From positions 233,105 to 297,104 of the IMG/VR virus record IMGVR_UViG_3300025141_000016: a stretch of 64,000 bases of DNA. One strand, written 5' to 3'. The notes beneath the pieces are model-generated. The model saw nothing but the letters and a program-made list of their open reading frames with translations. It was not told the DNA's origin and made no database searches. The position numbers and the translations under genes are program-made. This document shows, piece by piece, positions 1 to 64,000 of this stretch. The number at the start of each line of letters is the position of its first letter. Position 1 is the stretch's first letter.

Positions 1-2
1 TG

Positions 3-2144
3 ATTCCGGGGCGTTCTGACACATTACTGGAACTGATTGAGGGGGCGGGGTTCCAAGGACGCGCAGCACAGCGTTACGCCGACCGATTCCGTGAAACCCT
101 CGCTCAACAAAGCCGAGAGGTTGCCGCCAGCGCAAGTCGAGTCGCTGCCCGCTACCTCGTCGCAGACTGCAATCTGCGGCTTCCCTCTCATTCATGGATT
201 GACCCCAAGGGGAAGGTTCATTTGGTTCCCCTTATGCACGATGTCTGGGCCGAGGAAAAGATACGATCTACGCCCTCGATGCTGCGTTCGTTTGTGAAAC
301 GCTACAGGGAATACTATCCCGATGAACTCTATGAGATCGACCATCCGTGGACCAGTTTTCTGGTTGACCAAGGTTGGGTGAGGGTGGCGAACTTTCTGAA
401 CTTTGAGGGGAGAGATCACCTTGTTTCCCCGCACGCTTGGGAGTCAGCCGCAGACCTCATCATCAACTGTGTGGTCAAGAAGCAGCTTGACCCCGAGACT
501 ACTGTCGTGACGGTCGCTGGATATGGGAAGCAGCGATACTCGGTGTCCCAGATCGTCAGGGAATGGGGTGGGCGCAAGGCCGAGGATCGGTTGTTTGGGG
601 CACTCATGGCCCGCACCGCTGCCCGACTTTGGTATCACGGGACTGAAAAGCGTTTTGAAGAGTTCAAGACCTTTGAGAGCCACACGTTTGGGTCTGACCC
701 CTCCGAAGTGCCTCTGTTCTTCTCGCCCTCCAAGTCCTTTGCAAAGATGCACGCCCAAGGACCGAAGGGGGTCATCTACACGGCGCGGCTGAAGTGGCGC
801 AAGGTGTTTGATAGCGCCAACTTGTATCGGGAATCTCGGTACTGGCCCCCCGAACGTGACGCTCTGACCCAAGAGGGGAAGGCCCTGTACGACGACCTCG
901 TAGGGGGCAAGGTGTTTCCCGGCATTGATGAAGACGATCTGCTTGACGGGTATCCGAGTCTTTGGTCGCAGGTGCTCCGTATGGATTACGATGTGATTGA
1001 AACGACGGAGTTCAAGCGGTGGCTCAAAAAGAACGGTTACGACGCGGCTTATGTCACGGGAGATGGTGAGCAGAACGTGTTTGTCTTCTCCCCGAGACAG
1101 GTCGAGGTTGTGGGCGTGCAAAGGGCCTCCGCATCCGTTTCTGCTTCCCGTGTCGCTGCTCGCCATCCCGTCGTGGACATTGACCCCAGCAAAGTAAAGT
1201 TCAAGATCCGATCCAGTAGCGATGCTGTGGCTGTGGAAATGCGGTATGGCGGTAAGCGCATTGGCGGCATGAACGCCCACAAGGTCCGTTATCCAGAAGA
1301 GAAGGACTGCCCTCGGGACGTTACCGCGTTGGCTGAACGCTTCCCCGAGTTGGTGACGGGAGAATGGAAGCGCAGCGATGGTGAGGTGTGGCGATACATC
1401 ACCGCGCTGGCCGTCTTCAAAGCGTTCATCACCGAGGAGGAGTTTCGGGGGTATGGGCTCGGCAAGAAGATGTATAAGGCACTGATGGGGGCTTGGTTCA
1501 AGAAGGTCGGACCATTTCTTTTCATGCCCTATAAGTGTGACGGGGGTTCGGGCACGTCACCAGACGCGATGCGGGTTTGGCACTCTTTAGCCAAGGAGTT
1601 TCCATCAAGTGGCGACGTGGTTGCGGTGATGAAGAATCCGCGTGTGGCTCGGGGGCAGTTACCCCAGTACCGAAAGAGGGCACACACCCCCGACTCCAGC
1701 GAGGAGGTCGAGAACTGGGTGGATGACTTTGGGCGGGAAAACAACTACACGCCTGGAACCTGTGACCTCAACCGTGGCGACTGCGACATGATGTCAAACG
1801 TCTTCGCGGACTGGTTTGAGGACCAGACTGGCGTGGGGCTTCAGATATGGGCCGGTCAGGGGTTCATCCCTCCTCTCGGGAAGGATGCCAATGACCTCTG
1901 GGTCATGCTTTCGGGGGACAAAGCCCACAAGAAAGGCGAGAAACCCCTCTCCCATGTGGTCGTCGTCTGGGGGGATTGGGTCATTGACCTTACAGGTCGT
2001 CAGTTCGGTTCCAAGTACAAGGCCCCTGTGTACTCTCTTTCGGAGTTCAAGAAGCGGTGGGCCACCGTTGGGAAGGCCCGTCGGGCTGACCGAGGGATCA
2101 ACAACCTCCGACGGATGATGCTCCAGAACTCCAGCGATTGGTAG
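3..2144 (+). CDS. Tag-B polyprotein, 5'-truncated: unknown domain + ART-like + GNAT + transglutaminase/papain-like domain
   Basis: Frame of ORF 222..2144 is open back to the window start and includes ASASRVAARYL (129-158). ART-like: WYHGT..FFSPS..GYDA..VFSPRQV. GNAT: EFRGYGLGKKMY. C-H-D triad: GDCDMMS..SHVVV..IDLTGRQF. Confidence 0.75.
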   Translation: MPGRSDTLLELIEGAGFQGRAAQRYADRFRETLAQQSREVAASASRVAARYLVADCNLRLPSHSWIDPKGKVHLVPLMHDVWAEEKIRSTPSMLRSFVKRYREYYPDELYEIDHPWTSFLVDQGWVRVANFLNFEGRDHLVSPHAWESAADLIINCVVKKQLDPETTVVTVAGYGKQRYSVSQIVREWGGRKAEDRLFGALMARTAARLWYHGTEKRFEEFKTFESHTFGSDPSEVPLFFSPSKSFAKMHAQGPKGVIYTARLKWRKVFDSANLYRESRYWPPERDALTQEGKALYDDLVGGKVFPGIDEDDLLDGYPSLWSQVLRMDYDVIETTEFKRWLKKNGYDAAYVTGDGEQNVFVFSPRQVEVVGVQRASASVSASRVAARHPVVDIDPSKVKFKIRSSSDAVAVEMRYGGKRIGGMNAHKVRYPEEKDCPRDVTALAERFPELVTGEWKRSDGEVWRYITALAVFKAFITEEEFRGYGLGKKMYKALMGAWFKKVGPFLFMPYKCDGGSGTSPDAMRVWHSLAKEFPSSGDVVAVMKNPRVARGQLPQYRKRAHTPDSSEEVENWVDDFGRENNYTPGTCDLNRGDCDMMSNVFADWFEDQTGVGLQIWAGQGFIPPLGKDANDLWVMLSGDKAHKKGEKPLSHVVVVWGDWVIDLTGRQFGSKYKAPVYSLSEFKKRWATVGKARRADRGINNLRRMMLQNSSDW

Positions 2145-2366
2145 CTACCGTTTGAGGAAGGCGGCGGCGACACCCCATCCCTTCGACGTGAGCCGACGGG
2201 GCTCTTTCTTGGTGATCCAGCCCTTTGTCAGTGCATGGTGGTGGTAGGGGCAAGGCCCCGAAACCGGGATGGAACCCAGAGGGTTTTTCAAGCAGTGGTC
2301 GGCCCACTTGATCATCACCTTCCGAGTCATCTGGTTGATGAACGCCTCTTCGCCTTTCGATCTCAT
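2145..2366 (-). CDS. Small hypothetical protein
   Basis: ATG at 2366 preceded by AGGAG; stop abuts the stop of the convergent gene. Confidence 0.55.
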   Translation of the reverse strand: MRSKGEEAFINQMTRKVMIKWADHCLKNPLGSIPVSGPCPYHHHALTKGWITKKEPRRLTSKGWGVAAAFLKR

Positions 2367-2416
2367 AGGTATCTCCTGCCCCACTATACCGAGGGGGTGC
2401 GCTTCATCTGTACCCC

Positions 2417-2431
2417 CGGTACTCATGCTAT
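2417..2431 (+). promoter_or_regulatory. Class I (late-type) motif, variant
   Basis: CGGTAC-tcatg-CTAT, before ATG 2461. Confidence 0.6.
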
Positions 2432-2460
2432 GGGCACACGAGAATGAGAGAGCACCGCCT

Positions 2461-3474
2461 ATGTCCGAACTTCACCTGTATGACTTCGACGGAACACTGT
2501 TCCGAAGTCCCCATGAGCCTGCGGTGTGGGATGGTCAGTGGTGGAACGACGTGCGCTCCCTGATCCCCCCGTGTGTCCCACAGAAGCCGGGGGCTGATTG
2601 GTGGGTCAACCAAACTGTCAGCAGTGCCAAGCAGTCGATCTCCGACCCAGACGTGTTTGCCATGATGATCACAGGGAGGAATGCAAACTCGGGTCTTCGG
2701 TTCCGGGTGCCAGAACTCCTCAAACAGCGAGGGCTCAACTTCGATGAGGTCCATCTGACCCCCGTTAGCAGCACCCTGGGGTACAAGAAGAAGCTGCTGG
2801 GGAATACGTTGGGGCGGTATCCCCTCATCGACACCGTGCGGATGTGGGACGACAGACCCTCACACCTCCGAGCCTTCGCGCAGGTTGCGGAGAAGATGGG
2901 GATTGACCCCGAAAACATCCATGCCACCCAGGTCCGGGCCAAGTCCAAAGACCCCGAGTGCGAAGAAGACAGCCCAGCAGGGGGTGGTTTCCTGTCAGAC
3001 CCCCCTCCAATCGGAGACGTGTGCCGATATGTAGGGGTTTTTCTTGATGCTTCTTCCAAGGCAGCCCTGTCACATGCGTTCCCTTTTGCCCACAACAAGA
3101 TCAAGAACGACCATGTGACCCTCTGCCTTGGCCCCGCTCTTGGGGGAAACATAGCGGAGGGTGCCCTCGATCTCCTGGGAACGAAGGTACGCATGAAGGT
3201 GATTGGCTACGCCGAGGATGAGGATGGGCAAGCAGTAGTGGTTTCTGTTCCCCCCGGACTCATCTCGGACGCTTCCAGAATCCCTCATGTCACCTTGTCC
3301 ATCTCGGACTCGGTGCAGTCCAAGTACAGCAACACTCTCCTCCGCAAAGGGTGGGAGCGTGTTCGCGGCCCCGCCATCAGTGGGGTGATTGATATGTTTC
3401 CGCGCTCCATGCGAAGGCAAGCAAGTGCAGTTCGGGTAGCCTTCCTGCATTCTCGCTTGGGCCGTAGCGGGTAG
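2461..3474 (+). CDS. HAD-family (Swiss-army-knife type) phosphatase fused to 2H phosphoesterase; RNA end-healing enzyme; C-terminal tag B
   Basis: YDFDGTLF..ITGR..WDDR (HAD) and two HVTL motifs (2H). Start moved to ATG 2461, 30 nt after a class I motif. Confidence 0.8.
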   Translation: MSELHLYDFDGTLFRSPHEPAVWDGQWWNDVRSLIPPCVPQKPGADWWVNQTVSSAKQSISDPDVFAMMITGRNANSGLRFRVPELLKQRGLNFDEVHLTPVSSTLGYKKKLLGNTLGRYPLIDTVRMWDDRPSHLRAFAQVAEKMGIDPENIHATQVRAKSKDPECEEDSPAGGGFLSDPPPIGDVCRYVGVFLDASSKAALSHAFPFAHNKIKNDHVTLCLGPALGGNIAEGALDLLGTKVRMKVIGYAEDEDGQAVVVSVPPGLISDASRIPHVTLSISDSVQSKYSNTLLRKGWERVRGPAISGVIDMFPRSMRRQASAVRVAFLHSRLGRSG

Positions 3475-3483
3475 CCTCTCTAT
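3469..3483 (+). promoter_or_regulatory. Class I motif
   Basis: GGGTAG-cctct-CTAT, before 3513. Confidence 0.7.
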
Positions 3484-3512
3484 CAAGGCTCCCACCGTAG
3501 AGGTATTCGTTT

Positions 3513-4838
3513 ATGGCCCATGACGACGATGCAAAGAAAACCAGTGAGACTCCGTTTTCTCTGACGCAGAACCCCGCTCCGAACCCTGTGACGGGGTTGG
3601 CGTACAAGACCCAGAAACGGGATCTTGTAGAGAAGATCCTGGCGACGTTCCGGTCTGTGCTGCCGAGCAACTATGTCGCACAGGTCAATGGCCCCTGGTA
3701 CTCGTTGCAGTTTCAGGCGATGGCCGAGCAGTTGGCCGAGATCCAAATCTTGGGGACCGAGGTCTACAAAGACTCTGATTGGGACTTCACGCGCACAGAC
3801 TTCTTGTGGCAAGTGCTGGGGTCACTCGTTTTTCCAGGGGCGACTGACCGCTCGGGCATCCCGGCCATCGACGGGGACACCGCCTATCGGCAGTTCCTAC
3901 ATAAGATGGTGTTGTTTCTGTTGGACGGAGCCACCAAAGCCAGCCTGGAAAGAGGGTTAGAGGCCCTTGATCCCGATGTGGTGGCCACCATCACCGAGAG
4001 GTATCTGGAGTCCCCCCCTCGTGATGAAGATGGGGCCTTCACCATTGATGACCAGTTCGTCATCGACGTTTTCATCGAGGGGGCAGCACCCAACACCTTC
4101 CCTGCTGACCCCTTCGTTCTCCAGCAGAACGCGGAACTGGTGCTGGCAGCCTTGAAGCCAGCGCACGTCATCTATTCGTACTCCTACTTGTTCCGCGATG
4201 CCTTCGACAAGATCGCGGATGACAGTGGGGGCCTTTCCCTTGATCTCGACTCCTATTACTACGCCGACCTGCGGAAGTGGTGTCTGGGTGCCCAGCGCAT
4301 CACCGGATCCGGGGACACCCTCACCAACCGGATGCACTTTTCGGACCCCACCAAGTCCTTCCAGAACGTCCGGGCTGGGGCAATCCTCACCTTATCCGCT
4401 GGTGCTAACAAGGGTCGCTATCGGGTGGTGTCAAAGAGGGTTCTCCTGGGGGGCATCGACCCAACATCAGTGACCTACACCCTCTCCACGTCCCTTGTTC
4501 TCACAGGGACTCTGACCGCTCCTGGCGTGGATACGGTGACATTGAGCGCGGCCCCTGATTGGAGCCTCATCCCAGTGGACACCACCATCACCATTGGAAG
4601 TGGGATCAACGCTGGGACGTATCGCTTGGACACAGTGCTGGGGCCAACGGGAGGACCAGTGGGAACTGTTGGGATCAGTGGCGCACAGGTGCGCCTGTCC
4701 CCCAGCATCCTTCAGGTGGAACGCCGAATGTTGAGCACGTTGAATGCTCAAGCCTATGAGGTCGGTGTGGATCGACTCGGGGTACAACTCCCCCACGTTG
4801 TTGCTGGTGAGAACGTCTCCACCCAGTTCCTTTTGTGA
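3513..4838 (+). CDS. Probable baseplate wedge / tail-formation protein
   Basis: DTAYRQFL..GATKASLE..ALKPAHV pattern typical of baseplate protein I-like proteins; beta-rich C-terminus; class I promoter. Confidence 0.6.
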   Translation: MAHDDDAKKTSETPFSLTQNPAPNPVTGLAYKTQKRDLVEKILATFRSVLPSNYVAQVNGPWYSLQFQAMAEQLAEIQILGTEVYKDSDWDFTRTDFLWQVLGSLVFPGATDRSGIPAIDGDTAYRQFLHKMVLFLLDGATKASLERGLEALDPDVVATITERYLESPPRDEDGAFTIDDQFVIDVFIEGAAPNTFPADPFVLQQNAELVLAALKPAHVIYSYSYLFRDAFDKIADDSGGLSLDLDSYYYADLRKWCLGAQRITGSGDTLTNRMHFSDPTKSFQNVRAGAILTLSAGANKGRYRVVSKRVLLGGIDPTSVTYTLSTSLVLTGTLTAPGVDTVTLSAAPDWSLIPVDTTITIGSGINAGTYRLDTVLGPTGGPVGTVGISGAQVRLSPSILQVERRMLSTLNAQAYEVGVDRLGVQLPHVVAGENVSTQFLL

Positions 4839-4845
4839 GGCGGCG

Positions 4846-5667
4846 ATGACCCCTTCAAGCCAACGTGTAGCTTCCCGGTGGGCGAAGTCCCAAGCCAACT
4901 GGACGCTGCCCTATCTGGAAAAACTCATCAAGGCAGCCGAGGGTGACCCCACAGGGTGGGGGGAGAGTAGTCCTGCCGCCCGCGTCCTGCGGCAGATGAT
5001 CAAGTCCTCCGGGTTCGGGAACCTTGACCCGTTCCCAGTAGGTGAACTGTGGGACTACTTGACCTCATACGATGTGGACTCCGACGAGATCGCGGTGTTG
5101 AAGAAAGTTCGACCCCCCCGAGCACGGAAAAGGAAGGTAGGTCCGACATTCTACGAAGCACTACGCGCCTTTGAGCAGGCAACGGGGAAACACACGACCA
5201 CATCCCGCATTGACTGGGACAACGACCACCACTTGGCCCCGGCATTGTTGGCGATCACCAAAGCCGTCTCCAAGTTGCCCAAGCGGGCTGCCCGCCTCTG
5301 GCAGTCGGAAGTCAAGGAGGTGATGCTGGTCGGGCGCAACAAGAGCACCGAGGATGCCTCTTGGCGGGCCGGTGGCGTGATGCGTTTAGTGCTCGGAAAG
5401 AGTGGTTTCCACTCTGTGTCCCAAAGCGTTCCCCCCTGGCGCTCCCACATTGTCCATGAACTCGGGCACGCACTGGAGGACAAGTTGAATCTGGTGGTGA
5501 CCGCTTGGTCCTCGGACCCCTACGGCCATGAACCATACATTTCGGCATACGCGGACACGAACGCCTCGGAGGACTTTGCCGAGACGTTTCAGGCTTTGGA
5601 GATGGAGCCGAGCCGCCTACGACGAGTAGCCCCTGCCAAGTATGAGGACATGAAGGCTCGCTTTTGA
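4846..5667 (+). CDS. Tag-B protein with zincin metallopeptidase domain
   Basis: HELGH followed by SAYADTNASEDFAE; N-terminal SSQRVASRW; start moved to ATG 4846. Confidence 0.75.
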   Translation: MTPSSQRVASRWAKSQANWTLPYLEKLIKAAEGDPTGWGESSPAARVLRQMIKSSGFGNLDPFPVGELWDYLTSYDVDSDEIAVLKKVRPPRARKRKVGPTFYEALRAFEQATGKHTTTSRIDWDNDHHLAPALLAITKAVSKLPKRAARLWQSEVKEVMLVGRNKSTEDASWRAGGVMRLVLGKSGFHSVSQSVPPWRSHIVHELGHALEDKLNLVVTAWSSDPYGHEPYISAYADTNASEDFAETFQALEMEPSRLRRVAPAKYEDMKARF

Positions 5668-5673
5668 GGGGTG

Positions 5674-5688
5674 CGGTAAGTCCTCTAT
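5674..5688 (+). promoter_or_regulatory. Class I motif
   Basis: CGGTAA-gtcct-CTAT, before 5720. Confidence 0.75.
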
Positions 5689-5719
5689 TGATTGGTGTGG
5701 CGTAGAGGAGACTTCTCGT

Positions 5720-6097
5720 ATGTCTGACCAACCCAGTACCCGGCGAGTGGCCCGTGCGTTCCAAGCGGCACGAAACACCCGCCGCCTCAAAGAAGCCCTG
5801 GAGGCATACCTCCACTCCATCCAAATCGAATCCGAGCAGATGATGGATGACCCCAAGTGGGGGAAGGGGGGCAAGTATGACCCCGTAGCGGATGCCGGTG
5901 TTTGGATCGGGGACCGGGCCAAGGACGAAGCGGGGGCCGATGTGGTGCTCCACTTTGATGGGGCTGGGTATGACTATTTCTACTACGGGTCACGCATGGC
6001 TGAACCTCACCGCAAGGCGGTGAGGGCCATCGCCAAGAAGCTGGGCTACGAGATGGAAGACAACACCAACTGGAACATCGGCTTCTACCCGAGATAA
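5720..6097 (+). CDS. Tag-B hypothetical protein
   Basis: N-terminal STRRVARAF; RBS and class I motif upstream. Confidence 0.7.
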   Translation: MSDQPSTRRVARAFQAARNTRRLKEALEAYLHSIQIESEQMMDDPKWGKGGKYDPVADAGVWIGDRAKDEAGADVVLHFDGAGYDYFYYGSRMAEPHRKAVRAIAKKLGYEMEDNTNWNIGFYPR

Positions 6098-6134
6098 CCG
6101 CTAAAGGAGAGGCCAATGCCCACCAACGACGGAC

Positions 6135-6527
6135 CTACGCCGAGTCAGATACAGCGGGGGTAGCCAGCGCACCCACCCGAACCAGAACTTCCTCACACGC
6201 CGCATCTATGAAGGTGTCGGTCATCCGAAGTAGTCGTAGTCGGACTCGTTCGGCCAAGTCCTTCCGGTCCAGGGGCTCTGCGGATCCATTCTCCCGCTCG
6301 GAAATCGTGACGAGAGCCAAGAGATAGGCTTCATGCCGAAGCATCTCCACGAACAGAGAATGACCTGCTTGGGCCAGACCCCCAGAGGGCCACCCCCCCA
6401 TCACTTCTGCATCAGTGTCCGAGGCTGGGCGATGTGAGGTCTGGAGGGAACCGTCGTTGAGGTTGTGCCTCATCTCCAAGATGAGACGCACGACTTCCAC
6501 ATCAGCTTCGGGGGTTTTGTTTTCCAT
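6135..6527 (-). CDS. Hypothetical protein
   Basis: ORF; start moved to ATG 6527, just downstream of a class II motif. Confidence 0.65.
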   Translation of the reverse strand: MENKTPEADVEVVRLILEMRHNLNDGSLQTSHRPASDTDAEVMGGWPSGGLAQAGHSLFVEMLRHEAYLLALVTISERENGSAEPLDRKDLAERVRLRLLRMTDTFIDAACEEVLVRVGALATPAVSDSA

Positions 6528-6536
6528 GCTGCACCT

Positions 6537-6564
6537 TACCCGGAGGGGTCGCCTTTCAGACCCC
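6537..6564 (-). promoter_or_regulatory. Class II (early/middle-type) motif
   Basis: GGGGT-N18-GGGTA, before ATG 6527. Confidence 0.6.
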
Positions 6565-6600
6565 TGTGGCCGCTCGCGCAATCATCACGGACACCGCTGT

Positions 6601-8631
6601 TTAGGGGGTGCTGGCGTGGGCATCGAAGTCAATCTCGCAGGAACCCCCCATGCAAGCAAGGGTCTGTGCGCCCTGGCCCATGTCCTCTGTCTCGTAGCGG
6701 GAGAGGAGTCCGTAATCGACGGTGGGAAAGTCCTCACTCAACCGTAGGTATTCTTCCTCGGTGATCTTCGTGTAGGGGGCGAGTTCGTAGTTGCCCCCAT
6801 CGTAGGGGAGAAACGAGAGGCCGGTCACTTCATCGAAGTGCGTGTAGAGCCAGTTCCCTACCTCGTCCCACTCATGGTCACGAACGTAGACGGTGGCACT
6901 CTGGTTGTGGCCGCGCCGAGAGCACCACGTCTGCATGATGTGAAGGTAGCGTCCAAGCTGTTCCAAAGCAGTCTCATCGTCGCGGGTCATGCACCCCTTG
7001 GGGGCCTTCACGGGGAACTCGACCACCCATGTAGGACATTCATCATCAGGTCCGTCCTTGTATTTCACGTCCTTGTGGACAGGAGCACCCGAGTCGCGAA
7101 TGAGGTGGAAGAGAGGATCGGTGGCACTGACCCGCACGCGACGGATGTAGAACGGTGACCACCGTGTGTGGAACCCGCTCGCACAATCCACAGCCTGTGA
7201 ACTGTTGCCACTCGGCTTCCCACAGGCCACCGAAGCGGGCATCGGAATGTTGAGGTGAGCCGAGGCTGCGGCAGCAGTTTCCAGGGCCACGCGGTTGAAG
7301 TAGGTCATGGCCTTGGGGTCATTGGACAGGGTGGGGTTGTCACAGTGCCCGGTAATGTCCACTCCCAGGAGCCGGTCCTCATCACAGTGCTTCTTCCAAG
7401 CCGGACGGAGGTACGGGAAGTGGGTGAAGGACGCTTGAATCGCGCCGATCCAAGTAGCCACCTTGACCTTTTCAGCGAAGGAATGAACAGTGTCGTCGGC
7501 TCGCATGACAGCAGCCGAGAGATTGCAGAACTGGCCTCCACCCCCTTCGCCGGTCCAGGGGTCTTCCGCTACCGCGTAGCGGAGTAGGATCTCCCCACAC
7601 GGGTTGGAGCGCATGTCTCCACGGCGTTCTCGACGCTTGGCGCTCGGGATCATGTAAAACCCACGCTCACCGCTGCCGCTGTTCCGTAGGGCGGCCCACT
7701 CTGCATCGAAGGTCTGACGGTCAGGCTTATCGCTCCAGAATGCAGACAGGTTCGCCATGTATCGGTGCTCGGGAAACTTGCCTCGGCTCCAGTCTTTCGC
7801 GTGGCGCATCTCCTCGTCGTCAGGGTCAGAGAAGCAGATGAGAGCAGCACGACGCACACCCCCTGCCTTGACGATCTCTCCGATCATGCAGCAAATGTCG
7901 CTGACCTCCAACGAGGTCAGGTGTCGGCCCGAGGCCCCGTCGATGACCTCCTGGCAGAACTCCAAGAGAAGACGTAGAGGTTTTGGCCCGGAAGCCCTGC
8001 CCCCTTTCGTCATGCACCGTGAACCTTCAAGTCGGATCAGGGAGTAGTCGAACTCGACCGTATAGCCCTTCCACATGGAGGTGAGTCCGTGGAACACCGC
8101 GTCGGCCCAACCCTCCGTTGAGTCTGGGATCAGGTACGAGACTGTCTTCCCGTTACGGGGGGCAACCAACGGTAGATTGCTGACGAACTTCCGTTCGACG
8201 GAGTAGCCAACGCCAGTGCCCATCATCAAGATGTAGAGCATCTCCGCGAAGGCCCGCAGGTTGTCCATCGGCAGGAAGGAGCAGTTGTAGATCATCGTGT
8301 TGTCGCGCTCTGCCGCAGGACCAGCCGACCACAATGCCCGCATCGACGGCAGCGTCCCCATCTCCAGCATCCCCTCACGCACTGACTTCAACACCGCTGA
8401 TGGAATGTCCCGATTCCGGTCGATGAAATCCACATATCGGTCCACCGCTTCGGGGTAGACCTCACGCCGAGAGTCCTCTTCCCGCCATCGCAGGTAGGAG
8501 CGTGTGATCACGAACTGGGAGAGGGGGTTGGCGAAGGAGAAGGTAGGTTTGAGGTCCGCATGGAAAACCGTCCCCGGAAGCGTCTGTAGGCCATCTGTAT
8601 TGTGTGCGGCGGGGGGGCGTGGTTGGTCCAT
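6601..8631 (-). CDS. nrdJ: Class II (adenosylcobalamin-dependent) ribonucleotide reductase
   Basis: PSMR..YNC, GGVRRAA, NPCGEI, FCNL, KPSG motifs; C-terminal CxxxxC pair. Confidence 0.92.
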   Translation of the reverse strand: MDQPRPPAAHNTDGLQTLPGTVFHADLKPTFSFANPLSQFVITRSYLRWREEDSRREVYPEAVDRYVDFIDRNRDIPSAVLKSVREGMLEMGTLPSMRALWSAGPAAERDNTMIYNCSFLPMDNLRAFAEMLYILMMGTGVGYSVERKFVSNLPLVAPRNGKTVSYLIPDSTEGWADAVFHGLTSMWKGYTVEFDYSLIRLEGSRCMTKGGRASGPKPLRLLLEFCQEVIDGASGRHLTSLEVSDICCMIGEIVKAGGVRRAALICFSDPDDEEMRHAKDWSRGKFPEHRYMANLSAFWSDKPDRQTFDAEWAALRNSGSGERGFYMIPSAKRRERRGDMRSNPCGEILLRYAVAEDPWTGEGGGGQFCNLSAAVMRADDTVHSFAEKVKVATWIGAIQASFTHFPYLRPAWKKHCDEDRLLGVDITGHCDNPTLSNDPKAMTYFNRVALETAAAASAHLNIPMPASVACGKPSGNSSQAVDCASGFHTRWSPFYIRRVRVSATDPLFHLIRDSGAPVHKDVKYKDGPDDECPTWVVEFPVKAPKGCMTRDDETALEQLGRYLHIMQTWCSRRGHNQSATVYVRDHEWDEVGNWLYTHFDEVTGLSFLPYDGGNYELAPYTKITEEEYLRLSEDFPTVDYGLLSRYETEDMGQGAQTLACMGGSCEIDFDAHASTP

Positions 8632-8688
8632 GTGGTTCCTCTCGGCAGAGCGTGGAGATGATAGGGATTCAGTGCATAAGGGTAAGGG

Positions 8689-9690
8689 CTATCGACCCGT
8701 TACCGAACGGCAACCTTGAAGGAGAGAGGCTACACAAGCCACCCATGGGGCAGGGATGCCTTTGAGTAGCCCTCGGTCGGTGAAGGCAAGATTTCTTACG
8801 AGTTGCTGGAGGGATTTTACCCCCCATTTTCTCGCAGCGGGGATGTGGTCACGACGAACGGCCCATTCGGGCACACCAATGCCGGAGGCGATCCTTTGCC
8901 CATCCCAACCTCGGGCCAGGAGCAGGGACACGCGGAGCCATTGATAAGCCAGATCAGCGGGGCCACCCCGAGCCCGCAATAGGAGCATCGTGGGGTCAGT
9001 GACACTCTTTGCTCGGATCTTGGCGAGGGCTTTCGCAACCCTTACCTCGTCTGCGTTGGCCAATGCTTCCCGTAAGGGTTGCATGTCGGCATCGGGGGAT
9101 CCCCGAACGGTAGCGCGTACATGCTCCACTGTGATGGTGGGTGTTCCCTCTGACCTTGCCAGTGCAGATGCCTTGGCCACTTCAAACGCCAACGTCCCGA
9201 GATCGGTGCCCACCGCTTCGACCCAGCGTTCCCCGAGACGTGGATCGATAGCGTTCTTCTGGCCCATCAGACGTGCCGATTCGGCCACCATAAAACGACC
9301 TGCCAACTTACGTTGGTCCTTACGTTGGGTGGGCCATTTGAAGATGGTCTGGTAAGCCCCGTGGATGGGGGCTGTGGCGGGAAGTTTCTTCTCATCCACG
9401 GCCCCCCTTGCGGTGAGGAGCAAGCATGTCTGGGAAGGCTTCCCCTCGACTTGGACTTTGACCGTCTCGGGGTTCGCGTTCTTGGCCTCGGCTACGACAA
9501 AGGTGGGGAGTCCAAAGGTTGCCCCCATGGAGAGCGCAGCACAGATTTCATCGTCGTCAGCGGCATGAACCACCTCAAACCCGGCGACATGCGCTCCGAG
9601 TATCGCCTCGCGAACCCAGCGCCGTCGCACAAAAGCATTGTCCCCTCCCACAACCATGGCTGCGGGAGGCTTGGCCCAAGACAGCTTCAC
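8689..9690 (-). CDS. holA: DNA polymerase III delta (HolA)-like clamp-loader subunit
   Basis: VVGGDNAF N-terminus, VGTDLGTLAFEVAK, ITVEHV, DRGLLKG; adjacent to a delta-prime-like gene. Confidence 0.65.
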   Translation of the reverse strand: MKLSWAKPPAAMVVGGDNAFVRRRWVREAILGAHVAGFEVVHAADDDEICAALSMGATFGLPTFVVAEAKNANPETVKVQVEGKPSQTCLLLTARGAVDEKKLPATAPIHGAYQTIFKWPTQRKDQRKLAGRFMVAESARLMGQKNAIDPRLGERWVEAVGTDLGTLAFEVAKASALARSEGTPTITVEHVRATVRGSPDADMQPLREALANADEVRVAKALAKIRAKSVTDPTMLLLRARGGPADLAYQWLRVSLLLARGWDGQRIASGIGVPEWAVRRDHIPAARKWGVKSLQQLVRNLAFTDRGLLKGIPAPWVACVASLLQGCRSVTGR

Positions 9691-10301
9691 GGCATGGCCT
9701 CCATCAACGCGGAGGCTGCCACCAAGTGTGATCCCTTGCCGTCGAGGAGAGGGCGGATTGCAACCCAGGCACGCACCATCGCAGCATCTTCCGTGCCTCG
9801 TCTGGCCATGACCTCACTGAACCCCACCAAGAGGCCACCCCACTCTTTCTTGCGGTCATGCAGGATTTCCAGACAAGTAGCTGCGTCCCCTGCTTGGAAC
9901 GCATCGAACAATCGCTCGGCGTGCTCATCGAGGAAGGGTGAAGCCCACTTTGCGTCTGGGGGGCACCATCGAGGGAGGGTGCGGGATTGGATGGTGCCCG
10001 TGACCCCGCCCAGGTAGTCAGCCCAGAGAATGACCCCCAGAGGTCCGTCTGCCAGATCCTCCAGGGTCTTCAAGAGAGCGTCGGAAGCCTCGGGGGTGGC
10101 ACGGTCGATGGGACCAAGCACTACTACGGGAGGTCGGTCCCCAACCCCAGAGTTCCCAGCCAGTTCCACAACCCGTCGGGAGTCATCCACTTTGAGCCCA
10201 TCGTCTCCGATGGGGTCGAGGATCATCCGTCCTGTCTCCCGTGCATGGGAGATGGCGAGCCCTCTGGCGAGGGGTCCATGAAACAAGATCGGAGTGCTCA
10301 T
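9687..10301 (-). CDS. holB: Degenerate DNA polymerase III delta-prime (HolB)-like subunit
   Basis: ILFHGP, LKVDDSR, EASDALLKTLED, TIQSR motifs; Walker A lysine absent. Confidence 0.7.
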   Translation of the reverse strand: MSTPILFHGPLARGLAISHARETGRMILDPIGDDGLKVDDSRRVVELAGNSGVGDRPPVVVLGPIDRATPEASDALLKTLEDLADGPLGVILWADYLGGVTGTIQSRTLPRWCPPDAKWASPFLDEHAERLFDAFQAGDAATCLEILHDRKKEWGGLLVGFSEVMARRGTEDAAMVRAWVAIRPLLDGKGSHLVAASALMEAMP

Positions 10302-10483
10302 CAGAACACAATCTGGAAGAGGCGCTTACACGTCAAGCACCGATAGCGGAGGGTCATCGGATTGATGCCCTTGGGGGGCTTGAAGACTTGGATGAGTTCT
10401 GATTGTCGGCCTTCACACGCTGCAACCGCTCGACAAGCGATCCATTCCACCTTGCCTACTACTGGTCCTTTGCGCTGTGCCAT
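10301..10483 (-). CDS. Small zinc-ribbon protein
   Basis: CxxxxxC..CLTC; RBS and class II motif upstream. Confidence 0.6.
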   Translation of the reverse strand: MAQRKGPVVGKVEWIACRAVAACEGRQSELIQVFKPPKGINPMTLRYRCLTCKRLFQIVF

Positions 10484-10505
10484 TTGCCATCCTCGTGAGC
10501 ACTAC

Positions 10506-10532
10506 TACCCAGATGCGGTGCGGGCCAACCCC
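10506..10532 (-). promoter_or_regulatory. Class II motif
   Basis: GGGGT-N17-GGGTA, heading the Zn-ribbon/holB/holA operon. Confidence 0.7.
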
Positions 10533-10534
10533 CC

Positions 10535-11071
10535 TCAATAGCCCGCGTTTTCAGCTACGACCTGAATGATGCCAGCCATCGCCTCGATGTACTCTTTTGA
10601 TGCGTACAAGGGGGATGGCAGTTGGCGGGAGACGCGGGCCATTCCTGCATCGTCTCCCTCGGAGTAGACAACCTCTCCGTCAGGACCGACCACATCATTG
10701 GGGAGAGGCAACGGCTGACCCCATCCGCCGTCAGGTGAACTCACAACCACCCCATCGGTGACAGTGCGGGGAGAGAACTGCTTTGCCCACTGGAGAGTCC
10801 TCGCGTCAGACATGATGGGAACAACGACGTTCTCCCACTGGGTCCAGTGGACCCATATCGGGAGTGCCGACTCCAACGACTGTAGGGCTGGGGGCAGTTC
10901 CGCCAAAGGGATGACCTTCACCGCCAAGGAAGGAGCAGGTCGCCCGTTATTGGGAAACAACGGGCCAGCAAGACCTGTGGCTAACAGGTAGATGGTTCCA
11001 GGGAGGAGTTCTGCCAGTTCTGTGGCAGAACGGATCGGAGCCCTGCCCTTACGGTAGTCAGCCCTGCCCAT
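10535..11071 (-). CDS. Hypothetical protein
   Basis: ORF with strong AGGAGG RBS. Confidence 0.65.
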   Translation of the reverse strand: MGRADYRKGRAPIRSATELAELLPGTIYLLATGLAGPLFPNNGRPAPSLAVKVIPLAELPPALQSLESALPIWVHWTQWENVVVPIMSDARTLQWAKQFSPRTVTDGVVVSSPDGGWGQPLPLPNDVVGPDGEVVYSEGDDAGMARVSRQLPSPLYASKEYIEAMAGIIQVVAENAGY

Positions 11072-11719
11072 GGTGAACCTCCTTTACAGGAGGGGACGAT
11101 AGACGATCTACGGAACGAAGGCGCAGTTGGACCCGGACAGCGAGTCCGTGATCGGAAAAGCGGAGTGGGATGGATAGGTGTAGGTGTATGGGTGGTGTTG
11201 CTACTACTACGGGAAGGAGTCTTTTGATGAAGGATCGGAGGATCATTATTGAGTGTCTGATTTATTTTGAATCGGTCAACCTAACGGTTTCCCTCTCCTA
11301 AACAGAGTCTATTGAGTCTGTCGTCCCCCTCCTGCGCCAGTGAGGGGGTAGAGGATGCCGAAGGTGAAGGATCCGATTTCCGAGCAGCACGCCTTTTGAC
11401 TCCCTCTCTCCTTTCCCGAGGTGAGAGGGGTGGTGTCAAAAGGGCCGAGCGAAGACTGATCCCGAGAACCCGTCCCCTTTACAGGGGGGTGGGTCAACCC
11501 TTGAAGTTCCGAATGGGAAAGAGCGAGCAAGCGGGGGTGTTCCTTACCCCTCGGGTTTCCCCGATCAAACAACCCAAAGATTCAGTCAAGCACCGATCTG
11601 GCGACCGGCCTAAATGTCCCGTGAGTTTCTGACACCCCCTCCGAAGAGGGGGACTTACCGGGTAGGGTCTACTCGGATCGGGGGGTCTTCGCAACCCCCC
11701 TTCTCCGGGGAGGGGCGCT

Positions 11720-12031
11720 GTGTACCGATTATGGATTGTGGACCGGGATCTGAAACCGACCGTGCTGAGTGCGGCTTACCTGACCGTCCATGAGGCGATG
11801 GGGTCGGCAGCGCGTTTGATGAAGGGGTTTGGTGCCCCGGCGTTGGATGCCAGGAACATTCTGATGTGGGCAGGGAAGCCCAGCCTTGTGGTCTTTGACC
11901 CCACCTTTTCGGTCGTTGTGTCGGCGGTCATCGAGGGAGGTCAACTGGTGTCGAGTGGTGACGATCCTGTCCCCCTTGATCCTGACGACAACGTGGGTCC
12001 ATGCCAGACGACCCCTTCAATCTCCGAGTAG
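11720..12031 (+). CDS. Hypothetical protein
   Basis: GTG start with GGAGG RBS. Confidence 0.5.
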   Translation: MYRLWIVDRDLKPTVLSAAYLTVHEAMGSAARLMKGFGAPALDARNILMWAGKPSLVVFDPTFSVVVSAVIEGGQLVSSGDDPVPLDPDDNVGPCQTTPSISE

Positions 12032-12046
12032 CGGTAGGAGCCCTAT
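12032..12046 (+). promoter_or_regulatory. Class I motif
   Basis: CGGTAG-gagcc-CTAT, before 12075. Confidence 0.75.
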
Positions 12047-12074
12047 AGGTTCCGAGGGGTCAGGAGCCCTCATC

Positions 12075-13097
12075 GTGAATCACCCGGACCCCAAACGAGT
12101 TGCTATCGCTGTGTCTCCGCAGCATCAGGCGGCTCGGGTAGCGGCTCGCTACGCCTCCTCCCCTCTGATAAAGGAGTTGGAGGAAGACTACCATTCCCTC
12201 TGGCATGACAAGCATGAAAGGGAGGACGGAAAGCCTCGGCTGTGCCCACTGAAAGCTGGGGTGCCCGATTGTGAGAAGATGACCCTCAAAGAGTTCGTTG
12301 CCAAGTGGAAGAGGCACGGGCTGAAGGCGGTAAAGGTCCAACGGCTTCCTACCACCTACTCCTACTATGACTGTGGGAGCCACGCCACGCTGCGGACGGA
12401 ACAGATCCATGGCAGCCGACTTTACCCCCAAGGCGACATCACGGTTGACTTGAACACCCCCATTCCTTGGAGCAAGGCGAAGAAAGGCGACTGGGTTCAA
12501 TGGCCATGGCACCACGGAGTGGTGATTGATCCCAAGCGCAAGATTGTGGAGAGTTGTTGGGGGGTAGACGGATGGGTGTTTCAACACCCCGTAGACCTTT
12601 CTACTTATGGGGCGAAGCCTACGGTTCATTCCGTGCATCCAAAAGAGAAGACCAAGACCGCCAGTTCTGATGGTCAGTGTATCGTCGGAGGCCAGTGCTT
12701 CCGCTACGCTGTCATGTGGGATGGCAAAGGCCCAGGATCATCCCCTGACGACATTGTTGTTCACGGGAACGTGCATGGCTTGGTCGGTCCTCACGCCTGG
12801 GTCGAGCGGAAGGACGGTCGCGTATTTGACTGGCAGACGGTTGAGGGGATCTGGGAGACGCTTGGCCGTCAACCTGACCCCAGCTACACCAAGCGCGGCT
12901 GGCCGAAGCGTGAGTTCTACGCGGAGTTCAAGCCGCGCAAGATGAAGCGGTACACCGCCGAAGACGCGCTGATCAACGGGATACGGAACCGGCACTACGG
13001 TCCCTGGGACGCGGATGAGGAGTACCGTCCTCCAATCCGATCAGCATCGCGGGTTGCCGCTCGCTACTTGATGGCTTCTCGGCGGCAACGCCGGTAG
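12075..13097 (+). CDS. Tag-B polyprotein: NlpC/P60-papain-like domain + transglutaminase-like domain
   Basis: YDC..HHGVV..ESCWG..HP..YG domain; KTAS linker; QCFRYA..HAWVE..FDWQ domain; tag B at both ends. Start GTG 12075 after AGGAG. Confidence 0.7.
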   Translation: MNHPDPKRVAIAVSPQHQAARVAARYASSPLIKELEEDYHSLWHDKHEREDGKPRLCPLKAGVPDCEKMTLKEFVAKWKRHGLKAVKVQRLPTTYSYYDCGSHATLRTEQIHGSRLYPQGDITVDLNTPIPWSKAKKGDWVQWPWHHGVVIDPKRKIVESCWGVDGWVFQHPVDLSTYGAKPTVHSVHPKEKTKTASSDGQCIVGGQCFRYAVMWDGKGPGSSPDDIVVHGNVHGLVGPHAWVERKDGRVFDWQTVEGIWETLGRQPDPSYTKRGWPKREFYAEFKPRKMKRYTAEDALINGIRNRHYGPWDADEEYRPPIRSASRVAARYLMASRRQRR

Positions 13098-13106
13098 CTT
13101 CTTTAT
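13092..13106 (+). promoter_or_regulatory. Class I motif, variant
   Basis: CGGTAG-cttct-TTAT, before 13140. Confidence 0.65.
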
Positions 13107-13139
13107 CTCTCCGATAAGGTCAAGTACCGGAGACAACCC

Positions 13140-13589
13140 ATGTCCAAGACCCTTACTGGATCTGACCGTAAACGCCTCATCCGCCTTGCTTCTACCCTCC
13201 CCACGGGGTCAGATGAGCGGAAGGCTATCCTTGCTGGGCTTCACCATGTCGCCGTCCACAAGACCGCCTCCAAGAAGACCACCCTCTCGGCAGATTTGAA
13301 GTTGAAGGACGGGACCGTGTACGCGAAGGGATCGCGTGCAGAGGTGTTCTTCTCGGAGCGCAACCCCTCCATGTCCGAGGTGGAGATTGAGGGTAGGAAG
13401 ATCAAACTCCGCACGGTCAGTCTCCACAAGTACCTCCGTGGTTTTCCAAAGCCCCCCTCCACGAGAGCCTTGCAGAAGATGGACAGTGAGGCTTCCGGGC
13501 CAACGGTCAGTGGGGTACGCAACGTCGAGATGGACGGCTATGGTCCCGATGGGTCACCCTCGTGGATGCTGGCCATGGGGCTCATCTGA
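13140..13589 (+). CDS. Tag-A protein, unknown cargo domain
   Basis: N-terminal LIRLASTLPTGSDERKAILAGL, then KTAS. Confidence 0.75.
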   Translation: MSKTLTGSDRKRLIRLASTLPTGSDERKAILAGLHHVAVHKTASKKTTLSADLKLKDGTVYAKGSRAEVFFSERNPSMSEVEIEGRKIKLRTVSLHKYLRGFPKPPSTRALQKMDSEASGPTVSGVRNVEMDGYGPDGSPSWMLAMGLI

Positions 13590-13621
13590 CCCTGTGCGCC
13601 TCGGTGGTCGCTCCGTGAAGG

Positions 13622-13636
13622 GGGTCAACCACCTAC
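13622..13636 (+). promoter_or_regulatory. Class I motif, degenerate
   Basis: GGGTCA-accac-CTAC, before 13670. Confidence 0.35.
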
Positions 13637-13669
13637 CGAATGTCCGTAGAGGGCACAACGGAGAATGGT

Positions 13670-14125
13670 ATGAGCGCATCCCCCCAGAAAGTAGCCGAGC
13701 GGTGGGCCTCCGAAGCCAAGTTCTTCCGTGGCCTCCACAGTCGCAACAAGGGCATCTTCTTTCGTGGGGCCAAGAACCCCGGTGCCGGTGGCGGGGCTGG
13801 CTTTGGTGCTCTGGGACGTGGCCTTTATCTCGCGTGGGACAAGGGGATCGCCCAGTTCTTTGCTGACCGAGCCGGGGGTCAGGTATACGCCTACAAGATT
13901 CCGTCCAGCCTCAAACTGCTCGATGCCCAGAGCAGCGAGATGGCGACGATCAAGGAAGGGATGGGATTCAAGCCCTGGCAGTATTCAGACGATCCCATGT
14001 ACGCCGCTGTCGTCACAGCCGAGGTAAAAGACCTTGGATACGACGGGGTGATCTCCGACAAAGCGGCAGATGGCCTTGTCTTGTTCGATCCCCGTAAAGC
14101 GAAGCTGGTGGACCTACCGGAGTGA
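13670..14125 (+). CDS. Tag-B protein with ADP-ribosyltransferase-like domain
   Basis: FFRG..LGRGLYLA..AQFFA..GYDGVI..VLFDP; N-terminal SPQKVAERW. Confidence 0.65.
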   Translation: MSASPQKVAERWASEAKFFRGLHSRNKGIFFRGAKNPGAGGGAGFGALGRGLYLAWDKGIAQFFADRAGGQVYAYKIPSSLKLLDAQSSEMATIKEGMGFKPWQYSDDPMYAAVVTAEVKDLGYDGVISDKAADGLVLFDPRKAKLVDLPE

Positions 14126-15280
14126 TGCAGCGACGGCGTAGGACTCGCCGGGAGCCTCGTCCAGAAGCCCCTGCTCACAGAGGTATGCGATTGCGCGGCG
14201 GGTGTCGGCAGCGTCGAGCCGGAGGTCTGACTGGATTTCCTCGCGGGTTGACCATGGCTCATCGGCCACGAGCCGCAGGATGCGTTCGGCGTTTCCAACG
14301 GTGACTGGACCGTCACGAAGAGACTTGCGAACTCGTCCGGCAAGGTGGGCTGCTCGGAGGGTGGAGACACCTTCGCTGGCAGCGATCTCATCGCGGGTAG
14401 CCCCAGCGATCAAAGCGTCGTAGACCCGCTGATAACGCTCGGCGGCTCCTCGGTGGGCAGCACGGACGAGAGCACGACCGCCTGTGGTCTGGATTGTGTC
14501 TTCGTCGGTGAGGATGAGCATATCTTCCGGGCTCGGGCTCCGAGAGATGATCACCTCATGGAGATCATCCTCGTCTCCCTCGTAGGCGACTTCCCACTCG
14601 GTCCCCTGGTTGGCCCGCTGGCAAACGTACTCGGGGGATTCTGTCTCGACGCGAACTCGGATCTCGTGCTGGGTCCGTGCCCCACGCATCCGAGCGAGGG
14701 GTTCTGCGCCTCGGACGAAGACGCTGGAGAAGTGCTTGCGCTTCAGAAACTTGTAGAGCGTGGAGAGCGATACGGTGCCTTTCTCGGCCAGTGCCTTGTC
14801 GAAGGTGCCACCTGCGGCCCATTTGGCGATCCAGAGCCCCGTCAACGAGAGACATTCGGCGTAGTCTTCGGAGGGGTAGTCGCGGGAGAGCAGCGCGGCG
14901 AGTCGGCGGTCCAGGGCGCGGTCGCGCAGTTGGGCTTCCAGCCATTCTGATGAGGTCAGCGGTGCGGCTTCATCGACCAGGGAGGAGAGGTGGGTCGTCA
15001 CCGTCTCGTGGTCGTCTGACCGGAGGTGGGAGAGCAGCCCAGCCGCGTCACCCTGGAGAGCAGACCAGAGGTCAGCGCAGAGGAGGGCTTGTGAGCCGGT
15101 GCCCCGGTAGCCGTTCTGGTTCACGGAGTCGCGTCGAACGATACTCCGTTTGCGGGCCGTGGCTTTGGCGAGGTCGGTGATCCCGGCTGCGACCAGCGAT
15201 TCAACTTCGCTGGGAGTCTGGGGGGAAGCACCGTGGATGAGATCGAGCAGGGAGAGCAGGTATGAGAGTCGTCGGGTCAT
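14114..15280 (-). CDS. Sigma-like / HTH transcription factor with C-terminal winged helix
   Basis: SPEDML..GATRDEIAASEGVS..RVRKSLR (region 4-like), then RILRLV..TREEI..LCEQGLL (wHTH). Confidence 0.55.
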   Translation of the reverse strand: MTRRLSYLLSLLDLIHGASPQTPSEVESLVAAGITDLAKATARKRSIVRRDSVNQNGYRGTGSQALLCADLWSALQGDAAGLLSHLRSDDHETVTTHLSSLVDEAAPLTSSEWLEAQLRDRALDRRLAALLSRDYPSEDYAECLSLTGLWIAKWAAGGTFDKALAEKGTVSLSTLYKFLKRKHFSSVFVRGAEPLARMRGARTQHEIRVRVETESPEYVCQRANQGTEWEVAYEGDEDDLHEVIISRSPSPEDMLILTDEDTIQTTGGRALVRAAHRGAAERYQRVYDALIAGATRDEIAASEGVSTLRAAHLAGRVRKSLRDGPVTVGNAERILRLVADEPWSTREEIQSDLRLDAADTRRAIAYLCEQGLLDEAPGESYAVAASLR

Positions 15281-15521
15281 GGGATTCCTTGGAGTTCCGA
15301 TGCCAGCAAGCTGGACAGGATGGGTGAGTGGTTTTTGGTCGAGGACGGGGACGGTGCTCTTACCGAGCGGGTCAAGGTCTGCGACTTCTCAACATCCTAT
15401 CCGCCGTGACCCTATGGGTCAACCCCACCTTGGCCATCAAGTGGATCGAAGTGGGCCAGATGCGGCCCCGTGCCCCATGCTTATTTTTTGGCGGGGGGAT
15501 CACCCCTGATCAGGGTGGTGT

Positions 15522-15536
15522 CGGTAGGTCGTCTAT
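15522..15536 (+). promoter_or_regulatory. Class I motif
   Basis: CGGTAG-gtcgt-CTAT, before 15581. Confidence 0.75.
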
Positions 15537-15580
15537 CTGGGTAGTGGGGGTAGAAGAGAAGTCCCTTTGGAGAGATCCCC

Positions 15581-17017
15581 ATGAATCGCTACGCTGCCGC
15601 TTTGGTTCGTTTGGCGGTATCCCTGCCGTCAGGGAGCCGTGACCGCCGAGTGATCCTTGCTTTGATCAAAGAGGCGGGAGCCCGTGAGGATTTTCTGGCT
15701 CGCTACGAGTTCCTTGGGGGGCTCACCGGCAAGTCGGGTGATCGGGTCAAGAGTGATCTGAAGCAGGGCGACTACGAGCCGTATGTGAAGGCACTTGCCG
15801 CTAATGGCTGGGACGAGGGCACCGCACAGCGCCCCGGAGAGGCCCTTACGTTCGTTGACCCCACGGCCAACATGGGGCTGTGGACGGCTTTGGTGAGGGG
15901 CGGAAACTCGGCCTTGGGCCGTGCCGTGGACGAGGTGGCCAAGTGGCAACCTGCCCTGTCAGGAATCTCTGGTGAGGATGTTGCCCAGGTACTCTCACAC
16001 GGGGGTCAACACTGGCCTGGGATGCGCTTCGACTCTCGCGTGAAGAATGAGAAAGGTGGCTTTGGTGATTATGTCGAGCGCGTGAGCGGCGAGGAGCCCT
16101 ACGCGACTGGAGACAACATCTTCCGGTCTGTCGGGAAGGAACTGAAGTCCAAGAAGTTCAACCTCGCTTTCATTATCAAGAGGTTGATGGGGATTGCCCG
16201 CAACAAGACGAAGGATTGGGTCCGCTCGGTGGATGCCGGGAAGTGGGAGGGACCATTCCCCGAAACCGAGGAAGGCCAGCAGATTGTCCCGAGGGGATAC
16301 ACACCCCCGGACCCTGCTGACATGCTCACCAAGGAGTTGTATCTGAAAGCCATCGATCCCGTGATGAAGCGGGTGTTGGCTGATGCCCCTGCACAGGCTC
16401 GGATTTGGGAGGCTCTGTTGGCTTCCGTCCAGGCCAACAAGAACTTTCTTGGGGTATCCGCGAGAGGAAAGGGGGAGGGTGATGTGACCCTGGAGGGCAC
16501 GAAGTTCCGTCCCTTCATGGAGAAGTATTTTGAGGGGCAGACGGATGAAGACGACAACCCCATCCGAATCCCCACCACCCAGAAGATCGCCGCAAACTTC
16601 CAGAAACTCCTGAAGAAGATGAGGGCTGCGTTGGCGGGTCTTTCCGACGCAGAGTTGGCCAAGGGGCTCCCGAGACAAGACCGTGAGATCCTGAAAGACC
16701 GTGACATAGCGAGTGTCTACTGGTCGGAGGTCCATCGTCGCCGTCGGGCTTTGCTCATTCGTATGGCTTCCACGTTCCCCGTGGGGTCAGAACACCGCAA
16801 GGTGTTGCTCCGGCAGGCATCGGATGTGGGGGCGAAGGACGTGTTGACCGAGAAATCGCTCATCAAGTATTTGAAGGCGACGGGGGATACTGTCTCGGCT
16901 TCAACGCTGGCCTACGGCTTTGGGGGCAACCCCCAGCAACACACGAAGTTCCTTCAGCGGCTTGTGGCCAAGGGTGTGCTTGATAAGGACGGCAAAGAGT
17001 ACAGCCTCGCCCTCTGA
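15581..17017 (+). CDS. Tag-A polyprotein: ECF-sigma-like domain + winged-helix domain
   Basis: Two tag-A copies; GEDVAQ and LMGIARNKTKDWVR resemble ECF region 2; C-terminal wHTH LQRLVAKGVL..YSL. Confidence 0.5.
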   Translation: MNRYAAALVRLAVSLPSGSRDRRVILALIKEAGAREDFLARYEFLGGLTGKSGDRVKSDLKQGDYEPYVKALAANGWDEGTAQRPGEALTFVDPTANMGLWTALVRGGNSALGRAVDEVAKWQPALSGISGEDVAQVLSHGGQHWPGMRFDSRVKNEKGGFGDYVERVSGEEPYATGDNIFRSVGKELKSKKFNLAFIIKRLMGIARNKTKDWVRSVDAGKWEGPFPETEEGQQIVPRGYTPPDPADMLTKELYLKAIDPVMKRVLADAPAQARIWEALLASVQANKNFLGVSARGKGEGDVTLEGTKFRPFMEKYFEGQTDEDDNPIRIPTTQKIAANFQKLLKKMRAALAGLSDAELAKGLPRQDREILKDRDIASVYWSEVHRRRRALLIRMASTFPVGSEHRKVLLRQASDVGAKDVLTEKSLIKYLKATGDTVSASTLAYGFGGNPQQHTKFLQRLVAKGVLDKDGKEYSLAL

Positions 17018-17057
17018 CCTTCCCGTGGGTAGGGTGGGGGAGCCAGGAGCCCTGTGT

Positions 17058-17438
17058 ATGCCCACCTACGAATACCGCTGCGATGCCTGTGAGGAGCACT
17101 TTGAAAAGCTGCTCCCGATAGCACGCTACCGAGAACCCCAAGATTGTCCGGCGTGTGGGCACACCCCCGCTACGAAGTTGGTTTCGGGAGGATCAGGATT
17201 TATCCTGCGGGGTGATGGATGGGCTGGGAAGAACAACCGGGTCCGGGGTCAGATGAGAGCGAAGAATCGTCGTCTGGATGCGGCCCAAGCTGAACGAGGC
17301 CAAGACGCGGGGGGCAAGCTGGCCCCGAATGTTGAGGGCGAGAGGGTGGGGTCATGGAGCGAGGCAACCAAACTGGCGAGGTCCAAGGGCAAGGACACCT
17401 CTGGCTACGAGGCGCGGGCGCGGAAGGAAAAGAAGTGA
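17058..17438 (+). CDS. FmdB-family zinc-ribbon protein
   Basis: MPTYEYRCDAC..CPACG..FILRGDGW. Confidence 0.85.
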   Translation: MPTYEYRCDACEEHFEKLLPIARYREPQDCPACGHTPATKLVSGGSGFILRGDGWAGKNNRVRGQMRAKNRRLDAAQAERGQDAGGKLAPNVEGERVGSWSEATKLARSKGKDTSGYEARARKEKK

Positions 17439-17650
17439 AACGCCTGCCTCCTCCCGATGAGGAGCAGCCGCTCTCCGCGCAGTTCGCAGGCAACTTTCAG
17501 AGGGCGTTCACGTTTACCTTCGTGCTGACCGTTACGACGCTCGCTGTGCTCGGGGTCGTTTTCGTCCGGGCGGCACGGCGATTGCGTCTCCAGAAAGAGC
17601 GAGGGAAGAACATCATCGACGTAGAGGTAGTGGAAGTGGACCCTCAATAG
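17435..17650 (+). CDS. Small single-pass membrane protein
   Basis: GTGA overlap with the upstream stop; hydrophobic segment followed by basic residues. Confidence 0.55.
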   Translation: MKRLPPPDEEQPLSAQFAGNFQRAFTFTFVLTVTTLAVLGVVFVRAARRLRLQKERGKNIIDVEVVEVDPQ

Positions 17651-17659
17651 GTCGCCTAT
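17645..17659 (+). promoter_or_regulatory. Class I motif, variant
   Basis: CAATAG-gtcgc-CTAT, before 17687. Confidence 0.6.
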
Positions 17660-17686
17660 CGGCAGCGCCCCGGTAGGAGAACAAGC

Positions 17687-18370
17687 ATGGTCATTCCGAA
17701 TCTGATTGGACGATCTCGCGGGCTGATTGATTTCAGCCTTCGGTCTGATCCCTTGGTCGCGGCATACCAGTTCCGTGCTGCCATGACGCTAACGGCAGCC
17801 TTCGCTGGAGGGACCACCGCGTTCACGGTTGGCAGGGGCCGCACCCTGGAGTCTCCGACTATCCAGCGGACGGGTCGAGGACGAGATGAGTCTTCCCTCC
17901 GTGGGCTGACCCGAGTGTCCATTGATCTCAATGACTACTCCAACGCCACCATCCCTGGTGATGCGGCTATGTCCTTTTGGCGTATCCGAGAGATAGACGC
18001 GGCAGGGACAGTCTTACCGGCAGGTCCGGTGCTGGTTGTTCCCCCCACACAGACCGAAGGGTTCCTTACTCTGTCGGGTGCGGCTCCCGCCGTGGCTGCC
18101 ACGGCCACCGGGCTCCCCCCACTCGGGGCAGTGGCGATTGCTTTTCCCCGTGAGGTCACCTCTCTGACGATCCACAACGATAGCGGTGCTGACCCTATGG
18201 GGATCAGCACCTCGGCAGGTGACCCCGAAATGCTGATCCCGCCGTCAGTGGCGGGACAGTCTTCTCTGACTTTCGATCCCACCTCTCTGTCCCTGCTTTA
18301 TCTGCATGGGATCGGTGGAGCAGTCCCTTTCCGCATCACGGCGTTCATGCCGGGTGGACCACCTCGATAA
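17687..18370 (+). CDS. Probable virion structural protein
   Basis: Beta/Pro-rich composition; class I motif upstream. Confidence 0.55.
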   Translation: MVIPNLIGRSRGLIDFSLRSDPLVAAYQFRAAMTLTAAFAGGTTAFTVGRGRTLESPTIQRTGRGRDESSLRGLTRVSIDLNDYSNATIPGDAAMSFWRIREIDAAGTVLPAGPVLVVPPTQTEGFLTLSGAAPAVAATATGLPPLGAVAIAFPREVTSLTIHNDSGADPMGISTSAGDPEMLIPPSVAGQSSLTFDPTSLSLLYLHGIGGAVPFRITAFMPGGPPR

Positions 18371-18379
18371 TCATTCAAT
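18365..18379 (+). promoter_or_regulatory. Class I motif, variant
   Basis: CGATAA-tcatt-CAAT, before 18434. Confidence 0.5.
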
Positions 18380-18433
18380 ACCCACATCTTATGTGCAGGG
18401 TCCACCCCGCTCATCACTCTCGGAGAAACGAAC

Positions 18434-19132
18434 ATGGCTAACGAAGCATACGTCTACCGTATCCGCACTGACCTGGGCGCAGGTGCCCATCAGATCACGG
18501 ATCTACTCCCCAACACCTCCCGTCGTGCCTTTTCCTATCAGGCATACCCCCAGAGCGGGTATATCCCGGCTTACCGGGAGAACGACACCATCGTGGGCAA
18601 TACCGCTGCCAACGTGACTACCGCTGCCCTGTCGGGCCTCGGTCCTTACATCGGTGCCGTGACCAACGACGAGGCTTCTGGAAACCAGATTTCCGAGGCC
18701 AACGCAGACGCGGCTGCTCTTGCGATCATCGCTCTGCTGGATGCTGGCGCGGCGGTTACCGAAACTGCCCTCAACAACATCCTCGTGACCACGCTCGGCA
18801 TGGGCGCAAACACGATGCCATTCCCGACGAATGTGTTGGGAAGTGTGGCGGGTCAGGCTTCCATCGGAACGCAGGCCAATCTTATGAAGGTTGCGACGGG
18901 TGGTTCTTACACCCTTCCTGCTGGCTCAACCTACAACACCGCAGCCCCCATCGCTGCGGACAACGGCTCTTTTGACGATGACGGTTGGCGACAGATGTAC
19001 CAGAGCGGTTCCTTCACCATCTCGGCCACCGTGGGCGACATCGCTCACTACGCCGCTGCCACCTACACCTACGTCGCCGTGACTGGCGCAGCCGTAGCCG
19101 CTTACAACGTGGACGGAAGCGTCGTCAGTTGA
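18434..19132 (+). CDS. Probable virion structural (decoration-type) protein
   Basis: Ala/Thr/Gly-rich; class I variant upstream; hairpin downstream. Confidence 0.55.
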   Translation: MANEAYVYRIRTDLGAGAHQITDLLPNTSRRAFSYQAYPQSGYIPAYRENDTIVGNTAANVTTAALSGLGPYIGAVTNDEASGNQISEANADAAALAIIALLDAGAAVTETALNNILVTTLGMGANTMPFPTNVLGSVAGQASIGTQANLMKVATGGSYTLPAGSTYNTAAPIAADNGSFDDDGWRQMYQSGSFTISATVGDIAHYAAATYTYVAVTGAAVAAYNVDGSVVS

Positions 19133-19162
19133 TGGGTGATGTGGGGTAGTGGACCCCTCCTT

Positions 19163-19203
19163 CAACAGCCTCGGGTAGAGTCCCCTCTACTCCGAGGCTG
19201 TTG
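19163..19203 (+). terminator. Long stem-loop after the structural gene
   Basis: CAACAGCCTCGG-GTAGAG / CTCTAC-T-CCGAGGCTGTTG inverted repeat; no clear U-tract. Confidence 0.5.
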
Positions 19204-19217
19204 TGCGTGGGGATGAA

Positions 19218-19460
19218 GTGGAAGACAATCTGTATCGGACCAGCGACCTGTATTTCGCCAGCTATCTCCGGGTGGCTGGGGTCACCCTTGTAGGTACGGA
19301 GCGGGAGCGGGGCCGGGTTGTCTTCCTCTTTGAGTCCGGTGGGGTCGCAGTGATGCGTGACCTCAAGCGAGATTACTTCACGGATCGGGCGAAAGTGGCC
19401 GCCCTCTCCTTTGTCCAGATGATTCGCACGATGAAGACGCTCACCCACAAGACGGAGTAG
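19218..19460 (+). CDS. Small phage protein (DUF5659-like)
   Basis: YRTSDLYFASYL..VVFLF pattern. Confidence 0.6.
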   Translation: MEDNLYRTSDLYFASYLRVAGVTLVGTERERGRVVFLFESGGVAVMRDLKRDYFTDRAKVAALSFVQMIRTMKTLTHKTE

Positions 19461-19487
19461 GGGGTTCGCGCCCCCTCCGAGCGGGTA
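19461..19487 (+). promoter_or_regulatory. Class II motif
   Basis: GGGGT-N17-GGGTA, before 19497 and recD2. Confidence 0.7.
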
Positions 19488-19496
19488 AGGGGGGTT

Positions 19497-19976
19497 ATGT
19501 CTTCCCCCATCCTGATCTTGGAAGGGATTTTCGTCCCGGCAACGTCCTCCGGGGACTCCCTGGTCGTGTCACGGCTTGGGGATCCCGATGCGGATCTCGA
19601 TGAGATCCTTTCTGAGTACGTCGGCAGTGCCGTGGAGGTAAGTCTTCACCACTACCCTGAATCTGTGGACAAGACGCAGCCGGGAGGGGGCTCGTGTCTG
19701 TGGGGTGGCTTTTGCCCGCACGGGCACCGTGAGAACCCAGGGTGGTTGTTCCACCAGAGGCTCACCGGAGAACTGTCCCAGGAGAGTTCGGGGTGGTCCG
19801 TGGGTGGCACGGCGCTTGGGTTCTCCAAGATGCCGGGGCATCGGGGTCGGCTCGTCATCATGGACGTGCAAGCCCTTGAGAGTCCGGCCCCCGATGCTTC
19901 TCCAGACGACCTTATCTGTGAGGCAGGCGACCTTGCGGATCTGCTCACCGAACTTCAGAAGGTGGTGAAACCATGA
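19497..19976 (+). CDS. Hypothetical protein
   Basis: ORF coupled (ATGA) to recD2; class II motif upstream. Confidence 0.65.
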   Translation: MSSPILILEGIFVPATSSGDSLVVSRLGDPDADLDEILSEYVGSAVEVSLHHYPESVDKTQPGGGSCLWGGFCPHGHRENPGWLFHQRLTGELSQESSGWSVGGTALGFSKMPGHRGRLVIMDVQALESPAPDASPDDLICEAGDLADLLTELQKVVKP

Positions 19977-22228
19977 GTGAACAGACATATAGTGGTCGGG
20001 TTTCCTCGGTCATGTTCCAGCGTGAAGATTTCCGCATCGCCAAAATCCTCCTCGATGATGACAACCCCCTCCCGGTAACGGTTGCAGGACACTTCCCCGC
20101 CCAGGCTGTGGACGTGGGGTCATGGGTGTCCTTCGCAGGGAAGTGGGTGAGACACCCCCAGTATGGCAAGCAGTTGAAGGTGACGCGGAGCCCAATCTCC
20201 GTCAACTGGACCGAGGACCGGGTTCTGTCGGCGCTTGCGGCTAACGATGTTGGCCCTCGTCTCCGGCGCAACCTGCTTGATCTCGCCGCAGAAAAAGGAA
20301 CGGAACTCGCAGACCTGTTGGACGGAGGATCCCTCGATGGCCTTGCGGGGTCCGACGAGATCACTCGCCTGTACGTCATCCAACGGTGGCGGGCTTTGCG
20401 TACACAGTTGGATGCAGCCAAGTTTCTCTCGGAGGCTGGGGTTCCCGCACGGGTAATCGGCAAGGTGTGGGGAGCCCTCGGGGATGAACTGGAGGAGAAG
20501 ATCACCGAAGACCCCTGGATTCTGGTCCGTGTAGGGGGGATTTCCTTCAAGGAAGCGGATGAGGTAGCGATGAAGCTGGGGGTTTCCCTCGACAACCCCG
20601 GACGAATCAATGGCGCGGTCCTGACGGCGGTTCAAGAGGTGGCTTCCGACGGGCATGTCTATGCTTCCACGGGGCAGGTCGTGAGAGCGGTTTCACGCTT
20701 GATCCCTGGCCCTGATGTGTCCCCTGAAAAGGTAGCCTCCGCGATTGGAACCCTTGTCACCCACAAGCAGTTGGTTGTGGAGCGTGGGTTTCGCGGTGGG
20801 TTGGTGGCTCTCTACGAGCCCTGGTCGGCCTCCATGGAAAAGGGGTGTGCCGACTTGCTCCACGTTCGACAGACCGAAGCGGTGATGGGCCTTGACCCAG
20901 ATGAAGCGAAGACGGAACTGGAGAAGTGGGCCATCGGCCACAAGGTCACCCTCACCCCTACCCAGATGGATGCCGCTCTCCGCGTGTTGACGGAACCGAT
21001 CTCGGTGCTCACCGGGCTTCCGGGGACCGGGAAGACCACCACCCTACAAGCGGCGGTGGCAATCTTGCGGGAGATGGCGGTCCCCTTTCTCTTGGTGGCT
21101 CCTACGGGGATCGCTGCCAAGCGTTTGTCCACCGTCACCGGAACCAAGGCTGCGACGGTTCATCGGGCTTTCTCGGCCAAGGGGTTTGAGACTCGGGAAC
21201 GTGAAGCTACCTATGTGGGGGTGGTGGGAGACACCGCTGCCAAGGGCAGCACGAATACGAAGGGGGAGGATTGGGGCTATGGCCCGGAGAACCCCCATCC
21301 CGCGCAGGTGGTGATCGTGGATGAGTCCTCGATGCTCGACCTCCACATGCTCTACCGGGTGTTGGGCGGGACGCTGGAAACGTGTCGTCTCGTCTTTGTG
21401 GGTGACCCCTACCAGTTGCCGTCGGTGGGAGCCGGAGATGTTTTGCGTGATCTCGTGTCTTCGGGACGCTTCCCCCACACCCACCTCACCCAGATTTTCC
21501 GTCAGGAAGACACTTCCAGCATCATCACCGCAGCCCACGCTGTTCATGCAGGGAAAACCCCAGACATGGAAGACAGAGATTTCTTGCTAATCCCCGCTGA
21601 TACCGAGGATGAGGCAGCGTTCACCATTCGCGGTATCGCCCAACGCCTCTACGCCAAGCGGGCAAACTTCCAAGTGCTCTCCCCCAGGCATAAGGGTGGT
21701 GCTGGGGTCACGGCTCTGAATGAGTTGCTGCGGATGGCGCTCAACCCCCCTACCCCTGGACTTGCCGAGCGCAGGATCATGGGGGATGTGATTCGGGAAG
21801 GGGACCGCATCATGGTCGTCAGGAACGACTATGAGCATGGGGTGTTCAACGGGGACATAGGGAAGATTAGCCGCATCGACCACCGAGCCAAAGAGTTGGA
21901 GATCAAGGTGTTTGGTGGGGAGATGGACAGGATGGTGCGCTACAACGTGGCGAAGCACACACCTCCGATTCGGTTGGCATACTGTCAGACCATCCACAAG
22001 TCGCAGGGGCAGGAGTACGACGTGATCGTCGTTCCTATGTTCCCGTCATTCGGAAGGCAGCTTCAACGGAACCTGCTCTACACCGCAATCACCCGAGCGA
22101 AGAAGCGGGTGTTCATCGTTGGGTCTGCCGCTGCCGTGAGTAAGGCAGTCGCCAATGATAGGGCTGACCGGCGTAATACTCTCCTGGCTGATCGTATCGG
22201 GGCTCTCTGTGGTGCTTCCGAGGAGTGA
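19973..22228 (+). CDS. recD2: RecD2-type SF1B helicase
   Basis: N-terminal OB fold (HPQYGKQ), HhH, GLPGTGKTT, APTGIAA, VDESSM, GDPYQLPSVG, TIHKSQG, YTAITRA. Confidence 0.95.
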   Translation: MSEQTYSGRVSSVMFQREDFRIAKILLDDDNPLPVTVAGHFPAQAVDVGSWVSFAGKWVRHPQYGKQLKVTRSPISVNWTEDRVLSALAANDVGPRLRRNLLDLAAEKGTELADLLDGGSLDGLAGSDEITRLYVIQRWRALRTQLDAAKFLSEAGVPARVIGKVWGALGDELEEKITEDPWILVRVGGISFKEADEVAMKLGVSLDNPGRINGAVLTAVQEVASDGHVYASTGQVVRAVSRLIPGPDVSPEKVASAIGTLVTHKQLVVERGFRGGLVALYEPWSASMEKGCADLLHVRQTEAVMGLDPDEAKTELEKWAIGHKVTLTPTQMDAALRVLTEPISVLTGLPGTGKTTTLQAAVAILREMAVPFLLVAPTGIAAKRLSTVTGTKAATVHRAFSAKGFETREREATYVGVVGDTAAKGSTNTKGEDWGYGPENPHPAQVVIVDESSMLDLHMLYRVLGGTLETCRLVFVGDPYQLPSVGAGDVLRDLVSSGRFPHTHLTQIFRQEDTSSIITAAHAVHAGKTPDMEDRDFLLIPADTEDEAAFTIRGIAQRLYAKRANFQVLSPRHKGGAGVTALNELLRMALNPPTPGLAERRIMGDVIREGDRIMVVRNDYEHGVFNGDIGKISRIDHRAKELEIKVFGGEMDRMVRYNVAKHTPPIRLAYCQTIHKSQGQEYDVIVVPMFPSFGRQLQRNLLYTAITRAKKRVFIVGSAAAVSKAVANDRADRRNTLLADRIGALCGASEE

Positions 22229-22230
22229 GG

Positions 22231-22257
22231 GGGGTTCCCTCTGTTCCTGGGTGGGTA
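22231..22257 (+). promoter_or_regulatory. Class II motif
   Basis: GGGGT-N17-GGGTA, before 22277. Confidence 0.7.
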
Positions 22258-22276
22258 TGAGCGGGGGGAGGTTCCT

Positions 22277-22684
22277 ATGGACCGAAAGACACTCGACAGA
22301 ATCCGAGTGGCCGTCAAGGAGACACGGAGTCGGCTCCGAGTCACCAAGGTCGTGGCTACTCGGGCGGTCAAGACCTCTCGCGGCGAGTTCTTCTGTGGCA
22401 TGTCCGCAGCCTGGGACTCCGTTCAGACCGATGCGGCTGGAGCAACCGACCTTGATCTTGTCCTGGGGACCGCCGAGGAGGCAGCCTCGGGCATGACCAT
22501 CGAGGAAGCGCGGGTTTCGTACCTCCTCCTTTCACTGGAAGCCAGTATCGGAGCGTGGCGGGCCGCTTTGAGTGAGGGGGCGATCACTCCCGAGCAGTTT
22601 GAGGCGAGGGTGCGTGACCTCAAACGCAACACTGTGGCCCATCTGGAGCGCATCTTGCCCCCCGAAACCGATCCCGAGGAATAG
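22277..22684 (+). CDS. Hypothetical protein
   Basis: ORF with RBS and class II motif. Confidence 0.7.
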   Translation: MDRKTLDRIRVAVKETRSRLRVTKVVATRAVKTSRGEFFCGMSAAWDSVQTDAAGATDLDLVLGTAEEAASGMTIEEARVSYLLLSLEASIGAWRAALSEGAITPEQFEARVRDLKRNTVAHLERILPPETDPEE

Positions 22685-22692
22685 GAGCCCGT

Positions 22693-23577
22693 ATGTCGGA
22701 GACTGCACCCGAGTTGCCCCAGGTCAATGCCGAAGCCATTGATGCCGTTTTCGCTACGTTGACGCGCATGGAGGTCGAACTGGACGACGACCCGCTCCAG
22801 TTTGGACCCAAGCGTCTTCAAGGAAAGGTAGCCCAGACGCGGCGGATGCTCACCGAGTGTGAGGGTCTGTTCCTACGGGTCAGCCATTGGCTCCAGAAAT
22901 ACCGGGCTGCACACCGCACCTTGGACGTGGAACTGGACTTGGAGAAGAAAGACCTCTTTGCCAATGATCCCGAGGTCAGGGCTGGTCGGAATGTGGCAGA
23001 CCGGGAAGCCCTGGCGACGATGAAGTTGCGGGAGAAAGCCCAAGCCCTCGCCAAAGTTGCCCAGTCCCAAGCGGATTTGGAGGCGATGCTCATTGTCATC
23101 AAGGCCAAGCGTAGTGATCTCAAAGACGTTCAAGGTCGCATCAGGGACCAGATGAAGCTGTGCAACGAGGAGATCGGCCTCGGAGGATTCTGGGGGAGCA
23201 AGCCTGCCCCTGGGTCGCAGGCTCCTGACCTTGAAGCCTCGCCCGACGTGGACCGCAAGACCTTGCGTGATCTCCATGAGATGTTCACCGGGACAGGGGT
23301 GGAAGAACCGGACCTTGCCGCTGTCGCACCGCTCATTGACCCCGAGCCCGAGCCCGAGCCCGAGCCGGAGAGTTCCACGGGGGACACCCCTGCCGAGAGC
23401 GTGGGTGATCTCCTTGCTGATCCCGAGACGGAGGAAGACCCCTTTACGGTAGAGTCCCTTGGTCCTACAGGCTCGGACGAGGAGTCCGACGAGTTCCTGT
23501 CGGCCATCGGCGGGGAAGATGAGGTGGCCTTGAAGCCCCGTTCAATCGAATCTTTGCTCGATGACCTCGACATTTAG
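22693..23577 (+). CDS. Coiled-coil protein with acidic tail (possible recombination mediator)
   Basis: Helical N-terminal half, (PE)5 repeat, acidic end; precedes ssb-ruvC-recA. Confidence 0.55.
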   Translation: MSETAPELPQVNAEAIDAVFATLTRMEVELDDDPLQFGPKRLQGKVAQTRRMLTECEGLFLRVSHWLQKYRAAHRTLDVELDLEKKDLFANDPEVRAGRNVADREALATMKLREKAQALAKVAQSQADLEAMLIVIKAKRSDLKDVQGRIRDQMKLCNEEIGLGGFWGSKPAPGSQAPDLEASPDVDRKTLRDLHEMFTGTGVEEPDLAAVAPLIDPEPEPEPEPESSTGDTPAESVGDLLADPETEEDPFTVESLGPTGSDEESDEFLSAIGGEDEVALKPRSIESLLDDLDI

Positions 23578-23586
23578 TGGGGAGGG

Positions 23587-23612
23587 GGGGTGTTTCCTAT
23601 CCCCGTCGGGTA
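23587..23612 (+). promoter_or_regulatory. Class II motif
   Basis: GGGGT-N16-GGGTA, before ssb. Confidence 0.65.
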
Positions 23613-23689
23613 AGACCTCTTGGCGCACAACACCAAACACCGCCGAAACGGCATTGAAATGAACGCGCCTTCACACACTGGAGACTGAC

Positions 23690-24409
23690 ATGACAGACGG
23701 ATTTATGGACTTCACCGTTGGGTCTGGCGATGAGAACATCGGCCAGACCAGCAAGCGATTCAAGGGAGAGACGGGGCGCACCTATCGCGTTTCCTTCCCC
23801 TGGCTCACCGGACTCGATGGCGACGGGCATCCTACGGATGATTCCGCCCCTCGCTTCACTGGCTGTGAGCGGATCTACAAGCAGGGGTTGGGCTACGTCC
23901 TGATCACTGATAGCAACCGCAGTGCGGTGCTCAACTACCTTGGTGCGACCCCCAAGCAGGCGATTGCCACGGTGGTCGTCGTTTGGCCGACCAACAAGGA
24001 CGGCGAACTCGACGTGGAGTCGTTCAAGGCTGGCAAGGGCTGGTCGGTGCAGCCGTGGGTCTTTGATCCCGGCAAGTACCGCGAGATTGGTCGTAGCCAC
24101 AAGCGGTTCCCTCTCGGGAAGCACGACCTCTCGATGGCTTGCTCTGATGGGCAGTTCCAGAAGATGAGTTTCACCCCCGAGGGTGACAACCTGCTTCGCA
24201 AGCTGCTTGGGGCCAAGTCCGAGGCACTTCGGGAGGTGGGGGCACAGATCCTCCAGAAAGCCGAGCGTGTGGCCGAGGGCATCCGTCGTGATCTCGCTCG
24301 GGAACTCACCCTGGATGAGATGCGCGAAAAGCTGGGCGACGAGGTTGCCAGCCCGACTGGTAACCACTCCGCGAAGAACGTGGACGACCTGCTCGATGAC
24401 GTGATTTGA
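23690..24409 (+). CDS. Probable single-stranded DNA-binding protein (gp32-like)
   Basis: Size, aromatic-rich core, acidic C-terminus (VDDLLDDVI), context. Confidence 0.6.
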   Translation: MTDGFMDFTVGSGDENIGQTSKRFKGETGRTYRVSFPWLTGLDGDGHPTDDSAPRFTGCERIYKQGLGYVLITDSNRSAVLNYLGATPKQAIATVVVVWPTNKDGELDVESFKAGKGWSVQPWVFDPGKYREIGRSHKRFPLGKHDLSMACSDGQFQKMSFTPEGDNLLRKLLGAKSEALREVGAQILQKAERVAEGIRRDLARELTLDEMREKLGDEVASPTGNHSAKNVDDLLDDVI

Positions 24410-24412
24410 CTC

Positions 24413-25075
24413 GTGTTGGTGCTTGGCCTTGATCCGTCGCTGACGAACTACGGCTGGGCACTTCACGATACAAACGCCCCCGTCGGTGATGCCTCTCGGT
24501 GTCCCGCTCGGGGGCGTTTTCGTACATCTGCGAAGGAGGAGTTCGTCACCCGCTACATGGCCCAGCGGGAGTCCTTGCGGGCCGTGATCCGCGAGCACCG
24601 TCCAGACAGGGTGGGGATTGAGTTCCCCATCTTCGACCAAATGTGGTCCGAGGGCATGTACGGCCTGTTCCTCTATTCTTGCGAGGCTTTGAGGGCCGAG
24701 TGTATGGACGTGGTGTTCTGGTCGCCCCTCCAAGCGAAAGCACATGCTCGCGACACCCTCGACCGCCCGAAGGGGTGGAAGATGGACAAAGTGGACATGT
24801 GCGAAGCCGCGAAGCAGGACGTAGGTGGGGGACGCAACTGGAATCACAACGAAGCCGATGCGTACCTTGTGGGGGTGCTGGCCGGTCGCTTCTGGGACTT
24901 CTTTGATGGGAGGCTGGGGGAGGGGGGTCTGACCCCTACCGAGAGTCGGTACTTCACCAAGGTCCACACATTCAAGCGTGGGCGGAAGGCTGGTCGGACG
25001 GTCAAGAAAGGCGTGATCCACCGGGAACAAGACAGATTTTTCAGATGGTCCCGACTACGGGAGGAGGGTGAATAA
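24413..25075 (+). CDS. ruvC: RuvC-like Holliday junction resolvase
   Basis: VLGLDPSLTNYGWA, GIE, K..DK, HNEADA. Confidence 0.85.
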   Translation: MLVLGLDPSLTNYGWALHDTNAPVGDASRCPARGRFRTSAKEEFVTRYMAQRESLRAVIREHRPDRVGIEFPIFDQMWSEGMYGLFLYSCEALRAECMDVVFWSPLQAKAHARDTLDRPKGWKMDKVDMCEAAKQDVGGGRNWNHNEADAYLVGVLAGRFWDFFDGRLGEGGLTPTESRYFTKVHTFKRGRKAGRTVKKGVIHREQDRFFRWSRLREEGE

Positions 25076-26291
25076 GATGCCGAGAGCAAAGAAGCCGAAA
25101 TCAAGTGGAGGTGGGGTTGACCTCACGAGCCTGGGGAGTGATCCCTTGTCCAAGGTACGGGATTACCTCGTGCGGAAGAAAGGCAAGGAGTACACGAACA
25201 TCCGCGTACCTCTCGATGATGCTGCTATCCGGCGTTCTCTCCCACACATCCCAACGGGATCTGATGTGGTGGACTACCTCATCGGCGGGGAGCCGAACAG
25301 CTTTGGGGTTGCTCCGTGTCCTGGGTTCCCCCGAGGTCGAGTCACCCAGATTTGGGGCCATGAAAGTTCGGGCAAGACGACCCTGTGTCTGGAAGCAGCA
25401 TCCAAGGTCTGCCAAGCAGGAGGGTCGTGCGTTTACATCGACTGGGAAAACGACATTGTTCCCGACTACGCCGCTGCTCTTGGCGTTCCGGTCACTGACC
25501 CCACCCGGTTTGAACTGCTCCAGCCCGAGACGTTGGAGGATGGCATCAAGTACGCGATGGCTTACGCCACCGCTGGGGTTGACCTCATCATCTTCGACTC
25601 GGTGGGCGCGGGCGTTCCCCGTCGGCTTGCCGAACGCGATGCTCTCGATGTAGCGGAGCAAGGCAAGGTAGCCGAACTCCAGTCTGTGTGGAGCCAGGAA
25701 CTCCCCAACATCAAGAAGACCATCGCCCGAAGCGGCTCTGCTGTCGTGGGGATCAGTCAGGTCCGGGCCAACATGAACACTGGTCCGGGGGCCAAGAGCA
25801 AGCCGCAGGGAGGCAACGCCTGGAAGTTCTACGCATCGGCACGGTTGGAACTTCGGCGGGTGCAGAATGAAAAGGCCCGAGAGCACAATGTTCTGACCCA
25901 CAAGACCGACGAGAGGGTCGTGGGCGGGATCATCAAGGTCAAGGCTGTGAAGTGCAAGCTGTCTCGGTCGCAGGGCCGTGAGGAAATCTTCTACATCCGA
26001 TGGGGGGAGGGTATTGACAACCACCGCACCATGATGGAGATCGCCAGCGCACACGGCATCATCAAGAAAGGGGGGTCATGGCTGACCTGGGAGGGTGCCC
26101 CCAGCGGTCCCGTGAAGTTTCAGGGATCGGAGAAGATGCGGAAACACCTCTTGGACAATGATGCTGACTACCAAGCCCTTCGTGAGCGGGTGCTCCCTCT
26201 CCTTGGATCTGGAGCAGCCTCCAACTTCGTGGATGAAACAGATGAGGATGAGGTGGGTGTGGCGATGAAAGCCGCAGGCATTGACGTGTAG
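25068..26291 (+). CDS. recA: RecA recombinase
   Basis: IPTGS, GHESSGKTT, IIFDSV, ISQVR, GGNAWKFYAS, KKGGSW. Confidence 0.95.
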   Translation: MNKMPRAKKPKSSGGGVDLTSLGSDPLSKVRDYLVRKKGKEYTNIRVPLDDAAIRRSLPHIPTGSDVVDYLIGGEPNSFGVAPCPGFPRGRVTQIWGHESSGKTTLCLEAASKVCQAGGSCVYIDWENDIVPDYAAALGVPVTDPTRFELLQPETLEDGIKYAMAYATAGVDLIIFDSVGAGVPRRLAERDALDVAEQGKVAELQSVWSQELPNIKKTIARSGSAVVGISQVRANMNTGPGAKSKPQGGNAWKFYASARLELRRVQNEKAREHNVLTHKTDERVVGGIIKVKAVKCKLSRSQGREEIFYIRWGEGIDNHRTMMEIASAHGIIKKGGSWLTWEGAPSGPVKFQGSEKMRKHLLDNDADYQALRERVLPLLGSGAASNFVDETDEDEVGVAMKAAGIDV

Positions 26292-26292
26292 G

Positions 26293-26319
26293 GGGGTGGA
26301 GTTCTCTCCCTTTCCGGTA
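26293..26319 (+). promoter_or_regulatory. Class II motif
   Basis: GGGGT-N17-CGGTA, before the SbcC N-half. Confidence 0.65.
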
Positions 26320-26332
26320 GGGGGAGAGGGAG

Positions 26333-27574
26333 GTGGCGATGGCTGTCCGGGTCCGAGTCCAGAACTTTCAGTCCATTGAAGATGCCGAGGTCATTATCGA
26401 CGGCATGACCGTCGTGACTGGTCCTAACAACAGTGGCAAGACGGCTTTCATGCGGGCCATCCGAGGCGTGTTTACCAACGCCCCTGGTGGTCCGCTGGTG
26501 CGTCATGGCACCGCTCACCTGACGGTCACACTGACTTTCGATGATGGCACCGAGATCATCTGGCAGAAAGGATCGGAGAAGCCCAACGGGAAGGGCAAGA
26601 AAGTCAATCGCTACTCCATCAATGGGGTGGGGATCTCCAATGTCGGACGAGGGGTTCCACCCGAGGTCGAGGCATTGGGGGTGCGGGAGATCAGCGCGGC
26701 TTCGGATCGTCTCTGGCCCCAGATTGCCCAACAGTTCGATGGGACGTTGTTCCTCGTCAACCGTCCAGGGTCCGCTGTGGCAGAAGCCCTCTCGGATGTG
26801 GAACGAGTGGGCAAGCTGACCTCTGCTCTCAAAGCCTCGGAGAAAGACCGGCGCACCGTGACCTCGGAGTTGAAGGTCCGTCGTAAAGACGTAGATGCCC
26901 GCAAGGTTGAGGTCGCCAAGTACGACGGCCTCGACGGTGTTGTGGGCCAAGCCCGCGCACTTCAAGGGGATCAGGATGCCCTCGCTCAAACACAGGAAGA
27001 AGCGAGGGTGGTGGAGTCTTTTCTCGCTCGGCTTTCCACGGTGCGGGGTCGCGTAGAAGCCCTTGATGGTTTCGACCCTGATGGGGTTCCTGACGGAACC
27101 AGGGTGGAGAAACTGTCGGTGGGGGTGGAACGTGTCTCTGGATACCGAGATCGGTTGGTCGAGGCCCAGGGGGTATCTGATGCCCTCCGGGGGTTCCAAG
27201 AGCCTACCTTCCCTGACCCCTCCTCGATGGGGGAACTCCGAGAGCAGATTCGGGAGGCAGGGGGGCTGGCTTCTCGCCTCCGCACAGCACGGGACACCGC
27301 CCAGACGTATGCAGAGATCCCATCATTGAACCTCCCTGACCCCACTCGCACCCAGCGGACTCAAAAGGCGATTGCAACAGTCACCGCTCTCCAAGACCGC
27401 TACGCCGAAGCACATGCTGGGGTCAATAAGCTGGTCGAGGAACAGGAGCGTCTGGACAGAGAGGTGGCTGAGGCCGAAGTTGAAGTCACCAGACTGCTCG
27501 GAGATCGTGGGGTCTGCCCCACCTGCAACACTGTCCATGAAGGAGAGAGACATGGCATCGCCATCAACCATTGA
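26333..27574 (+). CDS. SbcC/Rad50 N-terminal half (Walker A, coiled coil, Zn hook)
   Basis: VQNFQS, GPNNSGKT, Q-loop, ends with CPTC; no Walker B. Confidence 0.85.
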   Translation: MAMAVRVRVQNFQSIEDAEVIIDGMTVVTGPNNSGKTAFMRAIRGVFTNAPGGPLVRHGTAHLTVTLTFDDGTEIIWQKGSEKPNGKGKKVNRYSINGVGISNVGRGVPPEVEALGVREISAASDRLWPQIAQQFDGTLFLVNRPGSAVAEALSDVERVGKLTSALKASEKDRRTVTSELKVRRKDVDARKVEVAKYDGLDGVVGQARALQGDQDALAQTQEEARVVESFLARLSTVRGRVEALDGFDPDGVPDGTRVEKLSVGVERVSGYRDRLVEAQGVSDALRGFQEPTFPDPSSMGELREQIREAGGLASRLRTARDTAQTYAEIPSLNLPDPTRTQRTQKAIATVTALQDRYAEAHAGVNKLVEEQERLDREVAEAEVEVTRLLGDRGVCPTCNTVHEGERHGIAINH

Positions 27575-27860
27575 GTGCCGCTTCTGTGGAAGGACTAACG
27601 GCAAACACGGTGATGATTGCCCCGACTGCGGGTGCCCGAAGTGCGGGTTCCCTGGAGGTTGCCATATTGGGTCTGATGGGATCGTGAGGGGGTTTTGCCC
27701 CGACTGCGGGTGGGAAGTTGCCCCCGGTGCTTACGCAGCGTGGAAGGCGAAGCAGCCCAAGCTGACGACGCACCAGATGTACCGAAAGATGATGGGGATG
27801 CTGGGAGCAGACCTGCCACCCGATGACGAGGTGGGTGCGCCCATCGTGGAGGAACTGTGA
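27552..27860 (+). CDS. Small Cys-rich zinc-binding protein
   Basis: CRFC, CPDC, CPKC, CPDC; RBS upstream; overlaps both neighbours. Confidence 0.55.
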   Translation: MASPSTIECRFCGRTNGKHGDDCPDCGCPKCGFPGGCHIGSDGIVRGFCPDCGWEVAPGAYAAWKAKQPKLTTHQMYRKMMGMLGADLPPDDEVGAPIVEEL

Positions 27861-28822
27861 GCATCAATCTTGTCTGGCGTACCGACGTTCACCTGTCCGA
27901 TAGGGCACCTGCATCCCGTACCGATGATTGGGCCGACACCGTGTTCGACAAGCTGGGTCAGGTCCGTGACCTTGCCCGTGAGGTCAACGCTGCCGCTATC
28001 CTCGATGGCGGCGACTTCTTTCATGTGAAGTCCCCAGGTCGGAACTCTCATGCTCTGGTCAACCGCACGGCAGAGCACCACAGCACCTATCCGTGTCCGG
28101 TCTACTGCACTCCGGGGAATCACGACGCGGTGTACGGAGACTATGCCTTCCTGCCCCAGCAACCTCTTGGAGTCCTGTTTTCTACGGGGGTCTACCACCG
28201 GCTCTACGATGAGCACGAGGTGGTGTTCACCCAGGATGGGGTCACCGTCCGTGTGGTGGGTATTCCTTACCATGGCACCACTTACGATATGGATCGGTTC
28301 ACCAGCATCGTGAAAGGCGACGAGGACATTCTCATCTGCGTAGCCCACGTTCTCGCCTCCAAGAAAGGCGGGACGATGTTTGAGGGGGAGGACATTGTGA
28401 AGTACAAAGACCTCCTCGATACGGCTCCCGATCTGTTCCTGTTCGGGCACTGGCACAAGGACCAGGGGGTCGCGAGCATGGGCGGCAAGCAGTTCGTGAA
28501 CATCGGATCCTTGACCCGAGGATCACTCTCCCAGGACGAGGTGGAGCGAGAACCCGCTGCGGCTGTTCTGCGGTGTTCCTCGGAAGGGGTCAAGGTCGAA
28601 GTCCATCGCATCAAGGTCAAGCCTCCAAAGGAAGTCTTCGACGTTGAGGGCCGAGCCCGTCAGGTCAAGCGACAGGTCGAGATGGATGCCTTCGTTACCA
28701 ACATCCGAGATGCCCTCCAGCCAAAGGCTGATGATGAGACGTTGGAGGATGCCTTGAAGGGGATTGAGGGGGTGCCAACGGAAGTCCGTGAACGAGCCCT
28801 CGCCTATTTGGAGGGCGCATGA
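27857..28822 (+). CDS. sbcD: SbcD/Mre11 metallophosphoesterase nuclease
   Basis: TDVH, GGDFFH, GNHD, GHWH, NIGSL. Confidence 0.9.
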   Translation: MSINLVWRTDVHLSDRAPASRTDDWADTVFDKLGQVRDLAREVNAAAILDGGDFFHVKSPGRNSHALVNRTAEHHSTYPCPVYCTPGNHDAVYGDYAFLPQQPLGVLFSTGVYHRLYDEHEVVFTQDGVTVRVVGIPYHGTTYDMDRFTSIVKGDEDILICVAHVLASKKGGTMFEGEDIVKYKDLLDTAPDLFLFGHWHKDQGVASMGGKQFVNIGSLTRGSLSQDEVEREPAAAVLRCSSEGVKVEVHRIKVKPPKEVFDVEGRARQVKRQVEMDAFVTNIRDALQPKADDETLEDALKGIEGVPTEVRERALAYLEGA

Positions 28823-29763
28823 ACCGGCAATCGACGCTCTACTGGAGCCACTTGAAGGCGTATGAGGAGTGCCCCCAACAGTTTCTTTGGTTGAAGGGAT
28901 GGGATGGGGTTGACTGTGGGAATGGTCCTGGCAATCCCAAGCCGCGCCCTCCCCAGAGATCACGGCACCATGCCGTGATGGGGATCGCTATCCAGTTCGC
29001 CATCGAGAAGATGTACAACGATGAACTCTACCGTGACCCCAAGAACCTCTCACGGGTTCTGCTCGACCTCGTGGAGCGGGAGTTCGACCGGCTGGCATCC
29101 AAGCCCCGGAACAAGATCGACTACTCCGAGGCACGGATGACCCGAGCCGACATGATCGAGGTCTGCCGTGAGGGAGTGGCCGGATACCTCCAGACGATGA
29201 AGGAGCACCGTCTCCTTGGTCCTTACGCCAAGGCGGAAGTTGACCTCCTGGGCTGGATCGACAAATGGAACCCTATCGGCGGCAGGGCTGACACCATCGT
29301 TCGTCGGGACGACACTGGGGTCACCATCATTGATGGCAAGAACACCAAGCACAAGATGAGGTTCACCGACCCGGACCAGTTGCGCTGGTACGCGCTCCTG
29401 TTCAAGCTGGCCTACAAGGTTCTCCCCGCCCGGTTGGCCTACGTCTGGTATCGCTTCCCCGCAGGGAAGGTGACCCATGACGAGAGTGGGGGTGAGGTCA
29501 TCGAGACAGGGGTGGAGTGGATCGAGTTCGATGAGGAAGACCTACGGGGTCTGGCCCAACGAGCCCTTGATGCCAAGAAAGCGATGTGGAAAGAAAAGTT
29601 CGCCCCGACCCCGACCCCTCCCGTTTGTAAGTTCTGCGCCTTTGAGGATGTGTGCGAGGAACGGAAGGTCCAGAGACAGGCCAACGCAGCGAAGCGGGGA
29701 AAGAAGACCAAAGTACAAGAGATCACCGATGCGGCTAACGGCTTCGCGGACTTCACCCTTTGA
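28819..29763 (+). CDS. PD-(D/E)XK Cas4/AddB-like exonuclease
   Basis: ECP..GRAD..IIDGK..QLRWY..CKFCAFEDVC. Confidence 0.85.
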   Translation: MNRQSTLYWSHLKAYEECPQQFLWLKGWDGVDCGNGPGNPKPRPPQRSRHHAVMGIAIQFAIEKMYNDELYRDPKNLSRVLLDLVEREFDRLASKPRNKIDYSEARMTRADMIEVCREGVAGYLQTMKEHRLLGPYAKAEVDLLGWIDKWNPIGGRADTIVRRDDTGVTIIDGKNTKHKMRFTDPDQLRWYALLFKLAYKVLPARLAYVWYRFPAGKVTHDESGGEVIETGVEWIEFDEEDLRGLAQRALDAKKAMWKEKFAPTPTPPVCKFCAFEDVCEERKVQRQANAAKRGKKTKVQEITDAANGFADFTL

Positions 29764-29766
29764 GGG

Positions 29767-29793
29767 GGGGTCAGCGACCCCTCTGGTCGGGTA
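29767..29793 (+). promoter_or_regulatory. Class II motif
   Basis: GGGGT-N17-GGGTA, before 29816 and dnaN. Confidence 0.7.
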
Positions 29794-29815
29794 CAGACCC
29801 CAACAGGAGAGTTCT

Positions 29816-30088
29816 ATGAGTAGTGGACTGGATACCCGGCTGAAGACTGCCGTGGCCTTGCGTGACCGTCTGTCTGCGGAGTCGCAGAGAATCGCTGGAC
29901 GGAAGGAGGCCGCCGAAAAGGCTCTTGCTGATGTGGAAAAGGAGATCCGAGGAAAGAAACTCGACCCGGACACCCTCGACCAGACCCTTGATACGCTCAA
30001 CGCTGCATACGAGCAGGCAGTCGAATCGTTTGAGCAAGCCCTCGATGCTGCTCGTGAAGCCCTCGCCCCCTACATGGAGAACCCCTGA
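29816..30088 (+). CDS. Small coiled-coil protein
   Basis: ATG 29816 with AGGAG RBS and class II motif. Confidence 0.7.
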   Translation: MSSGLDTRLKTAVALRDRLSAESQRIAGRKEAAEKALADVEKEIRGKKLDPDTLDQTLDTLNAAYEQAVESFEQALDAAREALAPYMENP

Positions 30089-31242
30089 TGAAGATCGAAA
30101 TCGCCAAGGACGACCTTTGTGCCGCCCTCAAAGTAGCCTCCCTCACCGTCGGCAGCGGATCAGACCTGTCGAGTCATTACCTCTTTCGCGCCCTGCCTGA
30201 TGACGGGCCGTCATTTGAGGTCTTGTCCTACGACATGCGGGTGTTCTCTCGTGCTCCTCTTGGGGGGGCCTCGGGCGACGTTCTCCCAGAGTCCCGTAAT
30301 GCCTTTACCGTAGAGGCGTGGCGGCTGGACAAGTGGGTGTCCTCGGTGGGCGATGGGGTTCTGACCTTGGCGAGTGACGGCAACGGAAGTGTGGTGGCCA
30401 AAGGGCCTCGGAGCAAGATCAAGTTGCGTTCGTTGGACCCCTCCAAGTTCCCCTATTGGGACGGGCTCCTGGGAAATGCCCAGGAAGTGGGGGCAGTAGA
30501 CCCGGACCTGTTGTCGCGTGCCCTCAATCTCTCCCAGTATTTCGTCAGCACGGACGACACGAGCCGCCCGGAAATCTGTCAGACGGAGGCTACCGAAGGG
30601 GTGCTTCAGGCTACCAACCGTCGGGCGGTGTCCTCCATCAAGGTCCGTGCGCTGCCCGCACTCAACCTCCGCATCTCGGGGAAGGATCTCCCGGCTGTGC
30701 TTCGGTTCCTCGGGGACAAGAACACCCAGGGTTCCGAGGTTGTCGTCCAAGAGGCATCGCGTTCGGAGGGGGCAGGTTCCTGCTCCATCTTCCTACGACC
30801 CGATGGCTCCTACATTGGGGTAAGCCGTCCGACTGCGACGATGCCCAAACTCGATGTGGAGCCGGAGGAGACTCCCAGCAACATCGTGCTCAACGTAGAT
30901 GAGTTCAGCGGGGCGATTGATGTGTTGCTGGCTTCTGCCCCCAAGGGCCATCAAGCTGTGACCTTCCAGGCGCAGGATGGCGCTTTGGTGCTGTCGATGC
31001 CCTCGGAAGCGGGGGGTGACGACATGTACCCCTTGGTCCAGTCCACCGAGACAGAACTCGGAGACACCTCGTTTTCCTTTGACTACGGGTACGTCCGGTC
31101 TATTGCGGACCTGTTTGACCTCGACTCCGTGACCTTTGGGGTCCATCCCCGCAAGCGTGGGGGATACGTTTCGTTCTCCCATGAGGACGCAGAGGAGAAT
31201 GACGGGAACCAGTATTACACTGTGATCGTGTGGCGAACTTGA
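30088..31242 (+). CDS. dnaN: DNA polymerase III beta sliding-clamp-like protein
   Basis: MKIEIAKDDL..ALK start, DPSKFP, VSTDDTSRPEI, ATN; about 380 aa. Confidence 0.75.
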   Translation: MKIEIAKDDLCAALKVASLTVGSGSDLSSHYLFRALPDDGPSFEVLSYDMRVFSRAPLGGASGDVLPESRNAFTVEAWRLDKWVSSVGDGVLTLASDGNGSVVAKGPRSKIKLRSLDPSKFPYWDGLLGNAQEVGAVDPDLLSRALNLSQYFVSTDDTSRPEICQTEATEGVLQATNRRAVSSIKVRALPALNLRISGKDLPAVLRFLGDKNTQGSEVVVQEASRSEGAGSCSIFLRPDGSYIGVSRPTATMPKLDVEPEETPSNIVLNVDEFSGAIDVLLASAPKGHQAVTFQAQDGALVLSMPSEAGGDDMYPLVQSTETELGDTSFSFDYGYVRSIADLFDLDSVTFGVHPRKRGGYVSFSHEDAEENDGNQYYTVIVWRT

Positions 31243-31871
31243 CCGCTTTTGAGTCCCTGTGCAGGGACGTGGACCGAACCGAAGCCCTACGGGATGCGGC
31301 GGTGCGGTCCCTCTCCGTTGTGGAGAGGCAGGTGTCATCCCTGGAGGTTGAGGGTGAGGTGTTGAGCCGGGTGGCTGACCTCTTTCGTACCCTCATCGAC
31401 CGTGAGGTGGTGGACAACGCCAAGGCGGTTGAAGCCTTGCTCACGGAAGGGCTCCAGGCCATCTTCGATGATCTGGACCTCTCTGTCAGGACCGAGATTG
31501 ATGTGCAGCGGGGTAAGGTGGCCGTGGACCTGCTCACAGTACAGAAACAGGAGGATGGGACCGTGACTGAAGGGTCCAGCACAGACGCATACGGAGGTTC
31601 AGTGTCCACAGTCCAGTCAGTGCTGCTCCGTATTGTGGTCCTCAATCGACGCGGGCTGCGGCCCCTGCTCTTGCTGGACGAGAGCCTGGGAGCCGTTGCG
31701 GAACACTATGTCCCTCGCGTGGGGCAGTTCCTTTCGCTTCTTTGCAAGCGCATGGGGCTTGACGTGCTGGCTGTGACCCACAACCCTGCTGTGGTGGAAG
31801 CCGCGCAGACGGTCTACCGACTCAAAAAGAAAGACGGGAAGGCCACCTTCCGTAAGGTGGCTGTGAAGTGA
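31230..31871 (+). CDS. SbcC/Rad50 C-terminal half (signature, Walker B, H-loop)
   Basis: Coiled coil, then YGGS, LLLLDESLG, VTH. Confidence 0.8.
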   Translation: MANLTAFESLCRDVDRTEALRDAAVRSLSVVERQVSSLEVEGEVLSRVADLFRTLIDREVVDNAKAVEALLTEGLQAIFDDLDLSVRTEIDVQRGKVAVDLLTVQKQEDGTVTEGSSTDAYGGSVSTVQSVLLRIVVLNRRGLRPLLLLDESLGAVAEHYVPRVGQFLSLLCKRMGLDVLAVTHNPAVVEAAQTVYRLKKKDGKATFRKVAVK

Positions 31872-32308
31872 GGTCCGCGAGCGCCATTCACCACAAAATC
31901 CGACAGGCGCAGTACCGTCATGTCAAGCGGGCACTACGGGCTCGGTTCCCCAAAGGGGAGGATTGGGACAAGGGTGAAGTGGCCCAGGTCAAGGCAGAGT
32001 TTCGTGAGTTCTTTGGCAAGGCCCCTCTCCATGAGATCGCTCGTGATTGCCCTGACGTGGCAGCGTTGCTCTGGGTGAGTGGAAGCCGCCAAGAGAACTT
32101 GGTGCCTGGAGGCACTTTGGTCGGGAAGATGGGAGGGGTCTTGCTGTGGGCTGACACTCCCGAGGGAGCAGACCGGGCGCGGGAGATGATTGATCTGTTG
32201 GCCGATGCGAGCAAGTCCTCCGATGAGGAGGACGCATCGCTCCCCGACAATGGGGCTGGGGTTCCCACGGCCCCCCGACAGTCGTGGTGGCAGAGGATTT
32301 TCCGATGA
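31868..32308 (+). CDS. Hypothetical protein
   Basis: Translationally coupled ORF. Confidence 0.6.
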   Translation: MRSASAIHHKIRQAQYRHVKRALRARFPKGEDWDKGEVAQVKAEFREFFGKAPLHEIARDCPDVAALLWVSGSRQENLVPGGTLVGKMGGVLLWADTPEGADRAREMIDLLADASKSSDEEDASLPDNGAGVPTAPRQSWWQRIFR

Positions 32309-32838
32309 ACGCCCACCTGCTGGGGCATGTTGAGTGTCCGGTCAAAAAAAGACCCCTGATGATCGACAATGTGCCCGCATCAACCGATCCCGATGCAGGC
32401 CCATTCTTGATCACATCGAGCAAGAGTCTGATGTGGGTGGAGCGAGCCTTTGAAACAGGGTTCCTACGGGTGGCTGTTCGTAAGGACACCCTTGACCAAC
32501 TCTACCGAGGCATTGTCGAGGAGATCGCCACAGAGGGTGTTTCCCGAGAGTGGGGAAATGTCCATCCGGGGACCAAGGATGGAGTGCTTGCTTGCATGGC
32601 GCACCTGTCGTATTACGGGCTCCCTGACCCCGTGCTTCTGTACGGCGAGGAGTTCGACATTGGGCTGGCCCCGGCTATCCAGCGTGTTCCTGCTGACTGG
32701 CTACCCCCTACCTGGGGAGTGGTCATTCCTGACGACCGTTCGTTCGTCGGGACGGCGTATGTGTTTGGTGGGGGCCACCTTGGGGCGGTGGTCCACAACT
32801 CTTCGCGGGGATTGTGCGTGATTCGGGGTGGGGCCTAA
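32305..32838 (+). CDS. Hypothetical protein
   Basis: ATGA-coupled ORF. Confidence 0.6.
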   Translation: MNAHLLGHVECPVKKRPLMIDNVPASTDPDAGPFLITSSKSLMWVERAFETGFLRVAVRKDTLDQLYRGIVEEIATEGVSREWGNVHPGTKDGVLACMAHLSYYGLPDPVLLYGEEFDIGLAPAIQRVPADWLPPTWGVVIPDDRSFVGTAYVFGGGHLGAVVHNSSRGLCVIRGGA

Positions 32839-32894
32839 ACCACCTCGGGTTTTCGCGGTTCTCACTTGTCACCTTCCCTCATGTGGGGTGGAAA

Positions 32895-33302
32895 ATGTCT
32901 CGACCGTTGATCCCGTGTGCGAAGTGCGCGTCCCTCACTACGGACCTGTACCGGGACCGCGACTTCTCTGGACAGGGCTTTCCGCGTGATGCGGTACTTC
33001 ACTGTCGGTGTTGCGGCTACCGGTTGCATGGGGCGATAGCGATTGCGTACACCGAGCGCGTTTTGAAAGAGAAGGAGAAGGCTGCAAAGGAACTTCGCTT
33101 GGGGCAACGCCGTAAGGCTGCGGAGGAGGCACGGCGCAAGGAGGAGCAGCGTCAGTTGGAGCAGTTGCAGCGATCCTGTGAGTCTCTATGTGCATGGGAA
33201 GGTTGCGAGAAGGAGGCCCGGTCCACATCGAAGTATTGTTCGCGCTCATGCTCCAACAAGAACGCTCGGGCTCGCCACAGGAAGCGGCTTCGTTGTGCGT
33301 GA
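32895..33302 (+). CDS. Zinc-finger protein (CGNR-like C-terminus)
   Basis: CAKC..CRCC; CAWEGC..KYCSRSCSNK..RHRKR. Confidence 0.65.
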   Translation: MSRPLIPCAKCASLTTDLYRDRDFSGQGFPRDAVLHCRCCGYRLHGAIAIAYTERVLKEKEKAAKELRLGQRRKAAEEARRKEEQRQLEQLQRSCESLCAWEGCEKEARSTSKYCSRSCSNKNARARHRKRLRCA

Positions 33303-33305
33303 GGG

Positions 33306-33320
33306 AGGTAATCAGTCTAT
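33306..33320 (+). promoter_or_regulatory. Class I motif
   Basis: AGGTAA-tcagt-CTAT, before 33365. Confidence 0.7.
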
Positions 33321-33364
33321 TGGATGACCTATGGGTGTAGAGGCCCCCATAGGAAGACGCGACG

Positions 33365-33772
33365 ATGACTGATGCCCTGATTTCCCAACTATTCGACTTT
33401 GGCAGTCTCGGGCTGTTTGCTGCGTTCCTTGTCTATCAGCATCTCGGGATGCAGAGGCGGCTCGATGGGCTGACCTCTGGTTTCCAGGCCCAGTTGAAAG
33501 AGATCGAGAAAGCCCATGAGGGTCGTATCGAGATCATGCGTGGTCGATATGATGTGGTGATGGATCGGGTGAGGGCAGAGGGGGCGGCGGCTCTCCAGCA
33601 CTGTATGGCCCAGCGAGATGAACTCATCGCCAAACTCGGGGAGCAGGTTGATGGGGTCGCCAAGAAGATGGATGCCTCGATGTTCAAGCAAGAGGTGGCC
33701 CTCGCAAAGATCGAGGAGGCATTGGACGAGATTCGGCGCGAGCGGGAGCGGCGTTGCTTCAGAGATCGGTAG
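33365..33772 (+). CDS. Holin-like membrane protein (N-terminal TM + coiled coil)
   Basis: FGSLGLFAAFLVY TM segment, then coiled coil; class I promoter. Confidence 0.5.
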   Translation: MTDALISQLFDFGSLGLFAAFLVYQHLGMQRRLDGLTSGFQAQLKEIEKAHEGRIEIMRGRYDVVMDRVRAEGAAALQHCMAQRDELIAKLGEQVDGVAKKMDASMFKQEVALAKIEEALDEIRRERERRCFRDR

Positions 33773-33781
33773 TTCCCCTAT
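33767..33781 (+). promoter_or_regulatory. Class I motif
   Basis: CGGTAG-ttccc-CTAT, before 33819. Confidence 0.75.
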
Positions 33782-33818
33782 GCACCAGAGAGGGTAAGTA
33801 CCCCCGTGGAGATTTCGC

Positions 33819-35057
33819 ATGGCTACCCCTACTGACCGACAACTCCTCATCCGTGTGGCCTCCACTCTCCCTGTGGGGTCAGAAGCACGTCGCGTGATCC
33901 TGGCTGGGTGCGAGAAGCTGAAGGTTCCCGCGATGCGCGAGAACTGCGAGAAGTCCAAAGAGGACGGTGTTCAACCCGGTAAGGGCAAGTCGAAGTCAAA
34001 GTCGAAGGGTGACGACAAGATGCCAGCCGAGTTGCTGGAGAAGTTCAAGGCCAAGAAGAAGGCCAAGACCGCTCGGCTGATGAAGCGGCAAGAGAAGATC
34101 CTTCGCCAGTACCTCGACTCCGCATCGAGTCCAGCGATGGACTACGACGGCCTACCCCCGCAGGTTCAGAGTGCTTTGAGGCGCGTCAAGAACCAAGAAA
34201 CCCTGCACAGTGACGTGGAACGCTGGCTCGGGGACAACGCCCAACGCTCGATGTGGGCTTCCAACCGACCAGCTTTGATTCGCCTCGCTTCCAGTCTTCC
34301 TGCTGGGTCAGATGAGCGTAGGGTCATCCTCGCAAGGATCCAGAAAGAGGCCCGAGGTGGATGGGATGAGGTCATTTCCGGTGACCTCATGCGTGCTCGC
34401 TTCGGTGGTCAGAGGGTGATGATCGAGGAGATGCCGGGGAAACCCGTCAAGCGCAAGGTCCGTCGCATCACATTTTCGACGGAGTGGGTGATGCGTGGTG
34501 GGTGGTTCCGCCCCGACGGCCCTTTCCTGATGAGCAACATCTGGAATGATGCCGGTATCACCAAGAACATGACCTATGACCGAGCAGTGGCGGCGATGAG
34601 AGGGGCTATCGAGGAGGTGGGCACCAAGGCACTGAAAGAGGCAGCCAAACTCTCCAAGAAGTATCCGGGCAACTACATGACCCCTGCCGAGATGCAGGCG
34701 CAGTTGGATAAGGTCAAGTGGCCCAAAAACTTCCTCGGGAACGAGGAAGTTGTGTCGTTCTTGGAGGTCGAGCCGCAAGACTATTCCCCGATTTCTTTCA
34801 AGGGAAAGGACTTCGCGGGAACATCGAGATGGGATGAGTTCACGTTCTACGACGAGGCAGACAAGGACGACTACATGGCCCAGATGGAAGGGATGCGGGC
34901 GTTCTACAAGTCTACGTCGAAGGGTGCCGCCCGTAAGCTGTTCAAGCTGCTGAAGGCTGACCCCGACGTGGTTCGGAACATGGACAACGGGGACTTCCTG
35001 TTGTGGCTCGGCAAGAACAAGGTCAGCCACCGATACGTCCCCACCGTCTGGCGCTGA
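33819..35057 (+). CDS. Tag-A polyprotein (two tags, unknown cargo domains)
   Basis: LIRVASTLPVGSEARRVILAG and LIRLASSLPAGSDERRVILAR; KTAR and KEAR linkers. Confidence 0.75.
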   Translation: MATPTDRQLLIRVASTLPVGSEARRVILAGCEKLKVPAMRENCEKSKEDGVQPGKGKSKSKSKGDDKMPAELLEKFKAKKKAKTARLMKRQEKILRQYLDSASSPAMDYDGLPPQVQSALRRVKNQETLHSDVERWLGDNAQRSMWASNRPALIRLASSLPAGSDERRVILARIQKEARGGWDEVISGDLMRARFGGQRVMIEEMPGKPVKRKVRRITFSTEWVMRGGWFRPDGPFLMSNIWNDAGITKNMTYDRAVAAMRGAIEEVGTKALKEAAKLSKKYPGNYMTPAEMQAQLDKVKWPKNFLGNEEVVSFLEVEPQDYSPISFKGKDFAGTSRWDEFTFYDEADKDDYMAQMEGMRAFYKSTSKGAARKLFKLLKADPDVVRNMDNGDFLLWLGKNKVSHRYVPTVWR

Positions 35058-35061
35058 CAGG

Positions 35062-35088
35062 GGGGTCTGACCCCAGCCCGAATGGGTA
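35062..35088 (+). promoter_or_regulatory. Class II motif
   Basis: GGGGT-N17-GGGTA, before the primase. Confidence 0.7.
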
Positions 35089-35097
35089 GGCCCCTCC

Positions 35098-35820
35098 ATG
35101 AGAGAGTGGTTGACCGAAGCACTGTTGTCCTCTGCCGAGGACACCCCCCAGGAAGCCGAGGGCTATGTCCTCGGTCGTGGCCTGCCGTCCAGGCTGATGG
35201 AGGAGATGCGTGTCGGTCTGTGGCGGTGTCCATCGACGCGGGCTCCAGATGGGGCCTTCGTTGATCGACACGGATCATCGGGTCACCGGGTGGACCACTG
35301 GCTTGCCATCCCCCTCTGGTCCCCTCGGGGTCGAGTTGTCGGTGTGGAGTTCCGCACCTGGGAGGGGGAGAAGAACGTCAGCAAGTACCACCTGCCCGAG
35401 TCGGCTTGGGCACCTGTGTTCGTCGGGTTGACCCCATCACACCTCGACCGCATCTGGGCCGGGGGAGATGTGTGGCTTGTTGAAGGGGTCTTTGACCTTG
35501 CCCTGGCTCATGTGACTCCCGAGCGGGATGCGGTGCTGTCTACCGGAGGGGCGAAGATCACGCCCAGGCAGGTTGCCTTCCTTCAACGGTTCATGGTTCC
35601 AAACGCTATGGTCCATGTGGTTTTCGACATGGATGAGACAGGACAGAAGATGGTCCATGGTTACACTCACCCCGAGTCAGGCCGGGAGGTCTGGGGTGTC
35701 CTTCAACGTCTGGAGAGGGCTCGCGTTCAGTGCCGCCCCGTCCAGTATCGGGGGAAAGACCCCAGCGCGGTTTGGGCAGTGGGGGGAGAGCGACACCTTC
35801 GTTCTGTCTTCGGGTTGTGA
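35098..35820 (+). CDS. DNA primase (TOPRIM domain, no N-terminal Zn finger)
   Basis: AIPL..GRVVG..R, VWLVEGVFD, FDMDETG, KDP. Confidence 0.8.
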   Translation: MREWLTEALLSSAEDTPQEAEGYVLGRGLPSRLMEEMRVGLWRCPSTRAPDGAFVDRHGSSGHRVDHWLAIPLWSPRGRVVGVEFRTWEGEKNVSKYHLPESAWAPVFVGLTPSHLDRIWAGGDVWLVEGVFDLALAHVTPERDAVLSTGGAKITPRQVAFLQRFMVPNAMVHVVFDMDETGQKMVHGYTHPESGREVWGVLQRLERARVQCRPVQYRGKDPSAVWAVGGERHLRSVFGL

Positions 35821-35823
35821 AGG

Positions 35824-35850
35824 GGGGTGCTCCCCACCCCCCGATGGGTA
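35824..35850 (+). promoter_or_regulatory. Class II motif
   Basis: GGGGT-N17-GGGTA, heading the dnaX-nusG-sigma operon. Confidence 0.7.
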
Positions 35851-35887
35851 TGGATAGGTGTTTACCACACTGAAAAGGAGAACCCTC

Positions 35888-36358
35888 ATGCCTGTGGAAA
35901 TCTGGAAAGCGAGTGACGACGTACACACTACCGTTCGTACCCTCGTCGCCAACAACCATCCCGACCTTGCCCTGGTCGTGGACGAGATCGTCGTAGTCTT
36001 CCGTGAAAGGGCCGGGAAGTCAGGGGGTCAGGTCATTCTGGGCTCCAGCAAGAAAGTCCAAGCCCTCGCCAACGCCATCGGCAACACGACCTACAAGTTC
36101 GTGGTGGAGGTGGCTGCCGACCAGTGGGAGAACGAACTCGGCTCCAAGCAGCGCGAGGCGTTGCTTGACCACCTGCTCACCGCCTGCCGGTGCGAGGAAG
36201 ACCCCAAGACGGGCGACATGAAATGCACCGTCGCCAAGCCCGACATTATGGCGTTCCGCGAGAACGTCGAGCGGTACGGGATGTGGTTCCCCCGTGATGA
36301 TCCTGATGAGTCGAGCGCACCCTCGCCTGTCGAGGAAATGTTCGGCTCCGACGAGTAG
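35888..36358 (+). CDS. Phage metallopeptidase-like protein with degenerate HExxH
   Basis: W..L..QREALLDHLLTAC..KPDI..F..VERYG pattern. Confidence 0.6.
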   Translation: MPVEIWKASDDVHTTVRTLVANNHPDLALVVDEIVVVFRERAGKSGGQVILGSSKKVQALANAIGNTTYKFVVEVAADQWENELGSKQREALLDHLLTACRCEEDPKTGDMKCTVAKPDIMAFRENVERYGMWFPRDDPDESSAPSPVEEMFGSDE

Positions 36359-36367
36359 GGGGGAGTC

Positions 36368-36724
36368 ATGTGGGGACTGGATATGATCCGCCATATCAAT
36401 GAGGAAGCCGCTACCAAGGCTCGTGGGGAGGGGGCTGTCCCTTATCGGATGGACTCTCCTGACGAACTGGGGGAGTGGCCTCCCTTCCCGTTCCCGCACA
36501 TCGGCTATGCCTGCGAGGAGGTTGATGAGACGCATGAGCGTCTGGACACCCTCTTTGTGGACTCATCGGGCTTTGGTGGGGAGGAGGAGCCAGCGTTGAC
36601 CCTGCGTGCTTTCAAGGCTCGACTGGTGGCCCTTCATAGGGAGCACGGTTCCCTCTTCCTCGCCATCGAGGAGGTAGGCCAGTTCCAAGTCTATGTCGCT
36701 ATCTGGAAGGCTGATGGCGCTTGA
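36368..36724 (+). CDS. Hypothetical protein
   Basis: ORF with GGAG RBS. Confidence 0.6.
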   Translation: MWGLDMIRHINEEAATKARGEGAVPYRMDSPDELGEWPPFPFPHIGYACEEVDETHERLDTLFVDSSGFGGEEEPALTLRAFKARLVALHREHGSLFLAIEEVGQFQVYVAIWKADGA

Positions 36725-38126
36725 TACCAAGTATCGGCCCCGGACCTATGGGGATGTGCTGGGCCAGGATGCCACCGTGGCTGTCCTTCGCCAGTTCGTG
36801 AAGGAGGGAAGGGGGCTTCACCAGTCCTACGTCTTCTGTGGGCAGCACGGATCGGGGAAGACAACCCTCGGTCGTCTTCTTGCTCGGTCGTTGCTGTGTG
36901 AGGCTCCGGTTGAGGGGGCCTCTTGCGACTCCTGTGGGTCGTGCCGGGTGCTTCTCGATGGGGGCACCCACGAGTGTTTTGAGGAACTGGATGCGGCTAC
37001 GAAGTCGGGGAAGGCAGACCTCGCCCGAATCGTTGAAGACGTGACCTACTCCACCTATTCGGGAAAGCGCAGGATCTACCTTTTCGATGAGTCCCATCGC
37101 CTGTCCAAACAGGCCCTCGACGTGCTCTTGAAGCCGATGGAGGACAACGTGTTGGGGTCAGAGGAAAAGCGGCTCGTGTGCATCTTCTGTACCACCGAGC
37201 CAGCCAAGATGGCGAGCACCATCTTCTCGCGCTGTGCCCCGGCCTTCGTGATCCGCCCCGCACCTCTCCCCGAGATTGTGGAACGGTTGACCCATGTTTG
37301 TGGGCAGGAAGGGATTGAGTACGAAGGGGATGCTCTCACTCTCCTCGTGGAGCAGAGTGAGAGCCATATCCGAGATGCCTTGAAGATGGTCGAGGGGGTT
37401 TCGATGCTCGGGGGCATCACCCGGACTAATGCAGCAGCTTACTTGCATCTGGAGGCGAACGAGGAGGTTCTGGGGCTTCTGGAGGCCCTTGGGTCGGACC
37501 TCAACCGTGTGGTGAGCGTTGCCACCTCACTCTCCGAGAGGATGAGCCCGTCGGGGGCCTATGAGCGAGTAGCGGAAGCAGCGATGCTTGTCTACCGGGT
37601 TTACTTGGGGGTTGCCTCAATCCCTACCAAGTGGGATGGTGGTCGGGTGAAGGCCCTGGCAGAGTCGGGGCCGTCTCTTCTCACCGTCGCTTCCCGTTTT
37701 GCTGCCCCACCCCACCGTCCTACGCGGCAGACCTTGATCCTTGACTCGGTTGCCTCCCATCACCTCTACGGGTCCGATGTGGGGGTTTCTGTCGGAGCCC
37801 AGATCGTTGTATCTGCCCCCGCGCCCCCCGTTGCTGCTCCCCCCACCCCCCCACTTGTTTCGGGGGCTTGCTCGGCACTTTCGGAAGGCTCGTCTCCTGA
37901 CCTTGATCCTGTGGGTAATGTCGGTCATGGATCAGACACGCCAACAGCATCAACAACCGCCAACGGGATATGGGTGGACTCCCGAGCGGTGGGTCATGGC
38001 CCTGTTTCGCGGACTGACAAGTCCCAACCCACATCCGATAAAGAATCTCTCTCGTCACCTGTTTTTCGTGAACTGGTACGTCACCATCTCCGAAGGATGA
38101 TGGGTGACCATGGACGTTCGGGATGA
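36714..38126 (+). CDS. dnaX: DNA polymerase III gamma/tau clamp-loader ATPase
   Basis: KYRP..DVLGQ, GQHGSGKTT, C-x-CxxCxxC, ELDAA, FDESH, CTTE, SRC, RDAL. Confidence 0.93.
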   Translation: MALDTKYRPRTYGDVLGQDATVAVLRQFVKEGRGLHQSYVFCGQHGSGKTTLGRLLARSLLCEAPVEGASCDSCGSCRVLLDGGTHECFEELDAATKSGKADLARIVEDVTYSTYSGKRRIYLFDESHRLSKQALDVLLKPMEDNVLGSEEKRLVCIFCTTEPAKMASTIFSRCAPAFVIRPAPLPEIVERLTHVCGQEGIEYEGDALTLLVEQSESHIRDALKMVEGVSMLGGITRTNAAAYLHLEANEEVLGLLEALGSDLNRVVSVATSLSERMSPSGAYERVAEAAMLVYRVYLGVASIPTKWDGGRVKALAESGPSLLTVASRFAAPPHRPTRQTLILDSVASHHLYGSDVGVSVGAQIVVSAPAPPVAAPPTPPLVSGACSALSEGSSPDLDPVGNVGHGSDTPTASTTANGIWVDSRAVGHGPVSRTDKSQPTSDKESLSSPVFRELVRHHLRRMMGDHGRSG

Positions 38127-38652
38127 AATCACATGGGCAGTTTTGGAACTCTCTCCACACGGAGAGCGAGTAGCCGAGGCGGGTCTGTTGGAGGAGATCC
38201 TTCGTGACTACTCCGACATGCCGGAGGGGCATCCGGTTTTCGTCCCTTATCTCACCCTCACTTACAGTGGAACGCAGTCACTCTTCTCGGTAATGGAGGG
38301 GTACGCCTTCGTGGGTTCTGGGCTTCCAGATCACTCCTACCGAGGTTTACTCAACACCCCTTATGTGCGGGGACTCCTATCGAGGGGAGGGAATGGGCAG
38401 TCGTGGGTTTTGGACACGGTGCCGGACGCATCTGTGCGCGAACTGCGCCAACGGTTGAATGAACTCGTAGCCGTTGAGATACAAGTGGATATGAAAGTTA
38501 CGGTCATTGAGGGCTCTTACTCGGGCCTGGAGGGTAAGGTAGTCAGCGTTGGGCCAAAACATGCGATGGTTTTGGTCGAGCTTCGCTCCCTACGGGCGCT
38601 GAAAAAGATGCCGCGCTTCATCCTTCGCCCCTGGGAAGAACCTAATGAGTAA
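38110..38652 (+). CDS. NusG/RfaH-like transcription elongation factor
   Basis: NGN-like (VFVP..MEGYAFV) plus KOW (VTVIEGSYSGLEGKV). Confidence 0.75.
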   Translation: MDVRDEITWAVLELSPHGERVAEAGLLEEILRDYSDMPEGHPVFVPYLTLTYSGTQSLFSVMEGYAFVGSGLPDHSYRGLLNTPYVRGLLSRGGNGQSWVLDTVPDASVRELRQRLNELVAVEIQVDMKVTVIEGSYSGLEGKVVSVGPKHAMVLVELRSLRALKKMPRFILRPWEEPNE

Positions 38653-39253
38653 CTATTGGTGCAGTCATATCGTTCTGGATCCCTCCGACATGGAGAGGAT
38701 TTTTTCAACCGAGGACACCCTCTCCAACTACCCCAGCATCTCCGAGGAGATGTCGGATGAAAGCAAGGAGGAGTTAGACCAAGTGAAGGGGGTTCTGGAG
38801 CAGATCCCCCCGCGTGAGGCTGACTTCGTGGAGTTGTACTTCTTTCAGAAACTCCGGCAGACCACCATTGCGGAGATGTTCAACATCAGCCAGCCGACGG
38901 TGTGCTACCGACTTCAACGAGCCGCAGCCAGGATCCGCTATCTCATCGACATGCCGACTTACAACGTCTGGCTGATGGAGCAGGATCTCCGAGGGGTGCT
39001 CACTGATCCCCGAGACATTGAGATCATGTTGGGGATGGTTGAGACAACCTGTCAGTCGGAAGTGGCGAAGCGGATGGGGGTGACACAGGGTTTTGTGCGG
39101 CACCGCTTCTTCCGCACTATCGACCGCCTGAAGAAGATGAGCGGCATGGATACCTATGTGCAGGTGTACGAACATGTGGCCGGGAACCTCAACATCCTCA
39201 AAGAGACACAGCGATCTCAATGGTCCGAGCCGGTGATCTACGTCGTGAACTGA
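38645..39253 (+). CDS. Sigma-70 region 4-like double-HTH protein
   Basis: IPPREADFVELYF..QTTIAEMFNISQPTV..RLQRA; second HTH QSEVAKRMGVTQGFV. Confidence 0.7.
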   Translation: MSNYWCSHIVLDPSDMERIFSTEDTLSNYPSISEEMSDESKEELDQVKGVLEQIPPREADFVELYFFQKLRQTTIAEMFNISQPTVCYRLQRAAARIRYLIDMPTYNVWLMEQDLRGVLTDPRDIEIMLGMVETTCQSEVAKRMGVTQGFVRHRFFRTIDRLKKMSGMDTYVQVYEHVAGNLNILKETQRSQWSEPVIYVVN

Positions 39254-39259
39254 TAGGGT

Positions 39260-39274
39260 CGGTAGTGCGTCTAT
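39260..39274 (+). promoter_or_regulatory. Class I motif
   Basis: CGGTAG-tgcgt-CTAT, before 39310. Confidence 0.75.
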
Positions 39275-39309
39275 CGCGAGACTTTGGTTGAGTCTTGGAG
39301 GCGCTCCCC

Positions 39310-39630
39310 ATGAAAGACCATAAGCAACTATCCGTCCGTCGGGTTGTCATGGCAAAGCGAGTTGCGACAAAGTGGCTCGCGGAACGTGCTGTGCCCGAGT
39401 ATCGCCTGCGCGTCTACCATGGCTTCGGGCGTGAGTCCCGCAACCTTCCAGGGTTGCTCCGCTCTTTCCGCGACGGAAAGGTGAAGATTGTGACCGCCAC
39501 AAGCATCCCTGACCTTGGAATCAAGCCGGGGTTCGATCATATCGACGTATGGTCCAAGGATCGCGTAGCCCTCCAAGACCTTGATGTAGCCTTGCAAAAG
39601 CTGGGCTGCGAAACAACAGGGGTGTGGTGA
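39310..39630 (+). CDS. Tag-B hypothetical protein
   Basis: MAKRVATKWL; class I motif upstream. Confidence 0.65.
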   Translation: MKDHKQLSVRRVVMAKRVATKWLAERAVPEYRLRVYHGFGRESRNLPGLLRSFRDGKVKIVTATSIPDLGIKPGFDHIDVWSKDRVALQDLDVALQKLGCETTGVW

Positions 39631-40058
39631 TGGCCGCCTCCCTCGCCCAATCGGAGTTCATTTACCGGTCTGGCACCTCGCCGGACATCTACACGTTTAC
39701 GATTGCCGTGAACTCCCAGGGCATCATCAGTGTGCAGGACATTCAAGACCCCTACGGATTCGTCCTGTCCCCTTACACCCAGATCCCGCAGAGCGTGACG
39801 ACCGACATTTCTTCTGCGATGACAACCGTGGAGACAATCTTGGCACTCACATCCGCCGTCAACGGCACCCTTACATTCACCGCATCCACTCACGAGGATG
39901 TGACCTTCGCAGAAGCGTTCTCCGACACCAACTACCGTGTCCAGATCACTGGCGACATTTTTGCCCCCTTCCGTATCACCAACAAGACCACGCTGGGATT
40001 CACCGTCCAAGCGGGGGCTACCGTCACCGGCTCGGTCGGGTACGACGTATTCGCGTAG
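39630..40058 (+). CDS. Probable virion protein (fibre/lectin-type C-terminal domain)
   Basis: VTFAEAFSDTNYRV..NKTTLGFTV pattern. Confidence 0.55.
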   Translation: MAASLAQSEFIYRSGTSPDIYTFTIAVNSQGIISVQDIQDPYGFVLSPYTQIPQSVTTDISSAMTTVETILALTSAVNGTLTFTASTHEDVTFAEAFSDTNYRVQITGDIFAPFRITNKTTLGFTVQAGATVTGSVGYDVFA

Positions 40059-40060
40059 CC

Positions 40061-40075
40061 CGGTAGCTCCTCTAT
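40061..40075 (+). promoter_or_regulatory. Class I motif
   Basis: CGGTAG-ctcct-CTAT, before 40107. Confidence 0.75.
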
Positions 40076-40106
40076 GGAGGGGGACTGGGCGACAGGAGAT
40101 TTCACC

Positions 40107-41819
40107 ATGGCTCTACTACCTATTGAACTTGCTTCCCGCACCGCCTTTGGTGAGAAGATGCAGTCGGCTACGGAGCGTGAGTACAACGCCGCCCTCGGTA
40201 ATGCCCCTCGTGCTCGTAAGGAACACATCGAGGGGGGTCCGCGCACGATGGATGTGGAGTGGAAGGACAGGGGTACTCTCGTAGCCAAGAAGACCATCCT
40301 CTATACGAGGGGCAAGGTCAGCCAGGAACTCTACATGGTCAACCCCGAATACTTGCCGGGTGGGTCGATGGCCCGACGGGCCAAGTTCCCCGAGGGGAAG
40401 AAGATGACCGTCGAGGAAGTAGCGGCTGTCGTTGGACCCGAGTTCAAGGAAATGCACGACAATCCTCCCGATTCCGTCAAGAAGATGCGGAAGGAGATGG
40501 AGGAAGCCATGGAGGCTGACCTCCTTCCGGTCGAGCGGGCATCCACACCGGGCTCGCCCTGCGGGATGAGATCAGCAGGAAGCGCCTCGGCCCCCAAGAA
40601 GTTGGAGATGCTGTCCAAGTCGAAGGCACTTGATGGATTCAAGTCCTTCATCAAGAAAGAGCGCATGAAGGCCACCTCCCCGAAAGAGATGGCTGCGGCA
40701 CTCCAGGCTTACTTTGAGTCGTTGGGGGTGTCGGACGACGACGCTGCCAAGGCTGTCGGAGGCTACTCACGCGGGGATCTCGCAGACGTGATGGGGATGG
40801 CGAAGGCCGCTTCCCAAGATGATCTTCTGCCCATCGAGCGGTACGCCTGTGGGGGCAACTGCTCCTGTGGGGGCAACTGTGAAGGGCGGTGTCAGACTGT
40901 CGGATCTCCCCCGGTTGAAAAGGCGGCGGCCTCTTGGTTCGACATGTTCTTCAAGGAGAAGAACATCCCGTCGAAGGTGTTTGAGGTCACCGACCGGCAG
41001 GGGGTCACACACAGTATCCCCAACGAGGTGGTGATCGAAGCCATCAAACAGACCCGTGGCAGCGAGAAGGCGAAGATCGAAGAAACCCTCCGCATGATCG
41101 ACTTCAAGAACGGGGACGTGAACCATTACCTCGCCCATCTGGCGAAGGGGCTGGCCGAGCAGTACAGCGGTGCTCTCCGGTTCGCTTCCGAGCAGGAAGC
41201 CGAAAAGTTGCAGGCCGAGGCCGAAGCCAACGAACAGCAAGCCGAGGCTGATCGAGCCAAGGCACAGGCAGCCCAGATGAGGGAAGGTCGGACTCGACTG
41301 ACCGGGAAGCAGAAACTCCCCGAGGAGTTGAAGAAGCACCAGTTCACCGAGGAAGACAACCCGAACCCCAAGGGCAACGATAAGGACGGCGACGGCGAGA
41401 CTAACGAGAAGAAGCCCTTTGGGGAGGAATCCAAGAAGAAGTCCTCTGGTCGGCTGGCTCTCCAGCGCAAGTGGCCCTGGTCAGTTGCGGGCTCCCTCGA
41501 TGAGTTCAACGATACGCTCGTGAAGATGGCTTTCGTTCCCGACACCCCGGATGGCGTGTTGGAGTGGGAGCAGCCTCGGGCCAAGCAGGCGGGCCGCCCG
41601 CTGCATCTGATTGCCCGTGAGATCAAATCGGACTGGGGTTCCAAGGTCAACTACGCGGCCAAGCCTTACCTCGATGCGATGCTCTCCCTGAACCGCATGA
41701 GCGATATGTACGGGCACGACAGCGCCGACATGATCGTGCGGTACTTCCTCACCAACGCCCGTTCCTGGCGGGGGCCGGTTGCCAAGGCGATCAAGGCCGA
41801 ACTGAAGCGGATGCTCTGA
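40107..41819 (+). CDS. Multi-module polyprotein with LLP[IV]E repeats
   Basis: Short modules separated by RTA/ERAS/KAAS/RFAS/KQAG; start ATG 40107 after AGGAG. Confidence 0.7.
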   Translation: MALLPIELASRTAFGEKMQSATEREYNAALGNAPRARKEHIEGGPRTMDVEWKDRGTLVAKKTILYTRGKVSQELYMVNPEYLPGGSMARRAKFPEGKKMTVEEVAAVVGPEFKEMHDNPPDSVKKMRKEMEEAMEADLLPVERASTPGSPCGMRSAGSASAPKKLEMLSKSKALDGFKSFIKKERMKATSPKEMAAALQAYFESLGVSDDDAAKAVGGYSRGDLADVMGMAKAASQDDLLPIERYACGGNCSCGGNCEGRCQTVGSPPVEKAAASWFDMFFKEKNIPSKVFEVTDRQGVTHSIPNEVVIEAIKQTRGSEKAKIEETLRMIDFKNGDVNHYLAHLAKGLAEQYSGALRFASEQEAEKLQAEAEANEQQAEADRAKAQAAQMREGRTRLTGKQKLPEELKKHQFTEEDNPNPKGNDKDGDGETNEKKPFGEESKKKSSGRLALQRKWPWSVAGSLDEFNDTLVKMAFVPDTPDGVLEWEQPRAKQAGRPLHLIAREIKSDWGSKVNYAAKPYLDAMLSLNRMSDMYGHDSADMIVRYFLTNARSWRGPVAKAIKAELKRML

Positions 41820-42244
41820 TGACCTACCGTTATTCGTGAAGCGAGGGAGAGGAGCGGTCGCTCCCCCATGAACATCCCCATCCTCCGGGCTTTGACGAGG
41901 AAGACATTGTGGTTGACGAAGAACTGAAAAAGGAAGCCTCCCAAGATCGCCGGATCCTCATCCGTCTCGCCTCCACTCTCCCTGCGGGAGATGGGATGCG
42001 CCGAGCCATCCTGGCTGGGCTCCGACGGAGAGCCGCCAAGGAACCTTGGAAGCACTGGGGGAAGACGCAAAAGGAGATGCTTGGGATAGCCAAGGCCGAG
42101 ATGAAGCGGCTCAATGTCAGGAGCCCAGATGATCTCCGCAAGGCGCGAAAGAAGCATAAGCCCAGTCTCCCGTCCGATGGGTCCAGCGGTCAATATGACG
42201 CTTGGACCGAAACGCTCGCACAGGTCTTGGAGATGGAGGAATGA
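41819..42244 (+). pseudogene. Tag-A gene interrupted by an in-frame TGA at codon 7 (or starting at GTG 41909)
   Basis: TGATG-coupled ATG 41819 is in frame with ORF 41909..42244; single TGA at 41837-41839. Confidence 0.5.
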
Positions 42245-43386
42245 ACCAGCACGAACGAGACAAGAAAGCGTACCTCACCGCGACCCCGATGCAGCGGGAC
42301 GTTGTGCGGCGGCTCTTGACCGACGTGCTTGCCTGTCTCCGTGCCCAATACCTCTCCTACCAGACGAGTCATTGGCAGGTCGTGGGGGGATCGTTCTACG
42401 GAAACCATCTGCTCTTTGATCGGCTGTATCAGTCGGTGCAGGAGCAGGTAGATCAGTTGGCCGAGAAGATCGCCGGATACCTCGGCGGGGATGCCCTTGA
42501 CCTCAACCGTCAAGTGGAGGCCATCTACAACTTTACCCTGGATTGGGGTCGGATCTCTTGCCACCACAAGCGCGGGATTCGTTCGGAGGAGGATCTTCAA
42601 GAAGCAATCAGGGTCGCCTACGAGGGGATCAAGGGTGCCAGGGCTATGACCTTGGGCCTCGATGACTGGCTCATGGCGACTGCGAACTCCCACGAGGAGA
42701 ACACCTACCTGCTTCAACAGACCCTCACGGAACCCCTCACCCAAAAGCAGGCAGGGGATCACCCGATGGTGTCCCATAAAGAGGCCCAGAAGATCGCCAA
42801 AGACCTACTGTCTCGTATCGAGGCCGTGGGGTACTTGGAAGCCTCCATCGCTGCGAAGAAGATGCGAGTGGGAGGGTTTGAGTTCGGGGATCATCGGAGC
42901 GCGATGAAGACCCTAAAGTTTCACGCGAAGGGCACCCTTCCTTTTGGGGTTGAGTCGGCTGCCGAACCACTCCACTGGATCGCCCAGGACGAACTGCAAG
43001 ATTATCAGCGGGTGTTGCGTGTGGCGGAAGGCGCGGCTCGCAAGAAGCGGAAGCGGGGGTCGGGCGCACCGACCGCCGAGGATGCCTTCTACGATGACCC
43101 CGAAAAGAAGGAAGTGCTGGAGTTCTCGCAGTCGAACGCCATCAGCAACAATCCCGAGATTGCCGAGAAAGCGTCGGAACAAGACAACATGGACGTGTCG
43201 GAAGCCAAGGCCGTAGCGGAAGCCGACGAGGCACCCCCTACCCCTGACGAGATCAAGGATGAGCCCGGTGGGGCAGCGTTCTCCACCCTCAACCGGTACG
43301 TCATTCAGACCGAAGTGCCGGGGGAAAAGAAAGTGGTCCAGATGAACAAGGACCGCATGGCACGGTGGTCCGAGGAGTTGCTCTGA
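42241..43386 (+). CDS. Dps/ferritin-like domain fused to further modules
   Basis: HWQVVGGSFYGNHLLFDRLY..DQLAEK Dps motif; KQAG linker. Confidence 0.8.
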   Translation: MNQHERDKKAYLTATPMQRDVVRRLLTDVLACLRAQYLSYQTSHWQVVGGSFYGNHLLFDRLYQSVQEQVDQLAEKIAGYLGGDALDLNRQVEAIYNFTLDWGRISCHHKRGIRSEEDLQEAIRVAYEGIKGARAMTLGLDDWLMATANSHEENTYLLQQTLTEPLTQKQAGDHPMVSHKEAQKIAKDLLSRIEAVGYLEASIAAKKMRVGGFEFGDHRSAMKTLKFHAKGTLPFGVESAAEPLHWIAQDELQDYQRVLRVAEGAARKKRKRGSGAPTAEDAFYDDPEKKEVLEFSQSNAISNNPEIAEKASEQDNMDVSEAKAVAEADEAPPTPDEIKDEPGGAAFSTLNRYVIQTEVPGEKKVVQMNKDRMARWSEELL

Positions 43387-43401
43387 CGGTAGGCCGCCTA
43401 T
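43387..43401 (+). promoter_or_regulatory. Class I motif
   Basis: CGGTAG-gccgc-CTAT, before 43448. Confidence 0.75.
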
Positions 43402-43447
43402 GAGCCAACCCCGGTAGGGTATCCTGACCCCTCCCGTCGGAGGACGC

Positions 43448-44677
43448 TTGTACGCAAATCTTACCGAGGCTTTGAAACGCCGTATGATCCAAGAGATCAG
43501 GTACTTGTGGTCGAAAGACCCGAAGTACCGGGACTCCTTGGTGCCTAACATCCAGGGGCGGTTCTCATTTCGGGAGCGCCCCCAGGAAGCCATCATCCTG
43601 AAAAGCCAGAGTGCGAGCCCCTTTCAACTGGCGGCAGATCACTTTCAGGGCACCATCATCGCGTACTGCTTCCTGACCAAAGTGTATGGGCAGAATGGAA
43701 CGAGCATCGAGTGGGTGCGTGAGAACGGTGCTGCGATCCGTGCCAATAACGGGGTCTTCCCGTCTCCCCCTGGGGTCTACTACATCGAGGTCCGCGAAGA
43801 GGTCATCACCTATCGGGGCGAGCAGACGGAAAGGCTTGTCTTCTATGTGGACCCGTTGCTGGATGTGATTGACGAGACGGCGACGATGCTTGGCCCTCGT
43901 CTATATGAGGTCGGCGCAGGGGCTTTCCACCCCGGAAGCCTTCAAGTCTACGAGATGCCGGGAAACATTCTCTTGTATGAGGGGGTCAACTACACGGCGG
44001 ATGCCACCACAGGGCAAATCACTTTGGCGGCCCCCCTCCCTTCCAACACGTCAATGTCGGTGGATTACCGCTACGCCGGGACCAGCACTGGCCCGTTCCC
44101 CCTCCCCGAGAACGGCGCTGATGTGGATGCTATCCCCGGAGTGGTTCTCGCCTTTGGGCGCAGGGCCTATGACGGGGACATTATGGCGGTGGTTGTCACG
44201 GAACGACGGGAAGATGTGGCCAAGGAGTTCGGCGGCAGGTGGGAGATGAGCATGGACATGGACATTATGGCCCGTGACGTGTACGCCCAAGGGGAGATCA
44301 CTGACCGCACCCTCATGTACCTCCACACGGAGGCACGGGAGAGGCTTTCCACCGAGGGAATCGAGATCACGTCCGTCAGCATGGGTGGTGAGGCCGAAGA
44401 AATCTACGACGAGAATGGCGACGATTACTTCTACACGGCTTCCCTATCGTTGAGCGTTATGACTGACTGGGCCATCCACGTTCCGCTCGGGAGGACCGTG
44501 ATGCGCGTGATCCCCGCCACTGTCGGACAGGAGAAGATGGCGGCAGGCTTGGACGACGCACAACTGATCGAGATGGGGTCACCTACGCGCCTCATCGCCA
44601 CAGACAACTTGGGCCTCGTGTCGATCTCGGACCCGTGGTTCCGTGATCGCACCCGCAACTACGAGGTCATTCGGTAG
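43448..44677 (+). CDS. Probable neck / tail-completion protein
   Basis: Class I promoter; DATTGQITL..VDYRY beta module also seen in the sheath. Confidence 0.5.
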   Translation: MYANLTEALKRRMIQEIRYLWSKDPKYRDSLVPNIQGRFSFRERPQEAIILKSQSASPFQLAADHFQGTIIAYCFLTKVYGQNGTSIEWVRENGAAIRANNGVFPSPPGVYYIEVREEVITYRGEQTERLVFYVDPLLDVIDETATMLGPRLYEVGAGAFHPGSLQVYEMPGNILLYEGVNYTADATTGQITLAAPLPSNTSMSVDYRYAGTSTGPFPLPENGADVDAIPGVVLAFGRRAYDGDIMAVVVTERREDVAKEFGGRWEMSMDMDIMARDVYAQGEITDRTLMYLHTEARERLSTEGIEITSVSMGGEAEEIYDENGDDYFYTASLSLSVMTDWAIHVPLGRTVMRVIPATVGQEKMAAGLDDAQLIEMGSPTRLIATDNLGLVSISDPWFRDRTRNYEVIR

Positions 44678-44686
44678 CAATCCTAT
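44672..44686 (+). promoter_or_regulatory. Class I motif
   Basis: CGGTAG-caatc-CTAT, before 44719. Confidence 0.75.
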
Positions 44687-44718
44687 GCGGAAGCCTCGAT
44701 AAAAGAAGAGAGAACCAG

Positions 44719-45543
44719 ATGCCATCTACTATCCGAAAAGGGTCCAGAGGGGCCGACGTAACGACTTGCCAAGAGAGCCTGACGAAGCACGGCTTTGACT
44801 GTGCCGCCGACGGAATCTTCGGGTCAGGGACGGAAGCCAAGGTCAAGGCGTTCCAGTCAGCCAACGGGTTGGTTTCAGATGGGATTGTGGGGCAAGCCAC
44901 CTGGGGCAAGTTGCTCTCCGATGACCCCGCGAACGCAGGAGTGGCGGCTCCGAGCCCAGTACCTCCTGTGATTCGGCAAGCCCAAGAGTTGGGCTACAAG
45001 ACGTGGGGTGATCCCTGGCGGCTCTTTCTCTTTGGGGTTCGTGCCCCGAACCGAAGTGCCAATACCTACGACGACATGTTGGGTTGCGCCTACGTCAATG
45101 ACGATGGGCTGTGGGAGGCCCATTATTGGCCCGGAACGACGGACCCAGGCACCTACTACTTGGTCAACCCGATGAACTCGGCTGGCTGCGCCGTGCTCGT
45201 GGCGGGGCAGTACCTCGACACTTGGAAGATCGATATGCACGGGGGCAAATACTTGGCTTTGTGCCAAAGGGCAGGCGAGGTGTCTGTCTATCGGGATGAT
45301 TCGGGCGACGACAAGTTGGACCTTGACCCCAGCACTATCGCGACGGGCTACTTTGGGATCAACCTCCATGCCAGCACCCGCACCCCTGACGGGGTTTCCA
45401 AGTACGTCAACAAATACAGCGCCGGATGCCAAGTCCATGCTTCGGCGGATGGATTCGCCAAGATGATGGAGTTGGCAAACGCCCAAAAGGACAAGACGGG
45501 CCGCGACACCTTCAGTTACACCCTCCTCGATCAGTGGTGGTAG
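44719..45543 (+). CDS. Endolysin-like: peptidoglycan-binding domain + L,D-transpeptidase-like domain
   Basis: PG_binding_1 (DGIFG..T..VKAFQ..GL..DGIVG..TW); GINLH..SAGCQV. Confidence 0.85.
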   Translation: MPSTIRKGSRGADVTTCQESLTKHGFDCAADGIFGSGTEAKVKAFQSANGLVSDGIVGQATWGKLLSDDPANAGVAAPSPVPPVIRQAQELGYKTWGDPWRLFLFGVRAPNRSANTYDDMLGCAYVNDDGLWEAHYWPGTTDPGTYYLVNPMNSAGCAVLVAGQYLDTWKIDMHGGKYLALCQRAGEVSVYRDDSGDDKLDLDPSTIATGYFGINLHASTRTPDGVSKYVNKYSAGCQVHASADGFAKMMELANAQKDKTGRDTFSYTLLDQWW

Positions 45544-45545
45544 AG

Positions 45546-45866
45546 ATGGACCTTCCCCTCACCACGAGGGTCGCGTTGCGGCATCAGGTCGTTCGCGATC
45601 TCCCCGTGAGTAAGGGGAAGAAGCCTCATTATGTGAGGTTGAACGTCAACATAGACCTCCCTGGCAGAGATCCTTACTTGCAGAAGATTCAGGGACTCGC
45701 TGCTCGCCAGACGAGCACCATCCCCATCATCAAGCGGGTTTCTCCCGTCACGGTCACTCTGGACCTCCCCATCGCGTTGGAGGAACGACGTGGAGTGGTT
45801 GATGCGATCCAGAAGCTACCCTTCGTGAAGGGGGTGCTCATTACGACTGGTCCACCGATTCGGTGA
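45546..45866 (+). CDS. Small tag-B-like hypothetical protein
   Basis: MDLPLTTRVALRH start immediately after the lysin stop. Confidence 0.55.
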   Translation: MDLPLTTRVALRHQVVRDLPVSKGKKPHYVRLNVNIDLPGRDPYLQKIQGLAARQTSTIPIIKRVSPVTVTLDLPIALEERRGVVDAIQKLPFVKGVLITTGPPIR

Positions 45867-46086
45867 CCTCGGCTTCCTCACCCTTGTCTTTAGGGAGGGT
45901 GCAGTGCCCGCACTCGATGAAGTGCATCGCGGTTCTTCCGAACCAGCCTTGTAGGCTCCAGGCCATGCCATTGTCGATCAAGGTCTGCCATGCAGCGAAG
46001 TAGGCGGCTTCCTTTTCTTCGTCGGTGTCGCCAGGGGGTACTTGCTCGCCCTCGCAGATGAGGACGGTATTGAGGAGAGCGGACAT
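45841..46086 (-). CDS. Small phage hypothetical protein
   Basis: WQTLIDNGMAWSLQGWFGRTA motif; RBS and class II motif upstream. Confidence 0.65.
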   Translation of the reverse strand: MSALLNTVLICEGEQVPPGDTDEEKEAAYFAAWQTLIDNGMAWSLQGWFGRTAMHFIECGHCTLPKDKGEEAEVTESVDQS

Positions 46087-46121
46087 AGGATGCTCCGTGA
46101 GGGGGTGTTCGGGGTATCTAT

Positions 46122-46148
46122 TACCGGAAGGTCTTGAAATCGTACCCC
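46122..46148 (-). promoter_or_regulatory. Class II motif
   Basis: GGGGT-N17-CGGTA, before 46086. Confidence 0.65.
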
Positions 46149-46160
46149 CTTGGGATGTCT

Positions 46161-46619
46161 ATGCCGATCTATGAGTACACCTGCCTGTCCTGTGGGGACC
46201 GCTTTGAGCATTTGTTTCGGCGCATGGTGGAAGACTCCGACACGCACCCGTGCCCCGAGTGCGGAGGGGAGGGAAAGAAGCGGGTGTCGGCCACCAACTT
46301 TGCCTTCGCCCATCCTCAAAGCCAGTTGAGAGGGGCTGCTCCCCCCAACACGGGCACCTCCGATGACTGGAACTACGACAAAGCAATCGGGCGGGATGCA
46401 GAAGCCCGTTGGGGGAAGATCCACGAGAACCGAGCCAAGAAAGCCGAGATCGTCCGCAATGAGGCCAAGAAAGGTCGTGGGATCACCATGGACCATCTCG
46501 TGAAAGAGCGAGATGGGGGATACCGCGTGGTCGAGGAAGGTGAGCGCAAGGCCATCAACCAACACCGGCAGGCGGCATTCGACATAGCCAACGCGACCAA
46601 GAAGAAGTCTGATGAGTGA
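46161..46619 (+). CDS. FmdB-family zinc-ribbon protein
   Basis: MPIYEYTCLSCG..CPECG. Confidence 0.85.
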   Translation: MPIYEYTCLSCGDRFEHLFRRMVEDSDTHPCPECGGEGKKRVSATNFAFAHPQSQLRGAAPPNTGTSDDWNYDKAIGRDAEARWGKIHENRAKKAEIVRNEAKKGRGITMDHLVKERDGGYRVVEEGERKAINQHRQAAFDIANATKKKSDE

Positions 46620-46623
46620 GGGC

Positions 46624-46638
46624 CGGTAAGTCTCCTAT
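46624..46638 (+). promoter_or_regulatory. Class I motif
   Basis: CGGTAA-gtctc-CTAT, before 46680. Confidence 0.75.
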
Positions 46639-46679
46639 CGGGAGGTTACGGGGAGAAACCCTTTTCGGAGGCAAAGACC

Positions 46680-47000
46680 ATGACTGAACCTACTCGCCGG
46701 ATGCTGATCCGATTTGCGTCCACCCTTCCTGTGGGATCAGACGAACGTCGGACCATCCTCGCTGGACTGGACAAGCAGGGTTCCGTGGAGTCCTTTGAGA
46801 AGGAACTCGCCATACAGTTACGTTTGCATACGGGCTTGGGTCCAAAGGATCAGATGGGCCTGAAGGGTCGCACCGTGTGGCTTGCCGATGGAAAGGGTGA
46901 GGTACTGATCTACGATACGACTGCCCGTGGGACGGTGCTCAACTACAAGGGCAAGGAATACAAGTCGGTAAGGGACTTGATGAAGTCCCTTTCTCGGTAG
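46680..47000 (+). CDS. Small tag-A protein
   Basis: LIRFASTLPVGSDERRTILAGL, then KQGS. Confidence 0.75.
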   Translation: MTEPTRRMLIRFASTLPVGSDERRTILAGLDKQGSVESFEKELAIQLRLHTGLGPKDQMGLKGRTVWLADGKGEVLIYDTTARGTVLNYKGKEYKSVRDLMKSLSR

Positions 47001-47009
47001 GCCGCCTAT
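46995..47009 (+). promoter_or_regulatory. Class I motif
   Basis: CGGTAG-gccgc-CTAT, before the sheath gene at 47117. Confidence 0.75.
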
Positions 47010-47116
47010 ACGACAGGGCATGATGTAAAACTCCTGCTTGTCAGGGCACCATCTCCGCGCTTGAACTACTCACGGGTAGCCCCGGTTTCCCGCTGACAAA
47101 ATAGAGGACTTCCCCC

Positions 47117-50100
47117 ATGGCTTTTCCCGGCTCCGTTTACGCACCTCCCGGTGTCTACACCCAGACTCTTTACGAAGACCCCATCCAGGGCCTCGCCGCC
47201 TCCGTTCGGCTACCCCTCATCATCGGTACAGGTTCCGAGGAACTGTTCCAGACTGCCCTGGAGTTGATCCGAGGCTCCTCCTCCTCTGTTGACCAGCGCG
47301 TCGTACAGGAAGATGAGACGGGTCGCGCAGTTGTCAGCGTCAGCGACACAGGTGTCGTGACCCTGGGCAACTTCGACGGTGACCTCACACGGTTGCAGGT
47401 GAAGAACTACCCCATCGTGAGCGGGCAGGGCACTGGCACTACCGCGACCGACGCGGCTTCGGTCAACGTGACCCTCAATGGAGCCCCGATTGTGGTCCTC
47501 GCCATTGACGGAGCCACTGGCATCTTGACCCTCTCCGTGACCCCAGAGTCCACGGACGAAGTGAAGGTGACCTACTACTTCAACAGGACCGACACCCTCA
47601 TCACCGACACCCTGTCGGACCAGATCAGCCCAGATGCCCCCGAAATCTTCGGTGCCTTGGGCGAGAACTATGTCGTCACCGCAGACGTGAATGACACCCT
47701 GGAGTTCACGGTTGACTCCGAGGACACCGTGAGTGTCACCATCACCGCTTCCCCGGTCACTGGTTGGACGGCGGCACAGGTGGCGACGTTCATCAATGCA
47801 GAGGCAACGGGCACGACCCTCATCGCTTCGACTACCGTTGACAACTTCGGCAACACTGTCCTCCACCTCACCGCAGATCGCGACATTGTGGTTGAGGACG
47901 GCACTTGCAACACCACTCTGGGCCTCACGTCTGCCTACGACACCGCTCGCAACAAGGTCTTCTACACCTTCCAGAGCCCCATCGTAGATGGAAGCGACGG
48001 CGGCGTGACCACAACTGACCCCGCTGATGTGACGGTCAAGGTCGGTGGTACGCAGGTCATCCCGACGGCTGTTGACGGCCAGACGGGTGCTATCACCCTT
48101 CCCTTCGCCCCTGAAACCGGGACAACGGTCACCTGCCAGTATTACTTCAACTCCTGGCAGGACACCTTCGATTATCTCGCGCATCGCGGGATCACCGACA
48201 TTACGCTCTGCGGCCTCACCCCTGACCGTAGCGACTACATCGACGGTGCAGACTTCATCCTGAAGGACGACAAGATCCTGTGGGGCACGAGCACCCTGAC
48301 GGCAGCGGGAACCAACACCGCTGGGTCTACCTACTTTGACGACACCCAGATCAGCACATCGCTGGTGGACACGCGGCAGTATCTCGCAGCGTGCGCGGCT
48401 GTCGTAGACACTTCGGTCACCCCTCCGGTCGAGAACCGCAAGGACTTCACCCTTCCGCTCCAGCCCACTACGGGTAACGGTCGCGACACCCCGCTTGGGG
48501 CCTCGACCTATGCCGAGGTGGCCAACGGTCGTCTGGACCTCCCGACGGATCGTCCTGACCTCGTGTACGCCTACTGGGGATACACCGTCGAGGATGCTCT
48601 CAACCGAGGGCGCGTCGAGGTGACCAAGGTGGATTCGGCCACGAGCCAGATCACCCTGCGTGAGTCGGTTCCTGTGGGAGCCAGCGTCTACGCGACGTTC
48701 TATTACAACACCCTTGTAGACGGGGACTACACCCTGACCAGCGTCACCGCTGGTGCGAGTGGTGTGGGAACCTACTCCATCATGGACGAGAACAGCGTTT
48801 CTCTCCTGACCCCCCAGTTCGGAGCCAAGTCGGCTCTCCTGGCTACGGTCACCGTGGAGTTCCCTTCCGGTTCGGAGCGCACTCCTGATTGCCGCTTTGA
48901 GCCTCCGTTCACGACCACTTCCTTCACAGGTGCGGTCGAGGAGGACGTGACCATCGAGTTCGCGGTGCAGGACGCAACCCTCGCCAAGTACGCGGTGGCA
49001 TCGGCTGGACCGTACTACCCAGTCACCGGAGCGAGCGACAACCTCCTCATCACCCTCGACGGGACTGATCGGACCATCGATCTCAACAACCCGGCACGCA
49101 CGGGGGCAACGCCAGCGTTCGCCAATCCCAAGGGCTTCCGGGCTTCCGTTGTCGGAGACGAGATCGTCTACGACGCGGCGGGCTTCGCCACGGGCACCAT
49201 CACGGTTGGCGGTACTCCCGTAGCGACTACCGCTACCCTGCTCATTGATGGTGTTACGCTCACCGAGCAAGGTGCCACTGGATGGGTCAACGACGCCACC
49301 GTTGACCTAACCGCCACAGCTATTGCTACGGCTATCAATACCTTCGTGACCACAGTGAGTGCGGTCGCCATCGGAAGTGTTGTACACATCACGGCAGCTA
49401 CGGCGGGTACGGCAGGCAACGCCATCGCCACCTCGTCACCGTCTGGTGATCCGGCATTTACGTTCTCGGCTGCCACCCTGGCTGGCGGGACCGTTCTCGG
49501 AACGGCGCTGGCGATCACTGCGGCTACCAATGCCATCGACATGGAACTTGACGGTGGTCTGGGGTCAGCGAAGCTGGTCCAGGCACAGGTCAACGCGGGT
49601 GCAGGCCAGAAAGCCGAGCACATCGTCGCGGCCATCAACCGTGCTGCCCATGGTGAGTTCGGAGCAGCCCTCGGTGGAGGAGCCGCGACCATCATCCTGG
49701 CGGCAGATGCCTCGGACGTAGACGACTACTACGTCGATTGGGAAATCAAGGTCACGGCTGGTCTTGCCGCTGGTGAGAAGAACACCATTACTGCCTACAA
49801 CGGTACGACGAAGGTTGCGACCGTTACAGCTTGGGCTGGTGGTGCCCCGGTCATCACTGACACCTACTATGTCTACGATCCCGACACCTGCCCGAGCATG
49901 ACGGGTGCGACTCGGTTCCTCAATGCCGTTACCATTGGTACGGGCGGCTTTGACGACATTATCCTGTCGTATGTGGGTGCAATCTCTGGTGTGACTGCCA
50001 TCACTACGGCTGCTGTGCCTATCGCGGCGGCTACCTACAACACGGTGGCTGATCTCGTTACCGCTGCCCAGACTGCCATGGACGCAGCCATCACGGCAGC

Positions 50101-52606
50101 GGGCTTCGCAGCGGACACCCTGGAGATCGACGTAAGTGCGGACACCAGTGGTCGGCTTGTCCTGACCATGAAACAGGCACCAGTTGATACCACAGGTGCC
50201 ACGCTGGAAGTCGTGAACAACGCGACTCCCGCCGATGACTTCATGGTTCTGGCGGGTTTCGATGCTGATGCAGTAGGAAACGACCAGACGATTCTGGTGA
50301 GTGGTCCTATCGCTACGGAGATCACCAACCTCACGGCAACCACGACGGGCGTGACCCCATACGACCGGATCTGGATCAGGAACCGTATCTGTCCGGGCAA
50401 CGCCCAGACGGCGACTCACCTGACCGATTCCGAGTTCTGTTTGAGTCAGTGTCAGTTGAAGATGCTGGGCGGAACCGGTGCTGGATTCGCGGGCCTGACG
50501 GCCAACGAGCAGGGCTACGCTGGGATCACCGGCACCATGCAGGCACCCACCCTCTTTGGTGAGGTTGGTCTGGCTGGTGGGCAGGACGCATCTGATGATG
50601 TGGTGGTCGAGTTGTTCGCGGACGGTGGAACGACCGATCAGAACAACATCTTCAAGATGACCTTTGAGGGTGAGCCCATCACCATCGAGTTCACTGACGG
50701 CGCTGGAGCGGCGATTGCTGCTGGCGGTTCGGCTGATGTTCCTCTGGGACCGCTCACTGACGCGAACAGTATCCTCGGCCAGATCGACGCTGCCATGACG
50801 ACTGCGGGAGTCACTGGCACCGTTGCCCAGGAAGGGTGCGGTATCCGTTTCCGTGGTGGGAGCACGGCTGCTGCCGCTTCCATCGTGATCGGAGATGCGA
50901 ACGCCAACGACGTTCTCGGATTCACCGAGGGCGATGTGGCCTACCGGACTGTTGTTGAGACTGAAGTGGTCGTATCCGCCATGATGGCGGCTTTCGACAA
51001 CTGGACGAACGTCGGTGGTATCGCCAAGACGGTCAACGACGAGGCCAACGCCAAGTACCTGTTCATCGAGAGCATGGGTACGGCAGGGCTCGGGACGCTT
51101 TCCTCTGTGGCCTTTGACGACGCGGCTACGGATTCCGCACTCCGTCCGGGTGTTGGGCTCGGTGTGGCTGTGGGAGACGGTAACGCGGGAGAGGCGGCCA
51201 TCGACGGCTTCTTCGTCACTTCGACGGATACCGTCAATGGTTCGGGAACGGCGAACACCTCCATTCTCAACGCTGGCACGGGCCAGGATGGAAATGTGGG
51301 TGAAACCTACCGTGATCTCGTCACTGGGTTCACAGTCTCCGTCCTTCCACGGGCTGGTGGCGGCTCCTACCCCACTGGTGGAACCATCACCTTCACGGTC
51401 AGGGAGAATGTGACCACCGACAGCAACCTGCCGGTGAACACGATTCCTGGCCTGGAACTGACGGTCAGCAACACGTCCGGGGTTGTCGCCGGAGATACGG
51501 CGGTTGTCTCTACCTACGAAAAGGGTGGAAATCAGCCGAGCGTTGGGGATGTGTACTACGTCTCCTACGACTACGCGAAGCAGGATTTCAGTGCTGCGCT
51601 GTTCACCAAGTTGTCCTCCATTCAGGCGGCCTACGGGGCGAACAGTCCGAATAACCCTGTCTCGTTGGCATCGTACTTTGCGGTCCTCAACGGTGCTGTT
51701 CTCCTCTCGGTCAAGCAGGTCCAGAAGGACACTGACTCGACGGGAGATGGGGCTTACGACACAGCCAGTGAAACCGCCTTCATCGCGGCCATTGACGACG
51801 TGGAAGGAACGCTTCCGGGCGGTCTGTACCCCGACATGTTGGTGCCCTTGAAGGGAGATAGCCTGACTCTGTTCCAGTATGTCGCCATGCACTGTGACAT
51901 TCAGTCGAGCATCCGCTACCGCGCAGAGCGTACCGCTATCTGCGGATACGGTGCCGGTACGCAGCCTCGGGACGCGGGAACCATCGCGCAGGCGGTGGGT
52001 CGTTCTCGGTTGCGCCTCATGTACCCGGACATCGCCACGTTGAGCCTTTCTCGGGCTGACGGGACGACCGACTCCTACCTTGTGGATGGCACCTACCTCG
52101 CCGCTGCATGGTCTGGAAATCGGGCTTCCCCGAACATCGACGTTGCTACTCCGTGGACGCGGGGACGCATCTTCGGGTTCGATGAACTCGCTCGGACGCT
52201 CGATGCGGTTCAGCAGAATCAGGTCGCTGTGCGCGGTGTGACGATCTTTGGCCAGCGCCAGAGCATCATCGAGTGCCGTCATGGTCTGACCACTGACATG
52301 ACCAACGTGTTGACGAAGACCCCGACCGTGGTGACCATCGCGGATGAGGTTCAGCGTCAGGCGCGGGCGACTCTCGACAAGTTCATTGGAACGAAGTTCC
52401 TGCCGAGTGTCACGGGTCAGATCGAGGGGCAGTTGGCCAACACCTTGAAGAAGCTGGTCCAGGCATCCATCATCAACGCCTTCACGGGAGTTTCTGCGGC
52501 AGTGTCAGCAGATGACCCCACGGTGGCGGAAGTGGAAGCCTACTACCAGCCCATCTTCCCGCTGCTCTACATCGTCGTGACCTTCAATCTGCGAAGCACA
52601 CTGTAG
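47117..52606 (+). CDS. Contractile tail sheath protein with large insertions
   Basis: N-terminal YAPPGVY; C-terminal sheath domain ending YQPIFPLLYIVVTF; 1829 aa. Confidence 0.88.
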   Translation: MAFPGSVYAPPGVYTQTLYEDPIQGLAASVRLPLIIGTGSEELFQTALELIRGSSSSVDQRVVQEDETGRAVVSVSDTGVVTLGNFDGDLTRLQVKNYPIVSGQGTGTTATDAASVNVTLNGAPIVVLAIDGATGILTLSVTPESTDEVKVTYYFNRTDTLITDTLSDQISPDAPEIFGALGENYVVTADVNDTLEFTVDSEDTVSVTITASPVTGWTAAQVATFINAEATGTTLIASTTVDNFGNTVLHLTADRDIVVEDGTCNTTLGLTSAYDTARNKVFYTFQSPIVDGSDGGVTTTDPADVTVKVGGTQVIPTAVDGQTGAITLPFAPETGTTVTCQYYFNSWQDTFDYLAHRGITDITLCGLTPDRSDYIDGADFILKDDKILWGTSTLTAAGTNTAGSTYFDDTQISTSLVDTRQYLAACAAVVDTSVTPPVENRKDFTLPLQPTTGNGRDTPLGASTYAEVANGRLDLPTDRPDLVYAYWGYTVEDALNRGRVEVTKVDSATSQITLRESVPVGASVYATFYYNTLVDGDYTLTSVTAGASGVGTYSIMDENSVSLLTPQFGAKSALLATVTVEFPSGSERTPDCRFEPPFTTTSFTGAVEEDVTIEFAVQDATLAKYAVASAGPYYPVTGASDNLLITLDGTDRTIDLNNPARTGATPAFANPKGFRASVVGDEIVYDAAGFATGTITVGGTPVATTATLLIDGVTLTEQGATGWVNDATVDLTATAIATAINTFVTTVSAVAIGSVVHITAATAGTAGNAIATSSPSGDPAFTFSAATLAGGTVLGTALAITAATNAIDMELDGGLGSAKLVQAQVNAGAGQKAEHIVAAINRAAHGEFGAALGGGAATIILAADASDVDDYYVDWEIKVTAGLAAGEKNTITAYNGTTKVATVTAWAGGAPVITDTYYVYDPDTCPSMTGATRFLNAVTIGTGGFDDIILSYVGAISGVTAITTAAVPIAAATYNTVADLVTAAQTAMDAAITAAGFAADTLEIDVSADTSGRLVLTMKQAPVDTTGATLEVVNNATPADDFMVLAGFDADAVGNDQTILVSGPIATEITNLTATTTGVTPYDRIWIRNRICPGNAQTATHLTDSEFCLSQCQLKMLGGTGAGFAGLTANEQGYAGITGTMQAPTLFGEVGLAGGQDASDDVVVELFADGGTTDQNNIFKMTFEGEPITIEFTDGAGAAIAAGGSADVPLGPLTDANSILGQIDAAMTTAGVTGTVAQEGCGIRFRGGSTAAAASIVIGDANANDVLGFTEGDVAYRTVVETEVVVSAMMAAFDNWTNVGGIAKTVNDEANAKYLFIESMGTAGLGTLSSVAFDDAATDSALRPGVGLGVAVGDGNAGEAAIDGFFVTSTDTVNGSGTANTSILNAGTGQDGNVGETYRDLVTGFTVSVLPRAGGGSYPTGGTITFTVRENVTTDSNLPVNTIPGLELTVSNTSGVVAGDTAVVSTYEKGGNQPSVGDVYYVSYDYAKQDFSAALFTKLSSIQAAYGANSPNNPVSLASYFAVLNGAVLLSVKQVQKDTDSTGDGAYDTASETAFIAAIDDVEGTLPGGLYPDMLVPLKGDSLTLFQYVAMHCDIQSSIRYRAERTAICGYGAGTQPRDAGTIAQAVGRSRLRLMYPDIATLSLSRADGTTDSYLVDGTYLAAAWSGNRASPNIDVATPWTRGRIFGFDELARTLDAVQQNQVAVRGVTIFGQRQSIIECRHGLTTDMTNVLTKTPTVVTIADEVQRQARATLDKFIGTKFLPSVTGQIEGQLANTLKKLVQASIINAFTGVSAAVSADDPTVAEVEAYYQPIFPLLYIVVTFNLRSTL

Positions 52607-52625
52607 GGTCAACCCAGCAGGCAAA

Positions 52626-52666
52626 CCGAGTGCCCCTTCCCGTAAGTGTCGGGAAGGGGCTCTCGG
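52626..52666 (+). terminator. GC-rich stem-loop after the sheath gene
   Basis: CCGAG-T-GCCCCTTCCCG / CGGGAAGGGGC-T-CTCGG; no U-tract. Confidence 0.55.
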
Positions 52667-52678
52667 TAGGTCGCCTAT
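52664..52678 (+). promoter_or_regulatory. Class I motif
   Basis: CGGTAG-gtcgc-CTAT, before 52720. Confidence 0.75.
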
Positions 52679-52719
52679 CTACCGCCCGTAGGTGACACAC
52701 CTTTGGCCGGAGACTCTAT

Positions 52720-54150
52720 ATGCCTACCTTCACCTCTGATGATCGCAAGATTCTGGTCCGGTACGCCTCGACGCTGCCCTCCGGGTCGCCGGAGCGGAAG
52801 GCTGTTTTGGCGGGTCTTTCCCTGACTGGTTCCGGTTCCGGTGCTGCAAACGCGAAGTATCTGGACAGCCTGCCCTCTGGCACGAAGGCCAAGATTCTGA
52901 AGAACGTGGCCAAGCATTATGGTGTCTCCGTCTCCGAGATCGAGGACGAACTGACAGATCGGGATGCAGAAGCCCTGTATGAGTACATCGCAAACGACAA
53001 TGCCTTGCGGATGCAGGTTTACCGCGACTTCAAGCAGCAGCGGTTGGCTGCAAGCAAGAACGCTGCCGGATACGCCCGTAAGTCCATGCGTGGGGGAGAC
53101 TACGGAGGGGCTGGGAGCAGCAAGCAGTTGGTGAAGGACATGATTGCCAACATGCGACGGGTGAAGACCAACGCTGAACGAAGCCATGCCGTTGAGCAGG
53201 TGCAGCACGCGGAAGCTGCGAAGTCCATCACCTCCCAACAGGCCAAAGAGGTCATGGGAGCCATTGGTAAGACCGCATCGGCCCGTACCGCCGAGGACTG
53301 GATGGAAGACGCGGTGAAGCGCCCTGGTCGCCTTCACAAGTTCTTCGGTATCCCCGAGGACGAGACGATCCCCATGTCGAAGATCGACGGTGAGATCGCC
53401 AAGTTGAAGAAGAAAGACGACCGCACGAAGGACGAGGAGTCCCTGCTCGATGCCCTCAACCTGGGCAAGACCTTCAAGGAAATGAAGAAGTCGGCTGCGG
53501 GAGAGGAACACTACATCGGGGACGAGGAAGCGGGGGTGTACTGGAGCGTCGATGAAACCCCTCGCGGATGGTTCGTCCAGGCTTGGGTGGATGGTGGTCA
53601 CTTCACACATGACTTCCCGAAGGATGGTCCTTACCCCACCGAAGGGGAAGCCATGGAAGCTGGATGGTCACAAGGGCTTGAATGGGTGGTGACCAACGAT
53701 GTGAGCCTTGCGGGCGAACCCAAGACCTTCCCCGCCTGGGCTCGCAGGAACAGATGGCAGCCTCGCACAGCCTCCTCCGATGATCGCATCGCTCTCATCC
53801 GCTACGCCTCTACCCTTCCTGTGGGGTCAGATGAGCGCAAAGCCATCCTGTCGGGGTTGAAGACTGCTGCCCTTGATTCCGTGTCTCTCGGTGAGATGAT
53901 GGTGTCGGCGGCAGCCCAGGCTCGGCTGTTCTATCGCCTTGACATGAAGCGGTTTGTGGGTGTGTACGAGGAAGTGGGTCAGAATCTTATCCGAATCGGG
54001 CATACCTCTGACCCCGATGACCGTGCGTTCCTTGTCAGCGAGGTCGATAAGGGGCTGGCCGATTTGAAGAAGCACAACATCACCGCTATGTCGGAGGCGT
54101 TGGAGCACATGACCCGTGCCTACGCACTCGTTTCCAAAGCGTATCGCTGA
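52720..54150 (+). CDS. Tag-A polyprotein with about five small modules
   Basis: Two tag-A copies; RLAA, KTAS-ARTA, KSAA, RTAS, KTAA linkers. Confidence 0.75.
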   Translation: MPTFTSDDRKILVRYASTLPSGSPERKAVLAGLSLTGSGSGAANAKYLDSLPSGTKAKILKNVAKHYGVSVSEIEDELTDRDAEALYEYIANDNALRMQVYRDFKQQRLAASKNAAGYARKSMRGGDYGGAGSSKQLVKDMIANMRRVKTNAERSHAVEQVQHAEAAKSITSQQAKEVMGAIGKTASARTAEDWMEDAVKRPGRLHKFFGIPEDETIPMSKIDGEIAKLKKKDDRTKDEESLLDALNLGKTFKEMKKSAAGEEHYIGDEEAGVYWSVDETPRGWFVQAWVDGGHFTHDFPKDGPYPTEGEAMEAGWSQGLEWVVTNDVSLAGEPKTFPAWARRNRWQPRTASSDDRIALIRYASTLPVGSDERKAILSGLKTAALDSVSLGEMMVSAAAQARLFYRLDMKRFVGVYEEVGQNLIRIGHTSDPDDRAFLVSEVDKGLADLKKHNITAMSEALEHMTRAYALVSKAYR

Positions 54151-55403
54151 TGGCTCGACGTACTGCCAAGGCTGATGTGACCCCGGTTCGACAGCGGACC
54201 CAGTACACCTGCATGAGCACCTCCCTGATGATGTGCCTCCAGGCCCTTGGGTACGACGTTGACGAGGATGAGGTCAACAAGGTCATGGGCGCACGTCCCA
54301 TGAAGGGTGCAGCGTGGGAGCAGGCTCTTGCCGCTGCCCAGCACTTCGGAGTCCGAGGAACACTCGTGACCCCTTCGACTGTGCGGCAGTTGAAGGAATG
54401 GACCGACGCGGGCAAGCCCGTGATGATCGCCTGGAATCCCGAGGGTCGAGAGTGGTCACACGCCAGCGTCGTCTTCGACGTGACCCCGTGCAAGGAACAT
54501 GGGTTCGACGTTCATGTCGCTGACCCCAACATCCCTGACCCCGACGAGACAGTCCGGGTCATGCCCAAGTCCGAGTTCTACAAGAAGTGGTACGAGAAGT
54601 GGCCGAACTACTTGGTTCGCCGTCCCGCTCTCATGCTGGACCGGGAGATCACTCCTGATGGTCGTCAGGTGATGGCCTTCAAGAAAGCATCCTCTCGTGG
54701 CTGGGAGAAAACCATCGCTTCTTGGAGCAAGGAGTACAAGACCCCAGAGGGGAAGGTTTTAGGGACCGTGGTTATCGACCGGGGCAAGGTCAACTGGAGG
54801 CCGAACCAGTTGATTGAGGGTTTCGTTCGTCCGCAGGTCATCAGTCGTTCCCGAAGTGGGGAAGAAATCCCCAGTAACGAGAAACTGACCTCTGTGGCAG
54901 ATGCCTGGGTGCGGAAGAACCATGGGAGACAAGTCATGGCTTCCGGTTCCGCTGACCCCAGCCGGGTGGCGGCCAGATATGCCTCGCGCTGTGCCAGTGG
55001 GGATAAAGCCCTCTGGGCGGGTCGGCGCAAGCCCACTTCCGGGGAAGTGGAATGGGCGAAGAATGCCAAGTGGCAGGATTGGGAGCCGCACCCACTCCCC
55101 GATGACCTCACCAAGTTTTTCAAGCGCACCCCAGATACGATTGAGGTGGGTCTTTCCGAGATCACCCCAATCCGGGCTCGGGAGAAAGGCATCGCTAACG
55201 CCAACCGATTCATGTGGTTGGCGTACTGGGGGAAGATGCCCCGGCGAAAGCCCATTTCGTTGAGAGAAAACGATGACGGCACCTACACCATCCTTGATGG
55301 GAACTCGACCTATGCCAACGCCAAGATGAGTGGGTGGAGACACATGTGGGGTCGAGTTGAAGAGTCCCCCTCTACAACGCGGCTATCGCGGAGGATCCCA
55401 TGA
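54150..55403 (+). CDS. Tag-B polyprotein: C39-like peptidase + unknown + ParB/Srx-like domain
   Basis: RQRTQYTC..SHASVV..VADP; KPI..YTILDGNSTY..GW; ADPSRVAARY. Confidence 0.72.
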   Translation: MARRTAKADVTPVRQRTQYTCMSTSLMMCLQALGYDVDEDEVNKVMGARPMKGAAWEQALAAAQHFGVRGTLVTPSTVRQLKEWTDAGKPVMIAWNPEGREWSHASVVFDVTPCKEHGFDVHVADPNIPDPDETVRVMPKSEFYKKWYEKWPNYLVRRPALMLDREITPDGRQVMAFKKASSRGWEKTIASWSKEYKTPEGKVLGTVVIDRGKVNWRPNQLIEGFVRPQVISRSRSGEEIPSNEKLTSVADAWVRKNHGRQVMASGSADPSRVAARYASRCASGDKALWAGRRKPTSGEVEWAKNAKWQDWEPHPLPDDLTKFFKRTPDTIEVGLSEITPIRAREKGIANANRFMWLAYWGKMPRRKPISLRENDDGTYTILDGNSTYANAKMSGWRHMWGRVEESPSTTRLSRRIP

Positions 55404-56911
55404 ACTTTACTGCCTCTACCTTACGTCTTGCGTCCCTGCGGGTTGCCTTTCACCACCTCAATGCTGAATGGCACCGCATCGCGAAGCCCAAATACTTGAA
55501 GACGCTTGATTGGATGCTGGGGTTGATCCGGTCCTTCGACAAGGACGGCTACCAGATTTCTGCCGACCTCTCCAATAGGAACATGCTGCGCCGGGTCATT
55601 CGTATGAGGCAAGCGGTTCAGGATGGGTTCGATCTTGCCCTGCTCATCGAAAATGACGAGATCATGGAGGGGGCTGGAGCCAAGGCTATGGGGCGGCTCC
55701 AGAAAGCTGTGAAGGAGCAGGCTCAACTCCAGCCCACCGATACCGATCTTGCTGCGTTTGTGAAGACCTACGCAGACAAGGAGGACGGTGCGCGGCGTAC
55801 CCAAGGGGAGTTTTTCAAGAAGCTGATTGCCAAAGAACTGGAACTTGGGAAAGAGGAAGTCGCCAACATGGATACGCTCGTGATGAGCGACAGGCCATTC
55901 TTTGATGCGTGCTTCAATGTCGTCAACCAGTACGTCAATGCACGGAAGAACAGGGTGGCTTCAGCCCTGTCGTCGGCTCCCGGTGAGTTCAAGATGCGGG
56001 ACAAGGCAAACACCTCAACGTGGAACAAGAGTCGGAGGGGGAAGAAACCACGCGCTTTCTACTATCTGGGTGACCTCTTGGGGTGTATGTCCGTCACCAC
56101 TTCTATCCCTGACATGGCTCATGCGTGTGAGGTGGCACAGTCTTCCATCAAGATCATCGCCAAGGACAATAAGTACCTCGATACGCAGGGTGGCTACAAC
56201 GCCGTCCACTACGCGCTCCTCGTTGACAAACTCGTCGTGGAGTATCAGGTGAAGGCGAAGGTGAGTGCCATGGAGGCTGCTATCTCCCATGATCTTGTCC
56301 ATGACGACGACAAGTTCCGGGCGAAGTTCAAGCCTACAACGAGCGCCCCCGAGGGTCGTATCCCTCTGTCTTCCGCCGAGAAAGACATGGTAAAGCGTGT
56401 GATAGACATTTCCACGCAACTCACCATGCGGGACTTTGAGCAGGCGTTTGACCTCGGGCTGATGACAGGGGGGCAGCCTATTGACCCCACCGATCTCCTT
56501 TATGGTGAAGGCTTGTCTCCCGAAGAACTCAAAGAGCGCATCCACATGGCCAGCCTCCGCATGGCTCGGTACTACCGTTTCTGGGAACCCCGGTTCGGTG
56601 GGGCCAAGGTGGGCGGCCATGACCCCTACGAGTTCTACGAGGGGATCTCTCCGCAACACCCGCCCCCAGGTGGCTGGGCGAAGTGGGAGGCCGAGGAGAA
56701 ACGGGAGGCCGAGCGGAAGGAGAAGAAGCTGCACAAGGACGTGGCCCAGTGGATGCGTCGGAACGCGAGGGGCAAGAACATCTACGAACTCATCGACGCA
56801 GCGGTCATGCACTTCGGCCTCCGTCGGCCCGATGGCTATGCCTACGATGGCGGCGAAGGCCCGAGGTGGGTCCACGTCCTGGCCGACAAATACCACAGAC
56901 CCTACGACTGA
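55400..56911 (+). CDS. RelA/SpoT-like nucleotidyltransferase (small alarmone synthetase-like) with tag-B-like leader
   Basis: RDKANTSTWNK (RxKxxxSxxxK), DLLG, GYNAVH, EYQVK, AAISH. Confidence 0.7.
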   Translation: MNFTASTLRLASLRVAFHHLNAEWHRIAKPKYLKTLDWMLGLIRSFDKDGYQISADLSNRNMLRRVIRMRQAVQDGFDLALLIENDEIMEGAGAKAMGRLQKAVKEQAQLQPTDTDLAAFVKTYADKEDGARRTQGEFFKKLIAKELELGKEEVANMDTLVMSDRPFFDACFNVVNQYVNARKNRVASALSSAPGEFKMRDKANTSTWNKSRRGKKPRAFYYLGDLLGCMSVTTSIPDMAHACEVAQSSIKIIAKDNKYLDTQGGYNAVHYALLVDKLVVEYQVKAKVSAMEAAISHDLVHDDDKFRAKFKPTTSAPEGRIPLSSAEKDMVKRVIDISTQLTMRDFEQAFDLGLMTGGQPIDPTDLLYGEGLSPEELKERIHMASLRMARYYRFWEPRFGGAKVGGHDPYEFYEGISPQHPPPGGWAKWEAEEKREAERKEKKLHKDVAQWMRRNARGKNIYELIDAAVMHFGLRRPDGYAYDGGEGPRWVHVLADKYHRPYD

Positions 56912-56936
56912 CTTGAAGACCCCCGTAGGGTTAGGT

Positions 56937-56951
56937 CGGTAGGGAGGCTAT
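56937..56951 (+). promoter_or_regulatory. Class I motif
   Basis: CGGTAG-ggagg-CTAT, before 56977. Confidence 0.75.
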
Positions 56952-56976
56952 GATCTCACAGGGATAGAGGTGTTGT

Positions 56977-57558
56977 ATGTCCAAAGTCGTTTCAGCCCAG
57001 GCCCCCTTCACGATGATTGTGGCCACTCTCACGCAGGGTAGCGACCCTTCATTGGGGCCTGCGGGCAACCCGAATGTCTCCCGGCAGACTGTCACCATGC
57101 AGTATTTCCCCGAGATCCCTGTCCCTGGTGGTCCGAACACCAACAACATCCCGTCTGCGAAGGGGGTCACTACCCATCTGGGGAACCTTGCGTACCCTGG
57201 TGCTGGGGGTGCTGTCCGAGCAACGGGAACGATTACGGTTGCGAGTGCCACCTTTCAGGGGCCGACCTCGATTCTCTTGGGGGAGTACATCATCACCTCG
57301 GATGAGCACTACACGGTTGATCCTGTCAGCGTGAACAACACGGCCACTGCGCTTGCCGCAGCCATCGACGCACTCCCAGAATACGCGGCTACCCCAGCGG
57401 GAGCCGTTGTGTCGATCAGTGGGCTTATCGGACCCCAGGGGAACATGGAAGTCTTCCGGTCAGTTGGTGTGAGTCCTGCCAACTTCACCCTGGCTCCGAC
57501 GGGTGGGGTCATGTCTGGAGCCGAGCCGGTTATCGGACCTATCACTTCAACGCCGTAG
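56977..57558 (+). CDS. Probable virion protein sharing a module with the tail sheath
   Basis: ATGTITV..TATALAAAI..GAVVSI matches a sheath insert; class I promoter. Confidence 0.6.
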   Translation: MSKVVSAQAPFTMIVATLTQGSDPSLGPAGNPNVSRQTVTMQYFPEIPVPGGPNTNNIPSAKGVTTHLGNLAYPGAGGAVRATGTITVASATFQGPTSILLGEYIITSDEHYTVDPVSVNNTATALAAAIDALPEYAATPAGAVVSISGLIGPQGNMEVFRSVGVSPANFTLAPTGGVMSGAEPVIGPITSTP

Positions 57559-57566
57559 GGGGGACC

Positions 57567-58256
57567 ATGGGAGCGAAGATGCGCCAGAGCAGGGCCGACC
57601 GTGAGTATATCCTTGGCGCTCTCCCCTCTGGGGTTCGGCGGGTTCAGGTTATCGACGGGTCGGGAAAGCAGGTTTACAAGCGGCCTGATGACGTGGACCT
57701 CATGGCTGATGAGATCGTCCTTTCCAATGACGGCTCCCCCATCGTCATGCGAGGCAAGCCAGGACGGAAGCCCAAGTCACAGTTGGTTCCTGTGAGCCCA
57801 CAGGTTGCGGAAGTGAGCAAGGCTCGGGGCGAACACATCGACCATGACCTCCTGCGTCGTGAGGCCGAGAAAGACGCGGAAGGCGATGGGGTCATCAACC
57901 GTTTGATCCTGGCGATGGCCGAGGAAGCGGCTGCCATCGAGTTTGAGCGAGAGGAAGCTGGTCGTCATGGCCAGGACACCACGAACCACTCCGCGAAAAG
58001 GGCTCGTATCCTCAAAGGGATGGCAGACACTTGGTTGAAGCGCAAGCAAACCATGGAAGGGGGTATTGTCGATCTGGACAGCCCTGCTTTCCAGGGCTTG
58101 TTCTCCTTCATCTTGGAGACATTCAAGGAAGCGATGACCGAGGTTGGCTCGCGTCCCGAGTTCGTTGAGACAGTTTTTACGAAGTTGGTCGTTGTGCTGG
58201 CAGATGATCCCTGGAAACAGGAGGCCAAGGCCCGGATGCGGGATAAACTCCGGTGA
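57567..58256 (+). CDS. Hypothetical helical protein
   Basis: ORF in the late operon. Confidence 0.65.
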   Translation: MGAKMRQSRADREYILGALPSGVRRVQVIDGSGKQVYKRPDDVDLMADEIVLSNDGSPIVMRGKPGRKPKSQLVPVSPQVAEVSKARGEHIDHDLLRREAEKDAEGDGVINRLILAMAEEAAAIEFEREEAGRHGQDTTNHSAKRARILKGMADTWLKRKQTMEGGIVDLDSPAFQGLFSFILETFKEAMTEVGSRPEFVETVFTKLVVVLADDPWKQEAKARMRDKLR

Positions 58257-58264
58257 GGTGAACG

Positions 58265-59671
58265 GTGCCAACCAATGTAGTCAAGACACCAGCCGATGAG
58301 AAGAAGTGGGAGAAGGCCAAGGCCCGTGCGAAAGAGCAGGGGAAGGCCGAGAACTATGCCTACATCATGGGCATCTACAAGCAGATGAACCCCGAGAGGT
58401 TCAAGTCAGCCCAGCGGGTCACCGCCCGGTTTCGCGATGAGGACTATGTAGACCTGCTCCAGAGGAAAATCTCCCTAAAGGAGTTCCTCAAAAAGCACCC
58501 CAAGATCAAAGCAGTTGACACCCAACGACTCGATGCCCTGCCGGAAAGCGGATTGTCCAGAGGGTACGACTACGATTGCTTTGTCCATGCAGAACTGCGA
58601 GCCGTCCAGTTGAGCGAAGCCAAATCCTACCGAGAGGTAGACTGGGAACCCATCGGACTCGACGGTGCCGGGGCCAACCCACCCAGAGGAGCCGGGATCC
58701 CGTGGAGTGAGGCCAAGAAAGGGGACTGGGTTCGGTGGCCCGGACTCGGAGGCCATCACGGCGTGGTCATTGACCCCAACCGGAAGATTGTAGAGAGTTG
58801 TTGGGGCTACAAAGGCACCGTGTTCCAGCACCCGGTTGACTACCATCCCTACGGAGGCGGTGGTGAGGTTTTCCCCGTGCGCCCCAAAGTATCAGCCCAG
58901 CGGGTCGCCGCCAGATACGCAGCACAGCTTCCTTTGATGGACCCCCTCTACAACCTGCGGGAAGCCGCCAAGGAACTGCTCTTGCTGGAGGACCATCTGG
59001 GTCATGCCCAGAAGCACTGTCCTGACTGCATCCGTAAACATCTGCTCACCACGGAGGCACTGCTTGAAGAAGCAGTGCGCCTCGACACAGAAGGGGAGAT
59101 GTTGGGGTTGCTCTCACCGCTTCCGGCACAGGTACGGGAACTGTGGACAGCCTATCAAGATGGTCGCCCGGAGCATGAGATCGGGCAAGCCGCCCGTGTT
59201 TTGCGTAAGGGACTCGTAGAGGCTTCCGCCGATGTTCGTGTGGCTGCCCAGGCTGCAAAGCAGGGGAAGTATGCCTACATCATGGGGATCTACAAGGGCA
59301 TGAACCCCAAGGCTTCTGCTTCTAAGGTTGCTGTACGGTACTTGACGGCTCGGATGTCTTCAAAGATACGAAGAGCCATAGCGAAGTGGTACAAGAAAGA
59401 GAAATACACTTCGGAGCTTTATCCTGGATCCTACAAGCACAAGTGGAACAAGGAAAACCACCCGGATGTCTTGGAGAAGCGATTCAACAAGATGTATCGG
59501 GGTTTCGGAGGGGACCAGAGAGAACACTTCGCAACCAAGGTGTTGGACTACTACGAACACCCAAGCTGGGCTCGGGGGTACGAAATCTTGGCGCAAGCGT
59601 GGGAAGATACGGATCGCTACTTCAACGAACCGGTGGAAGATCCAGACCCTTACGACGAGGAGGACTACTAA
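58265..59671 (+). CDS. Tag-B polyprotein including an NlpC/P60-papain-like domain
   Basis: Three tag-B copies, duplicated YAYIMGIYKxMNP, domain paralogous to 12075..13097. Confidence 0.75.
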   Translation: MPTNVVKTPADEKKWEKAKARAKEQGKAENYAYIMGIYKQMNPERFKSAQRVTARFRDEDYVDLLQRKISLKEFLKKHPKIKAVDTQRLDALPESGLSRGYDYDCFVHAELRAVQLSEAKSYREVDWEPIGLDGAGANPPRGAGIPWSEAKKGDWVRWPGLGGHHGVVIDPNRKIVESCWGYKGTVFQHPVDYHPYGGGGEVFPVRPKVSAQRVAARYAAQLPLMDPLYNLREAAKELLLLEDHLGHAQKHCPDCIRKHLLTTEALLEEAVRLDTEGEMLGLLSPLPAQVRELWTAYQDGRPEHEIGQAARVLRKGLVEASADVRVAAQAAKQGKYAYIMGIYKGMNPKASASKVAVRYLTARMSSKIRRAIAKWYKKEKYTSELYPGSYKHKWNKENHPDVLEKRFNKMYRGFGGDQREHFATKVLDYYEHPSWARGYEILAQAWEDTDRYFNEPVEDPDPYDEEDY

Positions 59672-60033
59672 TGGCTGCAACCCCCTATGCCTACAACGCC
59701 TATGTCGTATCGGTTTACGATGGTGACACCATCACCGTCATTCTCGATATGGGAATGGGGGTGCAGAAGAAAGCCAAATGTCGAATGTACGGCATCGACA
59801 CCCCGGAAATCCGTGGCAAGACGGTTCGAGAAAAGACCGCAGCCAAAGTCGCCAGGGATCGCTTGCGAGAGCTCGTCAACGAGAAGACGGTACTCATCCA
59901 GTCCCTTACCAAGCCCGACAAGTACGGAAGGCTGCTGGTAAAAGTGTGGATCGATGACACCTACATCAACGACCTTCTAATCGAAGAAGGGTTGGCGAGA
60001 GCCTACGATGGTGGAAAGAAGAGTCCTTGGTAG
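59671..60033 (+). CDS. Thermonuclease (SNase-like)
   Basis: VYDGDTI, RMYGIDTPE, DKYGRLL, EGLA; TAATG-coupled start. Confidence 0.9.
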   Translation: MAATPYAYNAYVVSVYDGDTITVILDMGMGVQKKAKCRMYGIDTPEIRGKTVREKTAAKVARDRLRELVNEKTVLIQSLTKPDKYGRLLVKVWIDDTYINDLLIEEGLARAYDGGKKSPW

Positions 60034-60326
60034 ACCCTAATGGATACCTGGAACTCGAATCCAAAAGCGCGGATGTGCAACCAGTGCAACCCACAATCCT
60101 TCGGGAATAGTCGCGCCGCGACCAAGTGCGATTAAGACGGACAAGTAAGTAAACGCCTCATCTTCATCGAGCCTGAGGTTCCGTTTTTCCATCCATGTTT
60201 GAGCGGTAGAATCCATGAGAAGGCAAGCCCCTCCCATAAATCTAACACAAAACCCCCCTGTTTGCGAAACAGTTTCCTGTTCGCACAAACTAAGGGGCAA
60301 AGTTTCCCCCAAAAGGGGCAAAAGTT

Positions 60327-60509
60327 TTAGCTGTTTCGGGCTTCCAAAACACCTTTCCGTACACCGTCCATCGACTTCTTGATGGTCATGGCGACTTTAC
60401 GGATACGTGTGCCGGGAGCTCCGGCCATACCCTTGTCCACCTTTTCGGCATCGGCCTTCAATGCTTGAAGGGCTTCGATGGCAGCCTCGATTTGTTCTGA
60501 AACATTCAT
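60327..60509 (-). CDS. Histone H1/Hc1-like small nucleoid protein
   Basis: DAEK..KG..A.GTRIRK pattern; GGAGGAG RBS; class II motif upstream. Confidence 0.6.
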   Translation of the reverse strand: MNVSEQIEAAIEALQALKADAEKVDKGMAGAPGTRIRKVAMTIKKSMDGVRKGVLEARNS

Positions 60510-60550
60510 GTCTATTCTCCTCCCCAATGGGGTTTGGTTATGGTTGATAA

Positions 60551-60577
60551 TACCGAACGATGAAGCATAGGAACCCC
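60551..60577 (-). promoter_or_regulatory. Class II motif
   Basis: GGGGT-N17-CGGTA, before 60509. Confidence 0.65.
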
Positions 60578-60871
60578 CTATGCTTCCCCAATGGCTTCTT
60601 CGTTAAGAACACACCCGATAAAGGTGTCCAACAATTCTCGGAGTCGAACCATCTCGGTCAAGGGCATCCGTCGGAGATCATGCACCGTATTTTCGGGCAA
60701 GACCAAGAAGTGAACCCCAGCTTCATCTGCGTTTTCTTCCAGGACATGTTGAAGAAATGCACGTCGCTCATCGGAAAGTCCTTCACACACCTCAACAAGC
60801 ACCAAATCTCCTTCCTGAACCTTGACAGGAAGAATGTTGGATACCTCATTGACTCGTGTGGGTGGGCTCAT
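60578..60871 (-). CDS. Hypothetical protein
   Basis: ATGA-coupled to the actin-like gene. Confidence 0.6.
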   Translation of the reverse strand: MSPPTRVNEVSNILPVKVQEGDLVLVEVCEGLSDERRAFLQHVLEENADEAGVHFLVLPENTVHDLRRMPLTEMVRLRELLDTFIGCVLNEEAIGEA

Positions 60872-61872
60872 TCTTCGTACTCTTGAACAGCTTGAATGAG
60901 CAATCCTTGAGCAACCGCGTTCAATGGATCACCCGCTTGACGGATTTCTGAGATCTCAAATGGGAACTTCCGCTTCTTCTTAGCGAAGACCTTCTCAAAG
61001 AACGGTAGGAAGTTTCCAGCCATCGAAGTGCCGCCACTCACAATAATCGGGATTGGTTTGGGGAGGGCGAAACGATCCTTGATCTTGATGAATTCCTTGG
61101 CCACCTGATCAATACAGTATTCAACCAAGCTCTTGTAATAGAGCACCAGTGCTTCTTCTTCCCGATTCTGAGGGTCTATAAGGTCAATGCCTTTTTCCTT
61201 CGTAGCGCACATGCGGCTCTTTGTTGAACCCATTGCTTTAGCAGCCCCAGCATCGATCCAATCCCCACCCCGAGCCACCGAAAAGGACATACCTTCCACT
61301 CCGGAAACACTCAGGGCGATGTTGCACATACCCGAACCGAAGCTGATACCCAGACCGGAAAAGCCTTCGGCGGCTGTTTCTGAATAGATGATGGCCATCG
61401 CTTCGTTGGAAGGGTAAGCCTCATAGCCGCACTCTTCTACAATTCGTTCGAAGACCCCTTGATGGTAAACCACATCCCGATCCGCATCCACAGGAGCGGC
61501 AGGCACGCTGAAGAAGCAAATCTCGTTCGCTTCTGCCGGTTCCCCCAAAACATTCTTTACCAGGACACCAAGTACGGAAAGAGCATCCATCTCGCCGGCT
61601 GCCACCAAACCTTGTGACAGGGGGCGGCGCGCTTCACGACCGAACACATTCGCCATTTCCATAGCGGCATCGCCTACGACGATGATTCCATCATCGCCAT
61701 GGTCAATGAACTGAACCCCGCTAAGCTTCAGCATCTTTTTCGCTCCGGAGTCCAAATCCAGAAAAGCATCCCGAATACGGGAAGTTTCGACTTTGGTTCC
61801 CTTACGGCGCGCCGAAACCAAATTCATAGTTCCGACATCCAAACCTACACCTAATGTCTTTTTACCAGCCAT
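60868..61872 (-). CDS. Actin-like ATPase (MreB/MamK superfamily)
   Basis: GLDVGT (phosphate 1), NEAMA, SFGSG (phosphate 2), IIVSGGTS (adenosine), PLNAVAQG. Confidence 0.85.
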   Translation of the reverse strand: MAGKKTLGVGLDVGTMNLVSARRKGTKVETSRIRDAFLDLDSGAKKMLKLSGVQFIDHGDDGIIVVGDAAMEMANVFGREARRPLSQGLVAAGEMDALSVLGVLVKNVLGEPAEANEICFFSVPAAPVDADRDVVYHQGVFERIVEECGYEAYPSNEAMAIIYSETAAEGFSGLGISFGSGMCNIALSVSGVEGMSFSVARGGDWIDAGAAKAMGSTKSRMCATKEKGIDLIDPQNREEEALVLYYKSLVEYCIDQVAKEFIKIKDRFALPKPIPIIVSGGTSMAGNFLPFFEKVFAKKKRKFPFEISEIRQAGDPLNAVAQGLLIQAVQEYEE

Positions 61873-61882
61873 ATTGACACCC

Positions 61883-62521
61883 CTATTTCTTGGAAGACTT
61901 GCGCAACGCCTTCAAAGCTTTGGCCGCTTCATCCAAGCCTCCCGAAGAAGAAGTGGAGGAATTGATGTCCAATTCCGAAGCGTCGTCTTGAACAATACCC
62001 GTAGGAATAAAGACAGGTTCTTCCGGTCCTGCTGAAGCAAAATTGGTTCCCCCCATCCCTTGTGAAGACAATGCGGCTGCGACTGCTCGCTGAATCTTCG
62101 TTTCCAAGTCCTCCTGGGGTGCTGCGGGTGCGACTTGTTGAAGCACTTGTTGAACAACCGTGTCTGCGACCAAGGCGGCCGCCTTGGTCGCAGCTTGTGC
62201 AGCCAAGGCTTCTGCTTCTTGCGGTGACATACCACCAGCTTGGGGCTTTGGTGCCGCTTGGTTGTTGCCGAAGGGCTTTTGCATCCCTCCTTTGTTGGGG
62301 CGGCTCAAACGACCAGCCCGATAGGGAACTCTGGGGGGATCTTTAGACATGGCACACCTCTTTCCAGTTGAAACCTTCAGCTTCCCGATACGAACCAACT
62401 GTGCAAGGCACATAGATTTGCGTGCTACATCCATTTCCACCCAAGTAGGGGTGCCTGGGATAACTCTAATTTTCAGGTCTTCGATGAAGATGGGTTCGGT
62501 TGATTCAATTCTCGTTTTCAT
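61883..62521 (-). CDS. Hypothetical protein
   Basis: Coupled ORF with a low-complexity middle. Confidence 0.65.
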   Translation of the reverse strand: MKTRIESTEPIFIEDLKIRVIPGTPTWVEMDVARKSMCLAQLVRIGKLKVSTGKRCAMSKDPPRVPYRAGRLSRPNKGGMQKPFGNNQAAPKPQAGGMSPQEAEALAAQAATKAAALVADTVVQQVLQQVAPAAPQEDLETKIQRAVAAALSSQGMGGTNFASAGPEEPVFIPTGIVQDDASELDINSSTSSSGGLDEAAKALKALRKSSKK

Positions 62522-63060
62522 AAAGGACTGGTCTCCTTCAGCATCGGCAAAACAATCTCATTACGAATGATTGCGGCTGCGTTCTCACGCCCTCTTTTCA
62601 CCCCTTTAGAGAGGAAGTTGTACTTCGCAAACCCTGGGTGGATCCACGCATCTTCCGTTTGAAGGGGGGCTGTACGGAGAATGGTTTCCCCGGAAGAAGT
62701 GATGATCGGAACTATTTTTACCTTGGGCTGTTTCAACCAGGTCATTTCGTAGGGGGCTTTCCCTTCCTCAAAAGCCTTTGCGAAAGGCCAGTCGGTTTCA
62801 ATTTCCACCGTTCGTGCCCCTCGAATTTTGAACTGAAAGGACTCTATAAATTCCGGGGAAACGGGCAAAGACCTGGGACTCCCCCGACCTTTCATAGAAG
62901 CGGCAAGGGCGATTGACCGACGAATCTCGTATCGGACACCTTCCAATACGGCAACACCGAGCTTTTGCATTATCGCAGGGGTAATCTCTATCTTCTTGCC
63001 CGCTAACTTAGACCAAGGAGTTGCATACACCCCGCGCACTCGAACATATTCATCACCCAT
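62518..63060 (-). CDS. Probable neck/tail-completion-type protein
   Basis: FEEGKAPYEM..RTAP..WIHPG..FL pattern; context. Confidence 0.5.
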   Translation of the reverse strand: MGDEYVRVRGVYATPWSKLAGKKIEITPAIMQKLGVAVLEGVRYEIRRSIALAASMKGRGSPRSLPVSPEFIESFQFKIRGARTVEIETDWPFAKAFEEGKAPYEMTWLKQPKVKIVPIITSSGETILRTAPLQTEDAWIHPGFAKYNFLSKGVKRGRENAAAIIRNEIVLPMLKETSPL

Positions 63061-63400
63061 AGATCACCTCTATCGCAAACTTGATCAGGGTGACTGTGAT
63101 GCCTGTAATAGACAACCCAAGTCCTATGTTGGCTCTCGTTTGTGCTTGATCTGCCCGTTCCCCAGCAGCTTTGGCCTTTTCGAAAGCTTCCCCCAGGTTG
63201 TCCCTTTTGATCTTGTAATCAAAGTGGTCCATCGAGTGCATACCAGGAATCCGTTCAAAGAAATCCCCACACTCCCGCTCTTCCCAGACATCGGTATCTA
63301 TCAACCGAATCTGATACCAGATGCACACCCCTGCGTACTTCTTTTCATGGTGCCCATCCGGATACTGGTTCCACAACCCACAACGCCCACATCTCGCCAT
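63053..63400 (-). CDS. Small Cys-rich protein with C-terminal TM helix
   Basis: Start ATG 63400 (TAATG overlap); CGRC..C..C; hydrophobic end. Confidence 0.6.
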   Translation of the reverse strand: MARCGRCGLWNQYPDGHHEKKYAGVCIWYQIRLIDTDVWEERECGDFFERIPGMHSMDHFDYKIKRDNLGEAFEKAKAAGERADQAQTRANIGLGLSITGITVTLIKFAIEVIYG

Positions 63401-63999
63401 TAGCCGCTCCCCGTTCCGGGACCCTTCCCTCCGTACATGATGTTGGCCCATACCGGAGTGCGACCCCGCTGTTCCCTTCCTTCCGGAATCTTAGGAACTT
63501 CGGTGCCCATAGGGGTGGCCTGGTAATCAAAGCCTACGGGATGTGGGTCTGACTCCACACAAGGGGAATCTTCCGGGCGCGTATAACGGGTCTCGGGCCA
63601 CGCCAAGCTTTCCAGGTTGCCCAAAGGAACCTGATACCGAATGTCCTGTGAATCCAAGTAGCCGATTTGGAAGGCTTGTTGGAGTGTCACCCCTCGCACT
63701 CCCGTTCTACGAACCGGGCCAATGGAATACCGTTCCCCATTCTGCTTCACAATGAAGTCTCGTTGGCTGAGCATAGGGCTGGGACTGGTCCACACTTCAT
63801 AGGTGTGCTCCAACCTCCGGCCGTTAACCGTCTGGGCAACCCTGCGTTCTGCATCATCCGGACCAACGATCAAGTCAATCGGACCCTCGTAGCCCCCAAG
63901 GAAACCAGTACCGAAACAAGACACACACTGGTTCACAGGCTGCTTGGTGTAGGTCAACAACCGTTCATCCCAAGAACAGTTGCACACCGTTCCCGTTAC
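63400..63999 (-). CDS. Probable head-closure/neck protein, 5'-truncated
   Basis: Frame open to the window end; CNC..CVSCFGTGF.GGY..P..SQRDFIV..RY pattern. Confidence 0.55.
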   Translation of the reverse strand, partial: VTGTVCNCSWDERLLTYTKQPVNQCVSCFGTGFLGGYEGPIDLIVGPDDAERRVAQTVNGRRLEHTYEVWTSPSPMLSQRDFIVKQNGERYSIGPVRRTGVRGVTLQQAFQIGYLDSQDIRYQVPLGNLESLAWPETRYTRPEDSPCVESDPHPVGFDYQATPMGTEVPKIPEGREQRGRTPVWANIMYGGKGPGTGSG

Positions 64000-64000
64000 T

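Follow-up and report, generated by a model that had tools for sequence, protein, structure and literature searches.

A NusG-like gene coupled to a gene for a sigma-like protein without region 2 beside a promoter-like motif in a clade of huge phages

A huge bacteriophage carries a coupled pair of genes, one for a NusG-type transcription elongation factor and one for a sigma-like protein that retains the promoter "-35" reading part but lacks region 2, and in this phage and most of its relatives a conserved promoter-like DNA motif lies directly after the pair. This arrangement suggests an undescribed way of retargeting the host RNA polymerase. The pair came to our attention through an original prediction, made from sequence alone, that a NusG-like protein and a sigma-like protein with two tandem helix-turn-helix (HTH) domains lie at a switch from replication to late genes. 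We analyzed a window of 64,000 nucleotides, positions 233,105 to 297,104 of IMG/VR record IMGVR_UViG_3300025141_000016, which forms the end of that 297-kb record; unless noted, coordinates are those of the window. The observation itself was confirmed: both open reading frames and the motif are as described. The interpretation placed on it was supported only in part, as set out below.

The NusG-like ORF (38110-38652, + strand) encodes 180 aa from the ATG at 38110, where relatives also begin, or 182 aa from a GTG at 38104. Its start overlaps the end of a dnaX-like clamp-loader gene (36693-38126, +; DNA_pol3_delta2, 6.9e-22; phrog_5846, 2.2e-48), which is its conserved upstream neighbour. With the single sequence, Pfam hits fell below threshold (KOW, E 0.0023, 18.1 bits against a cut-off of 22.3; NusG, E 0.035, 15 against 22.2 bits), as did NCBIfam hits to nusG (1.6e-5, 24.8 against 135.7 bits) and UpxY (2.6e-5, 24.2 against 100 bits); PHROG gave phrog_6386, 'transcription antiterminator', at 8.7e-5. 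However, a 16-member profile matched full-length B. subtilis NusG (8ehq_G, query 7-155, E 8.7e-5) and the Spt5 KOW domain (E 1.7e-9), and an AF2 model (pLDDT 77.5) had NusG, RfaH and Spt5 as its top Foldseek hits (E 2.4e-6 to 1e-3). Thus, the protein has both the N-terminal NGN and the C-terminal KOW domain of the NusG/Spt5 family. The model places beta strands at residues 131-157 rather than the autoinhibited alpha-helical KOW of RfaH, although a model cannot exclude fold switching.

The sigma-like ORF (38645-39253, +) overlaps the NusG-like ORF by 8 nt and encodes a 202-aa sigma70-family protein with a conserved acidic N-terminal/linker segment, region 4, a second HTH domain and a conserved hydrophobic C-terminal tail. 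More than 1100 relatives were found, nearly all of about 202 aa. Region 4 (4.1 and the 4.2 HTH; residues 36-105, codons 38750-38959) is well supported: Sigma70_r4 scores 54.9 bits against a cut-off of 24.1 (E 6.1e-15), r4_2 scores 38.9 against 25.7, a profile search matched SigF region 4 (8jzt, E 2.6e-6), and structural alignment with VIA-align gave Z 9-10 to many sigma region-4 structures. The recognition helix, SQPTVCYRLQRA, is nearly invariant. In contrast, no Sigma70_r2 hit was found in this protein, the only weak region 2 hit in the genome lying in another gene, and TIGR02937, at 64.1 bits and above its cut-off, matches over profile positions 90-162 of 165 only.

The original prediction described both HTHs as region-4-type. 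The second domain (residues 106-182, codons 38960-39190; HTH at about residues 122-165) is confidently modelled (pLDDT 85-93), and its helix (T/S)QGxVRHRF is nearly invariant, but it resembles region 4 only weakly. A partial match to r4 profile positions 23-50 scored 21.2-21.7 bits (E 2e-4 at 21.2 bits), below the cut-off, and structural alignment gave Z 5.9 to the C-terminal domain of a phage sigma (9m7y_F) and Z 6.2 to a LysR HTH (5y2v; Z 5.9-6.2 overall). Aligning the two halves revealed no internal duplication. A Foldseek search with the whole model returned no hit at E <= 1e-3, only region-4 pieces, and an atlas look-up of the C-terminal half gave scores of at most 0.88, leads only, mostly to the same viral family and to small Planctomycetota region-4 proteins. 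The protein is also not a lambda Q-type antiterminator by these criteria, as PF06530 scored 13.6 bits against a cut-off of 26 (E 0.068) and phrog_79 (8.7e-5) covers only the shared HTH region.

If the two proteins work together, then their genes should remain paired in related phages, a check that had been proposed with the original prediction. Among 80 related viral loci (GC 36-67%, sigma-like identity 44-100%), the NusG-like ORF was directly upstream of the sigma-like ORF in 77 by an automatic criterion; of the three others, L080 and L142 also had it on re-examination, and L081 gave the same result row as L080, so that all 80 loci carry the pair, which is a signature of the clade. The same order holds in three more distant metagenomic contigs and in LR745208.1, and the wider order Toprim-metallopeptidase-dnaX-NusG-sigma is kept in relatives. 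A search for near-identical DNA among GenBank phages gave no match. Complex prediction gave weak support for direct binding, with a score of 0.60 against 0.01 for the best of three controls. That mark was reached by 58 of 80 solved complexes and 2 of 110 mismatched pairs, but at 0.60 or under it was reached by only 7 of the 80 solved complexes and by both mismatches that passed, a band in which passes are more often wrong than right without a strong prior. Runs agreed in >=85% of contacts and partner pLDDT was >=80; as we used our own alignments, these counts hold only roughly.

The motif CGGTAG-N5-CTAT, called class I, follows the sigma-like gene at 39260-39274 (+), 35 nt before the next start codon. 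The match is exact, and the window has 17 matches at <=1 mismatch against 1.2 expected, a number reached by 0 of 100 shuffles. At 39286-39292 (+), 11 nt after CTAT, lies GGTTGAG, a one-mismatch version of a downstream GGTAGrG element and, by inference, possibly a -10-like element; GGTA lies at offset 11-12 in 16 of 41 class I sites. The motif is followed by a conserved 106-aa gene (39310-39630, +), syntenic in all compared relatives and without a Pfam or PHROG family hit, and by a conserved gene of 142-144 aa (39624-40058, +), 76-82% identical in near relatives and likewise without an assigned function. A second class I motif (40061-40075, +) is conserved in position in four of the related loci (L004-L007).

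We next asked how the motif is distributed in the whole record. There are 25 exact sites and 54 sites at <=1 mismatch, of which 41 lie at most 120 nt, and typically 25-50 nt, upstream of a same-strand start; 24 of the 25 exact sites are on the + strand. Motifs sit back to back in a 110-nt divergent gap (record positions 226989, -, and 226999, +) and in a 300-nt divergent gap (window 15522), which argues that they start transcription. Thus, in this genome the motif has a promoter-like distribution. Searches of 33000-47500 for sigma70-consensus promoters and intrinsic terminators found both at or below chance.

The original prediction placed the pair at the end of a class II-driven dnaX operon. 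GGGGGT-N17-18-GGTA motifs, probably the class II intended, do precede the Toprim gene (35060-35089, +) and the metallopeptidase gene (35822-35851, +), but a class I motif (33767-33781, +) lies ahead of orf412 and the Toprim-dnaX-NusG-sigma gene string, so the operon is not purely class II-driven. The prediction also held that a long late-gene block follows. The downstream + strand block holds an endolysin-like gene and a gene with a tail-sheath-like domain, but most of its genes have no recognizable function; class I also precedes non-structural genes such as a helicase and a ParB-like gene, and of 19 class I-driven genes scanned most had no PHROG hit. The label 'late' therefore rests on a few structural or lysis genes. 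Finally, the suggestion that the NusG paralogue antiterminates through U-less hairpins has no support: hairpins are not enriched upstream of class I sites (mean -11.3 against -10.7/-11.2 kcal/mol), and terminator-like sites do not exceed chance.

Across the clade, the site after the sigma-like gene is conserved in a more general form. CG.T-N7-YTAT lies within 70 nt after the sigma-like stop codon in 54 of 65 distinct loci, against a shuffled mean of 0.42 and maximum of 3. Of these 54 syntenic sites, 27 have GTAG 12-13 nt downstream and 19 have GGTAG, against 0.86 expected. A matrix built only from distant relatives recovers the sites of this genome (61 hits against 13 in the control, and 29 against 2 when the -10-like part is required), while both recognition helices are nearly invariant. 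Genome-wide use of the motif is, however, lineage-specific. It forms a class only in near relatives (sigma-like identity >=~77%; 16, 22 and 8 exact sites in the three genomes G001-G003). Exact and relaxed patterns were not enriched in LR745208.1 (16 against 34 in the control at <=1 mismatch; matrix, 43 against 51) or in the genome G004, and a de novo gapped-motif search there found no class I analogue. The motif is also rare, at 5 sites, in a 92%-complete 618-kb relative, although the recognition helices are unchanged both there and in LR745208.1. Variation in the helices (Q91 to A/K/Y, C87 to H/S, F150 to K/L) showed no clean covariation with motif variants and was confounded by phylogeny.

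Such observations could also be explained if the sigma-like protein is an ordinary two-HTH regulator, acting as an autoregulator or as a local activator or repressor of the downstream operon of the 106-aa and 144-aa genes, with the spread of the motif in this lineage a secondary expansion and the adjacency to the NusG gene reflecting co-expression only. In distant relatives the motif is indeed conserved mainly at the one syntenic site; outside it, distant loci (L063-L069 left out) show only 26 matrix hits against 7 in the control. We consider this reading unlikely, as the similarity is specifically to the sigma linker and region 4, the genes are paired in 80 of 80 loci, and there is weak predicted binding to the NusG-like protein.

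A stronger rival arises from a complete sigma encoded elsewhere. A 306-aa protein (record positions 107568-108488, - strand) belongs to a family of about 590 members on large phage contigs, with a homologue in LR745208.1; its profile aligns to sigma-H 3mzy (query 145-300, E 9.7e-5), Sigma70_r2 is found in 17 of 23 members, and its gene is preceded by a GGGGGT-N17-18-GGTA motif. This sigma may read class I promoters with its own regions 2 and 4. In that case the 202-aa protein would be an accessory that binds the beta flap or a sigma, as a gp33-like co-activator or an appropriation/anti-sigma-type factor, and the NusG-like protein a general processivity or anti-Rho factor for long phage operons. 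Jumbo phages without their own RNAP combine sigma factors with gp33-type HTH co-activators (PMC7824862). Against this, the invariant, canonical 4.2-type recognition helix suggests that the 202-aa protein does read DNA, the conserved motif lies next to the pair in 54 of 65 lineages, and Pfam and PHROG scans of the protein listed no gp33 or AsiA family. We regard this alternative as possible but less likely than the model below.

We also considered whether the motif is primarily an RfaH/ops-type loading site. The hexamer CGGTAG, in this reading always on the coding (non-template) strand, equals positions 3-8 of the E. coli ops element GGCGGTAGCGTG, which the NGN domain of RfaH reads as a small hairpin, with a C3:G8 pair and G5/T6 read-out (PMC5995543). 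The NusG paralogue would be recruited there to elongating polymerase and make it termination-resistant, with the sigma-like protein helping loading. The motif is strand-specific and lies in short gaps between co-directional genes, the paralogue is encoded next to a copy, and GGTAG recurs as the downstream element. However, a hexamer match noticed after the fact is weak evidence. Across the clade the positions equivalent to G5 and G8 vary (G/T/A), so neither the ops-like hairpin nor G5 is conserved; back-to-back motifs in divergent gaps leave no room for separate upstream promoters; and neither hairpins nor terminators are enriched for it to act on. We consider this reading unlikely.

Collectively, our data are most consistent with a model, which we hold only tentatively, in which the two genes form a conserved two-protein transcription module of a clade of huge phages that use the host's multisubunit RNA polymerase. 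No RNAP beta or beta' genes were found in the 297-kb record (PF00562, PF00623), although the record is only about 67% complete. In this view, the NusG-like protein should dock on the beta' clamp helices, as all NusG/Spt5 proteins do, and the 202-aa protein, a sigma70-family fragment, should dock its region 4 on the beta flap and read duplex DNA in the -35 region. The two genes are translationally coupled, the proteins being made together through overlapping stop and start codons, and the proteins probably bind each other. Their most likely target is the promoter type CG.T(A/T)n-N5-YTAT-N12-GTAG, in this phage CGGTAG-N5-CTAT. The two HTHs would read the two upstream half-sites at about -40 to -26, whose spacing of one helical turn would suit tandem HTHs; the GTAG-type -10-like element would be handled by a region-2-bearing sigma, the phage's own 306-aa sigma or the host's; and the NusG-like partner would stay with the polymerase as a processivity factor. 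What the analysis establishes is the domain identities, the obligate pairing, the conserved motif beside the pair and its promoter-like distribution in this genome. Contacts with RNAP, any effect on elongation, reading of DNA by the sigma-like protein, heterodimer formation and timing are inferred from sequence and models alone, and beyond co-location and co-conservation nothing ties this protein to the motif; that it reads the motif, as originally proposed, is plausible but unproven.

A bolder reading is not excluded, though we consider it unlikely: the pair may be a two-subunit surrogate sigma in which NGN takes the place of sigma region 2. NGN would occupy the beta' clamp helices, the same site that region 2 uses, and read the single-stranded, ops-core-like GGTAG -10 element of the non-template strand by base flipping, as RfaH reads ops. 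The partner would supply the linker, region 4 on the beta flap and a second HTH to read CG.T-N7-YTAT upstream. After escape the NGN-KOW subunit would simply stay on as the elongation factor, such that one module would program both initiation and antitermination.

NusG/Spt5 is the only transcription factor family shared by all cellular life, and sigma region 2 and the NGN domain compete for the same polymerase site. A phage clade that always encodes a NusG paralogue fused in expression to a sigma fragment lacking exactly region 2 thus raises the question of whether an elongation-factor fold can be used for promoter-specific initiation, or for hand-over from initiation to elongation. Even on the conservative reading, our analysis yields a new, very widespread family of putative region-4-only specificity factors for huge phages with a predicted target promoter, three separable promoter-like classes for an uncultivated 300-440-kb phage, and a marker gene pair for this clade.

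The module recalls several known systems. Like the specialised NusG paralogues RfaH, UpxY, LoaP and ActX of bacteria and mobile elements, the NusG-like protein has NGN and KOW domains and is encoded next to operons it may serve, and one half of the nearby motif equals the ops core; it differs in being phage-encoded, in its pairing with a sigma-region-4 protein, in scores far below the curated family cut-offs and in a KOW domain modelled with beta strands. The sigma-like protein shares with ECF and group 3-4 sigma70-family factors, such as SigF, FliA, SigE and the phage 'positive control sigma-like factor' family PRK06930, a linker and region 4.1/4.2 with the canonical 'S..TV..R..RA...LR' recognition helix. 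Lacking region 2, however, it cannot on its own bind the clamp helices, read a -10 element or melt DNA, and it carries an extra C-terminal HTH domain and conserved N- and C-terminal tails. In the phage T4 late-transcription set of gp55 (region-2-like), gp33 (flap-binding HTH) and the sliding clamp, and in the 'minimal sigma' and gp33 of group 2 jumbo phages (PMC7824862), sigma functions are likewise spread over small separate phage proteins that retarget host RNAP, and here too the gene sits in a replication module beside a clamp loader. We detected no homology to gp33, for which no family appeared in the Pfam or PHROG lists, or to gp55, and no clamp gene with PF02768, and the partner is a NusG-family protein rather than a region-2-like one. 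gp33 is not known to read DNA, whereas this protein keeps a canonical DNA-reading helix. In the two-subunit sigma SigO-RsoA of Bacillus subtilis, a region-4-bearing polypeptide also works with a separately encoded neighbour that supplies the missing function, but there the partner supplies region 2; here the neighbour is an NGN-KOW protein and the only region-2 protein found is the complete sigma encoded 160 kb away. Finally, in sigma appropriation by T4 AsiA/MotA and by phiEco32 gp79/gp36, phage factors replace or remodel region-4/-35 recognition so that a new upstream element is read while a -10-like element is kept (PMC12276001). Similarly, all three motif classes in this phage share a GTA-containing -10-like element but differ upstream, yet there is no homology to AsiA, MotA or gp79, and the factor is itself a region-4 homologue.

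The window spans positions 233105-297104 of G000:C1, our designation for the 297,104-bp IMG/VR virus record, and forms its right end. As CheckV rates this record 67% complete, the source is a huge phage of roughly 0.4 Mb, with a GC content of about 60%. Over window positions 60001-64000, at the end of the record, GC content falls from about 0.59 to 0.50-0.53, GC skew turns negative, and the genes switch to the minus strand. A search of GenBank phages returned no near-identical sequence, and the closest named record is LR745208.1, an unannotated 485-kb ‘uncultured phage’. Pfam models for the RNAP beta and beta' cores found nothing in the record. Thus, the phage most likely relies on the host polymerase, although the incompleteness of the record must be borne in mind. 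Several weak pointers suggest Planctomycetota hosts: a NusG-like relative is deposited under a Planctomycetaceae MAG, region 4 of the sigma-like protein hits the Planctomycetaceae-specific sigma subfamily TIGR02984, and atlas neighbors include small Planctomycetota region-4 proteins.

The dnaX-like clamp-loader gene (36693-38126) is overlapped at its end by a 180/182-aa ORF (38110 or 38104 to 38652), whose stop is in turn overlapped by 8 nt by the start of a 202-aa ORF (38645-39253). In LR745208.1, the dnaX homolog (L002:3541-5427, L002 being the locus in that record) is 628 aa instead of 477, and carries an insert of about 150 aa inside the ATPase domain that looks like an intein. To identify the first ORF of the pair, we began with single-sequence Pfam searches, which gave only sub-threshold hits. 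However, a profile of 16 relatives aligns to full-length bacterial NusG and to Spt5 KOW domains, and an AF2 model (pLDDT 77.5) retrieves NusG, RfaH and Spt5 as its best Foldseek matches, identifying this ORF as a NusG/Spt5-family protein. NCBIfam models did not distinguish which NusG subtype it resembles.

The second ORF encodes a sigma70-family fragment. Residues about 18-98 match the linker and region 4 of ECF/group-3 sigmas above curated cut-offs, a family profile hits SigF region 4, and residues 36-105 superpose on many region-4 structures at Z 9-10, while searches of the protein found no region 2. Residues about 106-182 form a second, confidently modeled helical HTH domain, which matches the second half of the r4 profile just below threshold and resembles, in structure, a phage sigma’s C-terminal domain and LysR-type HTHs at Z about 6. 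The two halves are not detectably duplicates. The original prediction described two tandem region-4-type HTHs and no region 2; this is right for the first HTH and for the absence of region 2, but only weakly supported for the type of the second HTH. The protein also has a conserved acidic N-terminal segment within residues 1-35 (W5, P13, D15, E17, R18, F20, E23, D24) and a conserved hydrophobic C-terminal tail at residues 190-202 (W193, then E-P-V-I-Y-x-V), which AF2 pairs as short strands at low confidence. The tail recalls clamp-binding peptides, and the gene sits beside the clamp loader, but our searches found no clamp gene.

We next asked whether the two genes are paired in other phages. 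The sigma-like protein has more than 1100 relatives, nearly all 200-210 aa long, on metagenomic contigs of up to 278 kb, and their recognition helices are almost invariant. The NusG-like protein evolves faster, with 40-52% identity where the sigma-like protein keeps 72-81%. A profile scan of IMG/VR returned 80 loci on contigs of up to 619 kb, with GC 36-67% and sigma-like identity 44-100%. By an automatic adjacency rule, a NusG-like ORF lies directly upstream of the sigma-like ORF in 77 of them; the two exceptions that we re-examined, loci L080 and L142, also have it, and locus L081 gave the same result row as L080. Three more distant metagenomic contigs and LR745208.1 show the same order: Toprim, metallopeptidase, dnaX, NusG-like, sigma-like, a gene of about 100 aa and a gene of 142 aa. 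A complex prediction for the two proteins gave weak support for direct binding, with a score of 0.60 against 0.01 for the best of three controls. That mark was reached by 58 of 80 solved complexes and 2 of 110 mismatched pairs, but at 0.60 or under it was reached by only 7 of the 80 solved complexes and by both mismatches that passed. Runs agree in >=85% of contacts and partner pLDDT is >=80, though, as we used our own alignments, these counts hold only roughly.

The sequence CGGTAG-N5-CTAT, which the original prediction called class I, occurs as an exact copy at 39260-39274. The window has 17 matches at <=1 mismatch against 1.2 expected, and the whole record has 25 exact matches, 24 of them on the + strand, and 54 at <=1 mismatch. 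Of those 54, 41 lie at most 120 nt, typically 25-50 nt, upstream of a same-strand start codon. Half of these carry GGTA-type sequence within 6-13 nt after CTAT, mostly at 11-12 nt (20 of 41, against 5.9% at random positions). Two motifs sit back to back in a 110-nt gap between divergent genes, and another sits in a 300-nt divergent gap, which is the behavior of a promoter and not of a signal that needs upstream transcription. If GTA is placed at about -13 to -11, we infer that the bipartite element would span about -40 to -26, with its halves one helical turn apart.

Genes behind the motif include an endolysin-like protein, a baseplate-like protein, and an 1829-aa protein (window 47117-52606) whose last 350 residues or so match a tail-sheath PHROG (2e-24) and which is preceded by a class I motif 107 nt upstream. 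However, they also include a helicase and a ParB-like protein, most are of unknown function, and one copy of the motif (33767) heads the gene string that contains the pair itself. The proposal that the motif marks late genes is therefore only partly supported. Proteins encoded near class I motifs also share a repeated peptide of about 25 aa of the form LIRLASxLPxGxxxRRxILA, found in orf412 (window 33819-35057, two copies) and orf111 (window 41909-42244), which cross-matches between loci.

De novo k-mer enrichment found two further motif classes. The first is a very strongly conserved 35-bp promoter-like element, AGGGGGGTTCAACTC-N7-TATCTCCGTATAgG, often behind an A/T-rich tract, which occurs at 23 sites of G000:C1 (at 37-39 kb, 60 kb, 94-119 kb, 137 kb and 177-211 kb), all outside the window, and is probably the early promoter class. 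LR745208.1 has a different one, CGATTTCaCTAAAAAgT-N8-cGTGCCGATAGGGT, at 38 sites. The second, GGGGGT-N17-18-(C/G)GGTA, occurs at about 25 sites and is probably the class II of the original prediction. In the window, it lies at 19460, 22229, 23584, 26291, 35060 and 35822 on the + strand, the last two ahead of the Toprim and metallopeptidase genes, and at 46149 and 60578 on the - strand. These copies are 9-77 nt before start codons, and some leave almost no leader or Shine-Dalgarno sequence (for example 35060-35089, then ATG at 35098). All three classes share a GTA-containing downstream element and differ upstream, a pattern that would fit one -10 reader combined with several upstream readers, although this is an inference. 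LR745208.1 additionally has a G(T/G/A)GTAA(C/G) motif at 57 sites within 80 nt upstream of start codons, most often 13-16 nt before them and often without a Shine-Dalgarno sequence, possibly a non-canonical translation-initiation or -10-like signal.

To test whether the class I motif is conserved beyond this genome, we examined the sequence directly after the sigma-like stop codon. CG.T-N7-YTAT is present there in 54 of 65 non-identical loci (shuffled mean 0.42, maximum 3). GTAG lies exactly 12-13 nt after YTAT in 27 of these, and GGTAG in 19 against 0.86 expected. A matrix built only from distant relatives recovers the class I sites of this genome, with 61 hits against 13 in the control, and 29 against 2 when the downstream element is required. 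Thus, class I is the local form of an old, syntenic element, whose conserved positions parallel the near-invariance of both recognition helices. Several observations nevertheless argue against a simple link between one protein and one motif: the element is a genome-wide class only in near relatives, is not enriched in LR745208.1, and occurs only five times in a 92%-complete 618-kb relative, and helix variants do not track motif variants cleanly.

The record also encodes a possible alternative reader of these sites. A 306-aa ORF at G000:C1:107568-108488 on the minus strand, outside the window (L029:472-1389:- in our locus numbering), is a complete but very divergent sigma factor with an N-terminal extension of about 140 aa. 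Its family profile aligns to sigma-H from region 2 through region 4, and 17 of 23 members hit Sigma70_r2. The family has about 590 members on large phage contigs, with a homolog in LR745208.1. This sigma could read class I or the GGGGGT class, which would leave the 202-aa protein as a co-factor.

The original prediction further proposed that the NusG paralog could antiterminate at U-less hairpins. However, predicted hairpin stability in the 45 nt upstream of class I sites equals that of controls, and terminator-like sites do not exceed chance, so this proposal has no support. A general processivity or anti-Rho role remains the default expectation from the family (PMC7819879).

Collectively, these data confirm the predicted observation and show it to be larger than first described: an obligate, clade-wide NusG-like/sigma-region-4 gene pair beside a conserved promoter-like element. 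The accompanying interpretation is partly supported. While the pair and its element are shown by the sequence analysis, the mechanism is inferred, including the redirection of host RNAP to CG.T-N7-YTAT promoters, the reading of these by the two HTHs, and the action of the NusG paralog as a bound partner. We found no description of this pair in full-text literature searches. A comparative survey of jumbo phages mentions minimal sigmas and gp33 but not NusG (PMC7824862), and the huge-phage paper mentions sigma70 and AsiA only (PMC7162821).

A region-2-less sigma that is always paired with an NGN protein invites the idea that NGN substitutes for region 2. We regard this as unlikely on present evidence, given the clade-wide variability of the G5 and G8 equivalents in the upstream half of the element and the lack of any biochemical data. 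The idea draws on a comparison with RfaH, whose NGN domain reads the ops element. CGGTAG equals positions 3-8 of ops12, GGCGGTAGCGTG, the stretch that this domain reads in the non-template strand, with a C3:G8 pair and contacts to G5 and T6 (PMC5995543), and GGTAG is also the commonest form of the downstream -10-like element described here. NGN and sigma region 2 use the same polymerase site, and both flip bases of the non-template strand (PMC7819879; PMC5995543).

Follow-up and report, generated by a model that had tools for sequence, protein, structure and literature searches.

A Lys/Arg-x-Ala-small motif and shared peptide tags in mosaic, putative cargo proteins of a huge uncultured phage: candidate sites for a head-maturation protease

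ORF 52720-54150 (P0001; 476 aa) of IMG/VR record IMGVR_UViG_3300025141_000016 raises the question of why a short motif, [KR]-x-A-[SAG], recurs between the small modules of which the encoded protein is composed. The ORF lies within a stretch of 64,000 nucleotides (positions 233,105 to 297,104 of the record; hereafter the window), which belongs to a 297-kb record (G000), estimated at 67% complete, of a huge tailed phage whose capsid gene is related to those of phage G and Tunturi_5. An earlier note, based on the sequence alone, proposed that the motif is a maturation-protease site separating about five cargo modules, that a specificity for Ala would differ from the cleavage after Glu of the T4 and phiKZ proteases, and that the protease gene is absent from the window. 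We therefore asked whether the motif exceeds expectation, where it occurs, and which function would best account for its distribution.

The observation made in the note was confirmed, and the signal is stronger than could be seen from the window. All tetrapeptides named for P0001 are present (RLAA at residue 108, KNAA at 113, KTAS at 184 followed by ARTAE, KSAA at 257, RTAS at 349 and KTAA at 381), and two further RYAS copies lie inside the tag described below. The motif occurs 8 times in P0001, where about 2.4 copies are expected (2.3 in whole-protein shuffles, p 0.0014; 2.5 in 12-residue local shuffles, p 0.001), while the reversed pattern, [SAG]-A-x-[KR], occurs once. Wider counts were 79 against 53 +/- 6.5 in the window and 331 against 227 +/- 14 in the genome, and, after masking of the tags, the genome still showed 274 against 218 +/- 15; the genome-wide counts are approximate, since the greedy ORF set used for them missed at least one real tagged gene (13140-13589). 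The copies listed in the note for other ORFs are also present, although KTAR and KEAR of ORF 33819-35057 and RTAK of ORF 54150-55403 (P0002) do not fit the fourth position of the motif. The sites separate modules: of 139 BLAST breakpoints between P0001 and its mosaic homologues, 63% fall within 8 residues of a site, against 29 +/- 12% for random site sets (p 0.005). Whole-protein MAFFT alignments of the mosaic proteins misplaced module A, and P0001 was therefore folded as two halves. The confidence of the resulting AF2 models is modest (mean pLDDT 69.6 and 52.8), but the linkers have low confidence, while module A reaches pLDDT 83-91. A Foldseek search of the first half against PDB and BFVD returned nothing below E 0.1. 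The features of the window are collected in the table.

Features of the window connected with the motif and the M1 and M2 tags (positions are those of the window)
Position	Strand	Feature	Supporting observations
52720..54150	+	ORF P0001 (476 aa), mosaic putative cargo protein: M1 tag - module A - B - C - D - M1 tag - module E	Translation; homologues share single modules in other orders
52729..52818	+	M1 tag copy a (res 4-33, FTSDDRKILVRYASTLPSGSPERKAVLAGL), modelled as helix-loop-helix	HMM E 6e-16; AF2 helices 6-17 and 24-34
52840..53040	+	Module A (res 41-107), the most widespread module; in homologues preceded by KTA[GA][GS]S and followed by RL(x)AS(x)KTA	AF2 pLDDT 83-91
53041..53067	+	Linker RLAAS-KNAA (res 108-116), two motif copies	Cluster of homology breakpoints at 100-125; low pLDDT 115-132
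53068..53268	+	Module B (res 117-183), basic (pI 10)	
53269..53295	+	Linker KTAS-ARTAE (res 184-192); the orthologue P0005 has a whole extra module inserted exactly here, flanked by ASARTAE and ASRTAE	Low pLDDT 187-203
53293..53490	+	Module C (res 192-257), matches Pfam PF25632 (Fusellovirus VP2 family)	Pfam E 1.1e-7, 32.6 bits against cut-off 27; phrog_15706
53488..53499	+	Linker motif KSAA (res 257-260)	Breakpoints at 250-268; low pLDDT 255-277
53500..53754	+	Module D (res 261-345), acidic, found only in close relatives	
53764..53775	+	Motif RTAS (res 349-352) at the start of the second tag	
53770..53859	+	M1 tag copy b (res 351-380)	HMM E 5e-16
53860..53871	+	Motif KTAA (res 381-384) directly after the tag	Low pLDDT 379-384
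53872..54147	+	Module E (res 385-476), the C-terminal module in several homologues	
54150..55403	+	ORF P0002 (417 aa), translationally coupled to P0001	TGATG overlap
54174..54593	+	C39-like papain-fold cysteine peptidase domain of P0002, with Cys21, His104 and Asp125-Pro	PF13529 E 2.3e-8, 35.2 bits against cut-off 24; 79% identical in IMG/VR contigs and 47% in LR745208; nearest solved structure PeiR endoisopeptidase, E 8e-4
54660..54692	+	End of the peptidase domain, DGRQVMAF-KKAS; GRQVMA recurs at 54924-54944	
54951..54995	+	M2 tag (ADPSRVAARYASRCA) inside P0002	
13152..13241	+	M1 tag of ORF 13140-13589, followed by HKTAS	
15596..15667	+	M1 tag, N-terminal copy in ORF 15581-17017, followed by KEAG	
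16736..16816	+	M1 tag, internal copy in ORF 15581-17017, ending in RQAS	
33822..33911	+	M1 tag, N-terminal copy in ORF 33819-35057	
34257..34340	+	M1 tag, internal copy in ORF 33819-35057	
41936..42022	+	M1 tag in ORF 41909-42244, preceded by KEAS and followed by RRAA	
46680..46769	+	M1 tag at the N-terminus of ORF 46680-47000	
126..170	+	M2 tag between domains of the ART-PolyVal protein (ORF ..2144)	
1137..1181	+	M2 tag after the ART domain of the same protein	
4852..4896	+	M2 tag (PSSQRVASRWAKSQA) in ORF 4744-5667	
13041..13079	+	M2 tag at the C-terminus of ORF 11886-13097	
58406..58447	+	M2 tag in ORF 58265-59671	

Much of the signal, which the note had not recognized, belongs to two conserved peptides: M1, a tag of ~30 residues modelled as helix-loop-helix, and M2, a ~13-residue tag of the form SASRVAxRY (SASRVAARY). 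A six-frame scan, which corrects the tag counts for ORFs missed in the annotation, found 23 copies of M1 in the genome, 9 of them in the window, in at least 16 proteins of the phage; M2 has 17-25 copies. In public data, a profile search with M1 found 1,506 cluster representatives at E <= 1e-3; 123 of 228 copies start within the first 12 residues, and single copies are placed almost always at residues ~6-39 of proteins of 75-250 aa, although M1 also occurs internally and at extreme C-termini, which a pure N-terminal propeptide model does not require. No existing family for M1 was found in Pfam or the ESM Atlas, no cultured phage in the phage collection searched carries it, and a helix-hairpin-helix (DNA-binding) reading was rejected, since no Pfam HhH hit was obtained at E <= 1. 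Codons at the invariant residues of the tag vary freely, so selection acts on the peptide.

The motif flanks the tag. Among 198 M1 copies from proteins no more than 50% identical, K is found at +2 in 110 and A at +4 in 78, and the strict motif lies within 8 residues downstream in 31%, against a background of 2.9%; upstream of internal copies the values are 36% and 4%. The association is incomplete: in G000 only about 9 of 21 M1 copies are followed by the strict motif, the first tag of P0001 is followed by SLTGSGSG instead, and RLAS inside M1 and RVAA/RYAS inside M2 fit the motif themselves, so that part of the excess is tag sequence rather than separate sites. An independent replicate is provided by the sister phage LR745208 (capsid protein 83% identical), in which a search with a positive control found no M1. 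This phage has its own tag, TLRSKLIRLAHxNPxLRPxLLPLL, at 11 places, and of 9 copies read, 8 are followed within 0-2 residues by KEAA, KEAG, KQAG, KTAG, RQAG or RTAA, and the ninth by KEAM.

The note had suggested looking for the prohead protease elsewhere in the genome and for the same motif in capsid or scaffold propeptides. The statement that the protease gene is not in the window holds for the head-maturation protease, which is encoded at genome positions 19549-21045 (phrog_18299, E 1.3e-12; 40% identity to Tunturi_5 gp331, annotated as head maturation protease), in the order portal - cargo - protease - scaffold - capsid, with the scaffold gene at G000:21055-22431. This assignment is supported only by the PHROG match and the GenBank annotations of homologues, since the Pfam models of the S77 and S78 prohead proteases (PF03420 and PF04586) did not match the genome and no PDB sequence match was obtained. 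Scaffold-like genes next to the protease in G000, three metagenomic relatives, LR745208 and Tunturi_5 (gp332) carry 8, 12, 8, 10, 11 and 9 motifs, against 2.8, 1.7, 1.0, 1.5, 2.9 and 2.3 expected (an excess put at 4- to 8-fold); four scaffolds pooled give 38 forward and 8 reversed copies, with 9.2 in local shuffles, and a conserved trio of sites lies just before the conserved scaffold C-terminus. The putative scaffold of phage G, gp21, has no motif. In the protease family (120 orthologues) the motif averages 4.9 per protein against 1.5 expected (586 against 195 in total), a value reached by none of 400 decoy patterns of equal frequency, and sites are positionally conserved at reference positions 26, 390 and 441, and about 293. 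Tunturi_5 gp328, annotated as DNA ejection protein, has 14 copies against 3.3 expected, whereas terminase, portal, capsid, sheath and eight DNA enzymes together have 11 against 16. The idea that M1 copies the targeting tail of the protease was dropped: hhalign aligned M1 with the conserved C-terminal helix of the protease family in the expected register, but the weak resemblance is not significant (probability 0.5%, E 0.13).

The interpretation offered in the note is thus partly supported: the motif is a selected, directional element at module and tag borders, its distribution matches that of a head-maturation protease site, and a specificity for Ala would indeed differ from T4 and phiKZ. With moderate confidence, we consider P0001 to be a virion cargo polyprotein. 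In this view, (i) M1, and in the larger enzyme-bearing proteins M2, would bring each cargo unit into the assembling procapsid, (ii) the head-maturation protease would cut at the [KR]-x-A-[SAG] sites, most likely next to the Ala, removing the tags and separating the modules, (iii) the same protease would degrade the scaffold and trim itself, and (iv) the freed modules would stay with the DNA and be delivered into the host. The analysis itself establishes the motif, the tags with their conservation and selection at the protein level, the mosaic architecture, the presence of the protease gene, and the restriction of the motif to scaffold, protease, ejection-type and tagged proteins; the location in the virion, targeting by the tags, proteolysis itself, the scissile bond and the identity of the protease are inferred from sequence statistics and analogy, without direct evidence of cleavage, and papers on phage G and Tunturi contained no cleavage-site data.

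Of the alternatives, the least unlikely is that tags and linkers are conserved but not cut, serving as docking or hinge elements (e.g., helix caps, or binding sites for a scaffold, portal or chaperone partner) of proteins that work as intact beads on a string. The occurrence of M1 at N-termini, internally and at C-termini, the share of motifs lying inside the tags, and in-frame fusions of tagged genes (such as G000:197240-198244) would suit this reading, and N4 vRNAP-type and plasmid polyvalent proteins are delivered uncut (PMC5512222), while 42 head proteins of SPN3US are not cleaved (PMC10052503). However, a docking role does not predict the excess in scaffolds, the positionally conserved copies at the domain borders of the protease, or the retention of the same four-residue pattern after a diverged tag in LR745208, and modules that end a protein lack the linker. 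It is less likely still that the sites are cut by the C39-like peptidase of P0002, a rival candidate overlooked in the note, which would process itself and neighbouring cargo proteins in the capsid or after injection, as proposed for peptidase domains of polyvalent proteins. Its Cys/His/Asp set is intact, it is translationally coupled to P0001, the IMG/VR contigs in which it is conserved bear M1, and autoprocessing peptidases are a theme of polyvalent proteins (PMC5512222). All three orthologues end the domain with DG[RK]QV[MV]A[SF], after which the sequences diverge, and in P0002 GRQVMA recurs once more, exactly at the next module border and nowhere else in the genome; a hydrophobic P2 with a small P1 would suit a papain-like enzyme. 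The second GRQVMAS is, however, not conserved in the orthologue of genome G001. This reading also does not explain the concentration of the motif in the scaffold and in the head protease family, nor the enrichment in Tunturi_5, in which no homologue of this peptidase was found, and the similarity to the cell-wall endoisopeptidase PeiR suggests that the domain may be a lysin or an effector. A predicted complex of this domain (P0002 1-172) with P0001 338-392 gave no verdict and is not evidence either way.

Two further explanations appear very unlikely. The linkers could be recombination joints at the DNA level, at which module cassettes are exchanged without a function in the protein, and extensive shuffling does occur exactly at the linkers (e.g., the extra module of P0005). 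Yet synonymous codons at invariant tag residues are as varied as genome usage, the two M1 copies of P0001 share only ~70% of a 23-nt core, the six linker motifs use different codons, and the pattern holds, with variable residues, across proteins no more than 50% identical. An artefact of Ala/Lys-rich, high-GC coding sequence might be suspected, because the pattern is loose (expected about once per 410 residues) and the window is Ala-rich with 59% GC, but this was tested and rejected: the forward motif exceeds local shuffles and the reversed pattern, which control for composition, 3- to 4-fold in the relevant proteins, no decoy pattern matches it in the protease family, and control proteins show no excess.

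If the proposed mechanism holds, it predicts a cleavage specificity ([KR]-x-Ala-small) for the head protease of a large, mostly uncultured clade of huge phages (1,191 homologues of the protease were found), gives a sequence rule for recognizing which of their many unknown proteins are packaged and injected (M1 alone marks more than 1,500 protein clusters with no Pfam family), and offers a natural tag-and-release system that could be used to load foreign proteins into large capsids. It would also explain how these phages shuffle tiny protein modules so freely, and it is open to test, since a cultured relative, Tunturi_5 (PP885688; on an acidobacterial host), shows the same motif pattern in its scaffold, protease and ejection protein. 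A bolder reading, not excluded but held only tentatively, is that phages of this clade use a portable code of address tag plus cut site, in which a helix-loop-helix tag loads dozens of interchangeable mini-effector modules into the capsid, singly or as polyproteins, and one Ala-specific head protease releases them; sister phages would carry mutually distinct tags but keep the same cut site, so that modules could be swapped between genomes by exchanging cassettes at the linkers, and the capsid interior would be a programmable delivery compartment on a scale not described for any phage.

Parts of the proposed system have precedents. In T4, the capsid targeting sequence (CTS) is a short N-terminal peptide shared by several head-internal, injected proteins (IPI-III and Alt), including an ADP-ribosyltransferase; a protease motif follows it directly, and prohead protease gp21, which removes it, also degrades the scaffold (PMC9024508; PMC10052503). 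The T4 tag has ~10-20 residues and the cut follows [LI]-x-Glu, whereas M1 is longer, can be internal or C-terminal, and accompanies a different motif and mosaic, multi-module cargo; there is no sequence similarity. In the giant phages phiKZ, SPN3US and 201phi2-1, many head and ejection proteins are processed by gp175/gp245: N-terminal propeptides are short (20-24 residues) or long and cut at several sites, the protease (gp245 of SPN3US) removes its own C-terminal propeptide, and the motif ([S/A/G]-x-Glu or AXE) was defined by mass spectrometry (PMC10052503), while the site proposed here is at Ala and only inferred. That lineage is unrelated, the capsid protein of the present phage being 41% identical to phage G gp27 and 50% to that of Tunturi_5. 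Cutting at Ala is not without precedent in the superfamily to which the phage protease would belong if its annotation holds, since herpesvirus assemblins cut after Ala with a small P1' residue (YLQA-T, VQA-S), and an M-site close to the scaffold C-terminus frees the scaffold from the capsid protein (PMC4498786), which recalls the trio of motifs before the scaffold C-terminus; P3 is hydrophobic in herpesviruses and K/R here. The N-terminal signal of P1 DarB is sufficient to direct a protein into the capsid (PMC9024508). The C-terminal targeting tail of the HK97 protease acts likewise, but these are signals of single proteins, not one tag family shared by many.

In double-glycine leader systems, many paralogous precursors share a conserved helical leader ending in two small residues (GG/GA/GS), with a C39-like peptidase encoded nearby, but the leaders have hydrophobic residues at -4 and -7 and the peptidase is fused to an ABC exporter; here K/R occupies -4, P0002 has no ABC domain, and the cargo consists of folded modules rather than short peptides. 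A ParB-like C-terminus of P0002, guessed from an ILDGN string, was not supported by Pfam or PHROGs, nor by BLAST against the ParB-like end of G000:190585. The polyvalent proteins of phages and conjugative elements are multi-domain, heavily shuffled and delivered with the DNA, and processing by a built-in peptidase was predicted for them (Iyer et al., 2017; PMC5512222), though that paper describes no shared address tag and does not mention linkers, C39 or papain. No zincin-like MPTase turned up among the proteins scanned, in a scan not aimed at it. P0001 itself has only a VP2-like module and modules without recognised enzyme domains, whereas ART-PolyVal domains (E 9.5e-12) are present in two M2-tagged proteins, and head-module proteins of relatives carry InPase, Topoisom_I and 2H-ligase domains.

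The window is the last 64 kb of a 297,104-bp IMG/VR virus record (G000; estimated 67% complete, GC content about 0.59) of a huge tailed phage. The head module is placed at the other end of the record and contains genes encoding the large terminase, the portal, a head-maturation protease, an acidic repeat scaffold and a 294-residue major capsid protein. The capsid protein shares 83% identity with that of the uncultured 485-kb phage LR745208, 50% with that of the cultured acidobacterial jumbo phage Tunturi_5, and 41% with gp27 of phage G. Within the window, the gene for the 476-aa protein P0001 follows a tail sheath gene and is translationally coupled to the next two ORFs. The coordinates of the features are collected in the table below.

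Features of the window, of the remaining part of record G000 and of phage LR745208.
Location	Feature
Window 13140-13589	149-residue M1-tagged ORF
Window 13336-13866	Longer out-of-frame ORF overlapping the preceding one
Window 40074-41819	581-residue mosaic protein
Window 42202-43386	394-residue protein with a Dps/ferritin-like domain, among the tagged genes
Window 47117-52606	Tail sheath protein, 1,829 residues
Window 52625-52667	Inverted repeat between the sheath gene and P0001
Window 52720-54150	P0001, mosaic protein, 476 aa
Window 54150-55403	P0002, protein beginning with a C39-like peptidase domain
Window 60000-64000	Region of lowered GC content and strand switch
G000:4734-5834	M1-tagged protein encoded next to the portal gene
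G000:19549-21045	Head-maturation protease
G000:23342-24226	Capsid protein
G000:197240-198244	In-frame fusion of two tandem M1-tagged genes (outside the window)
LR745208 390421-403293	Locus (L024) with the capsid protein

All of the tetrapeptides named for P0001 in the earlier note (RLAA, KNAA, KTAS followed by ARTA, KSAA, RTAS and KTAA) are present, and the observation of a recurrent [KR]-x-A-[SAG] motif between small modules was thus confirmed and could be extended. The motif occurs 8 times in P0001, while 2.3 copies are expected from whole-protein shuffles and 2.5 from local 12-residue shuffles (p about 0.001), and the reversed pattern occurs once. In the window, 79 copies were found against 53 expected, and in the genome 331 against 227. 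The sites do separate modules: 52 database homologues share single pieces of P0001 in other orders, and of 139 homology breakpoints 63% lie within 8 residues of a site, against 29% for random site sets. The closest full-length relative lacks module A and carries a whole extra module inserted exactly at the KTAS-ARTAE joint, flanked by the same peptide on both sides. Module A occurs in about 33 homologues, in which it is preceded by KTA[GA][GS]S and followed by RL(x)AS(x)KTA; when it ends a protein, the linker is missing. A homologue of module A (protein P0053) is labeled as originating from a Planctomycetaceae metagenome-assembled genome, on a 258-kb contig; either a phage contig was binned with its host or this is a hint to the host group. 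AF2 models of the two halves of P0001, which are only moderately confident, place low-confidence stretches at the joints, while module A reaches pLDDT 83-91.

Two conserved peptides, designated M1 and M2, account for much of the signal. M1 is a ~30-residue peptide, modeled as a helix-loop-helix, with the consensus (K)TASDRSALIRLASTLPVGSxERRAILAGL(xKTA). It occurs twice in P0001, 9 times in the window and 23 times in the genome, mostly at the very N-terminus, but also internally and at C-termini. A profile search of 1.84 billion representatives returned 1,506 proteins at E <= 1e-3, and single copies sit almost always at residues ~6-39 of proteins of 75-250 residues. No Pfam family and no cultured phage in the phage collection searched contains M1. 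Codons at its invariant residues vary as freely as genome usage, so the peptide is under selection, not the DNA. One of the M1-tagged ORFs of the window, composed of the tag, HKTAS and a module shared with protein P0016, is overlapped by a longer out-of-frame ORF, so that a longest-ORF gene caller picks the wrong one. Another M1-tagged protein, encoded next to the portal gene, has an Arg-Ser dipeptide run at the N-terminus, three repeats of GLKTAST and a duplicated 20-residue tail, TRTRTAKYNTKLRATD.

M2 is a ~13-residue peptide, [PA]SASRVA[AS]RY[AL], located at N-termini and between domains of larger proteins. Two of these carry ART-PolyVal domains, and P0002 also has an M2 tag. M2-like N-termini (MxxxPxRVAxKY) head the polyvalent proteins encoded between portal and protease in related phages. 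After masking of both tags, the motif is still in excess (274 against 218).

The motif belongs to the border between tag and cargo. Among 198 M1 copies from proteins no more than 50% identical, K is found at +2 after the final Leu in 110 and A at +4 in 78. The strict motif lies within 8 residues downstream in 31%, against a background of 2.9%, and upstream of internal copies in 36% against 4%. The clearest test is the sister phage LR745208, in which, with G000 as the positive control, no M1 was found. This phage has its own tag, TLRSKLIRLAHxNPxLRPxLLPLL, at 11 places. Of the nine copies that were read, eight are followed within two residues by KEAA, KEAG, KQAG, KTAG, RQAG or RTAA, and the ninth by KEAM. 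The tag has diverged, while the four-residue pattern behind it has not.

The motif is concentrated in the proteins usually cut by a head-maturation protease. It is in excess in the scaffold, i.e., the product of the gene following the protease, in six phages.

Observed and expected numbers of [KR]-x-A-[SAG] in the scaffold-like product of the gene following the protease.
Phage	Observed	Expected
G000	8	2.8
Metagenomic relative 1	12	1.7
Metagenomic relative 2	8	1.0
Metagenomic relative 3	10	1.5
LR745208	11	2.9
Tunturi_5 gp332	9	2.3

Pooled over four scaffolds, 38 forward and 8 reversed copies were found, with 9.2 after local shuffling. Three sites sit just before the conserved scaffold C-terminus, which is the arrangement of the herpesvirus M-site (PMC4498786). 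The protease family comprises 1,191 homologues, of which the 120 aligned average 4.9 copies per protein against 1.5 expected, and none of 400 equally frequent decoy patterns reached this value. Within these 120 proteins, copies are conserved near the N-terminus (99 of 120), at position 390 (104 of 120) and just before the conserved C-terminal helix (102 of 120). Tunturi_5 gp328, annotated as a "DNA ejection protein," contains 14 copies against 3.3 expected. In contrast, terminase, portal, capsid protein, sheath and eight DNA enzymes together contain 11 against 16. The N-terminus of the capsid protein reads GR(A/N/Q)KLAAS in G000, LR745208, Tunturi_5 and three metagenomic relatives, which may be a conserved site that removes about 27 residues; phage G gp27 has GRVALAQ at this place.

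We conclude that the tags are most likely address signals for the loading of cargo into the procapsid, and that [KR]-x-A-[SAG] is probably the site at which the head-maturation protease of G000 removes the tags and separates the modules. This conclusion rests on sequence statistics and analogy; the location of the proteins in the virion, the targeting, the cut itself, the scissile bond and the identity of the enzyme are all inferred. Such a mechanism follows the logic of the T4 capsid targeting sequence with gp21 and of the phiKZ/SPN3US propeptides; in SPN3US, N-terminal propeptides of 20-24 residues and the protease's own C-terminal propeptide are removed at AXE (PMC10052503). The inferred specificity would be for Ala next to a small residue, as in herpesvirus assemblin (PMC4498786). 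Capsid-targeting propeptides combined with a prohead-protease site are thus already known, and the system predicted here would be a variant of them. The proposal of the earlier note that the motif is a maturation-protease site is partly supported, since the pattern is what such a site would give, while cleavage remains inferred. The note missed both the tags and the neighboring peptidase.

This peptidase offers an alternative, as P0002 begins with a C39-like cysteine peptidase domain, followed by a middle module, an M2 tag and a C-terminal module of unknown kind. The domain is conserved in relatives, being a stand-alone 207-residue gene in LR745208 and heading a 647-residue protein in two IMG/VR contigs. 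The peptide that ends the domain, GRQVMA, recurs once more, at the next module border of the same protein and nowhere else in the genome. However, cleavage by this enzyme does not explain the signal in the scaffold and in the protease, and no homologue of the peptidase was found in Tunturi_5, in which the motif is also enriched. The nearest solved relative of the domain is a cell-wall isopeptidase, and a complex prediction gave no verdict in either direction. It also remains possible that the motif is an uncut docking or hinge element, since M1 does occur at C-termini and some fused tagged genes exist. In one such in-frame fusion of two tandem genes, the internal copy still reads MPKT before the tag, like the start of its neighbors. 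The view that the linkers are recombination joints acting at the DNA level was rejected on the codon data, and a compositional artefact was rejected by the direction, local-shuffle and decoy controls.

The surroundings of P0001 have further features. In the tail sheath protein, sheath homology covers only the C-terminal ~350 residues (phrog_2839) and the N-terminal PGVY start, and some 1,400 residues of Ala/Thr/Gly-rich insert lie between them. The 113-nt gap between the stop codon of this gene and the start of P0001 contains an inverted repeat with 18-nt arms (94% complementary, 7-nt loop), which may be a transcript-end or processing hairpin, although no T-run follows it. The 581-residue mosaic protein has a Cys-rich CGGNCSCGGNC linker and the modules phrog_6004 and phrog_13953, which it shares, in another order, with database protein P0014, also carrying modules A and B of P0001. 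The Dps/ferritin-like domain (PF00210, E 2.8e-6; phrog_3636 "DNA binding protein") may mark another DNA-associated virion component. At the end of the record, the GC content falls from about 0.59 to 0.52 and the coding strand switches to minus.

Follow-up and report, generated by a model that had tools for sequence, protein, structure and literature searches.

The window, by which we mean the whole stretch of 64,000 nucleotides that was analysed, comes from the 297-kb record of an uncultured marine huge phage, a record estimated to be 67% complete. On its plus strand lies a gene that was originally predicted to encode a divergent RelA/SpoT-like (RSH) synthetase, and the list of open reading frames confirmed the coordinates then given for it. 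A Shine-Dalgarno sequence (GGAGGA, 55390-55395) precedes the gene and its ATG overlaps the stop codon of the upstream gene (ATGA). The gene string around it reads as follows:

47117..52606, plus strand: giant tail sheath protein of 1829 aa, heading the conserved module (phrog_2839 at 2e-24, aa 1473-1825)
52720..54150, plus strand: VP2-like basic protein, the first gene past the sheath gene (PF25632 at 1.1e-7), its position kept in relatives
54150..55403, plus strand: C39-like cysteine peptidase gene, upstream of the RSH gene and translationally coupled to it (PF13529 at 2.3e-8)
55400..56911, plus strand: RSH-like open reading frame, stop codon included, 503 aa from an ATG start
56977..58256, plus strand: pair of conserved downstream genes (193 aa, 229 aa) whose synteny holds in every close relative
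58265..59671, plus strand: 468-aa protein of the same string, with three copies of a peptide tag (aa 51, 213 and 354)

The module of sheath, VP2-like, C39 peptidase and RSH genes is conserved in five relatives, and at L001, L003, L006 and L007 the C39-like gene always lies directly upstream of the RSH gene; in a 780-aa homologue (P0014), C39 peptidase, further domains and RSH are fused into one protein. The C39-like protein of the window consists of the peptidase (aa 9-126), a tag at aa 272 and a C-terminal part that, judged from its sequence, is putatively ParB-like. Distant members of the RSH family are solitary, placed among nucleotide-metabolism or small genes and outside structural modules. 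The downstream proteins of 193 aa and 229 aa matched no family, and a scan of 46.5-60.6 kb for sigma-70 promoters and terminators returned nothing over shuffled expectation.

An identical copy of the RSH protein occurs on 3 contigs, and the gene was found in several independent marine metagenome runs. A search of GenBank phages and IMG/VR for relatives found none; relatives are known only from metagenome assemblies, and the family makes up just 42 representative clusters out of 1.84 billion proteins. Purifying selection acts on the gene, dN/dS being 0.12 against the nearest orthologue and 0.09 in the catalytic part.

The catalytic domain and its fold

Within the 503-aa protein we distinguish the following parts, all on the plus strand:

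55430..55459, plus strand: N-terminal tag ASLRVAFHHL, aa 11-20, in the model a separate helix of low confidence (aa 7-23)
55481..55894, plus strand: family-specific all-helical N-terminal region, aa 28-165, conserved in 43/43 members
55895..56467, plus strand: RelA/SpoT-type synthetase (pyrophosphokinase) catalytic domain, aa 166-356, supported by VIA and by profile A3
55997..56029, plus strand: RxKxxxSxxxK, the donor-ATP phosphate-binding motif, here RDKANTSTWNK, aa 200-210, aligning with RvK...K of RelQ
56072..56089, plus strand: DLLGCM, aa 225-230, with Mg-binding D225 and G228 kept and M230 for Arg
56189..56212, plus strand: G-loop GGYNAVHY, aa 264-271, with acceptor-stacking Y266, aligning with GYrSyH of RelQ
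56240..56257, plus strand: EYQVKA, aa 281-286, counterpart of EIQIRT
56549..56581, plus strand: second tag, ASLRMARYYRF (aa 384-394), lying on the C-terminal border of the conserved core
56597..56908, plus strand: C-terminal extension of ~100 aa beyond the second tag, not present in the nearest orthologues (alignment A1)

The protein is an intact, highly divergent RelA/SpoT-type nucleotidyltransferase, an assignment that is settled at the family level even if the protein alone matched 0 Pfam families at E <= 1. Pfam RelA_SpoT (PF04607) gave no match over the whole record, and PHROG, NCBIfam and PADLOC scans of the protein gave no meaningful family match; weak matches to AbiEii and rad25 were set aside as noise. 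Among 16 close homologues (34-81% identical), 15 matched PF04607, with a best E of 4.8e-9, and the protein of the window was the only one that did not. A profile of the catalytic domain of 42 family members (A3), searched against the PDB, retrieved RelQ (6.2e-11), RelP (2e-10), RelA (1.8e-8), Rel (8.8e-8), CapRel (3.6e-5) and FaRel2 (2.4e-4). The full-length profile A1 retrieved no RSH protein from the PDB, so that the catalytic-domain profile alone succeeded.

The AF2 model, whose pLDDT exceeds 90 over aa 120-340, contains the RSH synthetase fold, namely a pol-beta-like nucleotidyltransferase core with flanking helices. All of the top 50 Foldseek hits of the predicted structure in the PDB are RSH synthetase domains, and VIA aligned model residues 169-353 with Bacillus subtilis SAS1/RelQ (5dec_B) at Z 12.6 and an rmsd of 3.1 A over 168 residues, compared with a Z of ~6 for unrelated nucleotidyltransferases. 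The corresponding Z was 11.7 for CapRel (model residues 138-358), 9.4 for Tas1 and 6.3 for FaRel2. Profile and fold agree, well beyond chance, in bearing out the divergent RelA/SpoT-like synthetase of the original prediction, and the nucleotidyltransferase fold on which it depended is present. Structural neighbours of the model also include an eCIS-core-domain protein and RelA/SpoT domains that form part of large phage proteins, some 1000-1300 aa long. The protein belongs to a small, phage-borne, highly divergent branch of the RSH synthetase superfamily.

The RxKxxxSxxxK, GYxxxH and ExQ motifs stand in canonical order where they had first been placed. Across 43 family sequences, K202, K210, D225, L226, K255, E281 and Q283 are invariant, and R200 (42/43), G228 (41/43), Y266 (41/43, with F in 2) and H297, the last within an SHDL motif at aa 296-299, are kept in at least 90%; S206 is found in 38/43, and at position 270 of the G-loop 26 members have H and 17 have N. 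Loss of activity had been suspected from the EYQVKA variant, a suspicion that finds no support, as a K where EIQIRT has its arginine is usual in the family (K285, 38/43) and E281 and Q283 never change.

In the N-terminal region the conserved positions are D37, R65, R70, G76, F120, Q135 and D164. Modelled alone, it reached a pLDDT of 84.5 and a pTM of 0.42; Foldseek against PDB folds gave no match (E >= 3.3) and VIA a best Z of 6.8, to helical hairpins only. It is not an HD hydrolase; comparison with a degenerate form of that enzyme and with other known folds gave no match. Short homologues (381-404 aa) end just past the second tag, and the C-terminal extension beyond it (model pLDDT 65-86), which has no paralogue in the genome and no informative atlas match, seems on balance to be unique to the phage of the window.

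Peptide tags and the proposed role

The two tags of the RSH protein belong to a short peptide, [RK]V[AT]xR[YFH], that is usually preceded by a Ser/Ala-rich stretch and is common to this protein and about 17 other effector-like proteins of the same phage. It was observed 30 times in the genome against 1.28 +/- 1.2 expected, so that the tagging claimed in the original prediction is real and genome-wide. A DNA-level repeat was ruled out; the codons vary freely, and conservation therefore acts at the peptide level. Copies also occur internally, at domain junctions, with up to 5 per protein. Domains of the other tagged proteins are ART-PolyVal (twice), GNAT, ParB-like, peptidase and, weakly, NUDIX; a 1247-aa protein combines ART-PolyVal with 3 tags and a 1519-aa protein a ParB-like domain with 5. 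The RSH protein itself shows one recognisable enzymatic domain besides its C-terminal extension. Three tagged genes lie ~5 kb from the major head protein gene. Most of the 43 members of the RSH family, distant ones included, retain the motif R-[VI]-A-x-x-[YHF] in their N-terminal part. The cultured relative Tunturi_5 has neither the peptide tags nor the RSH gene.

Short peptides that direct cargo include the T4 capsid-targeting sequence (internal proteins, Alt) and the cargo-loading peptides of encapsulins. Like these, the tag is short, often N-terminal and borne by unrelated proteins, several of them host-modifying; unlike these, it also stands internally, at up to 5 per protein, and [RK]V[AT]xR[YFH] resembles neither in sequence.

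The reading that we favour, though with some reserve, is that the tagged RSH protein is an active enzyme of a polyvalent-protein-type effector set, loaded into the virion and acting on the next host. It would bind ATP-Mg through R200, K202, S206, K210, D225 and E281 and move the beta,gamma-pyrophosphate of the ATP onto the 3'-OH of a purine that stacks on Y266. Its gene would be co-translated with the C39-like peptidase in the conserved string after the tail sheath gene, and the tags would serve as an address or processing label for dispersed effectors of the polyvalent-protein type. These would be loaded into the virion, delivered with the DNA, and would then act on the nucleotide pool or the translation of the next host. 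Of the parts of this reading, catalytic activity is likely; packaging or injection of the RSH protein is close to evenly balanced, with a slight tilt against it. Both an alarmone-type nucleotide and the 3' end of a tRNA are candidate acceptors. Should the enzyme be toxic, the absence of an immunity gene would be awkward during late gene expression.

A packaged alarmone-type enzyme had been called unusual in the original prediction, which overstated the case: RelA/SpoT modules had already been recognised in polyvalent and MuF proteins of phages for which packaging and injection are inferred (Iyer, Burroughs, Anand, de Souza, Aravind 2017, PMC5512222), a further precedent in packaged phage proteins exists (PMC12691689), and the (p)ppApp synthetases MuF-Apk2 have been characterised (PMC12226406).

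A variant that departs from the favoured reading in substrate only, and that we hold to be plausible if somewhat improbable, takes the 3' CCA end of host tRNA as the acceptor, in the manner of the toxSAS enzymes FaRel2, CapRel and PhRel2. The family lacks the Lys of P-K-x-N-G-Y before the G-loop and varies between H and N at position 270, and translation-targeting toxSAS have a smaller acceptor-side positive patch together with an N-terminal tRNA-recognition region (PMC11782079); the alignment of CapRel over model residues 138-358 (Z 11.7) also speaks for it. The extra N-terminal helical region would, in such an enzyme, serve tRNA recognition. However, this region is not basic, with a net charge of 0 in the protein of the window and a family median of +4, and the profile lies nearer to the nucleotide-using RelQ and RelP (6e-11 and 2e-10) than to CapRel and FaRel2 (4e-5 and 2e-4).

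A wider reading, which we regard as doubtful, holds that the tag is a cargo-address or processing code in a marine huge-phage clade related to phage G, that the whole RSH family was ancestrally tagged and injected, and that its donor or acceptor is unlike that of known alarmone synthetases. The tag would then mark ADP-ribosyltransferases, GNAT, ParB-like nucleases, a cysteine peptidase and the RSH pyrophosphokinase; it would be modular and reusable at domain junctions, with a function like that of the T4 capsid-targeting sequence or the encapsulin loading peptides. The Met-for-Arg adenine clamp and the unusual acceptor side would, on the same reading, reflect a different donor or acceptor.

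It is also conceivable, but in our view unlikely, that the RSH protein is an intracellular, non-packaged enzyme which steers host nucleotide signalling, the stringent response or defence during infection; the N-terminal R-V-A-x-x-[YH] helix would then be an integral part of the family, or a chaperone, protease or localisation signal. The distant members P0021, P0036 and P0024 agree with this, being stand-alone genes of 333-355 aa that keep the N-terminal motif; around them lie thymidylate kinase, a Macro domain and small genes, and neither sheath nor C39 genes. In the clade of the window, on the other hand, the tail sheath gene is directly followed by a conserved string that includes the RSH gene, tagged genes are also found beside the head gene, and the tag marks ART-PolyVal, GNAT and ParB-like proteins, the domain repertoire published for injected polyvalent proteins.

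Position 230 and catalytic activity

The favoured reading is that of an active enzyme. In the DxxGxR motif, the Arg is absent from the protein of the window (M230, codon ATG). The canonical Arg is one of two arginines that sandwich the adenine of the donor ATP (RelSeq R269; PMC7983052), a donor-adenine clamp role that is also described elsewhere (PMC11782079). Since the replaced residue is one jaw of this clamp, M230 may alter nucleotide handling or the substrate.

Of the 43 members, 35 have R at position 230, 7 have M and 1 has T, and the family tree implies 7 independent changes from R to M. Six of the M-bearing lineages are old, with end branches of 0.56-1.78, and have kept every other catalytic residue. 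The seventh is that of the window: its nearest orthologues carry R (AGG), the two nearest both included, AGG to ATG is a one-step change, and a marine variant about 95% identical reads AGG at this codon (T>G at 56088). The ATG allele is kept in an independent sample and was seen in at least three samples. With an end branch of 0.065, which is not lengthened, this lineage is too young for selection since the change to be measured separately. The original prediction had read DLLGCM as a possible loss of activity, against which stand the recurrent changes and the purifying selection on the gene. We lean towards M230 as a tolerated, recurrent variant of the family and not an inactivation.

That M230 abolishes donor-ATP binding and leaves the phage with a catalytically dead pseudoenzyme, kept for structure or binding alone, is quite improbable. 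The lost Arg is half of the adenine sandwich (RelSeq R269; PMC7983052), the protein is the sole one of the 16 close homologues to escape PF04607, and the change is recent, so that decay might not yet be visible. Yet all other catalytic residues are intact, the substitution is almost exclusively to M and arose in six other old lineages with a full active site, and neither the catalytic-part dN/dS of 0.09, nor the end branch, nor the presence of the M allele in at least three samples points to decay.

No hydrolase antitoxin had been noticed nearby, and this was borne out beyond the neighbourhood: HD and HD_4 domains, and with them any HD-type hydrolase, are absent from the whole 297-kb record (estimated 67% complete), and Pfam and PADLOC found no SAH/HD hydrolase, pseudo-Zn-finger, Tis1/IapK-like or Panacea domain among the neighbours, though small inhibitors of an unrecognised type may escape such scans. 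A PhRel/toxSAS-type toxin of a toxin-antitoxin (TA) or superinfection-exclusion module, neutralised by a neighbouring antitoxin, is accordingly very improbable, for although RSH toxins of TA modules are reported from phages (PMC7229694), and the conserved proteins of 193 and 229 aa encoded downstream have no family assignment, recognised antitoxin domains are missing from neighbours and record alike, PADLOC gives nothing relevant, the module is one of seven or more genes in a structural region and no bicistron, and distant family members are solo genes.

Relation to known systems

To our knowledge, the RelA/SpoT enzymes described from phages are TA toxins and modules of MuF or polyvalent proteins, and few of them have been assayed. 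With the polyvalent and MuF systems the window shares a phage RSH domain in the company of virion-type genes and of ART, GNAT, ParB and peptidase domains, as well as the proposed role of an effector delivered with the DNA. It differs from them in that the record has no MuF (SPP1 gp7) domain (PF04233, no match at E <= 1) and no IapK- or Aph1-type immunity genes, and in that the RSH protein has a gene to itself instead of being one domain of a giant polypeptide, although in P0014 it is fused to the C39 protein. Its effectors are linked by a short peptide tag and not by covalent fusion, the adjacent peptidase is C39-like and not a zincin metallopeptidase, and the RSH protein, whose activity is predicted, has an extra N-terminal helical region.

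By profile and by structure the best matches are RelQ/SAS1 and RelP/SAS2, with the same motif order and catalytic residues. Unlike these cellular enzymes, the RSH protein of the window is encoded in a phage genome, and at about 15% identity it adds 140 aa of N-terminal helices, the tags and the C-terminal extension; it has M for the clamp Arg and K at the arginine of EIQIRT, and ahead of the G-loop it has a shorter stretch, from which the lysine of P-K-x-N-G-Y is missing. The RSH fold is also shared with the toxSAS enzymes (FaRel, FaRel2, PhRel2, CapRel) and the T6SS effector Tas1/Apk1, all of them conflict effectors; toxSAS match the family more weakly by sequence than RelQ and RelP do, and the window has no antitoxin or immunity partner, pseudo-Zn-finger or two-gene module of their kind.

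The architecture of the RSH branch is new, combining a helical N-region with the lack of an immunity gene, and the natural R/M polymorphism at its donor-adenine clamp offers a direct test of how this residue affects the use of nucleotides. Of greater weight would be the shared tag, should it turn out to signal loading or processing: the host-delivered proteins of uncultured huge phages could then be predicted by a sequence rule, and foreign proteins could be loaded into such capsids by means of the tag.

Family membership and fold of the RSH-like protein

The RSH-like gene encodes a divergent RelA/SpoT homologue. Its ATG start shares an ATGA overlap with the stop of the preceding gene, and a Shine-Dalgarno-type GGAGGA lies in front of it at 55390-55395. 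The reading frame and synthetase motifs of the original prediction are borne out: the coordinates are exact and all the motifs are found, in canonical order.

Features of the RSH-like protein (gene in window coordinates, the remainder by residue)
55400..56911, + strand: RSH-like ORF, 503 aa
aa 28-165: all-helical N-terminal region, conserved throughout the family
aa 166-356: RSH domain
aa 200-210: motif RDKANTSTWNK
aa 225-230: motif DLLGCM
aa 264-271: motif GGYNAVHY
aa 281-286: motif EYQVKA
aa 296-299: motif SHDL
aa 400-503: C-terminal extension, missing in the nearest orthologues (402-403 aa)

Taken alone, the protein has no family match in Pfam, PHROGs, NCBIfam or PADLOC, and its membership is settled through its relatives. 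A word-indexed search returned 15 homologues (34-81% identity), most with a precomputed PF04607 match and one annotated at source as a ppGpp synthetase/RelA/SpoT-type nucleotidyltransferase. When scanned individually, 15 of 16 sequences matched RelA_SpoT (best 4.8e-9), the sole exception being the window's protein. Searched exhaustively with HMMER, 1.84 billion representatives yielded only 42 clusters, so the family is small. A 42-sequence profile of the catalytic part (A3) matched the solved structures of RelQ/YjbM (6.2e-11), YwaC (2e-10), RelA (1.8e-8), M. tuberculosis Rel (8.8e-8), CapRel (3.6e-5) and FaRel2 (2.4e-4), with the catalytic motifs lined up. An AF2 model built from 43 sequences reached a pLDDT of 80.7, exceeding 90 for aa 120-340, and the best 50 Foldseek matches to it in the PDB were all RSH synthetase domains. 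VIA-align superposed model residues 169-353 on RelQ with a Z of 12.6 (rmsd 3.1 A, 168 residues), as against Z of about 6 for unrelated nucleotidyltransferases. The nucleotidyltransferase fold on which the original prediction depended is thus present by homologue, profile and fold evidence alike.

The N-terminal helical region, with conserved positions D37, R65, R70, G76, F120, Q135 and D164, gave a pLDDT of 84.5 and a pTM of 0.42 when modelled by itself. Foldseek found no match to it among solved folds (E at least 3.3), the best VIA score (Z 6.8) was confined to helical hairpins, and an HD hydrolase was ruled out. Nor is it markedly basic: its net charge is 0 in the window's protein, and the median over the family is +4. 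The C-terminal extension has no paralogue in the genome and no informative atlas match.

Active site and the methionine at position 230

Across the 43 family members, K202, K210, D225, L226, K255, E281 and Q283 are invariant, and R200, G228, Y266, Y271 and H297 are kept in at least 90%. Two departures from the canonical motifs, EYQVKA for EIQIRT and DLLGCM for DxxGxR, had been taken to indicate an altered substrate or loss of activity. The first carries no such meaning, because EYQVKA is the family consensus (K285 in 38 of 43 members) and the Lys-for-Arg exchange is uninformative about the window's copy. The second is a real deviation, but Met recurs at this position and the gene is under a dN/dS of 0.12 relative to the nearest orthologue (0.09 in aa 191-310, the most conserved part). 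Position 230 is Arg in 35 members, Met in seven and Thr in one, and on a maximum-likelihood tree made with that column left out the seven Met require seven changes, so that every Met arose independently. The other six Met lineages are old (end branches 0.56-1.78) and retain the full active site.

The window's own end branch is short (0.065), and its Met codon is one step (AGG to ATG) from the AGG of the two nearest orthologues. A marine variant about 95% identical (metagenome run X5) has G at window position 56088, giving AGG and Arg at codon 230, while an independent near-identical sample (run X3) retains ATG. The substitution is therefore a recent, natural polymorphism and not an assembly error. 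In RelSeq the donor ATP has its adenine held between R269, the canonical Arg, and R241, the Arg of RxK (PMC7983052), and the equivalent R95 of FaRel2 also contacted adenine in the acceptor site (PMC11782079). We read Met as a tolerated replacement at this adenine clamp, where M230 may shift nucleotide affinity or preference. That it abolishes activity is improbable, although the very youth of the change leaves a small chance of this. The protein is a genuine RSH-superfamily enzyme, intact and maintained by selection, and we predict that it is probably active.

The acceptor may be either an alarmone-type nucleotide or a tRNA end. On the acceptor side the stacking Tyr is kept (Y266), H270 alternates with Asn in the family, and the segment leading into the G-loop lacks two residues relative to RelQ/RelP as well as the Lys of P-K-x-N-G-Y. 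Translation-targeting toxSAS enzymes have a reduced positive patch on this side (PMC11782079), with which the RSH-like protein loosely agrees. Against a toxSAS-like acceptor we count the non-basic N-terminal region and profile A3, which lies nearer to nucleotide-using SAS than to CapRel/FaRel2.

Phage, gene neighbourhood and peptide tag

The source is a linear IMG/VR record of 297,104 bp (GC about 60%, estimated completeness 67%), of which the window is the final 64 kb (233105-297104). Its major head protein (294 aa; phrog_2522, 9e-55) is 83% identical to that of the 485-kb uncultured phage LR745208.1, its nearest match, 50% to that of the Tunturiibacter phage Tunturi_5 and 41% to that of Bacillus phage G; the phage is accordingly a huge phage of the phage-G-like group. 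ARAGORN found no tRNA gene in this 67%-complete record, while Tunturi_5 has about 42, and such genes may lie on the roughly one third of the genome that the record lacks. The RSH-like gene itself is present in many marine metagenome runs dated 2017 to 2025, and the phage occurs in runs X1-X3.

It stands fourth in a same-strand string whose reading frames overlap or abut. A scan of 46.5-60.6 kb for sigma-70-like promoters and terminators gave no signal standing out.

Neighbours of the RSH-like gene (window coordinates)
47117-52606, + strand: giant tail sheath, 1829 aa (phrog_2839, 2e-24)
52720-54150, + strand: VP2-like protein (PF25632, 1.1e-7)
54150-55403, + strand: C39-like cysteine peptidase (PF13529, 2.3e-8)
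after the RSH-like gene, same strand: two genes, 193 aa and 229 aa
after these, same strand: triple-tagged protein, 468 aa
59671-60033, + strand: staphylococcal-nuclease (SNase) homologue (PF00565, 1.1e-14)

The sheath is unusually large, its family match being limited to the last ~350 residues and the remainder being Thr/Ala/Gly-rich with a faint DUF2460 match. The VP2-like protein carries two copies, at the N-terminus and near aa 345, of a ~27-aa motif, (S)DDRxxLxRYASTLPxGSxERKAxLxGL, which looks like a relative of the tag; its orthologue at metagenomic locus L005 begins with a similar stretch. In the C39-like protein, a tag and a ParB-like stretch (ILDGNSTYANAK) come after the peptidase, whose Q/C/H/D-type positions read as intact from sequence; the protein may serve as a processing peptidase or as a wall hydrolase. 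The start codon of the SNase homologue overlaps the stop of the triple-tagged gene.

The order sheath, VP2-like, C39, RSH, ~191 aa, ~228 aa is repeated in five metagenomic relatives, in one of which (P0014, L005:10001-12343) C39 and RSH form a single 780-aa polypeptide. The more distant family members, at 30-37% identity, stand alone amid thymidylate kinase, Macro-domain and small genes. In LR745208.1 a short C39 homologue is present but the RSH gene is missing, and Tunturi_5 has neither; the RSH-like gene is thus accessory. Domains of the HD_4, HD and MuF types are found nowhere in the record, which extends to the whole of it the earlier remark that no hydrolase antitoxin lies nearby.

The gene had also been placed among tagged cargo, and the tag is real. 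In its open frames of at least 150 aa, the genome has 30 copies of the peptide [RK]V[AT]xR[YFH], against 1.28 +/- 1.2 in shuffles (maximum 7). True copies lie in the long frames of about 17 proteins, almost all on the + strand, typically after a Ser/Ala-rich stretch (e.g., ASASRVAARY), and since their codons vary freely the tag is conserved as peptide, not as DNA. They sit in the first 15 residues or at junctions within large proteins, with up to five in a 1519-aa protein; those in the window are at 1149-1166, 12135-12152, 13050-13067, 54963-54980, 55439-55456, 58415-58432, 58901-58918 and 59324-59341. LR745208.1 is likewise enriched (11 vs 1.0 expected), whereas Tunturi_5 is not (2 vs 1.15).

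Domains on tagged proteins comprise ART-PolyVal in two (9.5e-12 and 1.2e-10), ParB-like and ParB C-terminal domains (4e-8 and 4e-30), GNAT, a weak NUDIX match, the C39-like peptidase and the RSH enzyme. The 9.5e-12 match belongs to a triple-tagged 1247-aa protein at window 222-2144 (full ORF at genome 231505-235248, across the window start), and the second ART-PolyVal protein has 445 aa (genome 195141-196478). Of the tagged proteins at genome 128323-130137 (L016) and 107008-107574 (L012), one has a weak NUDIX match and one a GNAT acetyltransferase domain; in principle, alarmone-type products could be broken down by a NUDIX enzyme. Three tagged genes follow the head protein gene at a distance of ~5 kb.

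No tag occurs in the replication and nucleotide-metabolism proteins scanned in the window (RecD-like helicase, clamp loader, ribonucleotide reductase). ORFs at 6601-8631 (- strand), 36693-38126, 19973-22228 and 42202-43386 match a class II ribonucleotide-reductase-like fragment, a clamp loader (DNA pol III delta'-like), a RecD2-like helicase and a ferritin-like protein, usual huge-phage replication/metabolism genes, none of the four tagged. An actin-fold protein (Pfam Volactin, 1.7e-76 over full length) is encoded at 60868-61872 on the opposite (-) strand, where GC drops to ~50-53% at the contig end.

Two tags occur in the RSH-like protein, a slightly degenerate one at aa 11-20 and a second at aa 384-394, just past which the short homologues end; in the AF2 model both are isolated helices of low confidence. 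Most of the 43 family members, the most distant included, have retained an N-terminal R-[VI]-A-x-x-[YHF] motif.

Relation to polyvalent proteins and MuF toxins

Phage "polyvalent proteins" combine ART, GNAT, ParB, peptidase, RelA/SpoT and other modules, and are inferred to be loaded into the virion, to enter the host with the DNA and to undergo processing by a peptidase; the same study notes RelA/SpoT-MuF fusions (Iyer et al. 2017, PMC5512222). In temperate phages, MuF-Apk2 toxins produce (p)ppApp and are accompanied by the immunity genes IapK and Aph1 (PMC12226406; PMC12691689). Viral structural neighbours of our AF2 model include RelA/SpoT domains in uncultured-phage proteins of ~1000-1300 aa, some annotated DdrB-like or ART-PolyVal-like, and among the AlphaFold DB neighbours is an eCIS-core-domain protein. 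The tagged RSH protein would thus work as these systems do. In contrast to them, the effectors here are mostly separate or loosely fused genes joined by a peptide tag, the peptidase is C39-like, there is neither a MuF carrier nor an immunity gene, and this RSH branch is marked by an N-terminal region of its own and by an adenine clamp polymorphic for R and M. That the protein is a virion-delivered effector is plausible, at somewhat short of even chances.

A packaged alarmone-type enzyme, called unusual in the original prediction, is an idea already published (PMC5512222, PMC12226406); what is new here is the tag system and this branch of RSH enzymes.
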